This document shows positions 1 to 64,000 of a DNA stretch of 64,000 nt, one piece after another. Position 1 is the first letter of the stretch. The number at the start of each line of letters is the position of its first letter. Below the pieces are notes generated by a model, which had not been told where the DNA came from, ran no database searches, and was given only the letters and a program-made list of their open reading frames with translations. The position numbers and the translations under genes were made by a program. Source of the stretch: Leidyana gryllorum EB-2025a (lineage: Eukaryota > Protista > Apicomplexa); contig JBLWGC010000216.1 in NCBI GenBank assembly GCA_048772705.1, positions 124,001-188,000 on the forward strand, read 5' to 3'.

Positions 1-446
1 TAACAGCCAGGCCAACTTCAAGCATGGAAGCAGACAGGTCCTCCGAGCCAGCAATAAACTTACGGATCCAGCGATCAATGACAACCATCTAAAGAGAATT
101 TCGACCCGCTTCATGACCGATTGCTCACCATTGCGTTAAAGTCTTCATTTCGTTGAGTGAGATTATTTGGATCTTCCTGGAACCGGCGCTGGATCTGGCG
201 GTAAAGCGGTTCGATAGAAGCCAGTTCGCGCCACTTTTTGGACAACGTTTCCTGACACACAAAGGTCAGAGCAGGCTTGGGAAGGTATGACATGATGTCG
301 TGTGTGAGGTCCAGATCGCGGTGCATGGCAGTCAAGATCCAGTTGGACAGATATTCTTGGGTCGTCAGGTGGCAGTCATTGGCTGCTACGGGGTTGAAAA
401 GGGTGGCAAAAAGCCAGATTGCACAAGTTAGAAGTCCGCGGAACAT
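1..446 (-). CDS. hypothetical, probably secreted protein (3' part runs off window start)
   Basis: ATG at 446 gives MFRGLLTCAIWLFATLFNPVAA, a signal-peptide-like start. A probable donor ATG|GTGAGC near 128 suggests the gene splices onward. Confidence 0.4.
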
Positions 447-511
447 TGCACACACGTTCGCAGATCTGGTTACAAGGAGACGTGACGCAAGCACGAGTAG
501 GATGTAGTATA

Positions 512-994
512 TTACTGATCTTCGTTGTGAACCATGTTGGGGATACCATGCAAAATGGGATACTCATGATTACATTTAGGGCATTTCAATGACCCTTCCA
601 GTATATGCAACTCAATCAACGCTTTGTGCACTGCTTTCAGAATAGTTTCGTCCTCCATGTCTTGATCGGTGAGGTCATTTGGGACAGCGAGTTCGAACTG
701 CAGGGGATGGTTTAGTAGATTAGAAGCAGCGTTTTACCTTGGCGGCGGCTTGGACGAAGGCTTCCCATTCCAATCTCTCTCTGATATGTTTCAAGAAATT
801 TGGTTTGAGCTCTGCTTCGATCATGTCATGCGATTTAAGGTCTGTGCCTTCGAGCTGGGCCAGCTCCTCAGGAGTGGCCAACTTAATATCCAGAGGGAAT
901 CCGCCACATCCCTTCTTATTGCTGGAGTTGGGTAACATTAATATCTCATTGACGATCCCTACCACTGCATCACATTGTGGGTTATGAGTCGCAT
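512..994 (-). CDS. TRM112: Trm112 methyltransferase activator, 133 aa, 3 exons (963-994, 738-921, 512-697)
   Basis: Splicing GT-AG introns 922-962 and 698-737 gives MRLITHNVMQCNKKGCGGFPL...LEWEAFVQAA...LIELHILEGSLKCPKCNHEYPILHGIPNM, which matches the Trm112 N- and C-terminal signatures. The ORF track misses exons 1 and 3. Confidence 0.93.
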
Positions 995-1004
995 GGCTGA
1001 AATT

Positions 1005-4000
1005 TCAGAATTTTGGACTGTCTAAAGTTAATCCGTCAGTGGCAGAGAGTTTGGCTCCTTCCAAAGCTTCTTCCAGGAGGCGTTTGCGTTCCACGGCCAG
1101 AGCATCTTGAACAAAAGCACTGTCTTCCATAACTGTTTTGACTGCGTCTTGGACAACCAGGAAGTCGCCCTTGATGACTTCCCAGACAGCCTGCATCATT
1201 GAATGTGTTGTGAAAGATTTGGACTGAGTGCTTACTCTAAGATCGAAGCCATATTCAAAGAGTGTGACGCCGACCATGGCTTCGTAGAAGTCTGCGATAC
1301 ATTTATATTTGTTGTAGGAGACCTTCGGGTCGACAAAGTCGGGGAACCCTTCTGTACCGCCAGTCAGCTGAGGCAGACGAGCGACTTCCTCGTCTTCGTC
1401 GTCGTAGGTGCCCATATCAGGCTGCTTGATTCCCCACTTCTCCTCCTGCTCATCAATGATCTCTTGTTTACAGCGATCGAAATCCTCGGCGGGTGGAACG
1501 TGAGTGAGTCTCAGTTGTAACTGATCGAGATCCAGCCACCGTTTATCTCTGGGACCGCCCTCGTAGAACATGAGGGCACTCGCTTTGATTCTGCTTCTGT
1601 CTTTACGGTTGCCGAGCAGCTTGCGAAGCATTACACGAGTCAGATACCGATTTGACTGTAAAATGCCCCTCACAACGGACAGATGTCCCTCACGGGCGTC
1701 CGGGAAGCTCTTGTTGAGCCACTCGGTCATCAGCAAGGCGAGTGCCGCATCTCCGAGATACTCTAAGCGTTGGTAGTCTCCCCAGGGCAGCTCGTCAAAG
1801 TATTTCCGAGCGCTCGGCTCGACGCGAGCTTCGGACAGCAGGCTGTAAACATCATCCCTCACTGACGTTTTCCCCGCGATCGGCGCAAACCAGGCCCTCA
1901 ACACCTTCGCGTTTGACTCGCGTGGCGCTTGATGAGTGCTGAGTAGGTAGTGGTCTAACCTCCATTTCAAAGAGCGATCAAAGTCATATCCCATCACAGG
2001 CGTCTCGGCTACGGCTGGGAAATATTTCGCCAGCGCGTCGCTCGTCCTCTCATCGAACGGTTTGAAAGAGAATTTGGGAACCGATTGAGCCACCGGATAC
2101 TCTTCTCTATGGGGCGTAGAGAGATCTTCAATCTCAACACCGGGGTTTTTAATAACCTCGAGTTGCAGCGTGTCGTGTGATGTTCCCCGAGGGTTCCTCA
2201 ACCGGTTGGTGTACCCAGCGGACTGGTCATAAATGGTCGGTGCGCTCTGAGAGTATGTGGCTTTGACCTGACTCTGATATGCCTTCGGTTGCATCGCCCC
2301 CTAACGAGTTGGAACGATCAATGTAAATACACAACGCAAAGACCAGAGGTCGTCTTACCAGAAGAGTAATGTCTCGCAGAGCGCTGAAAATCGACACCAT
2401 CGAGGTTTGATTTGGCGAATGTGTCTGCAGCACCACAGAGTCTATGAACAGAGCTGCAGCGTAGACTCCTGCAGGACTTCCGCACCACTCCGGGTGAAGA
2501 ACATATGGCATACAAAATGTCCTAAAGTCCTCAAGATCAAAGGTTGACCCGCCACTATCAGCCATGGCACTCATCGCCTCTCGCAGCAACATATGCATTG
2601 ACATTGATGGCCACATATCAACACTGAAGAGTTTGGGAAAATGTTGCGGTCGGCCTATTCGCGCGCTCACCGATGATAGTGACTCCAATAGATAGCGCCG
2701 ATAAGCGATTCGACTATATCAGCCTGCTGTTTGTCTCCGACTTCTTGTACTCGCATATCAGCCAGTGTTCCGAACCCCTTTCTTGTTGATCGTGGGTTGA
2801 AGGGACGATTCAACATGTACGCGTGCAACCGATAAGTTCTGGCACCCGCCCGTAGAGCCGAGTTGGCTTTGATGGTGTCCGCTTGTTGGGTCATTGCACC
2901 TTCAGTCGCCTCCGGCAGCGCAAAGAAGGACCACACAGTTGCTGCATATTTGAGCACACTATCTCCCAAGAACTCGAGAACCTGATTATGTGGGAACCGC
3001 AGCATACAGGGAGGGAAGTATTGCGGTAACAGTCCGGGCGACGGGAGTAAGACGTGTCGTTGGTCGTCTTCCTCTGGAATTCTGCGCACGAAGGCCTTGC
3101 GCCGTTTGGCCTCTTCTGGGGAGTGCTCCAAGGCAGCCATCAGGGACAGATAAGAGCGGAAGGCCTCCTCGTCATCCTTTCGGACCCAAAACATCCCTTC
3201 CGGCGTTGGGGTTGGAGAAGATCTGTCCAGGAAAAGATCAGCGATGTTATTGCGCTTCTTCATCACTTCCGTCTGGTAGTCCAAACCTCCTCCTGAAGCC
3301 GAGCTGCAGGTGACTGCCGGTTGCACAACGTCAGGATAGACATTGAAGCTCGGCTCTGTCGATACCGTCATACTCAACTCGGCGTCTTTAGCCGTCTGAA
3401 CAGTCCAACGCAAAGCCGAGACAGCCTCTGAGGATTTGGGGCTCAGTAGCTTCATGACCGGTGTACATTGGTTGAAAGCGTGACGCAAAAGAGCTGCCAA
3501 CTCTCGCTGCTTCAATTTGACATCCATTGTCCAATACATAGCCGGTGAGAATGTCCACTGAGACAACATTGTTTCAGGGAAGGGTAGCACACGTGCGAAC
3601 TGCGGAGCGTGCCAGGGGTGGTTGCGTTCGTAGCTGTCCTCAAAGAAGCACACACGGGTGCCTTGACGGGTATTATAGCCCATGACGCAAAAGGTGGTAT
3701 CTGGTTCGACGACGCGCTCAAACTGAGTTTCGTACCATTGACACAGTGTCATCTCCTCTTTCTCGGCATAGCGGGCCTCCGGTCCGTTCTCCCAATCGAA
3801 GCCTCCCAGTCGATAGTAACGGAAAGCTCGGGACTTTTCATAGCCCAATCTCAAACACGGAGCTTCACCTCCGCGGGACAAAGTGTGGGCTACAACAGCT
3901 AAAGCCATTCTTCTGACTTGAGCCTCTTCTCTGTGGATTGGCTCTCCTCGATAATTCTCATCGAGACAACATTTCCATCGACGTCTCGATTCCGCCTTCT

Positions 4001-7000
4001 CAACTCCGTACACAAAGGTGAGTTCGGGTTTGCCGGGCCAGATGGCTTTCCCATCAACTGGACGGCGGGGGTATCGCCACAGACACACCGAAGGTTTCAG
4101 TCCATCAATTCTCAGGAAATCGACATCGTTCAATCGCTCCTTATCCTCAGCCACCAATCTGTCGAGTACGAAGCTGATTGGATCTTCGCGTGGAGGCAGA
4201 GGTTTCTGATAGCAGAACTGGTTGTCCTGTTGGCGTTCGGCATCGGTTCTGTGGCTATGGGCGCAGGCAAAGTTTGACAGCCCCAGCGGTTCCGGTCTGA
4301 CTTGGCCTCGTTCGTTCCAGCAGTCTCCAATGGACTCTGCCCCGAGGGCGGGATCAACTTGGTCGGGGGCCAACCACCCGACCAAAGTTGGCTCGGCGCG
4401 ATATATCTCACTGATAGTGGGAGGAGCTCTGTTTCGGATATTCTCCACTTCTGCTGCAGTGTATTGCGCTCTTTCATTTCCTGACCGCATGAAGGCAGCA
4501 AGCCGCAGGAACCGATAGATCCACTCGAGATCTAAGGTCACTCCATCGGCTTTGAGCGGTGCCTGACAGCAGAAGATGGGTGTCAGTAAATCCTTATTGG
4601 CGTGGGCACTGGTGAGTATTTCGTGCAAAGTCTTCTCGATGACCGACTCGAAAGATTGATGCTGATTGGTGGTGGGGTTTGACTCCTCGTCTTCAGGTTT
4701 TTGAGTAGTGGCAGCTTCCATGGGAACGAGTACTTTGCCGCCCGGCAAGTTGAACGTTCTGATGGACAGGAATCGATTCATCGCGCTGCTGTACCGAAGC
4801 AAAGTGGTCATAACGGGTGCTGTGACCTGAATGGCTATCGGAGAGTCAACGTCGGCGAATCTACTCGTATCGCGGTGACGACTCTCTCCAGGAGACACAG
4901 ACCGGAACGCGGCGTCCATTGCTTCATCGATCTTTGGACAGCTCTGAAACTCGGACCATTGAGACGCGGCCAACTGTCCAACTGTGATGGCTTTGACAGT
5001 CACATGCACGGGCTCGCCGGTGACCCAATGTTTGAAAGAGTACTGCAGAGGCTCGACGAGCGGAGATTGCAACAATACCGTACACGGCTGCAACACTGTC
5101 AGTGGGTCAGCGTCTTCCACCAACCGAAGGCCGGGGAATGCACAGCATCCCGGCCTCCCCTCAGCAGCGCGTTGCTCCATAAGTTTATGAATGTGTTTCC
5201 CGTACGCTTTGGCTCTCAGTCTGCGACTGTAGACATTGCGCTCCTGATCTCTGAGCCGTTTAATCTCCTCCGGATTGAACTTTGTAGCCGCCCTCTCCCC
5301 GTCTTCCCCCTCCGGCGCGGGCTCTGCGGCTGCGGCCTCAGCTTCCCCGGGGCCGTCGTCCGAGTCGTTGTCAACGGTGAGCAACACCCCCGGCCAGTAA
5401 TCTTCTGGGGCAAAGACTCCGCCCGCTTCTGCAATGTATTGTACCATTGCATCAGGGGGCTGACAGGGAGAGTTGGGATTGTGATGGAGACGCCAGAACC
5501 CAAACAATCCACCCGCCTTGAGTACCTCTGAGTCCCAACGCTCAACCCTCATGTAAACGTGGTGTGGGTACAACACTCTGACCAGCTCCTGATCCGGAGC
5601 TTTCGCCTCTTCGTCCCTCAAAAACGTCTTGCGACGGTTGTCGGGTTCACTACGTATGTCTTCGAGTCGCACTCCATTCGGCAGCCATAGCTTCGAACTG
5701 TTCTTCACCACCTCGACCTCCTCTCTACGCGCAGTGAGCGGGTTCGACATGTAGAATACGTCTGTCTTGGCCAGTTGAATGGCGCTCGGCAACTCCACCG
5801 TCTCAGTCTCCGGGTCCACAAAGTAATCTCCCCGACACACCACCTCGATTTGAGAGCTGCTTGCAGCTGCAGTCTTGGAGAAGTATCTATGGATTGGGGG
5901 TAAAAGTGGCAGTGGACTTTCTCGGAAAAGAGTGTCATGTGGGCCCTGAACCCCTCCTCGGACCTTCTGGCTAGTCAAAGCATAATGGGGGAGGGGGCCG
6001 GGCGGCGGGAGATAGTGATCGTCGAGAACATTGAACTGCGAACAATACAGTGGTTCGAATTTGGGCCCAAAATGAACTTACCTTTTGGAGCTCGGTGAGG
6101 ATACGCCCTGCCAGGACGTTTCTCGCAAAGTTACGATCTGAGAAATTGTCGTGGAGGGAAACAGTGGTTGAGAACGGGTACGAAGGGCCATCTTCGCGCG
6201 ATCTGTGGCCATATATTGGTGGCAGACTGACACGAATCTCGTTTCTGTTCCACCCCAGATTCTGTCGGATCAATCAATTTTTGTCCAATAAGAGTAATTG
6301 AGCGACACCCAATCTTACCGAGAAATAAGAGGTCGATCCTCTGGCCTTGAGGTATCGGCGGAGCTCAAATTCGCAAGCGAACCCTTCTTCGTTCTTATGC
6401 TGGAGGAGTTGGTCCATCACTGACTGCAGAGTCGCCATAGCTCTGTTCCACGGTATGAGAGCTCCCGACTTTTCGTTGTACAAAGCCAAACTGCGGGCCT
6501 CCGCAATGCTTTTCGGAGGGACCGCGGCGAGCTGATTCTGTGCCTCCTTCTGCCGACGCAGCTCTTTCTCTCTGAGCTGTTCACAGGTTTTCAGAACCAG
6601 TTGCTCCAGCCGCTCAAAGCCAACCAGGGCAGCCACAGGCGCATAGTTACACCGCAAACTCAGCAAATAAAACTTGGAGTTACTCTGTCGTGCGCGACCT
6701 CGACTTTGGAGGAATTGGGCGAGGGTCTGCGGCAGATCGAATCTGACCACAGCGTTACAGGCCGGGAGATCAAACCCTTCCTCTATAATGGAGGTCGCAG
6801 TGATAGTTTGTAGGGAGCCGTGATCTTCGAATCTCGACGTGAACAACCGTAAACGATTGCGTTGCTCATTAATGTTGATCGTGGGTAATGCGCCATCGAG
6901 ATGTTTCTCTCTGCGTATGGAGGTATCGGTCAATTCCTGGCCGTGGGCCTGCGAGGCACCGCCTATACCACAGACCCAACTGGTTTTCGAGGCAAATCGC

Positions 7001-10000
7001 GATGATAAATAATCCGCCAACAGCTTGCATTTCAGTCGAGTAGTGCAAAAGACAATGCACTTTGATTTGATCGACATCAAAGTGTCGTCGTGGGCCGTCT
7101 CGAGATCTGACCACGTGTAATTCCACGTGATCGTCACTCGTTTGTCGGCCAACGAGTTTTCCAATTTGACCATATTAGCAGCTCTTTGACGCTCCTCCCG
7201 TTTCAAACTTCCTTCATCGTCCGACGACAGCGCCTCTCCATGCCTCCCACTTCGGAACACACGTTTGGATCCCGCACTGCCGGAGTCTTTGAGTCGCCGA
7301 TCCCGTACCCGTCGTGGGGAAGACGATACACTGTCAGATGAATACGATCGTCTTCGTGAGCCGTCTGGCGTCTTGGCTGAATACCGGCGGCGACTCCGGC
7401 GCGCCTCCTCTGGGGATGACTCGGATGACGATGAGAGTGACCTTGAAGACTCCGTCCGACTGCCGCTGCTCTCTGATTCAGAACTGTATCTACTCCGACG
7501 CGGGGCTCTGTATTTTCTACCATTAGGGCGATCTCGACTCCGTGGGCGACGACGCCGCGGGTCGGAATCGCTGTCGGAAGACTCCCCCGAGCTGTGTGCC
7601 TTTCTGTTGCTTCGACGCATCCACTCGGGATTATCGACTCCGTCACTATCATCACTAACGTCGTCCACGAATACTTCAACAGGTTTTGCTTCAAATTCGT
7701 CTCCATCGGAATCGGGATCCTGTGAGCTTTCTGTTCCTACAAACTCGTCGTGCAGGTCACCCAAAGTCTCTGTATCTGCGTCATCAATCTCAAGTGGCTG
7801 ATGCTGCATATGAGACTGTTGTCCACTCATCTGATCGAGAGGGCCGAGTCGCTGAGCAAAGCGTTCGTGCATTTGCAGTCTGTCCGTATAGCCTTCCATT
7901 TTCACGTCCTGGACTTCCTGGCCCTTATAGGTTTGCCAAACAATGAGGCGGATGAGCTCCTCAGTCGTTTGCGTCTTGCGCGAGACTAAGTGTCTCACGT
8001 CTTTGTCCAGAGGCGGGGTTCTTCCCTCGCCCGAGACGGGATCGTCAAAGAGGATACTGGAAGGAGGCACCTCGAGCACCTTGATCAAGTTGTCGACCAA
8101 ACTTGGATGACGATAGAGCAGACTCTGGTAGAGCAGCAGGGCAACCCACCGCTGACTCGATTTGATTAGTTGCATGCAGAGCTTCATCAACAGCGGTAGA
8201 GATTCGATCAGACTCAGAAGATTACTCTCACTCAGATAGTCGTCATCCAGATCACGCACATCGGGATCGGCCAGAAGTCCTCTCAGCTTGCGCTGCTGAG
8301 ATATTGATGTCACCTCTTCACACATAGCCAACATTTCCAACAAGCAGCGTTTTCGCTTATCCGGATTTTCGACCAAATCGGCAAGTTGTAGCAGTAATTG
8401 ACGATTGTTCCGATCGGCGGCTGTCTTTTCCACGTCCACCAGCGGGTCGAGCTTCAGCAGATCCAGAATTTCATTCACTGACTGAACTCCGCTCTTCGTT
8501 TGATATTTGGCTTTGTCCCTGTTGCGGTTTCTGACAGCTTTGTTCAACAGGATCACTCGATATCGAATCTGTTCTGTGAGATCCCTTTCCTGGATGATCA
8601 TGTTTCTCAACAAATCCTTCTGGCCATGTGACGCGCCCGATAACAATATACGTCGCTTCGGAAGCTCCTTGATCTCCTCTACTGAATCAAAACGCTCCAC
8701 AAGAATGGCCTGCGCCAGTTTAGTCCCTCCGTAACACGCTGTCACGTGATCCGCGATCTTATCCACCATCTCTTCCGCATAGTGACCATACAGATTCGAC
8801 ATCGTTGGAATCCACCAACTCAACAATAAACGATGCAAACCCCAGAAACCAATGTCTTGAATCACTTCGTTAAATCGATCACTCCAACCTCCCCACTGCA
8901 TCAGGTCATCGTCCTCAGCATTCTGCATGGCTGCCTCTATCCGAGCGTCCGTCCCGGCTCGCCCATCATCGACCGTAATCAATTCTTCATTGATCTTTTT
9001 GATGGAGTGTCGCAGTGTCTGACGTATTCGCTCCTTCAGCTCCTGTCTCCTCCGCTCGTACAGTGCCTTTTCCACAGCCGCTTGAGCCTTTCGATTCACG
9101 TGCTCCTGGATCTGCTCCATTGCCGCCATTTTCTTACTCTTAGGGGCCGCTGCCTCTCGAACAGTCACGGTTTCTCCATGATTTGCACCATGTTGCTCAT
9201 CACCACTGCCATTCTTTCCATCGGTTTGAGCCCCGCTGCTCTCATTCCCTTCGGCCACTGTGGAATAATCATCAGTCGGTCTGGGAGAAACACTTGGCGA
9301 GAAGTCCATCGGTTCATCTGGGTCCTCCTGATCTCGCGCGCTCTCGTCCTGTGTGGTGGTTTTGTTCGGAAGACCTTGAGTCTCGTCTTCATCACATTCC
9401 TTCGCCTTCCCAGCGTCGCCTGTCAACCCAGTTTCAGGGGACTTGGAGGCGATAAGTTCAACCAGGTCAGGTGGGGGAGTACTCTGCCTTCGGGCCGTCG
9501 CCTTTTGCATTTTAGAGATGTGCAGTAAATTCAGCAGCCGCTTCGCTACACCGTTGATCTCCTCCAACGTTATGAGAATCTGCTGATACGCTCTCACTCG
9601 AGCTATCGCTTGCTGGACTTCCGCCCCGACGACAGTTAACTCGTCCTTATCCTTGAAAATCAGGTCGTATAGGGGGTCCCGTTCAATTTCCCGCTCTAAA
9701 ATTGAATGACATTGCAGCACCTCCGAACGGGCTTGGGACTTGTTGACGAACGGCTTGTGCGTTGGACGGAATCGCCTTTCTTGGTGAATCGCCTCGGGAA
9801 GGACCCAGTGAGCTTGAATCAACATTTTGATAGGCATCACAACCGTCCATTCTATTAAAGCACTCCATGTTCGTTGTGTCGGATAGGGCCGATAAACAAT
9901 TGGATGTTGTTGAGGCCGATTCCGTTCCCAACAACAGCTGGCGGGATCATTGACATTGACCGTACCGATGTTGACCGTCGCATCGTATAATAAACACATT

Positions 10001-10950
10001 CTTTTCAACTCTTCTTCCACCTCCCAAGCGACGGTACTGCTCTGGTTGGCTTCAGCATAGCGTGTGTCCACACTATGTGCGATCGGAGACGCAGTGAGGC
10101 CCAAGATCCGAGGTCGTATGAGTTCTGTGGCATCGTTAGCTTGCGCGTGATAATAGGCAGCCTTATGATAGAATTCTTGCGCAATGACAGCATATGGAGC
10201 GTCCGCCGAACAGTGGTGACACTCGTCAAAGATCAGGAGAGAGATGTCTTCAATTTTAATCATGGCGTGTTGTAGATAGACGAGCATTTTATCGGGGGGC
10301 ATGACAAAAAGTCGCGGCCACACTGGCAGCGAAACACCTTGTTCAGATTCCTGATCGGCGAAATCGTACTCATCAAAACCACGAGTGTCGTCCATAGCTT
10401 CGATGACAGCCTTCTTAACCTCTTCATCCTCGAGCAACTTCTGACGGAACGGAAGTATGGTATTGAGCTCCACCCCAGTCGTCGCAGTGGTCAACGCCTG
10501 GTCAACTTTTTGTTTGTAGACCTTCAAATCTGCCCAGTACTCTTGCCAGGTATCGAGCCGATTCCAGCTCACGTCCAAGTCAACGTCCGCTGTTCCCATA
10601 CTCCCAGCGAAGCATCTCAGGATGTCCTTGGCGTCCTGGGGTTCATATATCCACGCACCTCCCCCTTTCTCCAACTTGCTGGGGTTTGGGTGTTGAAAGT
10701 GGACACCTCCCGCTTCTTGCAAATCTGAGAAGATACTTTTGGCCTGCTGGGTTGATAATACAACCGTGGGAGCCAGGAAAACCACGCATTTATCCAGATA
10801 TTGTGGCAATGACAAGTAGTGTTGCGTCAATAATGAAGCTATGTGGGTCTTGCCCGAGTTGGTTGGCAGAATTGCTATAACATTCCTTTCCTTGGCCTCA
10901 TCGAACACAACTTTCTGATAATCTCTGACCTCCTTCTTCGACCTTTGCAT
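1005..10950 (-). CDS. DCR: Dicer-like RNase III (DExH helicase - DUF283 - PAZ-like - RNase IIIa - RNase IIIb), ~3,230 aa; exons 6319-10950, 6082-6261, 2671-6035, 2359-2623, 1236-2300, 1005-1190
   Basis: Helicase motifs PTNSGKT, DECHH, LGLTAS, IVFCTTR, TSIIEEGFD and QSRGRAR; DUF283-like end LDDHYLP; RNase III signatures NQVLEFLGDSVL/ADIVESLIGA and YQRLEYLGDAAL/ADFYEAMVG. Five GT-AG introns of 45-58 nt (6262-6318, 6036-6081, 2624-2670, 2301-2358, 1191-1235) join the ORFs in frame. Confidence 0.92.
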
Positions 10951-11139
10951 CTCCCCCACTCAAAAAACCCCGAAAAGTCTACCATTGTAGTCGTCGTCTT
11001 GACAGACAGCGCGCAGCCGACCTCCACTCACCGGGTTCAACCGAGATTCCGAATCCCAAGTGTATTCATGGCCAGATACGCCTGTGGGGTCCAGCAGAAC
11101 GATGAGTCAAAAAATCGCAATTAGCAGCCGGCTCGATCG

Positions 11140-11604
11140 ATGGCCTGGGACACCTTTCTACGTAAGCTCTTCAAATTGCAGCCAACCCCCGCACCGGAAT
11201 GCCCAATATATCGCATGATTTGCTCGTTACGGGATCACTTGGCGGCCTTTGTTCAGGCTGAGTACGATAGCCATTGTGCCGACTATGCGATGGGCGAGGA
11301 AGAACGGCGTGGTGCTCAGTCTAATCCATACACGATGGACAATGTGAACATTCTGATTTCACTAATCGAGGATTTCGCCGACAACCTGCGTGGGAAGCTG
11401 ACGCCTATGAGTATTGAAGAAGTGCGAGAAGCAATTCATCGTCTGGTGAACGATCTGAATACTTTTCACTGTATGAACTTCGCCTTGTGGTCAAGTGAAT
11501 CGGTGCAGATTTGCCACATCATCTTAGCTGTGACTGACAAAACAGGGTTCAGTCGTCACGAGGCAAGCCTTATTATACAAGATAACTGTGCATTTAATTG
11601 GTGA
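11140..11604 (+). CDS. small acidic helical protein, array paralogue 1 (divergent)
   Basis: Intronless 154 aa ORF with the family motif NPYTMDNVNILISLIEDF...VREAIHRLVNDLN...IC..I; ends in W. Confidence 0.75.
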   Translation: MAWDTFLRKLFKLQPTPAPECPIYRMICSLRDHLAAFVQAEYDSHCADYAMGEEERRGAQSNPYTMDNVNILISLIEDFADNLRGKLTPMSIEEVREAIHRLVNDLNTFHCMNFALWSSESVQICHIILAVTDKTGFSRHEASLIIQDNCAFNW

Positions 11605-11791
11605 CTGGGGTTTCTATTGGCAAATTCGCACAACAGAAGACTGCGCCAAGTCTTTGTTATCAGTGGATTTAGTTACCTTTCTATTAAAAGTTGGCATTTT
11701 TAGTCACATCGCAGATTAGCAGAAACGGTTGGCCAAGACAAGTGTGTACTGGGTGCGAGCTTGCTTTCAAAAGCGAGTTAGTCTGGTGGTA

Positions 11792-12268
11792 ATGACTTGG
11801 GACGTTGCAGTTCAAAGGCTGTTCGGGGTCAATCCAAAGCCGACTGCGCAGCACGAGTCAATTGATATATCCGACCTCGACTCATTGATTCTCACGTTTG
11901 AGAATTCGTTGGCAGAACGCAAGAATTTGCTGTACGAAGAATACGTTGATGACTGTGAAATTGATGGTCAAGCTCCGGACGATGATCATCCCTATACAGC
12001 TGCTAATGTGGGGGTCTTCATGAATACGTTGTACAAGTTTCTGGAGAAGTTGGCCAACGGGATCGTTACTAAAGAGTCTGAATTGAAGCAGGAAATCAAC
12101 GAATTGATCAGTGATGTCTGCGTTATCCAATGCAAAGCTTTTGAATTAAGCATGACCCAAACAGAAGCCTTGGAAGCGGTGGTAAAGGCTGCTGCCGATA
12201 TGGTGATAACGAATGGAAGGATTCTAGCTACAGAAGTATTGAAGGACAACAATTTCTGGCAGTGGTAA
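11792..12268 (+). CDS. array paralogue 2 (divergent)
   Basis: ATG at 11792 gives MTWDVAVQRLFG, similar to paralogue 1 (MAWDTFLRKLF). Contains HPYTAANV...F; ends DNNFWQW. Confidence 0.75.
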   Translation: MTWDVAVQRLFGVNPKPTAQHESIDISDLDSLILTFENSLAERKNLLYEEYVDDCEIDGQAPDDDHPYTAANVGVFMNTLYKFLEKLANGIVTKESELKQEINELISDVCVIQCKAFELSMTQTEALEAVVKAAADMVITNGRILATEVLKDNNFWQW

Positions 12269-12412
12269 TCGCTTTTAGGGTCGTAGTTAAAGATACGAAC
12301 ATTGAAGCAGCGTCACGAGGGATTATAGAGATAAACTGACCAACTCGGGATAGGACACGTGGAGACAGCTCGCACCACACGATTCGCACCACACGACTTG
12401 TACCGCGCTGAG

Positions 12413-13018
12413 ATGGGAAGTTCACACTCACGAAGCAAGTGGCGCTATAGAAAACCATCGGACGTGCCCGCATGGGTCAAAGAATCCCCAGTACCTATTC
12501 TGATATTCAACCTTGGTATTCAAATACACAATATTGCCGAATCCAGGCTTGATGAACTCCTGGAAAAGGCGAAAGCCCGCAACACGCCAGAGACAGAGAT
12601 CGACCATCCCTATACCAAAGAGAAACTTCAGAAGCTGATAGACATAATGCAAGAATTTTACTATGGGATGAGTTGGGAAGACAAGAAACATGCTCACAAA
12701 GGTACACTGTTGCGAGAGTCAAGTTCGAAGGTGGCAAGATGGACGCACTCAGCATTCGCCTTGCCGATGACGACAATTGACTTAATCCTTGACATCTTCA
12801 TGACCACAGCCAAAGAAGCAGGATTGGATGTGGTGGACTCCTTCCTTGCGGTTGCGACCGGCGGCATCGAAGCCTGGGAGAAGTTGCCACACTACGCCGA
12901 CTTACGTGAGGGAGCAGTCCTCTTTGGTAATAGGCGGGTATTGCCACCCAGGTGCCCGCCGATTACCAACGAAATGTACGCGGACGTTTTGCGCAAAAAA
13001 TATGTCTGGCGAAGCTGA
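12413..13018 (+). CDS. array paralogue 3, N-myristoylation-like start and C-terminal extension
   Basis: Starts MGSSHSRSKWRYRK; contains DHPYTKEKLQKLIDIMQEFY and A..AGL motifs. Confidence 0.65.
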   Translation: MGSSHSRSKWRYRKPSDVPAWVKESPVPILIFNLGIQIHNIAESRLDELLEKAKARNTPETEIDHPYTKEKLQKLIDIMQEFYYGMSWEDKKHAHKGTLLRESSSKVARWTHSAFALPMTTIDLILDIFMTTAKEAGLDVVDSFLAVATGGIEAWEKLPHYADLREGAVLFGNRRVLPPRCPPITNEMYADVLRKKYVWRS

Positions 13019-13430
13019 TGTCCGGAAAGAGGGTACCGGATCTGTTCGATCCGCACAAGAGCGGATTTCATCTTTCCGTGACCAACTTCTGAGATATATT
13101 GATGTCTGTGCGGAGTATGAGCCGGACGCTGCACCACCATACGCAACTGAAGATATCGATACACTCGTACTCTTGCTCCAGAACTTTCTGACTCGACTGC
13201 ATGAGAGCCGGTCAGTAGTTGAGAGTCTTGAGCGGACGAAGAGTCGAATCGAGGCTGAGGTGAAGACCCTCGTGTTGAAGATCAATGACTTTGATTCCAC
13301 TCGTTACCAATTGGAAACGAATGAAGCAGAGGCCATTTGTGATATAGTGTCTAGTGCTGTTGTCGAAGCGGGATACGAATTCGATGATACGGACACTGGT
13401 GACTTGACGGAACCTTGGCGTACTTGGTGA
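13002..13430 (+). CDS. array paralogue 4
   Basis: ATG at 13002 (MSGEADV). PPYATEDIDTLVLLLQNF...EVKTLVLKIN...LETNEAEAICDIV...AGYEFDD...DLTEPWRTW. Confidence 0.8.
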   Translation: MSGEADVRKEGTGSVRSAQERISSFRDQLLRYIDVCAEYEPDAAPPYATEDIDTLVLLLQNFLTRLHESRSVVESLERTKSRIEAEVKTLVLKINDFDSTRYQLETNEAEAICDIVSSAVVEAGYEFDDTDTGDLTEPWRTW

Positions 13431-13577
13431 AAATTGTTTTGAGGCGCGACGCCCGCACACAGATCAGATCAGTGTACATCTTTTTGTAGATTTCTTACTC
13501 ATTCCATTTTGTGTGTTTGGTTCATCACCACATTGCGCGCTACCGAGTCAAATCACTAGTGTTAAGGTTACTCTACA

Positions 13578-13781
13578 ATGCGTTTCACTGCTCTCTTTGC
13601 CTGTTTCCTGGTCGCCGCGGCTACCGAGACTAACACCAAGTCTCTGATCCACTCGCGCCTGAGTGTTCAGCACCCCCTTGACGAAGTCGACATTCGCGCC
13701 CAACAAGACGCTAACCATGAAGCTGCCCGTCAAGCACTAAACGAATATTATCTCCGTCACGGCCGCTCTAGGAAGCTCTGA
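13578..13781 (+). CDS. small secreted peptide (67 aa)
   Basis: MRFTALFACFLVAAA is signal-peptide-like and is followed by a ~50 aa peptide with a basic tail (RHGRSRKL). Confidence 0.5.
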   Translation: MRFTALFACFLVAAATETNTKSLIHSRLSVQHPLDEVDIRAQQDANHEAARQALNEYYLRHGRSRKL

Positions 13782-14015
13782 GTTGATCTATTATGAAAGG
13801 AAGGTCTGTGTATGTGCTGTGTCGTCAACAATGCCACCAAAGGTCATCAAAGTCCTCCATGTGAAGGACTCGTGAATGTGACTTTTCACATGCTTTTTGT
13901 GTAAAACGCCTATGCGCCAACTATTGTTCGCCAAACTCGTTATTGACAGCTTCCGAGTGTGTGGCTAAGAGATGGCACCAAAGCACTAATTTCTGTTATT
14001 TTCAAAAAACAACCA

Positions 14016-14435
14016 ATGGCTCGACATAATCCGCTGACGCCTCAACTGGCAGAGTTGCGCCGTATGCTGGAAGTCTATCGGGAGATCTGTTTGAGTAATA
14101 GGTGTCGTGTTTCCCAAGAGGGGCCGTCCACGCTGGGTAACAAGACCGGTGAACCTTACTCTTTAGCGGACATTGCCGACTTGATTGGTCAGTTGGAAAG
14201 CTATTACCGCCGACTGCGTGGTGACCGTACCGCGACCTGGACCAAGGCACAGATCCGGCAGGAGGTGAAGAGAATAGTGATGAAAATGAATGAGATCTGT
14301 GAGGAAAAGGGTATGATAGAGACGGGAGAGCGGGACGTTATTTGTCAGTTCATTAATGACGCGGCGGTTCTGGCGGGTTACACCTTCGAGCGAGGCGAGA
14401 TCACAGATCTGACGGAAGAGTGGAGGGATTTTTGA
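14016..14435 (+). CDS. array paralogue 5
   Basis: ATG at 14016. EPYSLADIADLIGQLESYY...IRQEVKRIVMKMN...MIETGERDVICQFI...AGYTFERGEITDLTEEWRDF. Confidence 0.82.
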   Translation: MARHNPLTPQLAELRRMLEVYREICLSNRCRVSQEGPSTLGNKTGEPYSLADIADLIGQLESYYRRLRGDRTATWTKAQIRQEVKRIVMKMNEICEEKGMIETGERDVICQFINDAAVLAGYTFERGEITDLTEEWRDF

Positions 14436-14478
14436 TTTACCCCAAAAAAGAATAGTTGATTCTGGGGGCTGTTGAGAA

Positions 14479-14865
14479 ATGGGAGAAACCGACCCGGTTC
14501 CAGGCCTCATTGAGAGCTTAAAAGAGACGATGCAAGAATACAGAGAGAGGTGTATGGAGGATCGCGACCAACTGGAGAACAAGTATACAGTGGAAGAGAT
14601 AGACAAGTTCATCGATACCATGAGACAGTATCACGAAGTTCTCGGTGGGAACAGAGCTAAGAAGCTCAGCGACAACGAGATTAGAGGGCATATCAAGGAA
14701 TGGGTCGTCGCGGTCAATAAATTCGCCGAGGAGGACAGGTGTATGATTGAAACAGAAGAGCGGGAGGCAGTGAGTGACATTATATACCAATCAGCCCTAC
14801 TGGCCGGATACCGATTGGATGAGGAGGGTTTTTACGAAATGACTCGGCCCTGGAGAGAATTTTGA
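14479..14865 (+). CDS. array paralogue 6
   Basis: KYTVEEIDKFIDTM...MIETEEREAVSDII...LAGYRLDE...MTRPWREF. Confidence 0.82.
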   Translation: MGETDPVPGLIESLKETMQEYRERCMEDRDQLENKYTVEEIDKFIDTMRQYHEVLGGNRAKKLSDNEIRGHIKEWVVAVNKFAEEDRCMIETEEREAVSDIIYQSALLAGYRLDEEGFYEMTRPWREF

Positions 14866-15007
14866 CATTTGGGTTCATTGATCGAAGTATAATTGACAAT
14901 GACTCCAAATAAGAAAGTGGAAGATCTTCTTCCATAGCAGCAGCGGCAGCAGCAGCAGCAGCACACACTTGATCTATGTTTCTGGCAAAAAATAGGTCAT
15001 TGGTGCG

Positions 15008-15364
15008 ATGGCAAAGAATGAATTGTCACTTGGGGATCTGCGACAAACTTTGGAGGAGTATAGGGCTGAATGGATTGAGGAAGGCGGCAGGCAGCGAGGG
15101 GATGTGGAAGAGCCCTTCACTCTCGCCGACATCGACAATGTGATGACTCTTTTGGGAAACTTGACACGAGAGCGTAGAGCGAATTGTTCCGCAACCTTCA
15201 CTTCACAAGCGATAAGGGCGTATCTCGTAGAAGCGGTTTTTGAGTGGTCTGACAATGCTGCGGATGCTGAATATGTGATCGAGACTGAAGAATTTGAAGC
15301 AATCTGCAAAATGGTTCACGAAACAGCCCATTGGTTGGGCGAAAACCGAGTATCTACAACTTGA
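15008..15364 (+). CDS. array paralogue 7, C-terminally truncated (possible decaying copy)
   Basis: EPFTLADIDNVMTLL...VIETEEFEAICKMV is present, but the terminal WRx[FW] motif is missing. Confidence 0.65.
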   Translation: MAKNELSLGDLRQTLEEYRAEWIEEGGRQRGDVEEPFTLADIDNVMTLLGNLTRERRANCSATFTSQAIRAYLVEAVFEWSDNAADAEYVIETEEFEAICKMVHETAHWLGENRVSTT

Positions 15365-15626
15365 GATAAAATCGGCTTAAATGAGTCGCTACTACATCAT
15401 TGTGCAACACAAACTTAAATGACGACGCCGCCGCTGCCGCCATAGTCAGGCTCAAAAGAGAGACATCTCAAGGCCGACTGGCAGCAGCAGAACGGACGTT
15501 AAACAGCTGTAGAATTTTCATTTGATCCAACAACAATCCTCTGACAGTTCAGCAATGTTAATTCAGGAGGAGATGTTGTGTCTATTTCTGATACCAAAAG
15601 TGGGGACGACACTTTGGTGGCCTAAG

Positions 15627-15673
15627 GACAAAGTCAGGCGGTGACAAAGTCATGCGGTGACAAAGTCATGCGG
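15627..15673. repeat. 3 x 16-bp tandem repeat GACAAAGTCA(G/T)GCGG(T)
   Basis: Read directly: copies at 15627, 15643 and 15659, in the gap upstream of paralogue 8. Confidence 0.85.
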
Positions 15674-15878
15674 ACTGGCAGTGTCGGTATAATCACAGTA
15701 ATCCACTCATAGCGTTCGCCATACCGAGACGACGCAGATAGACAACAAGCAGATGCAACAAGCAGATGCAATCTCCACATCGTACCCCACCACGACCACC
15801 AAAGAGGACAGTAACGATGTTCTAATCAAATGTCCGTTGCCTTTGAGTGACAAAGCAGTAAAAAAAACTGCTATCGCC

Positions 15879-16268
15879 ATGGGAGATATGACACGTCATC
15901 CAAGACCCATTCCCAAGCTGCAAAAAGAGCTGCGCGATTGTATCGAGAGCTATCGCAAAGGCTTCATAGACGACAATCGTCCTGAGCCATACTCAGTCGC
16001 CGATATTGAACGTCTCATGGCCCTTCTGGACTCATTTTACCGTTCGATGTGCCAAGATCGGACCTCTCCTCTGACCAAAGCGCAGATTCGACAGGAGGTG
16101 GAGGACGTGATTGTGAAAATCAATCTCATTGCTGACGAGACCTGTATGATAGAGACGGGAGAGCGCGAGGCCATATGCGAAATCGTACAGACGATTGCGA
16201 TATCGGCCGGATATACGTTCGACGAAGGCGAATGCCCCGACATTACGGAAGAATGGAGAGACTTTTGA
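15879..16268 (+). CDS. array paralogue 8 (closest to paralogue 5)
   Basis: ATG at 15879 (alternative 15753). EPYSVADIERLMALLDSFY...TKAQIRQEVEDVIVKIN...MIETGEREAICEIV...AGYTFDEGECPDITEEWRDF. Confidence 0.82.
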   Translation: MGDMTRHPRPIPKLQKELRDCIESYRKGFIDDNRPEPYSVADIERLMALLDSFYRSMCQDRTSPLTKAQIRQEVEDVIVKINLIADETCMIETGEREAICEIVQTIAISAGYTFDEGECPDITEEWRDF

Positions 16269-16503
16269 CTCATAACTCACCGCAAAAACTATTGCAGCAA
16301 AGCACAGACATTTCCCGCTCAAAGTTAGTCCCTCTCGTTGCCTCAACGGCGGAGGAATGTGGGCACATCATCAAGAAAAAGAGTAAGAAACAATGGATAA
16401 GGGGCAATATGCCCAAACTATGATCAGAGATCAACTTTGGATCTGTGCGAAGAATAAATAATTGACACCTAACTAACATCATATTCGGAGAGATTAATCG
16501 GTG

Positions 16504-19500
16504 TTAAAACACCATCACTCCGCCAGCCAACAATGTCGTCGCTGTCAAAGCCATCAGAGAATGCTTCAATACAGATTGAGAACCACACGTTGAAGTACGC
16601 CATAAAACTGCACATCGATCCGCAGTCTGGCATCCCATCTCGTAATTGGGGTTCAAACACCAAAAACATCCAGGCTCTGCTGAACAAGCGCCGCACGTTC
16701 GCTTCAGAGAACACTGGGGGGAAACTAATCCCGAATCAGTTGACATCAAATCACTCGTCAACATGGACGACATACTGTACGACGGGGTCACAAATCCTGA
16801 ATAATTGCCTTCCGGCGTGAAATGCTCGTCCAAACTCAATGTCGTTAATAGGGTACTGCCTTTGTAATAACTTGAACTTGACGTCTCCCAATCGCTACTC
16901 GTAATCGTCGCGTTACTCCACATTGTTGTCGTACCAGTGAGCCATACCGTCTCACTGCCGCCGTAATCCTCACTCAACGTCATCTCCTCGCTCCTGCTTG
17001 TGAACACACTCGACATACTCACTGTCCAACTTCCCATTGGCATCGATGTAGTCTCCTCACTGAAATCGTCAGTCTCTGTCGTCATACCCTCACTACTTGT
17101 CGACTCTTCCCAGATGGTGACCTCTGTGGTGTCCGTTGCTGATGTTCTTGGCTCCTCAGGCCCTGTCATGGACGCCTCAGTCGCGGTCGTGGGCTCCTCA
17201 CTCGTCTCAGTGGGCTCCTCAAGGGTGGTCGGCAGCTCTTCAGACATCGTCGTCGGCTCCTCCGTATTGGTGGTCTCTGTTGTCTCATCGGTCACCGTCA
17301 CTGTCGTCGGCTCCTCCGTGGCCACCTCTGTTGTCTCTTCAGCTACTGTCGTCAACTTCTCGGTATTGATCTCTGTTGTCTCTTCAGTTGACGACGCCGG
17401 CTCTTCGGTGGAGCGCGTAAACTCCTCAGTGGTCGTCGTGGGTTCCTCATTTGTGGTGGTGGGCTCTTCGGAGGGCGTCGAAGGTTCTTCGGTCCCAGTC
17501 GTAGGCTCCTCGGTGGTCGTGGTAGGTTCCTCAGTCGTAGTCGTAGGCTCCTCGGAGGTCATCGAGGGTTCCTCGGTAGTCGTTGTGAACTCCTCAGTCC
17601 CAGTCGTAGGCTCCTCAGTCGTTGTGGTGGGCTCTTCAGTCGCGGTCGTGGGCTCCTCAGTCGTAGTCGTGGGCTCCTCGGTGGTCGTTGTGGGCTCCTC
17701 AGTGGTGGTCGTCGAGGGTTCCTCGGTAGTCGTTGTGGACTCCTCAGTCCCAGTCGTGGGCTCCTCAGTCATTGTGGTGGGCTCCTCAGTCGCAGTCGTG
17801 GTCGTAGGCTCCTCGGAGGTCATCGAGGGTTCCTCGGTAGTCGTTGTGAACTCCTCAGTCCCAGTCGTAGGCTCCTCAGTCGTTGTGGTGGGCTCTTCAG
17901 TCGCGGTCGTGGGCTCCTCAGTCGTAGTCGTGGGCTCCTCGGTGGTCGTTGTGGGCTCCTCAGTGGTGGTCGTCGAGGGTTCCTCGGTAGTCGTTGTGGA
18001 CTCCTCAGTCCCAGTTGTGGGCTCTTCAGTCACGGTCGTGGGCTCCTCAGTCGTAGTCGTGGGCTCCTCGGTGGTCGTGGTAGGTTCCTCAGTCGTAGTC
18101 GTGGGCTCCTCGGTGGTCGTTGTGGGCTCCTCAGTCGTTGTGGTGGGCTCCTCAGTCGCAGTCGTGGGCTCTTCGGGGGTCGTCGAGGGTTCTTCGGTAG
18201 TCGTTGTGGACTCCTCAGTCCCATTCGTGGACTCCTCGGTCGCAGTGGTGGACTCCTCAGTCGCAGTGGTGGGCTCCTCAGTCGCAGTCGTGGTCGTAGG
18301 CTCCTCGGAGGTCATCGAGGGTTCCTCGGTAGTCGTTGTGAACTCCTCAGTCCCAGTCGTAGGCTCCTCAGTCGTTGTGGTGGGCTCTTCAGTCACGGTC
18401 GTGGGCTCCTCAGTCGTAGTCGTGGGCTCCTCGGTGGTCGTGGTAGGTTCCTCAGTCGTAGTCGTGGGCTCCTCGGTGGTCGTTGTGGGCTCCTCAGTGG
18501 TGGTCGTCGAGGGTTCCTCGGTAGTCGTTGTGGACTCCTCAGTCCCAGTCGTGGGCTCCTCAGTCATTGTGGTGGGCTCCTCGGTGGTCGTGGTAGGTTC
18601 CTCAGTCGTAGTCGTGGGCTCCTCAGTGGTGCTCGTCGGCTCTTCTGTCGTTGTCGTGAGCTCCTCGGTGGTCGTAGTGGGCTCCTCAGTGGTCGTCGGC
18701 TCCTCAGTGGTAGTAGTGGGCTCCTCAGTGGTCGTCGGCTCCTCAGTGGTGGTCGTCGGCTCTTCTGTTGTTGGCGTGAGCTCCTTGGTGGTCGTGGGCG
18801 CCTCAGTCGTCGTGGTGGGTTCTTCAGTCGTCGTAGTGGGTACTTCAGTCGTAGTCGTGGGCTCCTCAGTGGTCGTAGTGGGCTCTTCATTGGTAGTTGT
18901 GGGCTCCTCAGTGGTGGTCGTCGGCTCTTCTGTTGTTGTCGTGAGCTCCCCGGTGGTCGTGGGCGCCTCAGTCGTCGTGGTGGGTTCTTCAGTCGTCGTA
19001 GTGGGTACGTCAGTCGTAGTCGTGGGCTCCTCAGTCGTCGTGGTGGGCTCCTCAGTGGTCGTTGGCGCCTCAGTGGTCGTTGTGGGTTCTTCGGTCGTCG
19101 TGGTGGGTTCTTCAGTCGTCGTGGTGGGCTCCTCGGTGGTCGTCGTGGGTTCCTCGGTGGTGGTCGTCGGCTCCTCAGTGGTCGTTGGCGCCTCAGTGGT
19201 CGTAGTGGGCTCCTCAGTGGTCCTCGTGGGCTCTTCGGTGGTCGTCAGCGCCTCAGTCGTCGTGGTGGGCTCCTCAGTCGTCGTGGTGGGCTCCTCAGTG
19301 GTCGTTGGCGCTTCAGTCGTCGTGGTGGGCTCCTCAGTCGTCGTGGTGGGCTCCTCGGTGGTCGTTGGCGCCTCAGTGGTCGTTGTGGGTTCTTCGGTCG
19401 TCGTGGTGGGCTCTTCGGTGGTCGTCGTGGGCTCCTCGGTGGTCGTCGGCGCCTCAGTCGTCGTGGTGGGTTCTGTAGTGGTCGTCGTCGGCTCCTCAGT

Positions 19501-22500
19501 CGTTGTCGTGGGCTCCTCAGTGGTCGTTGGCGCTTCAGTCGTCGTGGTGGGCTCCTCGGTGGTCGTAGTGGGCTCTTCGGTGGTCGTCGTGGGCTCCTCA
19601 GTGGTCGTCGTGAGCTCTTCGGTGGTCGTCGTGGGCTCTTCTGTCGTTGTCGTTGGCGCCTCAGTGGTCGTAGTGGGCTCTTCGGTGGTGGTCGTCGGCT
19701 CTTCTGTCGTTGTCGTTGGCGCCTCAGTGGTCGTAGTGGGCTCCTCGGTGGTCGTCGGCGCCTCAGTGGTGGTCGTGGGCTCCTCGGTGGTGGTCGTGGG
19801 CCCCTCAGTGGTGGTCGTCGGCGCCTCAGTGGTCGTAGTGGGCTCCTCAGTGGTGGTGGTGACGTCGTCACAGACCTCTATGATAGAATGGTACAATTGG
19901 TGGAGAAGATTACGACCGGAAGTTGCGATATTGACAGCAGACCGGTTGGGAATAGCAGCGAATAGATTCTTCCAGGCCACTGCGTTCGCACTCCCGGCCA
20001 CGCGTTCGTCTTCGGACAGAGCAGTGAGAAGCGTTATAGGCTTGACTTGGTTGGCTCGGAAGTGTTCCAGAAGCTGTGTTGTATCAATGGACTGATTGGG
20101 CCCTTCGTTGGCCACGAAGACGGCCACTCTCAAGACATCGTCGCCCGACCGCCAGTTGGTGTCGATGAGATTAGAAGCGCATTGGTGCAGATTTGAGTGG
20201 TCTGAGGACTTATCTTGGGATAGATTGCTGGCGGCGAGCATCTCGTCGTCGAAAGTGCGAATGTTGAGATCGTGATCTCGGAGTAGATCGACAGGGAGAC
20301 CAAAGTGTTTATCGGGATCGACGATCTGATCATCGTGCCAGAGATCCAGGAACCCGAAGTGCGTTGGTTCTACGCATGTCTCTTGATCGTCGGCGACCCA
20401 CAGAGTTTTGTGTCGGATGTCGAATGGGAGCAGATCAAAGCGTAGAATTTGTATTGCGTGGCGGATGTATCTGGCGATATGAGGACGTTTAGTCCAATCT
20501 CCAAGCACGACGATGTCGAGCTTATCTCTGGGAGTACAGGAGTCAATGACGTCTCCGTGGCGGGAACGGGGCGTGTCGTCGGTGGGGGTAAGACGTCGCT
20601 GTTGGGGGAGTTTTCGAGGATGGGCGACGGGCAGAGTCTCGGCCTCGCGGGGAATATGGTGTCGGCAGTTCCGAAGAGCCGCTTGAGCAGTAAATTCCCA
20701 GACATTGAACCCGGTGGGATTGATCGGTTTGATGATGACGGCGGCATCCAACCCCACTTGCCAAAGAATGTGAGACCAGTTGAACCAGTGGGTGGGATGG
20801 GCGGTCAGAGGATTGTTGGTGGAGGCATAGGGCACTGCGATGACCAGATGTACGTTCCGATCATAGATTGCGTCGGTAATGCGGCGAAGGAGGTCGTAGA
20901 CGTGTTGGTTCACAGGTGGGGGATCGTGGGAAGTGAAGATTAGTACCCATCCTTCTTCGGGAGTTAGATCAGTCTGCTCCAAGAAAATTCTCTGTAACTC
21001 TATCCAGAAGGGATGATCCTGTGCGTCGTCGTTAGAGTTCGACCAGTCAATCTCAGGAGTGGGATAATCCTGTTTTGCTAACCAATTTGGATCGCCTTCG
21101 CCGAGGGCTGCTGCGTAGTCGTCATCCGACCGATGTCCGCATTGCAGACTGATAGGTACACCGCTCCAATCGAGCTGATCCCAGGTACCGGGTGAACCTC
21201 TTATGACATCGCCCCCTTCCGAGGTGAGATGTGTCATACTGAGGCTTTTGGTGAGAGTGGAGGTGTCAACAGCCATTTGTTTGCGGAGACAGGTCAGCAG
21301 GGAATCGAGTCTCCATCGACTCTGATCCAACATGAGATGAATGGAAGAGGAAGGCGGTTTCTCAGTGTTCATCGCACCCTTCCGGTTGGGGCAGAGGTTG
21401 ACTATGGGGTCCCATACAAACCCAGGAGACGGGAGGAACTCAGCGTCACAAGATTGGATGATTTTATAGTTTAGCCAACGGGGATATTCAACGAAACTCT
21501 GACTGAATAGATCGGTGTGGAATCTCGGATGATTGTTAGTGAGACGCGGCAAACTGTCTTTGATCTCGCGACCGCTGAAAGTGTAAGTTGGATCCACTCC
21601 CCATTGAGCGATTGATATATGTGCAGCTGCTGAGTTGAGCACAGTATTGATATTCGCAGCAAAAATGTTGCGGTCATAATCGCCCGGCTGGTCAAACGTC
21701 ATAAAAACCATTCCAGCTCGACCCTGAATCTGAATGTCCATATTGTAAGCCAGACACTGTAGAATTCCGTAGTCCTCGCCGGCTCTGTGTCCGGCCTCAT
21801 ACAGAGCCGTCTCCGCCTCGAAATCCTGCGTCAGAGTGGTGTCATTGTTTCGAACACTCATTTTCCAGTCGCTGCCCGCCACTTCAGGACTCGCGTGTGT
21901 CATCTGGTACAGATAGCTCGGGATCACATTCTCAAACTGACGTGCGGGATAGATCATGTAACAGTATGTGTCAGCACCGCGCGACACGATATACCAAGTT
22001 TCCCATAAAGAGGGGTACTTTCGCTGTTCTCGCCACCCTATGACTGCTTGCCGTCCGGCGAAGCCGAGCATCCGAGTGGCGGTCCCAGATCGGCGATCCA
22101 AGGTGTAGAAGGTTGGGATCGTGAGTCGAAGATCACAAATCTCAGCGATCTCTCTGTACGGTACCATAAGATCATGGGCACGAACTCGCGGCGATAAAGC
22201 GAGAACTTGAGACACTCGCTGTACTGTGGAGTGCCAGATCTGATATCCAGACGGATTGTACCCATCCACAACTGGAAGGCCATCTATGTTCCATCGATAA
22301 AGGAACTCTCGCCAGTCATTCCTGACCGCATTTGTGGCCAAGTCTTGTGGTATGCGAATGAGCAGTCGGATTTCCCCGTGAAAGATTCTGTCTCGCAAAC
22401 GTTTGACCACTCGTTGATCGCCGACCCATTTGGGAGGGGGAGAGTGGGTGAAGAGCACCAAAAAAGCGCCTTTCGGCAGCTTCTCCGCTTCGTGAGCCAA

Positions 22501-24417
22501 TGCGTCCAATACGGTCCATCGGTCGTCTCCGACAACGTGGCTGGGAGGTTCCCAACTGAATTGATAGGAGGCATCGGTCTCATCAGAATTCTCAAACCAT
22601 CCTCGAGCCTGAGTCCAGGTGAGCGCCAAATCATAGTCGACTACGTCGTCGCACACGGCCCCAAAGTCTATAGGCTTATCGAGAGTCGAGGCCTTCTCAC
22701 CACCAGCCCACTCAACAAAGGTTCGGCCCTCTGGGGCAGTTCGGTCATAAAACATTTGTAGTTTGATGCAGTCGAGAGACCGCTCGAATCTGTTCGGTAT
22801 CACTGAGGGAGACGAGTGGTCCGCCATGATGGTGATAGAGTCTGTGTGGGTCAGCTCGGCAGGTAGCCGCCAGGTGCCTCTCTTGTAGGTATTACGCTGT
22901 TGTTTCAGACACATTCCCGCAATGAGAGAGTACAAAGCTGCCCCAAAATCAATGAGGTCGGGGTGAACAATTTCCCGATGATGCCGCCATCGTCTCAACA
23001 GGTCTCCATCGAGTGTATCGTGAAAGAGAGACGCCGGTTTATTGGTGCTCTTATCCACAGAGATACTGATATACCCAATTTCAGCGAGCGGCTTGTTGCC
23101 ATTGGGGAAGGAGTACCACCACGGAGAGTCCTTTCCGACCATCACTAAGGTCGAATCCAATCCTCGGGTCAGCGACACCATGAATTTGTGAGAATCCGTT
23201 GGGACGCGACCCCACAGCACCGACTCAACCTCGACGATCAGTTGGTCCATACACGAACTCCACCAGTTCACCTCTTCCGACTTGTCGATATCGTCAAAGG
23301 AATGCATCAACTCATACAGATCGGCTTGCGGAGGCACATCACTCCATTCACCGTTTTCATTCATGAGATCGGTCCAATCCTCGCTGTTCAACAGGTTGCT
23401 GATAGCCTCTGCGCCCGAACTCCACTGGCCAGAGAAACGATCACAGCGTCCACGATTGAGCGCTAATGTCAATGAGGCCGATAAACCCGCACGTTCCCAC
23501 GCCGCAACTATCGGTATGAAAGCTGATCGGAATGCAATGGCCAAAGCGGGATTTTCAAGTGGGTTGGCGACGAGATTCATAGAGATTGGCCGATGTCCAC
23601 AAGTCTCAATGAGTTCGTCATACTCGCCAGGCAGGGGCTCGGGAGGTACCGGCGAGGTGTTCCGACACTGCAGCCCGAACGCTGGGCCGAGATCATCCAG
23701 CCAAGCATCTTCACCTGATGGCGTGTAGGTAGTGACGACTGCATCACCGTCGAGACCCAGTGCCCATACACGTCTCTTCCAGGCCAGCGCGCGACGTTCC
23801 TTCCCGTCGTCGCTGGAATGCGTTGGGACGCCAATAACCATTACATTGTTTCGTTGAGTGATGAGAGTTGTGATGTGATCTTTTTGTTCTTTGGTCGGAT
23901 ATGGAGGCAGAGTGGTTGCCATGACAAAGAGGGCGGCATTTTCTGGTAGAGTACTCAGAGCCCTGAATGTTTCAATGATCACTTCCCATAAAGGAGACTG
24001 TTCTTCCTCAAAGTCCCGGGTGGCGTCATATGGAGTCGCACGTTCCCAGGTGGATGGGTCGCTCAGATGGCTGCCGAACAGTTGATTGTAATAGTCACGT
24101 GTAAGGCCGGTTTCGCACGGGCTCTGGATCTCCTGGTAGAATCCGGGGCAGCAGGGATAGGAACTCGTGTATACGATGCTGCGAGATCCATCGCGGTGAA
24201 AGTGACTCAGTGTATAAAACAAAGGTGGCAGTACCGTTAGAGCATCGGTTCTCAGTTGGTCGCCAACACACCCCAAACCAAGTTCGTTGTTAATACCTGT
24301 CTCTTGCACTACAATCATGTGTCTTCCCAGCAGCTCGCATGAGCCAATGTCGACATCTTCATCACTCCTCCCGAAACCACCAAATAGAGAGAATAACAAC
24401 AACAAAGTACTGAACAT
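16504..24417 (-). CDS. giant surface mucin/adhesin, 2,637 aa: signal peptide, tandem vWA-like domains, Thr-rich stalk, Cys-rich PSI-like domain, hydrophobic (GPI-like) tail
   Basis: Single ORF starting MFSTLLLLFSLFGG; ~900 aa of (T)TTEEP repeats; CGACSAEPGCFWC motif; ends LMALTATTLLAGGVMVF with no cytoplasmic tail. Confidence 0.88.
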   Translation of the reverse strand: MFSTLLLLFSLFGGFGRSDEDVDIGSCELLGRHMIVVQETGINNELGLGCVGDQLRTDALTVLPPLFYTLSHFHRDGSRSIVYTSSYPCCPGFYQEIQSPCETGLTRDYYNQLFGSHLSDPSTWERATPYDATRDFEEEQSPLWEVIIETFRALSTLPENAALFVMATTLPPYPTKEQKDHITTLITQRNNVMVIGVPTHSSDDGKERRALAWKRRVWALGLDGDAVVTTYTPSGEDAWLDDLGPAFGLQCRNTSPVPPEPLPGEYDELIETCGHRPISMNLVANPLENPALAIAFRSAFIPIVAAWERAGLSASLTLALNRGRCDRFSGQWSSGAEAISNLLNSEDWTDLMNENGEWSDVPPQADLYELMHSFDDIDKSEEVNWWSSCMDQLIVEVESVLWGRVPTDSHKFMVSLTRGLDSTLVMVGKDSPWWYSFPNGNKPLAEIGYISISVDKSTNKPASLFHDTLDGDLLRRWRHHREIVHPDLIDFGAALYSLIAGMCLKQQRNTYKRGTWRLPAELTHTDSITIMADHSSPSVIPNRFERSLDCIKLQMFYDRTAPEGRTFVEWAGGEKASTLDKPIDFGAVCDDVVDYDLALTWTQARGWFENSDETDASYQFSWEPPSHVVGDDRWTVLDALAHEAEKLPKGAFLVLFTHSPPPKWVGDQRVVKRLRDRIFHGEIRLLIRIPQDLATNAVRNDWREFLYRWNIDGLPVVDGYNPSGYQIWHSTVQRVSQVLALSPRVRAHDLMVPYREIAEICDLRLTIPTFYTLDRRSGTATRMLGFAGRQAVIGWREQRKYPSLWETWYIVSRGADTYCYMIYPARQFENVIPSYLYQMTHASPEVAGSDWKMSVRNNDTTLTQDFEAETALYEAGHRAGEDYGILQCLAYNMDIQIQGRAGMVFMTFDQPGDYDRNIFAANINTVLNSAAAHISIAQWGVDPTYTFSGREIKDSLPRLTNNHPRFHTDLFSQSFVEYPRWLNYKIIQSCDAEFLPSPGFVWDPIVNLCPNRKGAMNTEKPPSSSIHLMLDQSRWRLDSLLTCLRKQMAVDTSTLTKSLSMTHLTSEGGDVIRGSPGTWDQLDWSGVPISLQCGHRSDDDYAAALGEGDPNWLAKQDYPTPEIDWSNSNDDAQDHPFWIELQRIFLEQTDLTPEEGWVLIFTSHDPPPVNQHVYDLLRRITDAIYDRNVHLVIAVPYASTNNPLTAHPTHWFNWSHILWQVGLDAAVIIKPINPTGFNVWEFTAQAALRNCRHHIPREAETLPVAHPRKLPQQRRLTPTDDTPRSRHGDVIDSCTPRDKLDIVVLGDWTKRPHIARYIRHAIQILRFDLLPFDIRHKTLWVADDQETCVEPTHFGFLDLWHDDQIVDPDKHFGLPVDLLRDHDLNIRTFDDEMLAASNLSQDKSSDHSNLHQCASNLIDTNWRSGDDVLRVAVFVANEGPNQSIDTTQLLEHFRANQVKPITLLTALSEDERVAGSANAVAWKNLFAAIPNRSAVNIATSGRNLLHQLYHSIIEVCDDVTTTTEEPTTTTEAPTTTTEGPTTTTEEPTTTTEAPTTTEEPTTTTEAPTTTTEEPTTTTEEPTTTTEAPTTTTEEPTTTTEELTTTTEEPTTTTEEPTTTTEEPTTTTEAPTTTEEPTTTTEEPTTTTTEPTTTTEAPTTTEEPTTTTEEPTTTTEEPTTTTEAPTTTEEPTTTTEEPTTTTEAPTTTEEPTTTTEEPTTTTEALTTTEEPTRTTEEPTTTTEAPTTTEEPTTTTEEPTTTTEEPTTTTEEPTTTTEEPTTTTEAPTTTEEPTTTTEEPTTTTDVPTTTTEEPTTTTEAPTTTGELTTTTEEPTTTTEEPTTTNEEPTTTTEEPTTTTEVPTTTTEEPTTTTEAPTTTKELTPTTEEPTTTTEEPTTTEEPTTTTEEPTTTEEPTTTTEELTTTTEEPTSTTEEPTTTTEEPTTTTEEPTTMTEEPTTGTEESTTTTEEPSTTTTEEPTTTTEEPTTTTEEPTTTTEEPTTTTEEPTTVTEEPTTTTEEPTTGTEEFTTTTEEPSMTSEEPTTTTATEEPTTATEESTTATEESTNGTEESTTTTEEPSTTPEEPTTATEEPTTTTEEPTTTTEEPTTTTEEPTTTTEEPTTTTEEPTTVTEEPTTGTEESTTTTEEPSTTTTEEPTTTTEEPTTTTEEPTTATEEPTTTTEEPTTGTEEFTTTTEEPSMTSEEPTTTTATEEPTTMTEEPTTGTEESTTTTEEPSTTTTEEPTTTTEEPTTTTEEPTTATEEPTTTTEEPTTGTEEFTTTTEEPSMTSEEPTTTTEEPTTTTEEPTTGTEEPSTPSEEPTTTNEEPTTTTEEFTRSTEEPASSTEETTEINTEKLTTVAEETTEVATEEPTTVTVTDETTETTNTEEPTTMSEELPTTLEEPTETSEEPTTATEASMTGPEEPRTSATDTTEVTIWEESTSSEGMTTETDDFSEETTSMPMGSWTVSMSSVFTSRSEEMTLSEDYGGSETVWLTGTTTMWSNATITSSDWETSSSSYYKGSTLLTTLSLDEHFTPEGNYSGFVTPSYSMSSMLTSDLMSTDSGLVSPQCSLKRTCGACSAEPGCFWCLNPNYEMGCQTADRCAVLWRTSTCGSQSVLKHSLMALTATTLLAGGVMVF
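17140..19860 (-). repeat. coding minisatellite (18/21-bp units encoding TTTEEP/TTTTEEP)
   Basis: More than a hundred units are visible, with higher-order duplicated blocks such as two near-identical ~240-bp blocks starting at 17542 and 17803. Confidence 0.95.
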
Positions 24418-24455
24418 TGAGTTTCAAGCACGAAGGAATGATCAAAAAGTCCAGG

Positions 24456-27400
24456 TCAAATCTGTTGACTGACTAAAGAGGGTCGTCGACGGGCTCTCCC
24501 GAGTGCAATTAAATCCTCCTCACGGATTCCTCCTTCCTCACTGATAGGAGCGTCCATCTGCAACGATGGAGGGATCCGTGCCTCGCTCAGGTTGTAGTAC
24601 TGCCCGGTGAAATCCAATCTGTTAAGCAGCTTGGTGCTATGGGACCCGTATGATCGCCGACTCAGATCCACCATATGGCTCATAAACTCTGCCAAATGCT
24701 TAGCCGACACTTCCTTCAACGCCATCAGGTACTCTCTATACGAATCACCAGACAGAGTTCTAACGGCTTCTGCACACACAAAGGCAACACTGCGCCCGTT
24801 CTGCCGAATCTTCGTCGGCACTGCATGTGCAGTACCCAGAGATCTGCCACGAGCATTCTCCTTTCCAACACACCAACAACAACAACTCACCCCAGAAAGT
24901 CGTACGCTCGCACGAACAAAGTGCAATCGTTTACCATCCGCAGCATTAACGTCAGACTTTCGCTCTGTCGGCAAAGAGAGAGTCAAATCAGTCAGTGTGT
25001 GGGTCGGCTGTACACTCACATCGGTCAGGAAGAATTGGTACATAATGCTGTACAGCGTTTTATGGTGGAGATCTGCGAGTTCCTGGAGAGACTGAACTTT
25101 GGTGCTGGCAGCACGGAACTCCTCAATCGCCGGTTCCAGGACCTCCTCTGTCATATAAGTGAGAAGATTGGTGATGAGAGGCGCGACATCTTGACGGAAT
25201 TGCATCAACTCCAAAAGGATAGTGCTCTGTTCCTCTTTGGGCAAAAGTCTGTCGTACCGATATATCAGACTCAGATCTCTCCACAACAAGGCCAAATGTT
25301 TCTGTGACACAGTCACAGCAAACAGTAACCGAAAGATGTTCTGGAGAGCGACAATAGTCTTCATATCAAAGAACTGCGCCACTCATTATGAATGCTCGGC
25401 AACGCCATCGATCAACTCACGATTTGGAGCGGCCACGGCAAGTCCACAAAGTAGGTCAGATGGTGAGCGGCAATCGTGCCCTTCGGCGGCAAGTCCGACA
25501 TCATCCCGTGCAGTCTCCACCACGTAGGAGCGTTGGCCATGAACGGTTTCCGGGGAGACTGCATCAATTTCAGCTCAGTGAAGTATCTGACGAGGGCCAA
25601 GTCGGCAGCATTAGTCTCAATGCCCGACTCCTTTACAAACCCCAGAATTGTGGGAAAGTAGACGGACTCTCTGAAATCACTCTCCATTCGGCTCTGAGGT
25701 GCCGCGAACGCTCGAGGGTCAGTACTCCGTCGACCCTTAGTGTTGGCAACAATGGCACTCTGAGCGCCAATATCCACACCACCCGGACCATCACGAGGTT
25801 TCCACACTGGATCACACCACCTCGACATTGTCTGCGAAACTCGTTGTCAAATGGAGACAGACAGAGGGAGGGGGCGATGAACGGTCGGGGCACTCACGAG
25901 TATCGAAATTTGACTGTTCGAAAGAGACACAGAGTCGCGGTAAATGTCAGAGTGTACTGTGGAGGACCGAATGGCTTTGGCAAACTTGGCGGACAACGCC
26001 TCCATATTGGGGAACTTTGATGCCAAATCTTCTTCGGCTAACTCGAGAAAGTCTCCAACGAGATCCGACCTGCAGCGAGCGGAGGAGAGTGGTCGAAAAG
26101 TTGATCGATTGTTCTGCCGACTACTGCTCACTGAGTCATAAAGTAGAATGTGTGTGCAGACTTTATACGCCCGGCCAGATCACACTTCTCCACCAGCCTG
26201 CTATACAGTACCATCTGACTGTAGCTGGATATCTTGTCAACCTGAGCGAGCGCATTGGGGCTCTCAAACTGTATATGTTCGAATTGAAAGTCACGTCTGC
26301 ATGCCGCATATTCTTCCTCTGGTAACCAGTGTTTCAAAGTGTGCCACACACGCCCACAGAGACAGATCTGCAAATGGCGCCCAGTATTGGAGGGACCGCT
26401 AAGAGTCAGCGTTACCTTCTCGGCAACCGATCTGAAAGGTGAGGGTACTCGGCTTTCGACCAGCGTGTAAGCGTGATCCCAATAGAGAAGTCGTTTCAAA
26501 GGGGTGTCGAGTTTGGTCAGTCTCGGGTCAGTCACAATGAAGAATTCGCCCCGAGGGTCGTCCAGAACGCCCTAAATATGTGGCATCGATGGCAAAGGGA
26601 ACTAACTCTCCGTGTCGCACACTAACCTCATAGATCCATTCATTCAGCATTTGCTCAAAGGGCTGAGCGGTGGCGAATATGATGAAGCTGGCCACCGCCC
26701 GGAGAGACGGATTAGACCCGTATTCCAACTTTACTGTCCTCAGAACGTCCATAAGATCCAAACCCTGAACATTGTATGTCATTCGCGCCAACTGACACAG
26801 GAGATTTAACGCTGGTCTGAGAAGGGATCAAAGGATGAAAGAAGATCAGTTTCGTCTCACTTGGCTTCATGGAGGCTCGACCACAGCTTCTGTAACGTCA
26901 AAGCGCCATTGCTGTTCCACGCATCCAACTCGGCAGTCCTCGTCTGACAAAATAAGTGCCCAGTCGCCCAAGTTTCTCTCACCTCCAACTCCTTCAAGAT
27001 ATATTTCATCGCAGATCCCAGTGCCTCGTTCGTCCGCGTTGAAGGCGCGAGCAAATGGTGTTCAGCGACATGACGAATCAACTGAACAGTTGGCAAATGC
27101 TCACAGGCGAGGCCGCCGACGCCGAAGAGCTCACCGAGACTTGGTGTACAATGTCCATTATCTTGTCGCACATCTGCCCAGTTGAAAAGGGCCCATTACG
27201 TCAATCAACAAACACAAAGCTCCACCTCACCTTACGCAGCGACTCGTCGAGCCGTGTTACGCTCTCAAAGTTGTTGGTGACATCGCGAGGTCCTTGCGGC
27301 TCAGACACGCCTCGAGGTGGGGTGATGGCATCAGTACCCAAACATTGGACAAAGGTTTTGTACTCGTGAGAGAATCTCGGACACTCAGCCGGCTCTGCGA

Positions 27401-28837
27401 GTTTTCGCTTCAACACCACATAGTCACTCGGGACCATAGGCTTCTCGGTCCGGGGAATTTCTACACACACACATATATACACACTGCTTGGGGGACTGTG
27501 GAGGGGGAACTTACTTTCGGGCACTATGTGAGACTCCATCGTGGGAAAAGTCGTCTTGAGAGTGATGAACTCTCCAGAGACACCAAAGAGACAGTGTATA
27601 CAGTCCATCACCAACAGGATCTCTTGGACACTCAGCTGATGGTCAGCAAGTAGAGGTACTGACGCTCACTGGCCTTACGTCGACTGCTCCCTCTTCGGTC
27701 AACAGCACACTCAAAGCCTCGGGACTGTATTCTGTTGTGGAGGAGAAGAGACTCGGCTGAACCGATTCGACTGTGAGGCAGTTGATGGAAGCTGCAAGTC
27801 AAAAGCTCACTGGGGGCGGGAACCGTTGCATCACACATGAGATGGGCATCCCAGTGGGGTGTTCGTGGCTGCGCCGTGATAATGTCGAGATTCCAACAAT
27901 CCGAGGCCATATCTGAGAAAAGAAGGGTACGCGGGGACTCCAGTAATCACCGACAGCCTCACCAAACAGTGGGGGGTCAGAGTAGCGTAGGGCAGCACCA
28001 ACTTCGGTGTCCACAGTCAGAGCACCTCGACCATTCGACCACAACAGACAAACTGCACGCAATTTGTGTCCGCTACAGAACTCTGACGCACCCGGATCCT
28101 TCGAGGTGATCAATCCTCGATTCCTGGGATCAACAGGGTTCACAAGAATCCACTCCGGCAATCTCTCGTTGTTGGCCAGCAGTTGTTGCAAATCCTTCAA
28201 GACAACCCGAGGCTGTTCTCCCACCAAGTTGCCAAACTCCAGAGTGAGAACATAACGAGTCCCGCCAAAGGAGTCTGCTTGGCAAATCATCACAGATTCA
28301 AAGAACGTCACAAAGTCGCCGAGCTCTTTGTCTCTGCCTTCGTCAGTAGTTACACCCGGAAGAACGGCCATCTCGCACCCCCAACCGAGACTGCTGAACC
28401 ACACACGCTCAGCCCGCTGAATAATGGCACGATTCTCCCCCATATCTTCTTGGAGCATGGAACGTTTGAGCAGATCAACATGGATGTGTCCGCTGCCAAC
28501 GCGTGTATCCCGCGATCTGTAGCCTTCTCGCACACGCTGCACATCCACATCCTTCGATTCAGTTCCCAAGTCGTTCGGAACACCCTGGTACTCATTTACC
28601 CGACAGCCCAATAATAGGCCTCGGTCGAAACAGCTTCTGATATTCACCTACAGCGCTGCCATGTGAAATACCACATGACTCAAGCACACTAACTTGCAGG
28701 CCGTAACGCAATGCCCCTTTGGGAGGTGGGCCGCATGGTTCGCATATGATGACATTCGACGGGGAATCGGGCTCTTTGGTTGCTTTGCTTGGGTTTCGAA
28801 ACAGTACATCTGCATGTGATTGACTAACTAATCGCAT
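24456..28837 (-). CDS. GCP2: gamma-tubulin complex component (Spc97/GCP2-like), multi-exon; 5' end uncertain
   Basis: Exon fragments LLVMDCIHCLFGVSGEFI, AQPFEQMLNEWIYE, YWDHAYTL..VPSPF.SVAEK, YNLIFRLLF-like and LLNRLDFTGQYY match Spc97/Spc98 motifs. The ORFs at 27800-28837 may be its N-terminus or a separate gene. Confidence 0.72.
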
Positions 28838-28856
28838 ATTTCTATCTACAATACAA

Positions 28857-30764
28857 TTATCTGAGCATAGAAGGAGTACAACTTTCACACCACCAACGGA
28901 AAGCGTCTATTTCAGGCGATTGGACGCAGGCAGCGCTGAGCGCACACGCGTGCGAACAGATGTGAGCGGAATTGAGATCGAACCTAGTTGGGAGAGCAGC
29001 CATCGCTTCCGGCGGAATCAGCATAGATAGCATGCTAACGATCATTGGGTATGATCGCTGAATTTCCTTGATGAACCATTCATCCGGCACATCGACAGTG
29101 GTGTTAAGGCGCTGGCGTCTCATGGCTCGGTAATCAACATTCAGCTGAAGTATTTGTGTTACTTGGCGCTCTCCGGACAACTTACGAGAATCTGGCTCGG
29201 ATTTTCAACGTAGTAGTCCCTTCCGACTTTGGAAAACGCGCCCGCATGAACAATGTTCGAGCGGAAGTCAGAGTTACACCGGGGAAACCCGTACTTTGAG
29301 TTACCTTCGAAACAGGGGAAGTGGTGTAGGCCGTCGTTCATATCTGTGATATGTCGGCTGTTCACCAGTTTGCGATAGACATCCACTTGTTTGCGATTGA
29401 ACATCCGAAGCGGGGCAAAGAAGACTCCATTGATCTGTGGAGAGCAATCTTCAGTCTTCAAGCGCTCGGCGACCGCCAGAGAGAGGATTTGACCGACTGA
29501 ACCGCCCAATGAATGGCCGAAGAAAGTGATTGTTGTGTCATCGCAGCCACAACCTGCAGCGGCAGTTTCACGCTGCAGGACACTGATCAACGGAGGTAGA
29601 AGGGCACTGACAAAGCTAAGGACGCCAGAGTGGGTACCATTGACGAGAGGGTCGTCATTCCGAGCGAGATCAAAGGCGGTGGTCCATTCGTGCAACGTTT
29701 TGCTGCCGCGAGTGCCGATTGCGAATTCACAGTTGGCCGATTTCCGCTGAAAGAAGAGAGCATATGGAGTATATTCAGGCTCGTCAGCTCGCATTCCGAA
29801 TTCTAAGTGGCGACAGATGGTGCTAAGTCTCAAGTTTCCAGAGCCTACCAGGAGGTGCTAGCTCAATGGCATTGAACATTTGTACAACCTTCCAGCCGGG
29901 CAGTATGTTGGTGGCTGCTAGTGCTGGTTCGGCACATTGGGTGTGGTCGTGATCTAAGCGCGCCAGGTGACTCAGCATTTGATTCGCACGATACAAAGTT
30001 AGGTAAGTGAGAAGTTCTTTCTGTCGCACAGCATCGGGGATGTAATGTGGCATGTGATCAAGCCTCTCGAGAGTTAGCGGCATGTCAACCGATGGATCAT
30101 TGAAGTGAAAAGCTTGCAAGCCCGCTTGAGCTTGAAAAGTGGAAGGCGACGGTTGACAGATTGCTCCGTCAGGAAGCCTCTTAATTTCAACGGGACCCTC
30201 GATACACACTGGAGAGGATTCGTCGGAAGTACTGGCAGGTTCGTCCAGAACCACTGCCCCGCAGGCGACCACAGTCTGTACCAAGTCAATTAATGCGCAG
30301 GATATTGGTGAACGATCGCGCAGCTCTTTTGAAAACACTGCTTCAGCGTCAACGAGCCGACACAACCGTTCAGAATAGGTCTCAAGTTTATCAGTGTGAG
30401 CCATCATTGCTACGTCATCTCCGGTGCCACTCAGTACCAAATCGCTAACTAAAGGAGCAATGCTCATCATGGTTTGCAGGGGAGATATAGGCATCTCATC
30501 CATTTTCGTCGCATACAAATCACTGAGTCCATCTCGAGCGTGATCCTGCGGGATGCCAAAGTACTCATTCTTGATCATATCAACCACATAGGGAGGAATT
30601 TGAGAAGTCATCAATGTCGAAGCTATTCTCTGAATTGAGGGGACCAGCCCCTGGGTACACCATTGCATACTTCGCCATAAACCCAATGTTTCGGGTATCT
30701 CCACATAGGTCACTTCAGTTGCACTCGTCGCAGACACAAGCAGCCAAGCAGCAAACGTGAACAT
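28857..30764 (-). CDS. secreted class 3 lipase, 3 exons (introns 29803-29848, 29145-29185)
   Basis: Signal peptide MFTFAAWLLVSATSA; GTRGS, THSG and FFGHSLGG nucleophile elbow; in-frame GT-AG joins. Confidence 0.85.
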
Positions 30765-30948
30765 TGAGAAGTGTGCGTGAACGAAAACGACTCAAGGTAA
30801 AAATTCAACTGCAATTTTCTGTGTCGTCTGCGAATGAAAACAAGTCAGTGTTGATATGGGATTGTCCTCAAGACACCAGCGGAAGCATTTGGTCCTGTGC
30901 GGAAAATCGTCCTCGGTTCGCACCTCCTGCAGCGCTACTTCAAGCAGG

Positions 30949-32890
30949 ATGAGTCCTTCCACTCCAACTACGGCGCCTCCCTCATCACCCATAGAACCCT
31001 CGTCCCCGGTCGAGGCGGAGGCACCAACTGGAATGATTGAAGGTTTCAAAAAAAAAGCTTGAACACCTTGGAGTACTTTGACCTGACGTTCCTGCCCCTT
31101 ATCGCCGTTCTGAGCCGAAAGCCGAGCAGTCTGGTACTCCTTGTCGATGGCGCTACCTATTTTCCCAACGATGAAGTTAACGGGAAAGGCCAGCGACCGA
31201 TTGTTGTCAAGTTATTTGCCTCCAAGGTTGCTGCAATCGATCGGGCGAAAACGTTAGTACAGGTATGCCGCGTCTCTCTCTCTCCACACCGCGGACACAC
31301 GTGTTTGATATCTATTCAGTTTGAGGATCTATGCACCGAAAGTGATTTAGATCGCCCTGATCGGCTATTCCACCGCGAGTTGGTGTTGTTGTCACGCTGT
31401 CAGGGTGAGGAGTCAGGTCGTGATGGAGTGGTGACACTGCTGGGTTGGGGCATTGCTGAGAACTATCAAGGCGTTATTGTTGAGGCACTTGGTGGACCCA
31501 ATTTACTCGAGTTCCTGGTGCGCGGTCTCGAGTCACCTAGCTCTCCCAAGAAGAATCAGACCGCAGTTGTCTCTCCTCCTCCTTATTTACAGCTACTTTT
31601 CAGGCTTCACTGGGCCCATCAGGTGAGTTTTTGACGAGATACTATCTATTTGTCCGGTGTTGTTGGATGCGTAATGCAATGCGGCAACCCAGGGTTCTTG
31701 ACTTGGTGTTGAATGGCCAAACTGTGCTCTGTCTTATGCTTCACTCGAATTTTCCTGCAGCTTGCTACGATTGTTAGTAATGTGCACAAACGTGGTGTTA
31801 TCCATCGTGATATTCGATCGGAGAATTTCGCTTTTCGGAGTCCGCCGACATTGAAATCTTTCGGTCAATTGGTGCTGTTCGATTTCGATGGAGCGACTTA
31901 TCAGCGACGGCATGTGGATGAGGTGAAGCCGTTGAAGCACCGGCCTCCCGCTTCCGTTGAGATATCAATTCATTCTCACTTTGTTGAGTCACTGTTGGAG
32001 GGGCAAGTATTTTCTGACATTCCGGGCAAACGTCCGTGCCTCCATTGGCCAATATGCCCCCCAACAGCGACCGGCAGTAATCCGGGATCGCATACGGAAG
32101 CTCCCGAAATGACATATTGCCAAGGTAGCGCATCTTGTCCTCAGGGATGTGCGGCGGAGCGCCAGCAAGTGCGTGCAGCTCTTCGCAGTCAGAATAAGAC
32201 GTTTGGCTCGTCGACTGGCGATCTCGATATCGCGGCTCGTGAAGAGTTATGTTCCTGTCCTCTGTGCGAATGTCATGAAGCCCGTGTCGATGTCTGGCAC
32301 TTGGGCACTCTGCTGGCCCAACTATTTAGTGCCCACGATAACGCCGCCTCTTCGGCTGGAGCAGGGCGGGTTGTGACTTGTGCGACCTGTTTCCAGGTGA
32401 GCTGACGACTGTCTACGGGCGTGAACTGTTGTTCATGCTGGTTATATTTCAGCGTTTGCCCTGGACATTGAGGTCATGGGACGAGTGGTGTGACAGCGTG
32501 GAAGGATTGATCGATCTGGCAACTTTGGAAGTACTGAATTTTTCGGCCGTGCCAGCGAACTTGCCGGCTAAATGGCATGAGTGCCCTGTGTTTGCTAAGA
32601 GCAGTATGCATTTGTCTGACCATGTGCAACCGCACCGTCATGCTGCTCCCAAAGGCGCAGCAACGAGGCTTTTTACAAGCCGTTGGGAGTGGAATGAGAT
32701 ATCTGAGAGAATACGCGAGCAGCTCGTGGCTTTGCTGCACTCGATGACTTCGTTGAATGCCGAGGAACGCCCAAGCGCAGTGTTTGTCGAGGAGGCCTTG
32801 AAGTCAATGTTTATGTCGGTGTACGACTTTTTGGCTCGTAGCCACTTGCCCGTTCCCTTCATACGAGATGCAAAGCTGGAATTGAGTTGA
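30949..32890 (+). CDS. divergent protein kinase, multi-exon; -1 frame break at A9 run 31048-31056
   Basis: IVVKL, HRDIRSEN, DFDG, EAPE, DVWHLG and ERPSA motifs; the Gly loop is degenerate. Confidence 0.7.
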
Positions 32891-32928
32891 GATAGCTCTG
32901 TACTCTCTGCGTCCCAATATTTGCCGTT

Positions 32929-34551
32929 GTGGTCAAACTTTCATCAATTACTCGTCTATCCGAGCTGTACTCTGCAGCACTTCAGGCGTTGTCCAGAGTG
33001 CCACATGTTGACATCCGCAATCTGCACTTAGGTGCCGTACTGTTGAGGACAGCGCAACGTCTTCATCTCGTTGTAGTGGCCCCCACCTCTGAAGACAATT
33101 GTACTTATTACTTGGTCAAGTTGCACAAAGTCCAACCAGACAGCCGCAGAGTACCGGCGAGATTCGAATGCAAAAGCAAGAGACCTTCTTGGACTTCACC
33201 AACAGCTTTGGATGAACCTCCGCACAAGTTCCTGCGTGAACTTATCGTCACGGCACATGCCCAGGGGAAAAGTGGAATACCTCGACTAATTGGTTGGAGT
33301 GCTGTGGATGTAAGCTGCAGTACATTATTTTCAGCTCGCTGCCTTTTCCAATTTGTAGTCGCAATCACAAAGCTAGATCTAACCCCCCATTTATCTTTGT
33401 AGGGCTTCCAAGGCGTGGTGCTAACCCATGATAACGGACTCAACTTGAGTCAGTTTGACAAGAGCGAAATGCCAGCTCATCTGCGTGTCCTGTTCGCTCT
33501 GGAGTGGGCGCGACAGGTGAGTTTTGCGGTTGCCGACACTACAAAAGCACACGTGTGTGCGGACTCAGATCGCACTGATTGTGTCGAAACTGCACGAGGC
33601 CGGGATTGTCCATCAGAACATCCAAACAGATCAGTTTGTGGTGAGTCATAGCTCAGTGACATCACAATCGGGGTTTCTGTGCGTATCTAGTTTACCACTC
33701 GTCCAACGGCCAGCTGTTTTGGGGAATTGAGTTTAGTTGACCTCGAAGGAGCCACGATGCTTCCGCCTCCGCCCAAACCCGCAGCGGCAACTCCCAAGGT
33801 GTTTAGGACTCCGGGATGTCGGGCTGGGTGTCAAGGCTCACTTGACCCTCTGGCAGCAACCCTTGAGAGTCGATGTTTGCACGAACTGGAGGTTCCCCCT
33901 CAGATTTGGATGATCCGGAGTTGTCCCATAGCTCCTGAGCGGCGAGTATTGCTGCAAGTGAACTCGGCAGGCCCCGAGCAGACAGTCGCAAGTCTGCAGA
34001 GCTGTGCCGGTGAGCCCAGTCTGTCGAACAAACCTTTAGACGTGACAGTTAGCTACTGACATTTGGGACTTGGCCCACACTATTGGGCCCTTGATAGGTG
34101 GGGACGGGGACTTTCGTCCTTGGTGCCCGCTGTGTCACTCGGTAGGGTAGAGCACAGAATTAACAGCTCATGGATGCGTATCCTGCACATCAGCAAAGGG
34201 ACTGGCCACTGGCAGACTTCCACAAATGGATGTGTAGTGGACTTGCTTTGATGGATATGACTTGGATGGTACCAATGGCAATGTCACCGTCGGTGAATGA
34301 CGTAGTGAGCACATTCCCACTACCCAGTCCGGTCGGTTTGCACGTGAGACGGCAATGGCCTCGGGTGTGTGAGAGCGTGCGAGTCGGTTGTCAGCGTCTG
34401 CTGAGGGATATGACAGCACATGACATGCGATTGAGACCAAATTCAGCAACGGTAGCGATGGAGTTGGGGAGGATGTTGAAGTTTGTGGAACAGTTCTTAT
34501 CAAACCAAACAGAAATCTCCCTGCCAAAACGAAGTCCAGATTGTTTTTGTG

Positions 34552-34559
<8 letters not shown>
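32929..34559 (+). CDS. pseudokinase, tandem paralogue of the preceding kinase (start unresolved)
   Basis: YLVKL, FLRELI, LIGW, HQNIQTDQ (no catalytic Asp), DLEG, IAPE, DIWDL and RLRPNS, with intron positions similar to the upstream kinase. Confidence 0.65.
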
Positions 34560-38218
<3,659 letters not shown>

Positions 38219-38471
38219 CTAGCCAATATCCACTTTTCTAGTGCGCCAGCTGATCTCAACCCAAAGAACACTCTTCAATCCAAACCGACCCTAATTTCGT
38301 CACTCCCTTCGCGAATCTCTCTCACTCACAGACCTGTTAGAACTAGCCAGAATCGGAGCTGTTGTTCGTCTAGAACACATCCCCCCACCAATGGTGGTAG
38401 CCCTGCTACCAGCCGCCTCTCGGTGCCACCAGCGGCCACAGATCAGCACTTCGCCTACTTGCTGTACACAT

Positions 38472-38600
38472 GTTTGTTCCCAGGGGGTGTTTGCCAGCTA
38501 TGACACAGACGACAATAAGAAGCCCCAGAGGGAAATTTCGTCTAGCGGTGCTCAGCAAGAGAGGTTACGGGATGGGTAACTCCTCAGAATAACACCGCAT
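38472..38600 (-). ncRNA. box H/ACA snoRNA, copy 1
   Basis: Minus strand: hairpin GCGGTG..CACCGC, H box AGACGA, hairpin TTCCC..GGGAA, and an ACA box followed by 3 conserved nt. Confidence 0.75.
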
Positions 38601-38613
38601 TGCAAATACACAG

Positions 38614-38742
38614 GTTTGTTCCCAGGGGGTATTTGCCAGCTATGACACAGTCGACAGTAAGAAGCCCCAGAGGGAAATTTCATCTAGCGGTGCTCAGCAA
38701 GAGAGGTTACGGGATGGGTAACTCCTCAGAATAACACCGCAT
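38614..38742 (-). ncRNA. box H/ACA snoRNA, copy 2 (near-identical, period 142 bp)
   Basis: Same structure as copy 1; H box AGATGA. Confidence 0.75.
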
Positions 38743-38754
38743 TGCAAATTGACG

Positions 38755-38901
38755 AGTTGTTCCCAAGCCACAAAGCCACATAAGAGTCAATGAATTCCTC
38801 GTGCAGACGCGAAATGTAACAGAGGGAAATTGTGTATAGCGGTGCTCAGCAAGAGGTATCAACGTGGCAGACTGACTTGAACCCTCGGAACAACACCGCA
38901 A
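38755..38901 (-). ncRNA. box H/ACA snoRNA, copy 3 (diverged)
   Basis: Stems, guide pocket, H box (ACACAA) and ACA box are conserved, while the apical parts differ completely. Confidence 0.7.
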
Positions 38902-39200
38902 TAGATCACCAACACAAATTGCGCCAAGCTACCATAGCGAAGATCGCGAGTGACCAGGCAGCTCAATGATTGTGACGAATAAGCAACCTCGAGTATTTCA
39001 CGATGAACATCAATAGGTAAATTATCAGCGTTAAAATCAATGTCTATTTTTAGGCACAAAAGTGTGTGTCGGGCCGCACACGATCAGATGTCGACTTTCA
39101 TTAGAATCACAAGTCGACAAGCTGACACCTGAATCCATTTCAGTATGGAAATGGATGTAATAGGTGACCAGCACCAATGCCCAATTACGCACATTTCTAC

Positions 39201-42200
39201 TTATACGTTCTCAAGTGATGTATCTAGAGACAGAGCTTGCCCGGCCATTTCAGCACTGGAAGGTTGGGATTCAAATAAGGCCCTCTTAGCCGCCCGGCGT
39301 CGTAATCTTCGTCGGTAGGCAGGCTTTGGGATGACCTCATCCAGTAAGGCGTTGAGTAAGCACCAGCCAAGGGCACTCGCATAATGCCACCAAGAAATTG
39401 GGGTCAAACTGAATACTCGTCGCAACCCCGGGACGAAGCACAGTAATAGAGTCAGTGTGGAAGCCAAAGAGCATGTCAGATGCATCCAGCCATTATTGTT
39501 GAATACTTTGTACATAGGCAGCCAGCTACGAACCTGAAGTACGAGCGCCATTATGACGTGGATTGGAACCCGGTGTGGCATATCACTCACGGTGTAAACA
39601 CGTAACACCTCGGTGGTGACAGCACAAGCAAATGATTGAGTGCTGGCGCGCATGCTACCCAAGGCGTTAACATAGGTGTAGTCAGTCGGATGGCGCCAGC
39701 CACTTGGGGGCAAGCACCATCCGTCCTCGTCGATCGCATCGTCACCACAATTAAGTCGCTAAACGAGATATTGGACAACTCGCGAACAAATAGCGAAGCC
39801 TTACGTTGTCTATCCCGAAGATCTGAGCAGTGGTCAGTTTATGCTCATACTTCCCTTCGATCACTCCTAGATACTGTTGCATCGTTCCTTGATAATAAAA
39901 GTCGACGTTTGTCACCCAACCAGAGAAGCCTTTGTAAGACCGATACTCATGCGTCTGGCAGTAATACACCGCGTCTTCGCCAGTACGGTAGCACTGCTCG
40001 TGGATCTGTCCCAGACGAATAACGCCAGTGCTTAGATACATTGCAATACAAAGATTGGCTAGAACCACCCCCGCTTCAAACAGAGTGTGGGGCAAATTGC
40101 CGTAGAGCCACCAGTCTTTAGTCATGATGCTTTCTCCTTTCGGTCGAGGAGGTTTCTGAATAGACAACAAGTGATAGCCTTCTCGGAAACGTGTGTGTTA
40201 CTCACCTCCATGCAATCACGATCAGCAGGTTCACGGCATATCGATACCGCCGGACATCCTGAAGTCATCAGATTTAGGAATAGGATTTGCACAGCATCAA
40301 TTGGCATCTTGAGACGAGCAATAATGGCAATAAGTAGATACATAATCTCGCCGACATTGGTACCCAGTAGATAGCAAACGAACTTTTGGATATTGCCATA
40401 AATCTTGCGTCCCTCTTCGACAGCAGCCACTATGGTTACAAAGTTATCGTCCAGCAGCACCATTTCGGAAGCTCCCTTGGCAACATCTGTACCCGAGATT
40501 CCCATCGCAATACCAATATCTGCCGCCTGAAGAGCTGGGGCGTCGTTCACACCGTCCCCAGTCATCGCCACCACGTGGCCCTGACGTTGCAGAGATTTAA
40601 CTATTGCAATTTTGTCCTCGGGTTGGGCCCTGGCGAAGACACGCGTATTAGCCGTCAACTCGTCTATATTCTCGTCAGGTAGGACAGGTTCATTGGGGTC
40701 ATTGTTCTCTCGCAACGCCGTACACGGCACAGCTCCTCCAGTTTGGGGTCCTTCTTCCTCGCTGCAAAGAAGAGTTGCTGTGTCTCGCCAACACGGTCAC
40801 TGTTTGGAACTCACCTGAGTAATCCGATCTGTTTGGCCACAGCTGTGGCAGTATTGATCTGATCACCAGTGATCATCACGACACGGACGCCAGCTCTGTG
40901 ACAAACCGTCACAGCGTCTTTTACCCCGTTGCGTGGGGGGTCAACAGATCCGAAGAGACCCATAAAGACGATAGGGCCGGAATAGTAGTAACCCAATTTG
41001 TCTTCGGTCGAGTCCATCTGGGTGATTCGTGTCACTTCACTCGCAGTGAGCGGGATGATTGCGACACCCAAAACCCTCAGCGCTCTCTGCAAATGGACAT
41101 TTCTATTTGACATAGAAGTCGGAACTCACTTGCGCTAGACCCATGTTGGCATCTGCGATTTCATGTAATTCCCTTTCGGTTATTCTTTCAGACCAGTCCA
41201 CGTGTATTTTCCCTTCTGATGACGGCGTATGACGGCACATGAATTTCGCGTGTTCGATAACTCTTTCGGGAGCGCCCTTCAATACAGCGACATGGGTGAA
41301 CGGAGTGTGGGGAGCTTCTAGAGCAATGTTGTTGAAATCGTCTTCCTTGGGTAATCGATGTACTGTGATCATCACCTTCCGTGCGGAGCTGAATGGAATT
41401 TCTGCTTCCTGCACACGAGGGTAGTCATCGTGTGCATTGTGCCAACCTTCCATCGCCACACCCAGCCGCGCTTTCGCAGCAGCCACCACAATAGCACCCT
41501 CACTCATGTTGCCCAAAGTATTCCACTTTCCCGTTTCGACGTCTTTCTCCAAGCGAGTACCATAGGAGTTCAAGTAGCCAGCGAGAACCATGCTCCGCAC
41601 GGGGACTGAATCCTCATCCTGCGTGTTCGGGTCGCCTAAATCCACGCATACAGAATTGTAGTTGGGTATCCTTGCCTCAACCAGCGCTAAAACTCTTTCC
41701 TTCTTCTGATCGTCCAATTCCGTATCTTTGAATATGCCACCTTCAGGATTGTAACCTTTGGTCGGCCAGAACGAAAAAGAGCGGGTCGCTTCAGCGCCCG
41801 TCCGTCTTGTGAAAGATACAATCTTTACGGCAGTCATTTTGCCCTCTGTCAATGTGCCAGTCTTGTCAGAGCACACAACGGAACAGCATCCCAGAGTTTC
41901 AACCGCTGGGAGTTTGCGAAGCTGAGAAAAGATCGAAATTGAGACGCCACACCATCAACAAACTTACGTTCGCATTACGTGCGGCCATATCGCGGCATCC
42001 CAACGATAAACAAACTGTAACGACCATCGGTAAGCCTTCTGGGATCGAACTGACAGCAAAGCCAACACCAACCAAGATGATCTGAACCGACACCATGTCA
42101 TCACCAACGTCCTCCGCACTCACACTTACCGACAAAATCGGGTTGGCATCTGGGTGGCTGGGATCTTTGTATTTGGTAAAGATGGCGATCATGACCACTA

Positions 42201-43380
42201 CGGCAAGAGCTCCAACCGAGAACAGTCCAATTAATCCTCCCAAACTGTCCAATGCCGCTTGCAGTGGTGTCTTGGATCGCTTCTTCGAAGCTTCATTCGA
42301 CAACTGCTCGGCAATGCGCCCCACCTATATGGACCAGATGAGTTGGCAACAAACAGTTCGCCCTCTTCTACCACTCACTTGAGTCTGCATGCCGGTCGCA
42401 TACACGATGCCTAAACCTTTGCCATTGACGATATTCGTAGAGCCAAAGACAAGATTGTCCGCGAAAGCCGCCGTAGGGTCGGTAGCAACTAGGATCTTTT
42501 TGACGTCGTCCGGCTCGCCCGTCAGAATGGCCTCATTGGACTTCAAGTCGGCGGCCTCGATGATTCGCGCGTCTGCAGCGACGCTGTCCCCTGTTGCCAG
42601 GCACAATATGTCTCCAGGAACGACGTCCGTGGCTTCAATCTCTACCTCCTTGCCCCCGCGGATTACCCGACATCTCGGCGATGCGAGACCCGCCAGAGCA
42701 GCCAACGCATCCCCAGCACTTTTCTCCATCCACGTTGAAAGAATGGCATTCGCGAGAACACACGCCCAAATCACCGATCCTTCCACCCACTCCTGGAAGC
42801 CCCAGCAAACCAAAGCGGCAATTATGAGAATGATAATCACTGGTTGGGTTAGATTTGAGAAGAAGACCTTCCAAAGCGGATCTCGCTTATCGGCTGCCAA
42901 TTCATTCTTTCCGTACACCTCTTGGTTTACTTCAGCTTGTTCGTGAGTCAAGCCGTGTACCAGGTCACTAGTGTAGCGCGCGGCCAGTTCTACGGCTGGA
43001 GTAACCGCCCATTGGTTCTGTCCCAGTCCCTCTTCCAACAAGGCTTCTTGGCTGGTTGCCAGAGCAGCGGCGAACGCCTCGGGGTCGTGACTTCGAGCGT
43101 AGCTTATCAACTCCTGGAGAGAAAACTGAGAACCTGATAGACGCGAGATCACACGAGCGGTATCGTGATCTGCATACTCCTCCAACGCACGCTCTCCAAT
43201 GTTCTGTTTGTGATGTGGGTGGTGAGTTGGAGGAGCACCAGGCGTGAGTAGTGAGCCACTTCGTGGAATCGACAATTGCGAGTGCGATTTCGATAGCTGT
43301 TTCAACAAACGATGGTGTACTTCTCGAGCATGATGGTTTAGCTCCTTAGAGCGACTGTGCTGCGGGCCCTCGTTGGCCAT
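39201..43380 (-). CDS. ATP4: P-type ATPase, ATP4-like, paralogue B (multi-exon; TGEP and NLMTSG variants)
   Basis: ATG at 43380 (MANEGPQ). [51 protein letters not shown] and [13 protein letters not shown]; several short GT-AG introns. Confidence 0.9.
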
Positions 43381-43773
43381 CTTGCAGGATACTTGAGCGG
43401 TGGAAAAGAGGTCGTCGTCGTCGTCGTCAAAGAAACGATAGTTTCGAGCCAAATAGTCAATTCCAGCAGCCCTCAAAACGCACACAAAGTGAAATCGCAA
43501 TCCCCCGTCTTCACTTGCGAAAACAAATACATTTAGATTATGGCCCTGGACCTTGCGGATCAACGGAAAGTGGACGACGAGGCTCGTCAGGCTCCCGCCG
43601 CATACAAAAGCCAAGGCGACCGGTTTTATCATGACGGACGTGAGAACTCTTTGCTCTGCTTGTGCTGATGGCACTGCGTGTGGTGTGTGTCTGCGGTTGC
43701 GTGTGTCTCCCACGGGCGCAAACCTGTGAATTGTGTTTCTGCTATCATTGTGGACTGCGTGGCATCCTTGTGG

Positions 43774-44472
43774 ATGGGTGTGAACGATTTGGCTGCAGGC
43801 GAGATCGAACTTTTGGATTTTGTATACGAGATCGATCGTGATAGCGACATTCAAGGCAATTCGACCAAAGTACTGCAGGCCATCGACCGTTTCGGCGCTG
43901 AGAGACGGTACTTGATGACCATCGGCGCTGAGAAGGGAGATATTGTTCGTGACAAGATATTGGAGTATGTCAGGAAGGCCAACTTTCGACCGATCATTAT
44001 GGTTGAACTGGGGGCATATGTGGGCTACTCTGCAATCATGTTCAGTCGGCTTCTCCCTGGAGGCTCCAAATATTACTCAGTGGAGGCTATCCCGGAATTC
44101 GCTGCTGTATCTACAAAGATGATCGAATTGGCAGGATTGTCGAACGTCGCCCAGGTGATTGTTGGGTCTGCTGACCAGAATATCCCCAAGCTCCGGGATC
44201 GCCATGGAATAAAGAGTATCGACATTGTGTTTTTGGATCATGCAAAAGAGCGATACTTGCCCGACCTTAGAACGTTGGAGGAACTTGAGTTTATCAAACC
44301 CGGAACTCTGCTGGTTGCAGATAATGTGATAAAGCCTGGCAACCCGCCCTATTTGGCCTATGTGCGGGGTGAGTCGGGCGAACCCCGCCATCGGTACCAA
44401 TCGGAGATGTTCAAAGCTCCTGAGCCGTCGGGAATTGAGGATGCTGTGGAGATCTCCCTATGTGTCCAATAA
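43774..44472 (+). CDS. COMT: catechol O-methyltransferase-like SAM-dependent methyltransferase (intronless)
   Basis: YLMTIGAEKG, MVELGAYVGYS (SAM motif I), VFLDH.K.RY..DL and ADNVIKPGNPPYLAYVR. Confidence 0.88.
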   Translation: MGVNDLAAGEIELLDFVYEIDRDSDIQGNSTKVLQAIDRFGAERRYLMTIGAEKGDIVRDKILEYVRKANFRPIIMVELGAYVGYSAIMFSRLLPGGSKYYSVEAIPEFAAVSTKMIELAGLSNVAQVIVGSADQNIPKLRDRHGIKSIDIVFLDHAKERYLPDLRTLEELEFIKPGTLLVADNVIKPGNPPYLAYVRGESGEPRHRYQSEMFKAPEPSGIEDAVEISLCVQ

Positions 44473-45227
44473 TTGGAATGTTGAATGTAAATGTTTAGAA
44501 CTTGTTTGCGGTACTTGGTGCGCTGTGCAGCGATCTTCGTATGTACGTGTGTACTGCCTCTGTGTGGTCCGCCTTTGTCTGATTGTAATCTCAACAACAA
44601 CAACAGCTACAGCTACAGTCGGTTCTCGTAGGCCGATGCCCCGCTTTGAAATCTAGGGGCGCACGCAACTAGGCTGTTCCCCCTTCTAGTGGACTTGTGT
44701 GTGTGGACCCAGGGACGCCCTATCAATTTTTGAACGGGGTGATATAATCACCCGCACACACAGACATACAGCGTCTCGATCCCCTTTCTCGCTCCCATAT
44801 ACACACACAGTCACACACACGCATCTGGCCAGGCGTTAGCAGCAGTGCATAGAGTTGTGAAAGAGAAAGGTGAAGGGGAGCGGTGATGAATGTAGTGGAC
44901 GTAAGAAGGTAATATGCACAGATCTGAGGGTAGGCAAAGCACTACAGGAGTCTTTTAGAGGATGTTGTTGAAAAGAGCAAGTCGCATGTGAACATGCAAG
45001 AGGGAACAGACATATCCCGAAGGGTTGGAAGTCAGCGACCGGTGAACGGCGCACACACGTAAGTGGCTCAGATCACATTGGCAGCGTTGATCGATGTCTC
45101 GTTCAGACGGGCCGCCGGAGACTGCAAGCGACGACGATTAAACCGTCCTTATACCATTCATGGCGATGCCTCTGGACCTATATTATCTCAGTCTATCCAA
45201 CGATGGGTCAATTGTGCCTCGGCCGTA

Positions 45228-47527
45228 ATGTCGGAGAAGGAAGTTCCATCAGGGTCGAATTGGGCTGCGAGCCCCACCGACTTGTCTCAACGGAAACGAA
45301 TTCTTATCCGAGCACAGCGGCCAGGAAAATCTCAATCAGTGGCCAATGGTGAAATTACCCTCAATGACCTCGAACCTGTGTACTTTGAGGTTAGTAGAAT
45401 CTTTCTTGTCGCCTCTCCAATCTCGATTACCACAGCATCGTCTGAGTCCCGAGCAGGCCATTCTGGGGCGAGGAACGTACGGCGTTGTTCGATTGATGAG
45501 ACTCAAATCTACTGGAGAGTACTTTGCTGTCAAATCGGTAATGCCCCATCCCACATGTGTCCACCTCTATCCCTTCTCGCAGCTCGACAAAACAATTGTG
45601 GTCTCTACAGGGATGCTGTCTCAAGTCCACCTTGAAATTGCAGCTCAGCGGCTCGTGTCCCATGAGCATACTGTCCGGTAAGCACGTCAAGAGACATTGA
45701 CTCATCATGCTCTTTCGCAGGTGTTGGAATGTTGTTGCCGACGACACTCACGTACACCTCATTCTGGATTATTGCCGTAATGTGAGTGAAAATTGTCTGT
45801 GTCTCCGTCCGTGTCACTGTGTGTATGTGCGTGAGTGGAGTGAATCCTTTGTGTCGCGCCCAATCTTCATTCGATATTCGATTTCAGGGCGATCTATTCC
45901 GCAAGTTACGGAGCGCACCGAACCGGAGACTGAATGAGCGACACGCTTTCAAATTATTTCTGCAACTGATATCTGGGCTGTCGCATATCCACGCCTTAGG
46001 TTTCTGTCATCGAGATCTGAAGCTGGAGAATTTATTATTGGACGAAAAGAATGATCTGAAGATTGCAGACTTTGGATGGGTGTCACGGATCAACGGAAAA
46101 TGCCGAAACTTCAACTTTTGCGGTACACTAGACTATCTCGCGCCAGAAATGATCCGAGGCACTGGACACGACTGGCGCGTTGATGTATGGGCAGTCGGAG
46201 TTGTCCTGTATGAACTTCTAGCTGGCAAACCCCCCTTCCTCTCCACCCGCCATTACGAGCTCCTTGACAGAATCCTGAGTGCCAGGGTACACACAGACAC
46301 GGTTTGCGGGCCTGCACGAGTTCACGGACCTATAAGACCTGACGCTCTCTCTGCAGTCAACGCCTTCCTGCAGACCGATCCGGATCGCCGAATCAGATTC
46401 GCAGGTACGACTGAATTGTTATGTGAACACACATGCGTGTGGTGACCACACTTGTGTGCATAATCTTGCTGGTGTCTCCGCCCGGCATTGATTGTACTAC
46501 TGTGGTGCTGTTCGGTTATCAATGGGTTTAATTTCTCGATGACGAAGGGTTGTTTGCAGACATCTTGGGTTTGGACTGGGTGAAGCGCATGCTTAAGGAG
46601 ACCTATAGTGTGTTCTTGCGGAGGTGGCCAGAATATGAAAGCACGCCTAAGAGTCCCCGGCTGACGACTACGGCCCGGAAATTACGGCGGGTACCTCCAA
46701 AAACAAAGGGGTCGCACGACAAGGTGGTGACGTCGGTGGAGCTTCCCCAACTTTTGCGGGAGGTGAGTCGATTAAGCTCATCGACTGGGTCAGAATTGCG
46801 GACCCGACCGTCGCTACCGGAGACCGAGCCGGCTCCGCCCCCCTTACAATCGCTGGCATCTGTGCTATCGTCTCGATCAGTCGGTCTGAGTCGAGCTGTG
46901 GGGGGTAAGCGAGGATTTTCGAGATTATTGGAAGCACACAAGCGCGCTTCGAGCGGGTCTTCTGTGCAGCCTGAATTACGGACACGGCTGGGTAGTTCCA
47001 GCGAAATTAATGGATGGGGTTTACCCCCTGTGACACCGTATGTGCCGCCGGCGGCAGAGTTGCCAGCCTCCACACGGATGCGTCAGCATCGGCGAGTTGT
47101 ATCGCCTCGTAACGCTGTATCAACGACGACTATCTCTGAGCACGATAGTTCGGCAGCCGAGACTCCGTGTCGGAGTATTCGTTCGCCGCCTCTGACAAGA
47201 CAAGTAGAACGGCGTCATGTGCCGATCTTGAGTGACATAGACCTGACATCAGAGTCTCTGAACACCCCTTCCACGTACACACCATCTAACTGTCCACCGC
47301 CATTACCACCATCAGCAGCGGGGCGAGTGGCAACACCGAGTAGTATGGCTCATCCCAGAAGCTCGCATCAGTCCCAAGCCCACCATTCGCGATTACCTTC
47401 ACCACCCACAACGTCCCCACCAATGCGCGCGTTTGATTCGGTGCCACTACTTCGTCAGTCGCCCCTCGTAGGAGCAGTAGCTCAGCGGCCGACGCCAATG
47501 TTGAGCAGCATTTCGGCTTATCCATGA
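45228..47527 (+). CDS. Aurora-like Ser/Thr kinase with long disordered C-terminus, multi-exon
   Basis: LGRGTYGVV, FAVK, HRDLKLENLL, IADFGW, FCGTLDYLAPEM and DVWAVG. Confidence 0.8.
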
Positions 47528-47596
47528 TTGTTTACAGTGTGTCTGCTTCAAAATCGAGTGCATGTGCATCTAACTATATCGCACGCCCACAAAGTC

Positions 47597-48647
47597 ATGC
47601 TCGGACCACATCCTGCCACAGAACTCCCCAACGCGCCTTATGCCGGGTATACACCCGCGCCAGGTGTCGTGCCGCCCATAGAGGCACCCGTATTTCCTGC
47701 CAGTTGCTGGTGAGTTGACCAATCCCGACCACTGCCTCATCTGTCCCAGGAACCCTTCGAACAAGTGCGTGGTGACTGCGTCTCAGCCGGTCATCCCGGT
47801 CCCGGTGACGCAGGAGATCCACAGAAAAGAAAAGGTCATTGAGGTCGACCAGACTATCGTCACTGATCGAGTGGTCCCCCAAGTTTACCATCAGGAAGTC
47901 TTCTATGAGGTCCCGAAGCTCGCCCTCGACATCAAGGAGCGGAAGCTGAATGTTCCTCAGATCGAAATCACCGAGGAACCCCGCGAAATCCCCTGCGCAG
48001 TCGGCTTCAACTTCCGTTTGGTTCCCGTTTGGGAAATGAGAGAGGTTCCCCGTCTCTTCCCCGCTTACAGCGGCAAACAGGAAGTCATTGAAGTTGGCAT
48101 TCCGCAGGTACAGATCGTCGATAAGAAGGTCGAGAACGAGGTGCCCATCTATGTTGGTGAGAAGACTGTGGAGAAAGAGGTGAGCTTCAATCGCCAATTT
48201 TGCCCAAACACCGCGTCGCACGCAGGTCATTGAGGAAGAGGGCGTTGAGGTCATTCAATACAAATACGTCAAGAAGGAAGAGGAAGTGCCCGTGTACAAC
48301 TATCGTCCTGTCTGTGAGCTCGAGGTCTCTGTGCCCGCACCAGTCGTTGTCCCGGTGCCCATTGCTCCGGTAAGCCTCCCCTCTCCCCCACTTTGCCCTC
48401 AGATCACACACTCTCCTCACTTCTGCAGAAAGAGAAGGCTCTCGAAACTGAACACATCTCTTGGGAGGAGTACAAGAAGACTCTCGGCAAGGGCAGTTTG
48501 GCAAAGGTCAAGAGACAGATGCGGACTCTGTGCCATTCTCATCGCCCTTGTGACGCTGCGTCACCTCCTCAGTCTCCGCCTTTCACTCCTAAGCTTCAGA
48601 GAATGCCCCAGAATTCTCCTCACCAGGATTCCCGCCGTCAGGATTAG
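47597..48647 (+). CDS. alveolin / inner membrane complex (IMC) protein, 4 exons
   Basis: Val/Pro/Glu/Lys repeats (EKVIEV, YEVPK, VPQIEI, EVPIYV, VPVY); in-frame GT-AG joins at about 47710, 48180 and 48370. Confidence 0.75.
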
Positions 48648-49673
48648 TGGAAGAAATCAATGAATTATAATGACCTGCGTTATCTTTGTTTTTACCACAG
48701 ATCTTCTTTCACTTACAGCTTGCCAGAAGGTGCCGATGGAAAGATACGCACAACGGCAGACCCGTCTCCTCCTCGTTGTACACCCGGGCTCCATCGGCCT
48801 GGTACACCTTGACCGGCCGATGCAATATCTTCGCGATCGCCGTCAACTCAACCTCTCCCCTGAGAAAAGGAGGGGACAGTAAAGGGGGGGGCGAGAGAGA
48901 GGAAGAGAGGAGAGGAAGTAAACAGAGGGAAGTAAACAAAGGGAAGTAAACAAACGATCCGTAACACAGATCCACGAACGCCTCGCCTCTCAGGTTCGAC
49001 TTCGTCACCACCTCCCCAACTACGTATATCCACAATACTTACCCGTAGTCATCTGAATTTCGCAATCGATCGAGATAGTATACAAATCCACTTTCGGTCT
49101 GATACTCGTCTTCGAGAAAGAAGATATATTCGTCTCGGTGCTGAGTCAAATAGTCGGCTGCCATCTCGCGTAGTTGACGGTATGTGAAACTTTCCCCGCC
49201 AGTCAATGCGATCTGATGCGCTAATGCTCTGTACAAACAGTTCCCATCTGCGCTGATTGGATACACAGCTTTCCCTTCTTCATCCAACAGACGCTGGATT
49301 CGACCACTTTCAATAGCTGAGTGGTCCGTACCCGCCATTTGCTGCTTCGCTTCTTCCAGAGCAGCTTGTCTTTTGGCGGCTTGCCGCTGCTTCTTCAGCT
49401 CAGACTTCTTGGGACCAGTGTCTTTCATTACAAACTGTATCCCCTCATCCGCTGAGCTCGAGCCACCCTTCTCCTCGGGGTCCTCCAAGGCGGCTATACG
49501 CGCCTCATACTCTTTTTGGAGGGTCTTGCGTTTACGTCTGTCCCCTTCTTGTGCTACAGCCTCCTTCATCTCAGCTTTCAATTGCTGGTAACATTGCCGT
49601 TACGTCCACCAAACACACTCTACTCGCTTACCAAGACCGCCTTGCGGCGCTCAGCAGCACTGAGCCCAGACAT
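48589..49673 (-). CDS. OTU-domain deubiquitinase (OTUD6/Otu2-like), multi-exon
   Basis: ADGNCLYRAL and GEVEL motifs. The spliced last exon supplies HYNS (T|GT CAT TAT AAT TCA); stop at 48589. Confidence 0.85.
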
Positions 49674-49719
49674 AATTTAGTTTTTGTCACGTGTTCGGTC
49701 GCGAAGGTGCAACTCGTAG

Positions 49720-50145
49720 ATGTCGCGTGACCCAGGCTACTACGTGGTGCCTCCAGGCCTAGCCACCACCGGAACAGAGCGTCTCCAAGATGACGAACTC
49801 CTCGCAGCCAGTGCTACCAGTGCCCCCACTGACATTACCAAGAAGCCTATGGTTACTCTAGTTGACCCATTGACAGGTTTACAAACATATGCTTTTATAT
49901 TGGCGGTGCACACACATTCTGTTAGTCCTACTCCTTCCCCCTCTATCGCAGCCCAGCCAGCCTCGGGACCTTCCAGAACAGAACCTCAGAGCGGATTGGA
50001 CCAAACAGCCCTTCTACAGCTCGATCGCACCCTCGATGAAGTCCATCATGCTGTTAAAACCGAGAACGCCAAACGCCGCAAGGTTTCAGTCTCCCCTCCA
50101 ATAAAATTGGAAGATGAACTAACACCTCCTCCGCCAGATCAGTAG
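49720..50145 (+). CDS. hypothetical protein, 141 aa
   Basis: Clean ATG ORF filling the gap, with an NLS-like KRRK. Confidence 0.5.
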   Translation: MSRDPGYYVVPPGLATTGTERLQDDELLAASATSAPTDITKKPMVTLVDPLTGLQTYAFILAVHTHSVSPTPSPSIAAQPASGPSRTEPQSGLDQTALLQLDRTLDEVHHAVKTENAKRRKVSVSPPIKLEDELTPPPPDQ

Positions 50146-50653
50146 CCGGCTGCACTTTGTCCACCCATCTGCGTCGAGATCGCATAGGCGCCCGCCACAC
50201 AATGGGTCAAACCATTGAACTTGGCCACCCAACTGGTCTCGGGTCTCAATATAGCAACGAGACTGAGCATCCCAACCACACTATTGCCATCGCAACCAGA
50301 ACCACACTCACCCTTTGAAGTTCGGCGTGGTATTGGCCCATATCGCTTCTCGATTGTTGTCCATCTCCAAATCAGGACAGTTCGTACAACCGTTCTCGAG
50401 GAACTGCTCCTCGGACATCACCATATTGCACCGAGTACATGCGCGTAGCTTCAGGACCGTAGTCTCACGCACTCCTTGTTTACCACTCCGGTCACGAGTC
50501 TTCGACTTTCTCACTGAGCTCGCCGGCACCAAGATACCAGCGGACCCCTCCTCGTCACTAACACAAGTTGATGCCCATCACGCCATCATCGACTTACTAC
50601 TGGTCATCGACGTCGTCGTATTGTTGGTTGTAGTTGCCACCGCGTTGGTACAT
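50139..50653 (-). CDS. SPT4: transcription elongation factor Spt4, 3 exons
   Basis: LRACTRC..GCTNC zinc ribbon, TTPNFKG, and last exon PETSWVAKF..G.YA. Confidence 0.9.
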
Positions 50654-50722
50654 TGCCTTTTTTTTCTACCGTTGTTGGACTCAAAGTTTCGGTGACCACA
50701 TGACAGCATACAACGACATAGT

Positions 50723-51415
50723 CTAACCGTAGATTCTCTGTGGCTTGCCCATAGTCGATTTGATGTGAAGAGTCTTCACATTATTCCAGTTCTTCTTGAG
50801 CAGAGACACAAAGAAGTTGATGGACATCGAGATGTTCTCTCGGAGCTCATCAGCAGACATTTCCACGTTGCCCACGGCAACTCCCATGCACAACACCTTC
50901 TTCAGCTGGAACTTCACTGTTGAGCGCACTTCGGCAATCTTGTCCTCGAGCTTCTCGTTGTGAGTCACAATCAGAGGGAACTTGCCAGCCTTGTTCAAGC
51001 CAGGACCCAACAGACGAGGGATCTGGGGAATGAGCACTTGCGAGGCGAGGAAAGCATCGTACTTGGCCGCAAGCTTCTTCACAAGCTTGGTGTTCTTGTT
51101 CAATGCCTTAAGCTCCTCAACGTCCATGCAAGGGATACCGGCAGCCTTGGCTTCCTCGCAGTGCAGGGCATCACCCAAAACACACACGGACCGGTTGGGC
51201 GCAGCAGTGTGAGGCAACTTCACCGAACCAGCGAAACGCTTGTCCCTCTGGGTATCGTAATCCTTGATACCGATCTGGAGCTCTACAGTCTCGACGAAGT
51301 TCCTCTTCTTGCCGCCAAGCACCTCAGCGATAGCGCTCTTGAGAACATCCTGGGGAATCTTGCTGCGCAAATCAAACAATCATTACACACAACTTTCGTC
51401 TGGTACTCACCTCAT
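50723..51415 (-). CDS. RPL10A: 60S ribosomal protein L10a (uL1), 2 exons
   Basis: ATG AG|intron|C AAG gives MSKIP; [23 protein letters not shown] and [11 protein letters not shown]. Confidence 0.97.
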
Positions 51416-51530
51416 TGCTACTCACAGCAGGGGGGAAGGTGATCGTGTATGGTACTGTCTTTGATGGTCTACCAAGGGCGACGCAAAAAAAATTGGGCAG
51501 AGTCAGGATGCATAAATTTCTAACGTTGTG

Positions 51531-53102
51531 TCACGAGCTCGTAGTAACTTCTCGCCGCCCAGTGTAACGATGCTTGAAACCAACGATTTTGGAAGCACCT
51601 TGGCCTTGACGAGGCCTCTGGATGAGCCCTGCCGAATCACCCTCAGATGGTATTAGATCAGTCGATGGCGGAGAAGCCACAGCCGCCCGAGTACTATGTC
51701 CCATTGACAGTAACTGCTCGCTGTCTTCTACCTCTGAGTACTCATCCTCCCGTACACTTTGATCTCTGCTATGGTGCTCCACAGATGATGAATTAGACAC
51801 GTTTCCGAATTCAAGACTCGCGGTGGTGGCCACTCTCAAGCGAAGTGGCTCAGGGGGGAGGACATGGGATCCGGAAAGCTGTGCCCCTACCAGCCCAGGA
51901 GCCTTGTCTTCCGCAGCTCCCCCACCCTTGCCTTCGGAATCGTGTGTTGACAACCTCTGCGTGACTCTCTCCCTATTCGGGTCTTTCGAGGGCATTAGAG
52001 TGCCGAACGGGGCAGGATCCGAAGGGGGACGTTGCTGAGCTGGACACACCGAAGCGGACCTAATGTGCCCAGCACTTCCACTGGACTTCCCGGAGTGATC
52101 ACTCCACTTCCTGGAGCCTTCACTGCTTTTCTCGCTACCTTTCTCTGTGAACATGGGAGGGCGCGCACTGCGCGATCGGCTCTTGCAGAAATTCTGCAAG
52201 CCCCAACTGGCTTCTGCTATAGCATTAGAGGCTGAGACCTTGTACTCCAGTCTTGTAGCCTTTTTCAATAATTCGTCTCGGTCCTGTAACAAGATTCTCA
52301 GCATTGTCTCGTTCCCGCTGCGCATTTCTCCCGGTGCCGTGTTCAGTGGTTCCGGGTCCCGTTGGTCTCGCTGCTTTTTCACCAGTACAGTCAAGCAGTC
52401 CAGTCGTTTCTGCATCTCGCTCTGAGTTGCGGTAATCGCCTGTAGCTGATCAGTGACTCCAGTCAGGGCCGTGGCCAAGGACGTCAGAGTAGACTGAATG
52501 TTCAGGTGACTTTGCACTAGAGCATTCGTGCATGAGGAAGAAGATCCCGAGGAGTCTGCTTCCGCAGTGGGGTTCGAACCCATATGGACAACCAGTGGCT
52601 CTGCTTTGTCATTATGCTGCAATGGGGTCATTTCATCGTCGGCTGCTGCTGTGGTACTCTGATCTCGAATATCGGGTGGATAGTTCACTGGTGGTCGGGG
52701 AATGGGTGCTTGAGGCTGTAAGCCTTCGGACTGCAGCCTTTCTGTCGTTGCACGCCTGCCATGGGCGATCACCCGAGAGACTCTTCCGGACAGGTAGCTT
52801 TCCACTTGGTCTGCGCCTGCAGCTCCATCACTGCTTCTTTCGCTGGGGTCGCTGTGACTCAATGATCCCAATACTTTTTCCCTCCGATTCCCTCCAAGTC
52901 TGGGTTTTGTGGGTGCCTTGGGGATAGACTGAGTGCGTGAAGAAGAATTGTAGGGCTTGTGATCCGGGAAGAGTGACAGGGGACTAGAAGAGTTGGAGGT
53001 GTAGAATGCACTAACTAGCGATTGCTCCGGCTCGTAATTCACCTTTTTGGAGCCGGCAAAGTCGTTGGCTCTCTTCACTGCATCAGCGAATATTGGATCC
53101 AT
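51531..53102 (-). CDS. hypothetical protein, 523 aa, disordered with central coiled coil
   Basis: Long uninterrupted ATG ORF. Confidence 0.65.
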   Translation of the reverse strand: MDPIFADAVKRANDFAGSKKVNYEPEQSLVSAFYTSNSSSPLSLFPDHKPYNSSSRTQSIPKAPTKPRLGGNRREKVLGSLSHSDPSERSSDGAAGADQVESYLSGRVSRVIAHGRRATTERLQSEGLQPQAPIPRPPVNYPPDIRDQSTTAAADDEMTPLQHNDKAEPLVVHMGSNPTAEADSSGSSSSCTNALVQSHLNIQSTLTSLATALTGVTDQLQAITATQSEMQKRLDCLTVLVKKQRDQRDPEPLNTAPGEMRSGNETMLRILLQDRDELLKKATRLEYKVSASNAIAEASWGLQNFCKSRSRSARPPMFTEKGSEKSSEGSRKWSDHSGKSSGSAGHIRSASVCPAQQRPPSDPAPFGTLMPSKDPNRERVTQRLSTHDSEGKGGGAAEDKAPGLVGAQLSGSHVLPPEPLRLRVATTASLEFGNVSNSSSVEHHSRDQSVREDEYSEVEDSEQLLSMGHSTRAAVASPPSTDLIPSEGDSAGLIQRPRQGQGASKIVGFKHRYTGRREVTTSS

Positions 53103-53267
53103 TGACTGACTAACTTGCTTAACTTAAGGAGAGGGCGTGTGTCTCGCTCAAGCACACGTGTGTTGTCAATGTGATGGAGGCAGATTCATGGCCCCCTTTC
53201 CAACTAGAGAACCGGCAACCGCCCCCTCCGGCACTACTTGAGACTATAAGGCAATATTTCACCAAGT

Positions 53268-54313
53268 ATGGGGCAACACTGCTTGCATATGATTGATGGC
53301 AGGGGTGCTGCCGCATCGCTCTCGCTGTATCGGCGAATCGCGGTTTCAAATTCAATGCAGCATTGGTTATTCTGGAATCCGGCGTTGACCAGTATTCGCT
53401 TTGATGACGACCTGGATGAGCAGCACGGTTTGATCTTGATGGTGGCAGTTCCGGAAGAGATGTGCCCATCGGGAGACTCTGTTGATTTAGGTATTGGTTG
53501 GCTGGTGCTTTGTCGATTGTCATTGTCTGAGCCCTTCGGTACGGCAGGTCTGTTGAGTAATGAATACCTGATTCTGCCTGGGGACAGCGAATGGTACAAG
53601 GTACAGAATTACCTGAACCGTATACGATCTCTGCGGACATCGCGACCATTTCCCGAGTTCACATTTGGCTATGCCTTCCCAGAGAGGATGCCAGTGATGA
53701 ATACGCGTAGACTAGGTGATGATGATGAGATTGGGTTGCTTAGCGGTGTATGTGTACAGAGACGATGGCCTACGATGTGGCCTCCTGTGGACTGATATTT
53801 CTGGCAGCACAATTCGAATCTCGTTTGAGGAAATCGCTGCAAGGCGCGAATGACTTTGAGGTAGGGGAGATACGGAAAAAATGTGAGAAGTTGATGACGG
53901 CAGTTCCGGCTACGTCCGAAAGAGGATGTTGTGATGGAAATTGACACTCGGAAGATCAAGATTGTAAGTTCGTTCTGGAGTGAAGAGAAGGCTAGTTGGT
54001 CTACAGATATTTGCTGAGAAGTTCTCCTCGGTGCGCGATCGCTTGCTGGCTGCCCAAATATGCAGCGTGAGGTTCGAGTGAGGGCGAGTGGGGCTGAGGT
54101 GCATTGCAGAACATGTGTAAAGCCATTAAGCGTCGAGAGGAGAATCGTCGATGGAAGATGGCCTTCGAACTGGAGCCGCCGAGTGAGTTTCTGAGTTTCT
54201 GGGTGAGGCGATGTTGGTGTGGGTCAGAGGCGAGTTCGCTGTATGTGTCACGGAAGAGTCGAACGTCTGTGTACGTGACATGGGGTAAGGGAGTGGGAGA
54301 GGGGGACGAGTGA
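53268..54313 (+). CDS. probable multi-exon hypothetical protein (model unresolved)
   Basis: Chain of + strand ORF pieces flanked by GT/AG sites; no recognisable motif. Confidence 0.3.
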
Positions 54314-54551
54314 CGATCGAGTTCAGTTTTGCTGAGGCCTATCGGCGAAGATGTGAGTTTCAATGTAGTTCTCTCAATTCTGGGTGAGTTGATGTAATTC
54401 GTGACGGTGAGGTGGAGTTGTTTATTGCAGCGACTTCGTTCCGGCCATTTCTGCTTAAGAGTATCAGTCAATTGCGGTTCAAACAGGATCGCGAGTTGAA
54501 TGAGAGCGCGGACAACTTATTCCGTCCAGGTTGACCGCCGAAAAAAAAGTG

Positions 54552-57500
54552 ATGAGACTGAAGGCGTATGGGGAGAGCAGCCGCGAGGTGGCTGAGTTGA
54601 AGCGAGCTGTATTGGAGGCTGGACGGAGGCGCGAGAACGGAGCCGGTGAAGTCTTGGTGAGCCTATTGGATGCCTGGATCGGCGGGGAACCACGCAGCTG
54701 CGATGCGGCTGCTCGGGCAGCGCTTTTAGCTTTGATAGCCGGAAGTGCCAGTGTAGGTAGAGTTGCAAAGAGTGACGATCAACTAGAACAAGTGGCTTTG
54801 GAGTACCTAAAAAGAAGGCTATCTTCGGCCGATGTACATCAAAGTCCCATAACAAGCGCGAGATTGGTCTCTCTCCCGTGGGTGCTCGATGGTGTGGGAT
54901 TCAAATGCACAGAGAAGATCTCAACCACACAGCTCCGAGACCTGGCAGCCCTATGTCTGAACTTGGCATCTTTGCGCCAAAATATCTCCCCGTCGACTTT
55001 GGTCCAGATTACAGAGTCACTCGCCGTGTTTACCGGAAGTCCTTTGGCGAGTCAATTAAGCCATCTTGACGGCCTATGGCAAGAACTCGCATCTTTCATT
55101 CGTCACATCACCAGTCATCAAGCGGTGTTAGACCGGGCCTTCGCCAAGTCCCTCGACGACTTGCAACACCATGTGGAACAGAAGATCGGTCCACTGTCTC
55201 CTGCCCCCCGAGAGGGCGGAGAGCTCGTCGAAACTTGCCACCGTGGCGAGATTTTCAAGGTGCCCGTGCCTGTGGTGAAGTATCTCAAAGAGCACTCCCC
55301 TGGGGCTTTCGCCTTCATTTATGAAAACTATGAGTTTCTGAGACCGCTATGGGCGCTCTGCGATCCCTTCAGCCCCTCGCAAGACCTGCAGAAACCACTG
55401 GCACTCCTCGAGGCCGCCGGGACGCCGAGCGAGTCGCCATCCGTTCCACTGTCAGTCGCCAGTAAGTGTCTGGCGATCGGGGTTTACAACTCTCGGATGG
55501 AGAAGTACCGCCATTCGCTCTTACTGAACGCCCTCGAGAGACTCTGTGTCAAGAAGACGGATTGTGTGGACGGAGCCCTCCTGATTCTCTACGCGTGCGC
55601 AGGCTGGGAGCTCCGCGAGTTGCCGGATGACGATACAATTAAGATCCCCGCGTTGACAGCAGCCTTTAAGGCTGGAATTCTTGACCTTTGTGCCACCGCA
55701 GCCAACTGCGTCCACAAAGAGCGCCTTCAAGAGGACACCACCGCTCCACCTCCCTACGACGCCGTCTGGCTGCTGATCTTGTTGTACGGTGTCTGTTTCA
55801 GTGCCGATGGCCCGGGACGGAAGGCTGGAGACTGCGTTCTGACCGCTCAACGGCTCATGAAGACCAGTTTCACCAGCGGTCATCTGCTGCTGTGTCAAGC
55901 CATCCTGTTTGAGGACAGACTGTCGCTGGAGCAGATCATCACGCCTCTTGTGACAGCGTGGTCCCATTGGTTCCCTCCGTGGCTGAGCGCAGAATATTGT
56001 TGCGACCTTCTCTTACAGAATGCTGACAGTCTGATCCGCCACTTCTACCCCTGCTTCTACAACACTTTGATACCTTCAGACGGGGACTCCGGCCACCGTC
56101 TGCTGTCGTCTCTGCCCTCTGGGGGTGCTTTCGAGAGTCTACCGTGTGAAAGAAAGCTCCACTTGATGCGCGTCCTTCTGCGGGCAGGTGGTCCCGCTAT
56201 CCTCATAGTGCCGGGTGGTTCTGAGGGGGTGGATAACTTCCCACCAGACTTCTCCCTCGAGGATAAGATTCGGGTGTGCACCACCGATTGGGCGATGAAG
56301 GACAATGTTAAAGGCGCACGGAAGCGGAAGGCGGCCGAAGATGCATCGTTGGTTCAGCCAGCTGCGGAAAAATACCTGAGAAATTCCGCTCCCACATCAG
56401 GATGGCTCATTATGGCATCGCCAAACTGTAGCCAAGTGGGAATATCGCTACGAATGGTTGAGGATCAGCTCGAAGATTATGACACAGAGATCAGTGTGTC
56501 AGCTGCAGCCCTCCTGATGACGGAAAGGTCGCTGCTGCTGCCACCGCGCACCATCTCGGAGGTTCTGATGATCCAAGACTACGTCCGGCGGGGGATCGAG
56601 TGTTCGACCAACAATGACAGCAGAGCTACTCTATTCGAGCTCGCCGGGAAGTACCTCCGTCGGTGGGCTGAGCCCCTGAAGATGTTGGGGAAAAAAGGTG
56701 TGGACACATACGCATCCAACATTCTGAAGGAATTTGCCTACGGATGGACCAACATGTGTCGATACTACATTGGGCCCGGCCACTGCTTTACCTCAGCGGC
56801 AGTTGCCCTCAAGTTGTTACAAATGTTGACTGATCTGATCGAAGACCGCACAATATTGCGGGAATTGGTCGACCGAGATCTCCGTGAGAACTTGTTGGAT
56901 TGCATTGGCAGCAATTGGGACGACGTTCGCATCGGCGCCACTGCTTTGATAGAACGGCTTGGATCCTTTGAGGACCTCCTCGCCTACGCTCTTCCGGGCA
57001 CTCTATTCACAGTCCTCAACTTTATGGACCTCTTACTGCACAGCCCGAAGGTCCGAGACTTCCAGACGGGCTCCTGCTGGTTCAATCTGCTGAGCCGCCA
57101 CCTTTTGGAGGTCGGGCTCACGCAAGAACAGCTTCAAGTTGTATCTGATTACTTTGGACATCAGCTCACTGGATTTGTCTGCCCTTCGTCCCGAGTCACT
57201 ATTGTTGGTTGGCTGAGCTGGCTGACGGCGGTGGTGAAGTGGGTGGTGAAGACTGTGGAGAACGCCGAAGGGGGACTGCCGTTAGTCCACGGAAAGCTGA
57301 CCTGTTTGATAGCAGCCATAGAGCACGGCCAACGGGGGGCGAAGCTGGGCGAGCAAGAGTCCATCGAAGAGTTGATCGAACTCTTGTTGAAAGAGTGTCC
57401 AGAGAAGATTCTGTACCCGGTGACACAAATAATGCTCAAATTCATCGCCCTCGGAGAAGAGAAGGTCCTTCTGTCCCAAGTTATGGATGAGCAATCCGAC

Positions 57501-60500
57501 GAAGACTTTACAAGTTTGGTTCGCGTCGATTGCCGGGGTCATCTGGTGTTCGGAACTCACAACGAGACCACTGACCCAACGGCCGCCACGACTACAACGA
57601 CGACCAATCCGTCAGAAGATAGGGAGAACGAGCCCACCCTGCTGCATCCTTCCAGCTTCTCGCGCTTTTGGCTGTCTGTCAAGGCCTGTGGGGACGTCCT
57701 CAAAACCATCTTCGCCAGTCTCCCGCAATTGGAAGACGCCCGTCACATTCCCGTCGTGCAGAACATTCTGGAACAGGCCGTCATGACTCTCCTGGGCTCA
57801 CGACATCCGGGTCTCCTCGAGAAATGGTCGGCAGCGGTGTCTCAGATTGTCTTGATGTGTTCGGGGAGGTTGGGCCGGTCAGCCGCCGTATGGAGTTCCT
57901 GGGCCAGAGTTCCCCTCGTCGTCCTCCAAAGAGTGCTGCGGTCCATTGAGCCGCGCGGTCGGCCGACCAATTCAGAGGACGACGGCCAACACATCACTGT
58001 CAATGATCTCTTCTCACTTCCGTCTTCGATGGATTGCGATCGCTCTCAAATGATTCTGGAAAATTCTGGATGGCTGCTCACTCCGGCCGATCAGAATGAT
58101 TCCGGGTTCGCTGTTGTGCCTCCACCGCTACGGAAATCGGCAGCCCTCTCGGCAGCATTATCCGCCTTACTCGAAGTCAAATTGTTCACAAAACCAAAGG
58201 ATCACTGTCTATCGACCGACGAAGGCCTCGTTGTTTCCCACATTGACTTGGGATTCGCGGTCGTGGGCAAACTGCTCTTCTTGGCCACTCTGATCGTTCC
58301 TGATGAGCAAGAAGGGTCTGCTTGGCGCGAAGCTATAATCACGTCCAAATTCCACGCCCTAAACCTTCTGCGGACTTTGCTGACCCAAAAGCCGGCTATG
58401 GTGAGGGCCTTAGTACCCAAATGGTATGAGTGTCAAAAGGATATCAACTACTCGTTCTTGGCCAAACTAGATGACCTCGACCCGTGTGAAGATCACACAC
58501 ACACACCCATCGTCTTGGGAGACGTGCTGCAAATAGCTCTGAGTCTGCTGGGCAAAGAGACGGATTTCCGTTTGAAGAATGCGTCGAATCTGTTGTTCAC
58601 AGCCGTCCAAGACCTCCTGTGTTCTACAGCGAAGCTCAACGAGACGTCCGGCACCGCTTCTGAACTTCTCAACGAGGAGATTGAGGGCCAAGGGAACTTT
58701 TATCTGGCCAATGTGGAGACAGTGGCCCGGAGAGCCCACCATCCGGTATCCAAGTCGCTTGAAACCACATTGATCCACTGCCCGAGACTATACGACGCGC
58801 TGCAAAGGGTTTTGCGAACTCCGGACGCTGATGAAGAGGAGGAAAGAGCTTTATTGGTCTTCCTATCTCTGCAGCAGCCTCCTGATGTGTCGTTCCTGTC
58901 GGTGGTGAATATGATTGAGCGGTTGTGCACTCCCGACTCAACACTTACGGTGGAGACGCCGGCAACATCGGAGTCCACTAAAGGCCTCCCTGTAGGCTGG
59001 CACACCGCCCTGTTGCAGTCTGTGGTGGCTCGGGCTAAGACTGCTGACACTTATTTCTTACGGTCACTTCTGGCGGGAATTTTGATCAGTGTGAGCGGTC
59101 GGATATGCAGTTTCGCCCGACAGTCCGAATGCGAGAAGTGTCTGAAACTCCTTTTGCTTACGGATGTTGACAAATCTATCCACGTACGGTTACTTTTCAC
59201 TCGTGGTCTGCTGCGCCTGATACATCTCGACTACACAACTGCTCGAGTCCAACAGAGTATGTGGTTGTGGAGTCGCTGTGCTGATCAACTGGTCGATATT
59301 CTGGTCAAACTGACAGACTCAAACGATCAAATCGCTCTCACCGAGGGCCTTTTGTGTTTGGAGGAGCTTTTGGTGCTCATTGGTGATCACAGAGAGGATG
59401 CGTCTCTCAATCGCAAAATATCGGGGTACCTTGAAGGAGAGTTCTCACCGCTCAAGAGTGACGATCACTTTGTCGCCGTTGTGGCCCACGCGCGGGTTTG
59501 GACCCGTTTTGTTAACCGCGTCGACGATCTGTCGGCCTTTCTGCTGGCACTCAACGGCCAAAGCAACCCACAGATCATCGAAGAATGTCTGCTGACGGCC
59601 GTGCGCCTGCCCTGGAAGCCAATAGCATCCGGGCGTCTCTTCACTTGGCTGAGCCACCGGATCAAAGAGCAGTTGACTTCGCCCTTGGCAGAGGCCTTCG
59701 CCCGATTGGTCTGCCAGATGGCGCGAGAAAAGCAATCCATCGAAGCCGAATGTCTCGAAAACCTTCAAGAATGGTCTAATCAATACCCCCGGTTCGAGCG
59801 ATTGGCAGTGATAGTGTCTGAAATACTCATTCTCTGCCAATACGACCCCTCTGCTGAGAAAGTGGGACTCCGGAGGACATTGGCGTTATGCCATCCCTCA
59901 ACGGATACACGCGTCCGCCGCGAAGCGGCCAGGGTAAGTCACAACTAATGAGTGTTTCTACAATAATACTGTCTTAGGTTGCAATGTTGGCCTGGCAACG
60001 GGACCCTGCGACACGGGCAATAATGGCCGCTACAGTTCTGCTGTTGGCCACCGACGAGTCTTTGGACGATATTCGAATGCCAACACGGGTCGCTCTACTG
60101 GGGCGGCGGGGAACTTTGGATGAGTGTGTGGAGGCGTGGAGTGAACAGGTTGGCAGCGACGAGAGAGCTGCCGCTTTTGCTCAACTCACAGCCCCGGGCA
60201 CTCGCAATGCGTTGGTGTCGTTACGAGTCGGGTTGGAGGAGGCTCTACGCGTACATTATGGAGTCACCTGGCAGCCGGATGGGAGCATTAAGTACTCTCC
60301 TGACGCATTCTTCGATGATGAGTACGAGAACGTGCTGAACTGTGACACTCATTTGCTCGAGTTAGTGCAGCGGCTGAACGGCTACGCGTGTATTATCCCC
60401 GAGACGTCACCCGAACGTCGCAAGTACACCGAGTTTCTTGCAGCACACATTCAAAGTGTGTGGAAGGTGGATGTGAGCGAGTATTTACGGCGACATTGTA

Positions 60501-60547
60501 TACAGTCAGATATGTTGAAAGGTCTATGCTTGGCGTTGGGTAGTTAG
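54552..60547 (+). CDS. THADA: THADA/Trm732 (DUF2428) armadillo-like protein; intron 59933-59978
   Basis: SRHPGLLE, LRKSAAL, FHALNLLRTL and RLKNASNLLFTA resemble the THADA motifs RHRGAF, RRSAGLP, HALNIL and RNSATLLF. Confidence 0.72.
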
Positions 60548-60582
60548 CAGACGAGTGTCTGTAGGTGGAACAAACTCACAGT

Positions 60583-61755
60583 ATGGACAATAGCAATCCT
60601 CTGGGCCCCTCTGTGGAAGAGAGGTTACGGCAGATTGAAGCCGCCGAGAAAGCGTCGATAGCCCGGCGTGCCAGTTACAAGGAGCCTGTATTTCCTGGGA
60701 CGGAACCGGTCCGACGAGCCACACTGGTCCCCACTTCCAGTGCTTCGAAGCCCGTTGTACCTCAGCCCCCTGCTGCGAAGGCGCCACCTCAGCCACCTCC
60801 ATTGAAAGGTGCAACTCCGGTCAGATCGGTAACAACTCAGTTCCGATCTCCCAGCCCTCCGGCAGCCAGTCAGGACGCCGGCGGTCGATCACTGATCCTC
60901 AATCTTGACGGTCTGGACAAACGGCAACAGCAACGTCGGGCTTCGTTACCAAGTCCTCGGGCATTAGACAGTGCTCTACCCACCGCCAAGGCTGCTGTGA
61001 CCCCACCTCAACCAGGCCCATCAATCGTCCCGAGATCCGGACGAAGGGCAACTTTACCCAATAGACCGACAGTTCAGCCCCTCACAGCCACAGACTCGCG
61101 TGATTCAGCAGTCTTCAATATGCAAGGACACGACTCTGGCGAGGATGCGGCTTTCAAGGAGATCGCGGACGCTCCACGTCTGCACGATCTGCCAGCAGGA
61201 ATGCTGGCGGCGGATGATTTTGACTCAGTCGTTGACCTCTACAACTTGAGAGAGACTTTTGGATGGTTTTCTCCAGCTCGTATCGACTCCGAGAAATGGT
61301 GGGAGTTTGATGCTGTCAGTATAACGCTCAAAGACTCGCGAACCCAAACGGCGGTTTGGCGAAAAGTTGCCGTAGAAGCCGACACGTACACCGCGACAGT
61401 GCGACTCTTCGATGTGGAGAAGAAAGTCTTCTTGTCCTCACGCCTTGACTACAACAAAACTCCTTCAACGCGCCCCAGCGGAATCAACCATTGCGTGGGA
61501 CTCGATCTCGGACGCGGACGCCCTCCCCTGGAGCAGTGGGAGCACTTTGTGTCTCTCTGGCTGGAAGGCCGGAGGATGCCAGTGACCATTATCAGCAACA
61601 ACTCAATGCACATTCAAGAAGTAACTCGCGTCATCTGCCTGATCCAAGCGTACAGATTACGCATTCGACAGGAGGCCGAGTACCATGACCACATGTGGAA
61701 GATACTGGAAGAGGAAACGATTGCCTATGAAGCTGATACTAGTGCACTTTGTTAG
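60583..61755 (+). CDS. hypothetical protein, Pro-rich N-terminus and PH-like C-terminal domain
   Basis: ATG ORF with repeated RRAS/RRAT phosphosite-like motifs and a beta-rich C-terminal half ending in a helix. Confidence 0.6.
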   Translation: MDNSNPLGPSVEERLRQIEAAEKASIARRASYKEPVFPGTEPVRRATLVPTSSASKPVVPQPPAAKAPPQPPPLKGATPVRSVTTQFRSPSPPAASQDAGGRSLILNLDGLDKRQQQRRASLPSPRALDSALPTAKAAVTPPQPGPSIVPRSGRRATLPNRPTVQPLTATDSRDSAVFNMQGHDSGEDAAFKEIADAPRLHDLPAGMLAADDFDSVVDLYNLRETFGWFSPARIDSEKWWEFDAVSITLKDSRTQTAVWRKVAVEADTYTATVRLFDVEKKVFLSSRLDYNKTPSTRPSGINHCVGLDLGRGRPPLEQWEHFVSLWLEGRRMPVTIISNNSMHIQEVTRVICLIQAYRLRIRQEAEYHDHMWKILEEETIAYEADTSALC

Positions 61756-61794
61756 TGATCTTTGTTGTAATTTTGGGGAGTGACCGATGGCCTA

Positions 61795-64000
61795 ATGTTG
61801 CCTTGCCGGGCTTTGTGTGTAAAGTTCCAATGCAACTGCCGCGATACCAGGCCTGGTGATACCCTGCTAGTAGTTGGTTCTCACCAATTGCTGGGAAATT
61901 GGGACCCCCACGCTGGGCGACCACTCGATACCGATTCACGGAGCTTCCCAGTCTGGAGTAGTGCTGAGGTGGACGTTTCAGAAGCCGTCCCGGACCAAAC
62001 CAAGCGCAAACTCCGCGTTGTCCCCAATCAAATTGAGTATAAATATGTCATCAAACGCAGCGACAATTCTGTTGTGTGGGAGCCAATCGCCAACAATAGA
62101 CGTGTACATTTTGAACTGCTGGACGTGACCAAATACGTCTGGGGGCTCGAGTGCGTCTTTGAGAATACATGGGGTTCTGAGGGACAGTCACTAATCACCC
62201 ATCAGGCACTGCCACCAGTCTTGCCGAGCCCCTCGAGTAGAGATTGTAAGTGTTGTGCTCTCTTATTATGCACGCGGCCGTTCGTGCGGGATTTCCTCAA
62301 TATATTCGGTGTTCTACGCTCGTGTGCTGTGCTGTGCTGCGCGTGGCCTTCTCCGTCCTCGGCTGTGGGTGTTGTGTTCCAGGCTCTCCTGACCCTTTGG
62401 TCGCAACTTGTTGCACTGCACAGAGCTGCGCTAATCCCCGTACTGCACTGAGAGCACCACTCTCTCCTTTGTAGCCACCGCTGATATGCAAACAACATTG
62501 ATTTACTTTCGTCATCAGGGCCTCATAACGGCTCGGACTCACCGCTTCCAGAGTTCGGGGAGCCGAAATCTGGCTTGCACGGCCGGTCACGTATGGGCCA
62601 GAGCAAGCAGATTGGGAGCCCCGGTTCCCCGTTTGGTCGGGCTCCCTTTGTTAATCCTGAGGATGGAGAAGTTACGCCTGGCAAAAAGGTGTCTCACACG
62701 TCTACACCAGCGACTAAATTGAGTGCTAGGTGAGAGAAGGGTGTTGTGGGCGGACCACAGGTCGACACACACACACACACACTTACTCACAGAGATACCG
62801 GCCGTGGGAAGCCAATCCGTCGTGATCTGTTTATTTTAGCCAATTCCGGTCCCATAACGACGCGTTATCGTCAGTTGCACACTGTGGGTCGGGGTACTTG
62901 GGGAGAAGTTCGGGCTGTCGTGGACATTGCCACGGGTGCTAAGCGAGCCGCCAAGAAGATCCCCAAGTACTTTGTAGAAGATGCCGATCGATTTCGACAA
63001 GTAAGTTGCCTCTTTAGAGAGTCAGATGGACCATAGCCACACCTTCTTGTACCCTAAAGGAGATCGACATTATGAAATGTTTGGACCACCCGAATATAGT
63101 CCGTCTGTTTGAGTCATTCGAGGATGCCACCGACATTTATTTGGTGATGGATTTCTGTGCCGGTGAGGGGCTGAGCCTTGGCACAGCGGGATAGGCTGTT
63201 GCTTGGGTGGTGCGTGGAAGTGGTACAATGTTGGCGGATAGGTGGCGAACTATTCGATCGTCTGGTTGACGAAGGCACGTTTGATGAGGCCTTGGCTTCC
63301 CGTATCATGCAGCAGATCCTGCAAGCGGTCGCCTATTGTCACTCTCGTCGTGTTGCCCACCGGGACCTGAAACCCGAAAACTTCCTCTTCCTGAATTCAT
63401 CGCCGTGGTCAGCTTTGAAGCTTATAGATTTCGGATTGGCTGCGCGGTTTTCGCCAGGCGAGCCTTTACGAACAAAGGCAGGAACGCCTTATTACGTTTC
63501 ACCTCAAGTCTTAGAAGGCCGTTATGGTCCAGAGTGTGATGTGTGGTCAGCAGGTGTTATCATGTATATTCTCTTATGCGGATATCCACCGTTCAATTCG
63601 TACAGTGATCGAGGTATTATGACAAAGGTACGGGGGACGGGCGTTTATACGGTGGCGAAATCGGGAATCGATGTCAATGTCAATGCGCCCTTAACAACGA
63701 TGAGATCGGCGCGTGTGTAGGTGAAGACTGCGGAAGTAACTTTCCCCAAGGCGGAATGGGATTCAGTGTCGGCGGAAGCCAAACAGCTCATAGACTCACT
63801 CTTGGTGAAGAATCCCCGTCAAAGGGCGACGGCAGAACAGGTGACAGACAAACACAATTCGAGTCGAACATTCAATCATTCTCCGCCCGCAGGCCCTGAA
63901 ACATCCCTGGTTTAAACTCGCAGAGCGGCAGCAAGACAACCTTTCCCACGGCCTAATGCCCACGCCATCCCGATTCGGGTTGGAGATGCTGGAAAAGTTC
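61795..64000 (+). CDS. CDPK2: CBM20 starch-binding calcium-dependent protein kinase (CDPK2-like), truncated by window end
   Basis: CBM20 motifs [23 protein letters not shown] and WEP..NR; kinase motifs [26 protein letters not shown] and GTPYYVSPQ. The CBM20-plus-CDPK layout matches Toxoplasma CDPK2. Confidence 0.88.

What the first reader, a model, noticed from the sequence alone, without database searches (positions are those of the whole stretch)
1005..10950. Giant, apparently complete Dicer in an apicomplexan
Seen: hand-splicing yields ~3,230 aa with all helicase motifs, a DUF283-like domain, and two RNase III domains whose catalytic acidic residues (E..GD and D..E) are intact. No C-terminal dsRBD is evident. 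Established: Plasmodium, piroplasms and Cryptosporidium lack Dicer/RNAi, and Toxoplasma has a divergent one. A working RNAi pathway in this lineage would bear on the ancestral state and could offer a genetic tool. ORF-level annotation would split this gene into several fragments.
Basis: partly seen in the sequence, partly recalled or inferred. Interest (0 to 1): 0.8.

Follow-up and report, generated by a model that had tools for sequence, protein, structure and literature searches.

The report
Giant full-architecture Dicer of a gregarine-like apicomplexan
This is a real, intact 3,230-residue Dicer gene in a gregarine-like relative of the malaria parasite, sitting in a genome that also encodes Argonautes and an RNA-dependent RNA polymerase, so this lineage probably kept the RNA-interference machinery that malaria parasites lost.

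Summary
Observation confirmed. Helicase motifs I, Ia, II, III, IV, V and VI are intact. Both RNase III domains keep the E..D / D..E acidic residues. No dsRBD is detected.

New here: Pfam sees no PAZ, but an AlphaFold model of exon 3 has the human Dicer platform-PAZ-connector cassette as best match among 48,161 PDB representatives (Z 14.7, 244 of 276 residues). Argonaute and Piwi PAZ domains match residues about 515-827. The DUF283-like claim has indirect support only.

The closest relatives are single-ORF, transcript-derived proteins of the gregarines Gregarina sp. Poly1 (3,276 aa) and Blabericola migrator (2,993 aa), at about 30-42% identity and collinear exon by exon. Next come Ancora, Cardiosporidium, Porospora, Eimeria and Vitrella.

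The same genome encodes two PAZ+PIWI Argonautes (one checked: D, D, H conserved, E637 aligned to D), a weaker third PIWI match, and one RdRP with DLDGD.

No RNA run was listed, so expression and splicing are untested. The scan's other first-stage notes on this genome record the same gene and toolkit.

Verdict: a new member of a known kind, and a moderately interesting one.

The parts
1005..10950 (-). Whole Dicer gene: ATG 10950 to stop TGA 1007-1005; 6 exons, 5 introns, 3,230 aa
6319..10950 (-). Exon 1 (1,544 codons): DExD/H helicase. Motif I NSGKT 10846-10860, Ia 10765-10779, II DECHH 10213-10227, III LTASP 10084-10098, IV 7036-7053, V 6763-6783, VI QSRGRAR 6688-6708. The tail starts the DUF283-like region.
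7054..10083 (-). Insertion of about 1,010 aa between helicase motifs III and IV (the Hel2i position), partly conserved in gregarine orthologues. It includes an RS-rich low-complexity stretch at about 7290-7500.
6262..6318 (-). Intron 1, 57 nt, GTAAGA..CAG, phase 0
   Evidence: pieces tile on orthologues
6082..6261 (-). Exon 2 (60 codons): core of the DUF283-like, dsRBD-fold region (LPPxxGHR ... LA...L)
6036..6081 (-). Intron 2, 46 nt, GTAAGT..CAG
   Evidence: exon 2 end and exon 3 start abut without a gap on P0001/P0002
2671..6035 (-). Exon 3 (1,121 codons + 2 nt): end of the DUF283-like helix (FNVLDDHYLPP), platform, PAZ, connector helix, RNase IIIa
4494..5579 (-). Platform-like part of the cassette (exon 3 aa ~153-514), with large low-confidence insertions
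   Evidence: model 153..839 aligned to human Dicer 756..1053
3555..4493 (-). PAZ-fold domain (exon 3 aa ~515-827), invisible to Pfam
   Evidence: 1si2_A PAZ Z 8.7, 101 of 120 aligned; 6kr6_A Piwi PAZ Z 8.7; cassette Z 14.7
2688..2987 (-). RNase IIIa domain; catalytic E/D in LEFLGD (2961-2978) and D/E in QQADIVESLIGA (2694-2729)
   Evidence: (these residues invariant in 10 sequences)
2624..2670 (-). Intron 3, 47 nt, GTGAGC..CAG; splits a codon (phase 2)
   Evidence: exon 3 ends at P0001 residue 2761 and exon 4 starts at 2763
2359..2623 (-). Exon 4 (1 nt + 88 codons): C-terminal extension of RNase IIIa
2301..2358 (-). Intron 4, 58 nt, GTAAGA..TAG. This is the only junction lying in a non-conserved stretch.
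1236..2300 (-). Exon 5 (355 codons): linker plus RNase IIIb with an internal insertion of about 70-100 aa; LEYLGD 1749-1766, IADFYEAMVG 1269-1298
1191..1235 (-). Intron 5, 45 nt, in frame, GTAAGC..CAG
   Evidence: 15-aa gap against P0001; DNA; exon 5/6 abut at P0001 3216/3217 and P0002 2929/2930
1008..1190 (-). Exon 6 (61 codons): short C-terminal tail, no dsRBD

Best explanation
The gene encodes the only RNase III enzyme detected in this gregarine-like apicomplexan genome. It is a 3,230-aa Dicer with the full eukaryotic layout: DExD/H helicase, DUF283-like dsRBD fold, platform, PAZ, connector helix, RNase IIIa and RNase IIIb, but no C-terminal dsRBD. Every module is stretched by lineage-specific insertions. 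Inferred mechanism: long dsRNA, made at least in part by the genome's single RdRP, is engaged either by the ATP-competent helicase or, through its 3' overhang end, by the platform-PAZ cassette. The two RNase III domains form an intramolecular pseudo-dimer, and each cuts one strand at a distance fixed by the connector. The resulting small duplexes with 2-nt 3' overhangs load into the two PAZ+PIWI Argonautes, which silence transposon, viral or endogenous transcripts. Shown here: the gene structure, the motifs, the fold-level domain assignment, and the presence of the partner genes. Inferred: expression, catalysis, product size and biological targets.
For: Pfam finds helicase and two RNase III domains. 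All helicase motifs and all eight catalytic acidic residues are intact, and the RNase IIIa residues are invariant across 10 relatives. The exon 3 model's best match among 48,161 PDB representatives is the human Dicer platform-PAZ-connector cassette (Z 14.7, rmsd 3.7, 244 of 276 aligned). Argonaute and Piwi PAZ domains also match (Z 8.7), and whole Dicers align over about 380 residues. The orthologous DUF283 region folds as alpha-beta-beta-beta-alpha, with mouse Dicer 614-713 as its top match (Z 6.8). Collinear single-ORF, transcript-derived orthologues of 3,276 and 2,993 aa exist. The genome holds two PAZ+PIWI genes, a weaker third PIWI match, and an RdRP with DLDGD. This gene carries the only RNase III hits in the genome.
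Against: There is no expression or small-RNA evidence, because no sequencing run was listed. The exon 3 model is of low overall confidence (mean pLDDT 52.8, 10-sequence alignment). Pfam PAZ, Dicer_dimer and dsrm models all fail on the window's exons. The DUF283 evidence is sub-threshold (E 7e-4 at 20 bits below cut-off, E 0.47, Z 6.8) and comes from an orthologue, not from the window's own joined sequence. The hAgo2 glutamate finger E637 aligns to Asp in the Argonaute checked. In Toxoplasma, the same toolkit has not given reliable experimental RNAi (PMC2877743).
Confidence: 0.85

Rival explanations
1. The enzyme is a Dicer by architecture, but its main job is housekeeping RNA processing (pre-rRNA, snoRNA or structured hairpin precursors, as for Rnt1 or Drosha) rather than dsRNA-triggered silencing. 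This need not exclude an RNAi role.
For: It is the only RNase III gene found in the genome, so any RNase III-dependent housekeeping step would fall to it. An RS-rich stretch in the helicase insertion recalls nuclear RNA-processing factors. In PDB sequence searches the RNase III domains score best against Drosha.
Against: It has a helicase, a PAZ cassette and no dsRBD, unlike Drosha or Rnt1. The genome keeps Argonautes and an RdRP, which make sense only with a small-RNA producer. Many eukaryotes manage without a dedicated Rnt1-type enzyme (general knowledge).
Confidence: 0.1
2. The helicase part and the RNase III part are two separate genes, and the splice model is an artefact.
For: No RNA data exist for this organism. 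The junction of exons 4 and 5 lies in a non-conserved stretch.
Against: Transcript-derived orthologues carry helicase and both RNase III domains in one ORF. The window's pieces tile on them in order, with junctions abutting to the residue. All five introns have GTRAG..YAG ends and sizes of 45-58 nt. No stop or plausible start separates the parts once spliced.
Confidence: 0.03
3. The gene is an inactive relic, or the contig is contamination from a host or another eukaryote.
For: RNAi has been lost repeatedly in Apicomplexa (PMC2699523).
Against: There are 3,230 codons without a stop, and every catalytic and ATP-binding motif is intact. The best relatives of both the Dicer and a neighbouring ATPase are gregarines and other apicomplexans. 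The partner genes are intact in the same assembly.
Confidence: 0.02

Closest known systems
Gregarine Dicer orthologues: Gregarina sp. Poly1 EP01054_P003725 (3,276 aa) and Blabericola migrator EP01053_P000494 (2,993 aa), from EukProt transcriptomes
   Same: Collinear over the whole length. Same Pfam picture: DEAD/ResIII, Helicase_C and 2x Ribonuclease_3, with no PAZ or dsrm. Same giant helicase insertion, RNase IIIb insertion and short tail.
   Different: Only 26-42% identical by segment. The source paper (PMC8051059) never mentions Dicer or RNAi. Those species also have a shorter second RNase III paralogue (P0006, P0008), which was not found in this genome.
Toxoplasma gondii Tg-Dicer (Braun et al. 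2010, PMC2877743)
   Same: An apicomplexan Dicer with a helicase and two RNase III domains, without sequence-recognisable PAZ or dsRBD. It is accompanied by an Argonaute and an RdRP.
   Different: Tg-Dicer itself was not compared here; a coccidian relative (Eimeria magna, P0012) matched only in the RNase III domains. Here a PAZ fold is predicted at structure level. Tg-AGO lacks the slicer residues, whereas the one Argonaute checked here keeps D, D and H.
Human and animal Dicer (PDB 5zak, 7yym, 4ngb), Drosophila Dcr-2, plant DCLs
   Same: Same domain order from helicase to RNase IIIb. About 380 residues of exon 3 superpose on human Dicer 765-1576, and the cassette on 756-1053.
   Different: About 1,300 more residues than human Dicer. 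No C-terminal dsRBD. About 1,000 aa between helicase motifs III and IV. The cassette spans 687 aa against 298. Sequence identity is 9-16% outside the RNase III signature.
Drosha (class 2 RNase III)
   Same: Two RNase III domains, with the best PDB sequence scores; an RS-rich region.
   Different: Drosha has no helicase and no PAZ, and it ends in a dsRBD. This protein has a helicase and a PAZ cassette and lacks the dsRBD.

Membership tests
Dicer (eukaryotic class 3 RNase III) | Two tandem RNase III domains in one polypeptide | tested here: met
   PF00636 at 57.9 and 41.3 bits in exons 3 and 5; both lie in one spliced frame
Dicer (eukaryotic class 3 RNase III) | Catalytic acidic residues (E, D ... 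D, E) in both RNase III domains | tested here: met
   LEFLGD/ADIVES and LEYLGD/ADFYEA; the IIIa residues are invariant in alignment A1
Dicer (eukaryotic class 3 RNase III) | N-terminal DExD/H (RIG-I-like) helicase with ATP-binding motifs | tested here: met
   DEAD, ResIII and Helicase_C; motifs I-VI located
Dicer (eukaryotic class 3 RNase III) | DUF283 / Dicer dimerisation domain (dsRBD-like fold) after the helicase | tested here: inconclusive
   No Pfam hit on the window's exons. Weak Dicer_dimer hits in relatives P0007 (E 7e-4, 20 bits, below cut-off) and P0003. A profile hits only AncD1D2 at E 0.47. The orthologue model's top match is mouse Dicer 614-713 at Z 6.8. The window's pieces tile on that region. 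The joined window sequence was not searched.
Dicer (eukaryotic class 3 RNase III) | PAZ domain recognisable by sequence (Pfam PF02170) | tested here: not met
   No PAZ hit in any exon or in the orthologues. The genome's only PAZ hits are in the Argonautes.
Dicer (eukaryotic class 3 RNase III) | Platform-PAZ-connector cassette at fold level, N-terminal to RNase IIIa | tested here: met
   AF2 model of exon 3: 4ngb_A ranks 1 of 48,161, Z 14.7, 244 of 276 aligned; Argonaute/Piwi PAZ domains Z 8.7. Caveat: mean pLDDT 52.8.
Dicer (eukaryotic class 3 RNase III) | C-terminal dsRBD (present in animal and plant Dicers; absent in Giardia and, by sequence, in Toxoplasma) | tested here: not met
   No dsrm in the gene. 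Only about 60 aa follow RNase IIIb. No dsrm hit genome-wide.
Dicer (eukaryotic class 3 RNase III) | Cuts dsRNA into ~20-26 nt duplexes with 2-nt 3' overhangs | not testable with these tools
   No sequencing run listed
Drosha (class 2 RNase III) | No helicase; two RNase III domains followed by a dsRBD | tested here: not met
   Helicase present, dsRBD absent

The most novel reading that the evidence does not exclude
Gregarines, and by inference the apicomplexan ancestor, kept the complete ancestral Dicer (helicase, DUF283, platform-PAZ, two RNase III domains) together with slicer-type Argonautes and an RdRP. That would be the most complete RNAi pathway in the phylum. The 'PAZ-less' description of myzozoan Dicers would then be an artefact of sequence divergence. 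The conserved insertion of about 1,000 aa in the helicase, with its RS-rich part, would be a lineage-specific functional module, for instance one coupling dicing to nuclear RNA processing.
Probability: 0.3. Interest if true: 0.6.

Novelty: new member of a known kind. Interest (0 to 1): 0.45.

Why it matters
The textbook picture of Apicomplexa is that RNAi is absent (Plasmodium, Cryptosporidium, piroplasms) or odd (Toxoplasma: no recognisable PAZ in Dicer, no slicer residues in Argonaute).

A gregarine-like genome has an intact helicase-PAZ Dicer, Argonautes (slicer-type residues checked in one) and an RdRP. Like-sized orthologues occur in other gregarines, and relatives in Cardiosporidium, Porospora, Eimeria and Vitrella. 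Together these point to a full pathway in the common ancestor followed by several independent losses.

Practically, it suggests dsRNA-based knock-down might work in gregarines, which have no genetic tools.

It also shows that fold-level searches can recover a PAZ cassette that sequence models miss, which calls for re-examining other 'PAZ-less' protist Dicers. I found no paper in the held library reporting gregarine Dicer or RNAi.

Tried and rejected
- Sequencing runs: the look-up of sequencing runs on 1000-6999 listed none, so read laying was not used and the introns have no RNA support.
- Word search: the search with exon 3 found nothing, because of length limits and divergence. The exhaustive search was then justified.
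- Pfam: PAZ, Dicer_dimer and dsrm models gave nothing on the window's exons, even at E up to 10. Six-frame genome scans for dsrm and Dicer_dimer were also empty.
- DUF283 model: Foldseek gave no significant match. Only the exhaustive aligner did, and only at modest Z.
- Extra in-frame introns: candidates at 10572-10498 and 4411-4337 were rejected, because those residues align as conserved coding sequence in P0001 and P0002.
- Every search was exon by exon, by reference. As a result, the DUF283 region, which spans two introns, could not be tested on the window's own sequence.
- Species: the species name was not determined.
Full report

Yes. The region holds five long minus-strand ORFs: 6274-10959, 5971-6273, 2667-5978, 2227-2688 and 1005-2294. 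Pfam places the domains as follows:
- DEAD/ResIII at the start of the first ORF and Helicase_C at its end.
- One Ribonuclease_3 domain at the end of the third ORF (57.9 bits).
- One Ribonuclease_3 domain, with an internal insertion, in the fifth ORF (41.3 bits).

Reading the DNA at the frame changes gives four introns with GTRAG donors and YAG acceptors:
- 6318-6262 (57 nt)
- 6081-6036 (46 nt)
- 2670-2624 (47 nt, splitting a codon)
- 2358-2301 (58 nt)

A fifth, in-frame intron at 1235-1191 (45 nt, GTAAGC..CAG) showed up as a 15-residue gap against the closest orthologue, and the DNA confirms it.

Exon phases are consistent. Two further in-frame GT..AG candidates were rejected, because their residues align as conserved coding sequence in the orthologues.

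**2. Motifs**

- Helicase: NSGKT (I), FLAPT (Ia), DECHH (II), LTASP (III), VFCTTR (IV), EEGFDLP (V), QSRGRAR (VI).
- RNase IIIa: LEFLGD and QQADIVESLIGA.
- RNase IIIb: LEYLGD and IADFYEAMVG.

The four acidic positions of each RNase III domain are therefore intact. Those of IIIa are invariant in a 10-sequence alignment. About 60 residues follow RNase IIIb, and no dsrm domain is detected there or anywhere in the genome.

**3. Whose gene is it?**

The window is contig C216 of a 15.5-Mb, 237-contig assembly.

The word-index search with exon 3 found nothing. The exhaustive search found 118 relatives. The named ones are:
- Gregarina sp. Poly1, 3,276 aa, E 5.7e-132
- Blabericola migrator, 2,993 aa, E 3.2e-123
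- a 2,586-aa transcript-derived ORF (GHVP01033380)
- Ancora sagittata
- Cardiosporidium cionae, annotated 'ribonuclease type III Dicer, partial'
- Porospora cf. gigantea B, annotated hypothetical
- Eimeria magna
- the chromerid Vitrella brassicaformis

A P-type ATPase elsewhere in the window (36092-38215) gives the same picture: Gregarina sp. Poly1 51%, Porospora 50%, Eimeria 46%, Plasmodium 42%.

The organism is therefore an apicomplexan of gregarine affinity. No relative in the libraries is closer than about 50% identity, even for a conserved pump. I did not determine the species.

**4. One gene or two?**

No RNA run could be listed, so the splice model lacks direct support. Indirect support is good:
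- The two gregarine orthologues are single ORFs predicted from transcripts and carry the helicase plus both RNase III domains.
- The window's exons map onto them in order:

| Exon | P0001 residues | P0002 residues |
|---|---|---|
| 1 | 8-1534 | 7-1355 |
| 3 | 1811-2761 | 1417-2482 |
| 4 | 2763-2850 | 2485-2567 |
| 5 | 2979-3216 | 2689-2929 |
| 6 | 3217-3265 | 2930-2959 |

- The exon 3/4 and 5/6 junctions therefore abut to the residue.
- Exon 2, together with the tail of exon 1 and the head of exon 3, tiles without gaps over the orthologous segment.
- Only the exon 4/5 junction lies in a non-conserved stretch.

**5. Hidden domains**

Pfam finds no PAZ, Dicer_dimer or dsrm in the window or in any apicomplexan or chromerid relative examined. 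This is the same picture that led Braun et al. to describe Tg-Dicer as lacking PAZ and dsRBD (PMC2877743).

*Platform-PAZ-connector.* I folded exon 3 with a 10-sequence alignment. The model has mean pLDDT 52.8 and pTM 0.58, with confident blocks at 150-200, 310-360, 400-420, 490-560, 700-850 and 1015-1120.
- All 19 Foldseek matches with E up to 0.001 are Dicers.
- In an exhaustive alignment against 48,161 PDB representatives, rank 1 is the human Dicer platform-PAZ-connector cassette: 4ngb_A, Z 14.7, rmsd 3.7 A, 244 of 276 residues, model 153-839 against chain 756-1053.
- Stand-alone PAZ domains of human Ago1 (1si2_A, Z 8.7, 101 of 120 aligned), Drosophila Piwi and several prokaryotic Argonautes match model residues 515/537 to about 820.
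- Whole Dicers superpose over about 380 residues, model 151-1121 against human 764-1576.
- The cassette matches persist when low-confidence stretches are trimmed.

I conclude that a platform-PAZ-connector cassette lies at window 3519-5579, stretched to 687 residues by insertions. This rests on a prediction, not an experiment.

*DUF283.* This region spans two introns.
- Pfam Dicer_dimer gives sub-threshold hits to the last helix in two relatives (E 7e-4 at 20 bits, and E 0.0047).
- A small profile hits only the ancestral Dicer helicase-DUF283 construct, at E 0.47.
- The AF2 model of Blabericola residues 1300-1440 (pLDDT 66.8) is alpha-(alpha)-beta-beta-beta-alpha. Its best matches among 48,161 chains are mouse Dicer 614-713 (Z 6.8, 91 aligned), the ancestral Dicer 538-641 and Dcr-2 558-664, followed by dsRBDs.
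- Foldseek alone found nothing.

**6. The rest of the pathway**

Six-frame Pfam scans of the assembly gave:
- Two genes with both PAZ and Piwi on contig C121, and a weaker third Piwi match on C43.
- One RdRP gene on C185, at 286 bits, with the catalytic DLDGD motif.
- No RNase III domain other than the two in this gene.

Aligned to human Ago2, one Argonaute keeps D597, D669 and H807. An Asp sits at or next to E637.

**7. Mechanism**

The mechanism given under Best explanation is inferred from the domain set and from what is established for Dicers with helicase and PAZ. None of it was measured here.

With no dsRBD and no detectable dsRBD protein in the genome, dsRNA handling presumably rests on the helicase and the DUF283-like fold.

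The main rival is a housekeeping RNA-processing role, since this is the only RNase III found. That role is not exclusive of RNAi.

**8. Comparison and novelty**

The protein meets the defining features of Dicer except a sequence-recognisable PAZ (met at fold level only) and the C-terminal dsRBD, which is not universal. It is not Drosha-like, because it has a helicase and a PAZ and lacks a dsRBD.

It belongs to a clade of giant gregarine Dicers whose members are public but uncharacterised:
- The paper that produced the two best orthologues never mentions Dicer or RNAi.
- No paper in the held library pairs Porospora or Gregarina niphandrodes with a report of Dicer.
- The papers that pair 'gregarine' with Dicer and Argonaute are about insects or other organisms.

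The statements that Plasmodium, Cryptosporidium and Theileria lack the machinery and that Toxoplasma has a divergent one are borne out (PMC2699523, PMC2877743).

I rate it a new member of a known kind, with two modestly new points: a full toolkit with slicer-type Argonaute in a gregarine-like genome, and a PAZ cassette that sequence models miss.

**9. Earlier notes of this scan**

Other first-stage notes on the same genome describe the same Dicer, its helicase insertion, the RNase IIIb insertion, a 'cryptic PAZ' at 3530-3830, two Argonautes, a slicer-dead PIWI-type protein and the RdRP. My tests agree with them. The 'cryptic PAZ' note overlaps the C-terminal part of the PAZ fold and the connector that I map at 3555-4493 and just downstream.

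Noticed in passing
window 34483-38218 (+) and 41103-43854 (-): Two P-type cation ATPase genes of the ENA/ATP4-like kind in opposite orientation. The best named hits of the first are gregarine, Porospora, Eimeria and Plasmodium pumps at 42-51% identity. The ORFs are split, so these genes have introns too.
   Followed up: partly
window 16504-24417 (-): An uninterrupted 2,637-aa ORF with no Pfam match at E 0.001. A 1,031-aa ORF lies on the opposite strand inside it (17000-20095).
   Followed up: no
window 7290-7500 (-), inside the helicase insertion: An Arg/Ser-rich low-complexity stretch resembling SR-protein RS domains. It is only loosely conserved in Gregarina sp. Poly1, and its role is unexplained.
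   Followed up: partly
whole genome G000: No Pfam dsrm (PF00035) match anywhere in a six-frame scan, so no obvious dsRBD partner protein for a Dicer that itself lacks a dsRBD. The scan is loose and intron-blind, so absence is not proven.
   Followed up: partly
P0006 (Gregarina sp. Poly1, 772 aa) and P0008 (Blabericola migrator, 928 aa): Both gregarines have a second, shorter protein matching the platform-like block and the RNase III region but no helicase. It may be a paralogue or a partial transcript. No counterpart was detected in this genome.
   Followed up: no
window 24456-25382 (-) and 54531-59948 (+): Ordinary eukaryotic genes: a gamma-tubulin complex component C-terminal domain and a THADA/TRM732-like protein.
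   Followed up: no
window 11140-16268 (+), head-to-head with the Dicer start: A run of short ORFs that another first-stage note calls an array of paralogues sharing a 189-bp divergent promoter with the Dicer. Not examined here.
   Followed up: no

Follow-up and report, generated by a model that had tools for sequence, protein, structure and literature searches.

Eight tandem paralogues of probable bacterial ancestry, candidate toxin-immunity genes, in the apicomplexan Leidyana gryllorum

A 64-kb stretch of Leidyana gryllorum EB-2025a contig JBLWGC010000216.1 (the window, to which all coordinates are relative) carries, at positions 11140–16268, eight same-strand (+) tandem paralogues that encode a small, mostly acidic protein (Table 1). 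The explanation that we favor, and as a whole consider probable, is that this native array descends from one old bacterial gene whose product serves as an immunity module in bacteria, that binding has been retained in the parasite, and that protection is its likely use.

Table 1. Array members and the spacer that precedes them, in window coordinates. Reading frames start at the most likely ATG; E-values are from a profile HMM built from copies 4, 5, 6 and 8.
Feature	Position	Strand	Description
Spacer	10960..11139	.	180 bp, between the divergent Dicer start and copy 1; position only
Copy 1 (c1)	11140..11604	+	154 aa, strongly diverged; HMM E 2e-9
Copy 2 (c2)	11792..12268	+	158 aa from ATG, ORF open from 11729; strongly diverged; HMM E 2e-7
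Copy 3 (c3)	12413..13018	+	201 aa from MGSSHS, ORF open from 12359; HMM E 2e-3
Copy 4 (c4)	13002..13430	+	142 aa
Copy 5 (c5)	14016..14435	+	139 aa; full signature IETGERD ... DLTEEWRDF
Copy 6 (c6)	14479..14865	+	128 aa; most of the signature kept
Copy 7 (c7)	15008..15364	+	118 aa, truncated; HMM E 4e-16
Copy 8 (c8)	15879..16268	+	129 aa from MGDM, ORF open from 15753

The first-pass annotation of this DNA had described eight tandem, intron-free paralogues beside genes with introns, and both parts of that description were borne out. The open reading frames lie in the expected place, the HMM run on 900 six-frame segments of the window recovered copies 7, 1, 2 and 3 and nothing else at E<0.1, and each copy aligns unbroken, end to end, with bacterial proteins. 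The adjacent Dicer gene is split over at least three ORF blocks and therefore has introns. The + strand of these 5.1 kb holds eight stretches of 118 codons or more without a stop, versus 0.33 expected from shuffled sequence (maximum 3 in 300 shuffles). Spacers between copies range from -17 to 585 bp and hold no toxin or other family gene, and the whole 15.5-Mb genome contains these eight copies only. Dicer flanks the array on one side and a mucin-like gene on the other, on a eukaryotic contig.

The encoded proteins are single-domain, with pI values of 4.3–5.3 except for copy 3 (the bacterial median is 4.2). Copies 1–3 had been called very diverged and copy 7 truncated, in agreement with the weaker E-values of the former and with the end of copy 7 ahead of the C-terminal motif. 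Copy 1 keeps a PYT motif and the helix pattern and has lost both IETxxRE and the DxTEEWRxW tail; the N-terminal extension of copy 2 resembles that of copy 1. Copy 3, the most diverged, is basic (pI 8.9), has a myristoylation-like start and a 45-aa insertion ahead of the tail, and its final 17 nt cover the start of copy 4. Copy 4 keeps E-T, E and a DxTExWRxW tail, with the signature Arg replaced by Ala. Only 43 bp separate the stop of copy 5 from the start of copy 6. Copy 7 keeps IETEEFE and lacks the C-terminal tail, no remnant of which was visible downstream, and it is therefore probably decaying. Copy 8 is the array member closest to bacterial proteins.

A profile made from the window copies alone and searched against 5.8 billion sequences matched nine small bacterial proteins (E 3.5e-11 to 5e-7). 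An exhaustive search gave 771 cluster representatives at E<=1e-3, 356 of them at E<=1e-10, to which IETxxRE...DxTEEWRxW is common; the bacterial ending that the first-pass annotation had named (IETxERE..C...DITEEWRxW) is real. In GTDB, 489 species genomes encode a relative, and they span at least seven phyla. They form a large, patchily distributed family of about 115 aa with the signature PY[ST] ... LN.LN ... IETxxRE ... G ... DxTEEWRxW, in which Y, N, I-E-T, R-E, G, D-x-T and W-R-x-W are nearly invariant, and many bacterial members have lipoprotein signal peptides. Copies 5, 6 and 8 carry the signature residues with conservative changes, copy 4 carries all but the Arg, copies 1–3 lack them and copy 7 is without the tail. 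Among metagenome matches the best shows 33% identity over the full length, and neighbors in the ESM Atlas are bacterial without exception. No close eukaryotic relative was seen in the profile, GTDB, metagenome or ESM Atlas searches, which place the family in one eukaryotic genome only; the best matches in them were bacterial, not the broad eukaryotic family that the first-pass annotation had named as a refuting outcome. Copy 8 is confidently modeled (pLDDT 93.7) as a four-helix bundle with an ordered tail, for which structure comparison and the ESM Atlas neighbors revealed no structural relative with known function.

A likeness to DUF5713, within a widespread family of small acidic bacterial proteins, had also been suggested, and it held for the family. 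Pfam DUF5713 (PF18977) is matched by 39 of the 148 aligned family members (E<=1e-3, best 1.4e-7), with matches spanning profile positions 13–107 of 107. Copy 8 gives a weak, full-span match (16.0 bits, E 0.016) below the gathering cut-off of 27.3 bits, the other seven copies give none at E<=1, and the nearest bacterial relatives mostly score 19–25 bits, also under the cut-off. DUF5713 and the array family agree in size, in their all-helical domain and in aligning over the full length of the profile, and, judged by sequence similarity, the window copies are linked to DUF5713 via intermediate bacterial sequences. With scores under the Pfam cut-off, the array copies and most of the bacterial proteins nearest to them form a neighboring branch rather than part of the curated membership. 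No function is assigned to DUF5713, and the single paper that mentions it is silent on the matter.

The first-pass annotation took copies 5 and 8 for recent duplicates. They are the least diverged pair and are not recent, since they share 50% protein identity and their synonymous sites are saturated; at the DNA level no repeat is left between any pair of copies. Despite this saturation seven full-length frames are still open, which indicates long retention. GC3 is 0.54 in the array versus 0.57 in host genes, and the codon-use correlation between array and host (0.905) falls within the range of equal-sized host samples (0.86–0.97). Two trees group all eight copies in a single clade (SH-aLRT 97); support for its bacterial sister group is low (60). 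The single clade and the host-like codons point to one old transfer followed by duplication in place, in line with the horizontal acquisition and expansion proposed earlier. All relatives found are bacterial, and we infer that the transfer ran from bacteria to the parasite.

Five independent bacterial loci (L129, L157, L090/G001, G299 and the contig of P0065, where the toxin lies upstream of P0065) encode an Rhs/YD toxin with one shared C-terminal tip and, downstream of it, first an LRR module and next the family domain. The tip is absent from Pfam. In all five loci the LRR module stands between toxin and family domain or is fused to the family domain, and the LRR part could be the real immunity and the family domain an accessory. 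One member is fused to Imm26 (E 6e-13), in a gene that begins 16 bp behind another, whose product has at least 899 aa, and other members are fused to LRR. Single members have a weak Imm42-like N-terminus (E 0.018), adjoin an MNT/HepT pair, or lie in an array of seven genes on one strand, where a protein two genes upstream gives a weak SMI1_KNR4/SUKH match. About 150 of the 159 bacterial loci examined have no adjoining toxin, a YD-repeat pattern scan placed an Rhs protein upstream in 2/159, and the neighbors in the best 80 GTDB loci are assorted housekeeping and accessory genes. The tip was not found in three genomes with orphan family copies, nor in the parasite genome, where no toxin adjoins the array; neither the array copies nor the bacterial family matched any Pfam Imm family. 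The first-pass view of the proteins as immunity-like, a guess when it was made, gained real support from the five loci downstream of Rhs toxins, the Imm26 and LRR fusions and a strongly scored complex model; most homologues, however, are not toxin-adjacent.

That model, of a bacterial family domain with the Rhs tip, reached an ipSAE of 0.89 versus 0.00 for the best control, a value that expresses model confidence rather than a measurement. For calibration, 51 of 78 solved complexes reached the ipSAE mark, as did 2 of 108 mismatched pairs. Runs had at least 98% of contacts in common, with partner pLDDT of at least 94. The predicted interface sets E-T and R-E of IETxxRE, together with D, E, R and W of the tail, on conserved residues of the tip; these interface residues are 97–100% conserved in bacteria and are kept in copies 4, 5, 6 and 8. 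The family domain is accordingly modeled as binding the Rhs toxin tip in bacteria, and it is most likely a toxin-neutralizing (immunity) module there. Immunity proteins, however, seldom have polar residues that are nearly invariant from phylum to phylum, and those of this family could have a structural role as a tail latch.

We propose that one gene, from a small acidic four-helix-bundle family at the edge of DUF5713, was acquired long ago from bacteria and then duplicated in place to give the eight paralogues. Copies 4, 5, 6 and 8, since they keep the binding signature, have probably remained binders, either of such a toxin domain or of an endogenous protein that has replaced it; in copies 1–3 the replaced signature would reflect either new specificity or decay. 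The likeliest benefit would be the shielding of a gut-dwelling, gregarine-like parasite from toxins delivered by neighboring bacteria. This putative use of the array as a shield is drawn by analogy, because the bacterial family adjoins the Rhs toxic tip and is predicted to bind it. A more specific version, in which the block is a eukaryotic polyimmunity locus, a captured Rhs immunity gene grown into a diversifying array that neutralizes injected or secreted gut-bacterial toxins in the cytoplasm, seems to us possible and is offered tentatively.

Old transfer and tandem duplication might instead have ended in an endogenous job unrelated to bacterial toxins, such as binding or regulating one of the parasite's own proteins, as has happened in eukaryotes to the immunity domains SUKH and SuFu. 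We think this somewhat doubtful. The age of the copies and their fully host-adapted codon use would suit it, as would the open frames of copies 1–3 after replacement of the toxin-contact signature, the new N-terminal extension common to copies 1 and 2, the myristoylation-like start of copy 3, and the eukaryote-specific reuse of immunity domains noted in PMC3482391. However, four copies keep the predicted toxin-interface residues, and tandem copies that diverge from one another are typical of arms-race genes rather than of a fixed cellular partner. A further account, which we consider unlikely, denies the bacterial family any part in immunity. Its members would be small accessory proteins, acting as regulators, chaperone-like adaptors or ligand binders and recruited near toxins only now and then, and the parasite copies would have inherited that role. 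The scarcity of toxin neighbors, a signature conserved across phyla as in a protein with one fixed ligand, the LRR module that always separates the domain from the toxin, and the lack of any match to a Pfam Imm family or PADLOC model are what such a protein would predict. Yet the same tip recurs in five independent loci, the Imm26 and LRR fusions and the SUKH neighbor point to immunity, the modeled interface is the conserved signature itself, and bacteria commonly carry immunity genes as orphans (PMC3482391).

Two other readings we regard as very improbable. The first-pass annotation linked the array to Dicer as a defense island, possibly antiviral, in which both would be co-regulated from the divergent spacer and act jointly against viruses or other invaders. 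Only position speaks for it, the start of copy 1 lying 180 bp from that of Dicer on the opposite strand; we found nothing beyond this shared spacer that ties the two functionally. The antiviral role likewise gained no support: there was no PADLOC match, a relative occurred on one viral contig in 2.9 million, bacterial neighborhoods lack an RNA-silencing or antiviral theme, and the family has no known link to nucleic-acid defense. To our knowledge, clustering of defense genes, the rule in bacteria, is not established in eukaryotes, which also counts against such an island. An assembly artefact, bacterial contamination or functionless dead relics could explain the bacterial affinity of the genes and the truncation of copy 7. 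But the contig is at least 188 kb long with eukaryotic genes on both sides (among them genes for Dicer domains and a gamma-tubulin complex protein), the window contains no N letters, composition and codon use are host-like, and no bacterial protein is more than ~35–48% identical. Eight diverged copies in one clade, with seven full-length frames open at synonymous saturation, also speak against relics or an artefact.

The favored reading, an array derived from a bacterial immunity gene, has counterparts in known systems. Polyimmunity loci, polyimmunity fusion proteins, LRR immunity proteins and the transfer of immunity families to eukaryotes have been described (PMC3482391), including transfer to fungi and Naegleria (Zhang et al., 2012; PMC3482391). 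Like the polymorphic-toxin immunity proteins of that survey, the bacterial members are small and often orphan; at five loci they come after an Rhs toxin, with an LRR module in between or fused, and some are fused to Imm26 or LRR or found in same-strand arrays. Unlike them, the array family is not among the Pfam Imm families and most of its bacterial members are toxin-unlinked; the array itself is in a eukaryote, in whose genome no cognate toxin was found. With at least four tandem same-orientation paralogues, short spacers and no toxin between them, the window block corresponds to a homogeneous polyimmunity locus (PMC3482391), a concept defined for prokaryotes, and the immunity role of the array is putative. 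The SUKH (Smi1/Knr4) superfamily, recruited by eukaryotes and viruses as outlined in PMC3113570, offers a precedent for a bacterial immunity domain that entered eukaryotes and expanded there. It has no sequence relation to the array family and is widespread in eukaryotes, whereas the array family was seen in one eukaryotic genome only. The SUKH fold is alpha+beta, unlike the modeled four-helix bundle of the array family.

Captured immunity genes that have both retained the toxin-binding signature and multiplied into a diverging array in tandem are rare in eukaryotes, and none has been described for apicomplexans. If the copies do neutralize toxins, protists that live in a crowded gut community would be using antidotes of bacterial origin for their own defense, a kind of innate protection from contact-dependent bacterial weapons that protists are not known to have, and the Rhs tip with its small helical binder would be a tractable pair for testing. 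Quite apart from the parasite, these results provide a first testable function and a candidate cognate toxin tip for a large uncharacterized family at the edge of DUF5713.

The eight copies, c1 to c8, are intronless, encode proteins of 118–201 aa when read from their likeliest ATG starts and can be aligned over their whole length. An HMM trained on c4, c5, c6 and c8 and searched against 900 six-frame segments of the window recovered c7 (E = 4e-16), c1 (2e-9), c2 (2e-7) and c3 (2e-3), with no further match below E = 0.1. The 5.1 kb that they occupy hold eight stretches of 118 codons or more without a stop, where shuffles lead one to expect 0.33 (maximum 3 in 300). Coding sequence makes up 69% of the block. 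In a six-frame search of the entire 15.5-Mb assembly, these eight were the only copies of the family.

Coordinates of the array copies, the genes downstream of them and the bacterial toxin tip
Feature	Coordinates	Strand	Remark
c1	11140-11604	+	likeliest ATG start
c2	11792-12268	+	likeliest ATG start
c3	12413-13018	+	likeliest ATG start
c4	13002-13430	+	likeliest ATG start
c5	14016-14435	+	likeliest ATG start
c6	14479-14865	+	likeliest ATG start
c7	15008-15364	+	likeliest ATG start
c8	15879-16268	+	likeliest ATG start
Mucin-like giant gene	16504-24417	-	downstream of array; 2637 aa, hundreds of TTTEEP-type (Thr/Glu/Pro) repeats
Gamma-tubulin complex component C-terminal domain ORF	24456-25382	-	E 4.6e-15; eukaryotic housekeeping, adjoins mucin-like gene
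Toxin tip	L129:4832-5233		Rhs/YD protein C-terminus
Toxin tip	L157:4904-5305		Rhs/YD protein C-terminus
Toxin tip	L090:2493-2888		Rhs/YD protein C-terminus
Toxin tip	G299:C1:823948-824346		Rhs/YD protein C-terminus

The copies have diverged widely. Protein identity is 50% between c5 and c8 and 10–32% for the other pairs; a new N-terminal extension is common to c1 and c2, the basic c3 has a 45-aa insertion and a myristoylation-like start (MGSSHS), and c7 ends ahead of the C-terminal motif, of which no remnant is recognisable 3' of it. Synonymous sites between copies are saturated, so dN/dS among them is uninformative. We found no DNA-level repeat common to any two copies and no shared promoter-like repeats. 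Saturation and the lack of DNA-level repeats indicate that the array is old and that c5 and c8 are not the recent duplicates for which the first-pass annotation took them. The 17-nt overlap of c3 and c4 (13002-13018) and the 43 bp from the c5 stop to the c6 start (14436-14478) leave too little room for each gene to have its own eukaryotic promoter and UTRs, suggesting co-transcription, internal promoters or alternative start codons. Within the 514-bp spacer upstream of c8, positions 15627-15673 consist of 2.9 repeats of a 16-nt unit (GACAAAGTCATGCGGT), and shortly upstream of c3, at 12370-12396, there are 1.9 repeats of a 14-nt unit.

The surroundings of the array are eukaryotic. Upstream, ORF blocks on the opposite strand carry DEAD, Helicase_C and two RNase III domains and constitute a multi-exon Dicer; downstream lie the mucin-like gene, whose non-repeat head had no Pfam match, and the gamma-tubulin complex component. 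(A 1031-aa plus-strand ORF at 17000-20095 with a Val/Ser/Gly repeat is an antisense shadow of the mucin-like gene, not a real gene.) There are no N bases in the window. Composition and relative codon use of the array are host-like: GC is 0.49 versus 0.53 and GC3 0.54 versus 0.57 in the host, and codon use correlates with that of host genes at 0.905, where equal-sized random host samples gave 0.86–0.97. Given these flanks, the unbroken sequence and the host-like composition, contamination or a chimeric join of the block is very unlikely. The sole connection between the array and Dicer is their 180-bp divergent spacer, which leaves the proposed ‘defence island’ label unsupported.

We then turned to relatives of the family. 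A profile built from the eight window copies alone and run against 5.8 billion sequences matched nine ~118-aa proteins with E-values between 3.5e-11 and 5e-7, all encoded on bacterial contigs, whose MIETGEREAIC ... DDITEEWREW is nearly identical, letter by letter, to the ending of c8. Bacterial homologues such as the first-pass annotation described do exist. An exhaustive profile search returned 771 cluster representatives at E ≤ 1e-3 (356 at E ≤ 1e-10). A pattern scan in which a single genome stood for each GTDB species confirmed 489 loci, in gut Clostridia, Treponema, Verrucomicrobiota, Planctomycetota, Cyanobacteriota, Gammaproteobacteria, Burkholderiales and Chryseobacterium. Pfam DUF5713 was matched by 39 of 148 aligned members at E ≤ 1e-3 (best 1.4e-7), and c8 itself scored only 16 bits, short of the 27.3 cut-off; judged by these profile scores, the family is a branch on the margin of DUF5713. 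Every named member is annotated as a ‘hypothetical protein’, the sole paper found to mention DUF5713 makes no statement on its function, and PADLOC and NCBIfam gave no meaningful match. The closest metagenome match, in a scan seeded with the window copies, had 33% full-length identity. Neighbours in the ESM Atlas were bacterial without exception, and no eukaryotic relative was seen in the collections searched, where gregarine data are scarce. The family is not phage-associated, since a viral collection of 2.9 million contigs held a single relative.

The predicted structure of c8 (pLDDT 93.7, pTM 0.86) is a four-helix bundle (helices 11–31, 40–58, 67–88 and 93–109) with an ordered C-terminal tail. 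Searches of Foldseek PDB, VIA wide and the ESM Atlas returned generic helical bundles and bacterial hypothetical proteins only (best match Z 7.9, TM 0.63), so no function could be inferred from the fold. The bacterial family domain is very acidic, with a median pI of 4.2, and many members of 140–170 aa start with lipoprotein signal peptides. Ribbon-helix-helix N-termini, seen by eye in some bacterial members, were unconfirmed by Pfam or PDB sequence searches.

In two trees, one of 244 rows and one of 80 rows limited to the four shorter-branched window copies, the window copies fell on one side of a branch with an SH-aLRT of 97 and bacteria of many phyla on the other. The simplest reading is a single transfer from a bacterium to a eukaryote followed by duplication in place, as the first-pass annotation had supposed, and we consider a bacterial origin with local expansion highly probable. 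As for the donor lineage, a quick tree gave no more than a weak grouping (support 60) of the window copies with P0037 and P0050, two metagenomic proteins that have the same GY[ST]F loop. On its 1342-bp contig (ENA ERZ27257346), the P0050 gene is separated by 35 bp from an MNT (NTP_transf_2)/HepT toxin-antitoxin pair that precedes it on the same strand.

Toxin adjacency of bacterial homologues, a check proposed in the first-pass annotation, gave evidence in both directions. Neighbours of the 80 best GTDB loci were varied and mostly housekeeping (for example OMP decarboxylase, SRP54, rubrerythrin and ribosomal proteins), whereas five independent loci were toxin-linked. By itself the housekeeping context would refute toxin adjacency, but other evidence points the opposite way. 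In fusions the family domain is C-terminal every time, and its partners are Imm26 (E = 6e-13; this fusion begins 16 bp downstream of a gene of at least 899 aa), leucine-rich repeats (LRR; four representatives), DUF1266 and a weak Imm42-like region. A seven-gene same-strand array holds one member together with a weak SMI1_KNR4 (SUKH) match. In Vibrio sp. Of7-15 (L072:800-5200) the family gene is among eleven small same-strand ORFs whose ~120-bp spacers start ...TAAC, end GCGTTATG and resemble the attC sites found in chromosomal integron cassette arrays; in Vibrio the family would thus be a mobile cassette. One bacterial genome has two tandem family domains 1.5 kb apart (G156:C28:2630-2932 and 4169-4471), each ending a ~303-aa frame, which makes a small homogeneous array in bacteria.

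Two of the toxin-linked loci, on the low-GC metagenome contigs L129 and L157, encode an Rhs protein (RHS_repeat with DUF6443 or FG-GAP), then an overlapping LRR-like ORF of 221–227 aa, then the family gene. Their toxins share a C-terminal tip of ~134 aa that is absent from Pfam. The same tip ends the gene directly upstream of an LRR-family fusion in Chryseobacterium (L090/G001) and in G299, a second genome of the same bacterial family, so that it is confirmed in four of the five loci; at the other, the gene for a 2198-aa SpvB/FG-GAP/RHS/YD-shell protein shares its last 11 nt with that of a fusion protein (P0065). Invariant tip residues include KYHGKG ... REAFK.EYRRMQTD ... QSPGY ... LQDG. In all four loci the LRR module and the DUF5713-like domain come after the tip, and the three together appear to form a hitherto undescribed toxin-immunity module in Bacteroidota-like bacteria. 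Among 301 genomes of Chryseobacterium's bacterial family, 15 carried the family domain and four the tip; the family domain adjoins the close tip in two of these and is missing from the other two, whose tip is diverged or partial. The tip model is mediocre (pLDDT 62) and had no structural match. A GIY-YIG-type nuclease, considered from motif spacing, was dropped because Foldseek, VIA and a PDB sequence profile returned no such enzyme.

We modeled the L129 tip with the L129 family domain. Three runs of the complex gave an ipSAE of 0.89, whereas the best of three controls scored 0.00. The mark reached by the complex was also attained by 51 of 78 solved complexes, but by just 2 of 108 mismatched pairs. 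The runs had at least 98% of contacts in common, with a partner pLDDT of 94 or more. This prediction supports, and does not show, binding of the tip by the family domain. On the family domain, the predicted interface coincides with the signature: it comprises E, T, R and E from the IETxxRE motif together with the tail residues D, E, R and W, all conserved at 88–100% in bacterial rows. These polar residues might be conserved for structure instead of binding. The LRR module, for its part, could be the real neutraliser, since it stands between toxin and family domain every time. Seven of the eight core interface residues are present in c8 and likewise in c4, where Arg has become Ala; c5 has six, plus a conservative Glu-to-Asp change, and c6 has five. 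Nearly all are replaced in c1–c3, and c7 lacks the tail. Retained binding is plausible for copies 4, 5, 6 and 8.

Polymorphic-toxin immunity proteins, polyimmunity proteins and polyimmunity loci are characterized by few cognate loci, many orphans, immunity-domain fusions and same-strand arrays; LRR proteins are listed among the immunity proteins, and immunity families have been transferred to fungi and Naegleria (Zhang et al., PMC3482391). The bacterial family likewise has few cognate loci, many orphans, fusions and same-strand arrays, and an immunity function is probable for it. A single query did not find the toxin tip in the parasite genome, which leaves its absence unproven; on that result the array is without a resident toxin partner, like a bacterial orphan or polyimmunity locus. 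The main rival to a protective role is co-option for an endogenous partner, and protection of the parasite from the toxins of neighbouring gut bacteria is a tentative proposal that we rather doubt. Taken as a whole, the sequence of bacterial origin with local expansion, immunity function in bacteria, retained binding and protection of the parasite seems to us somewhat favoured.
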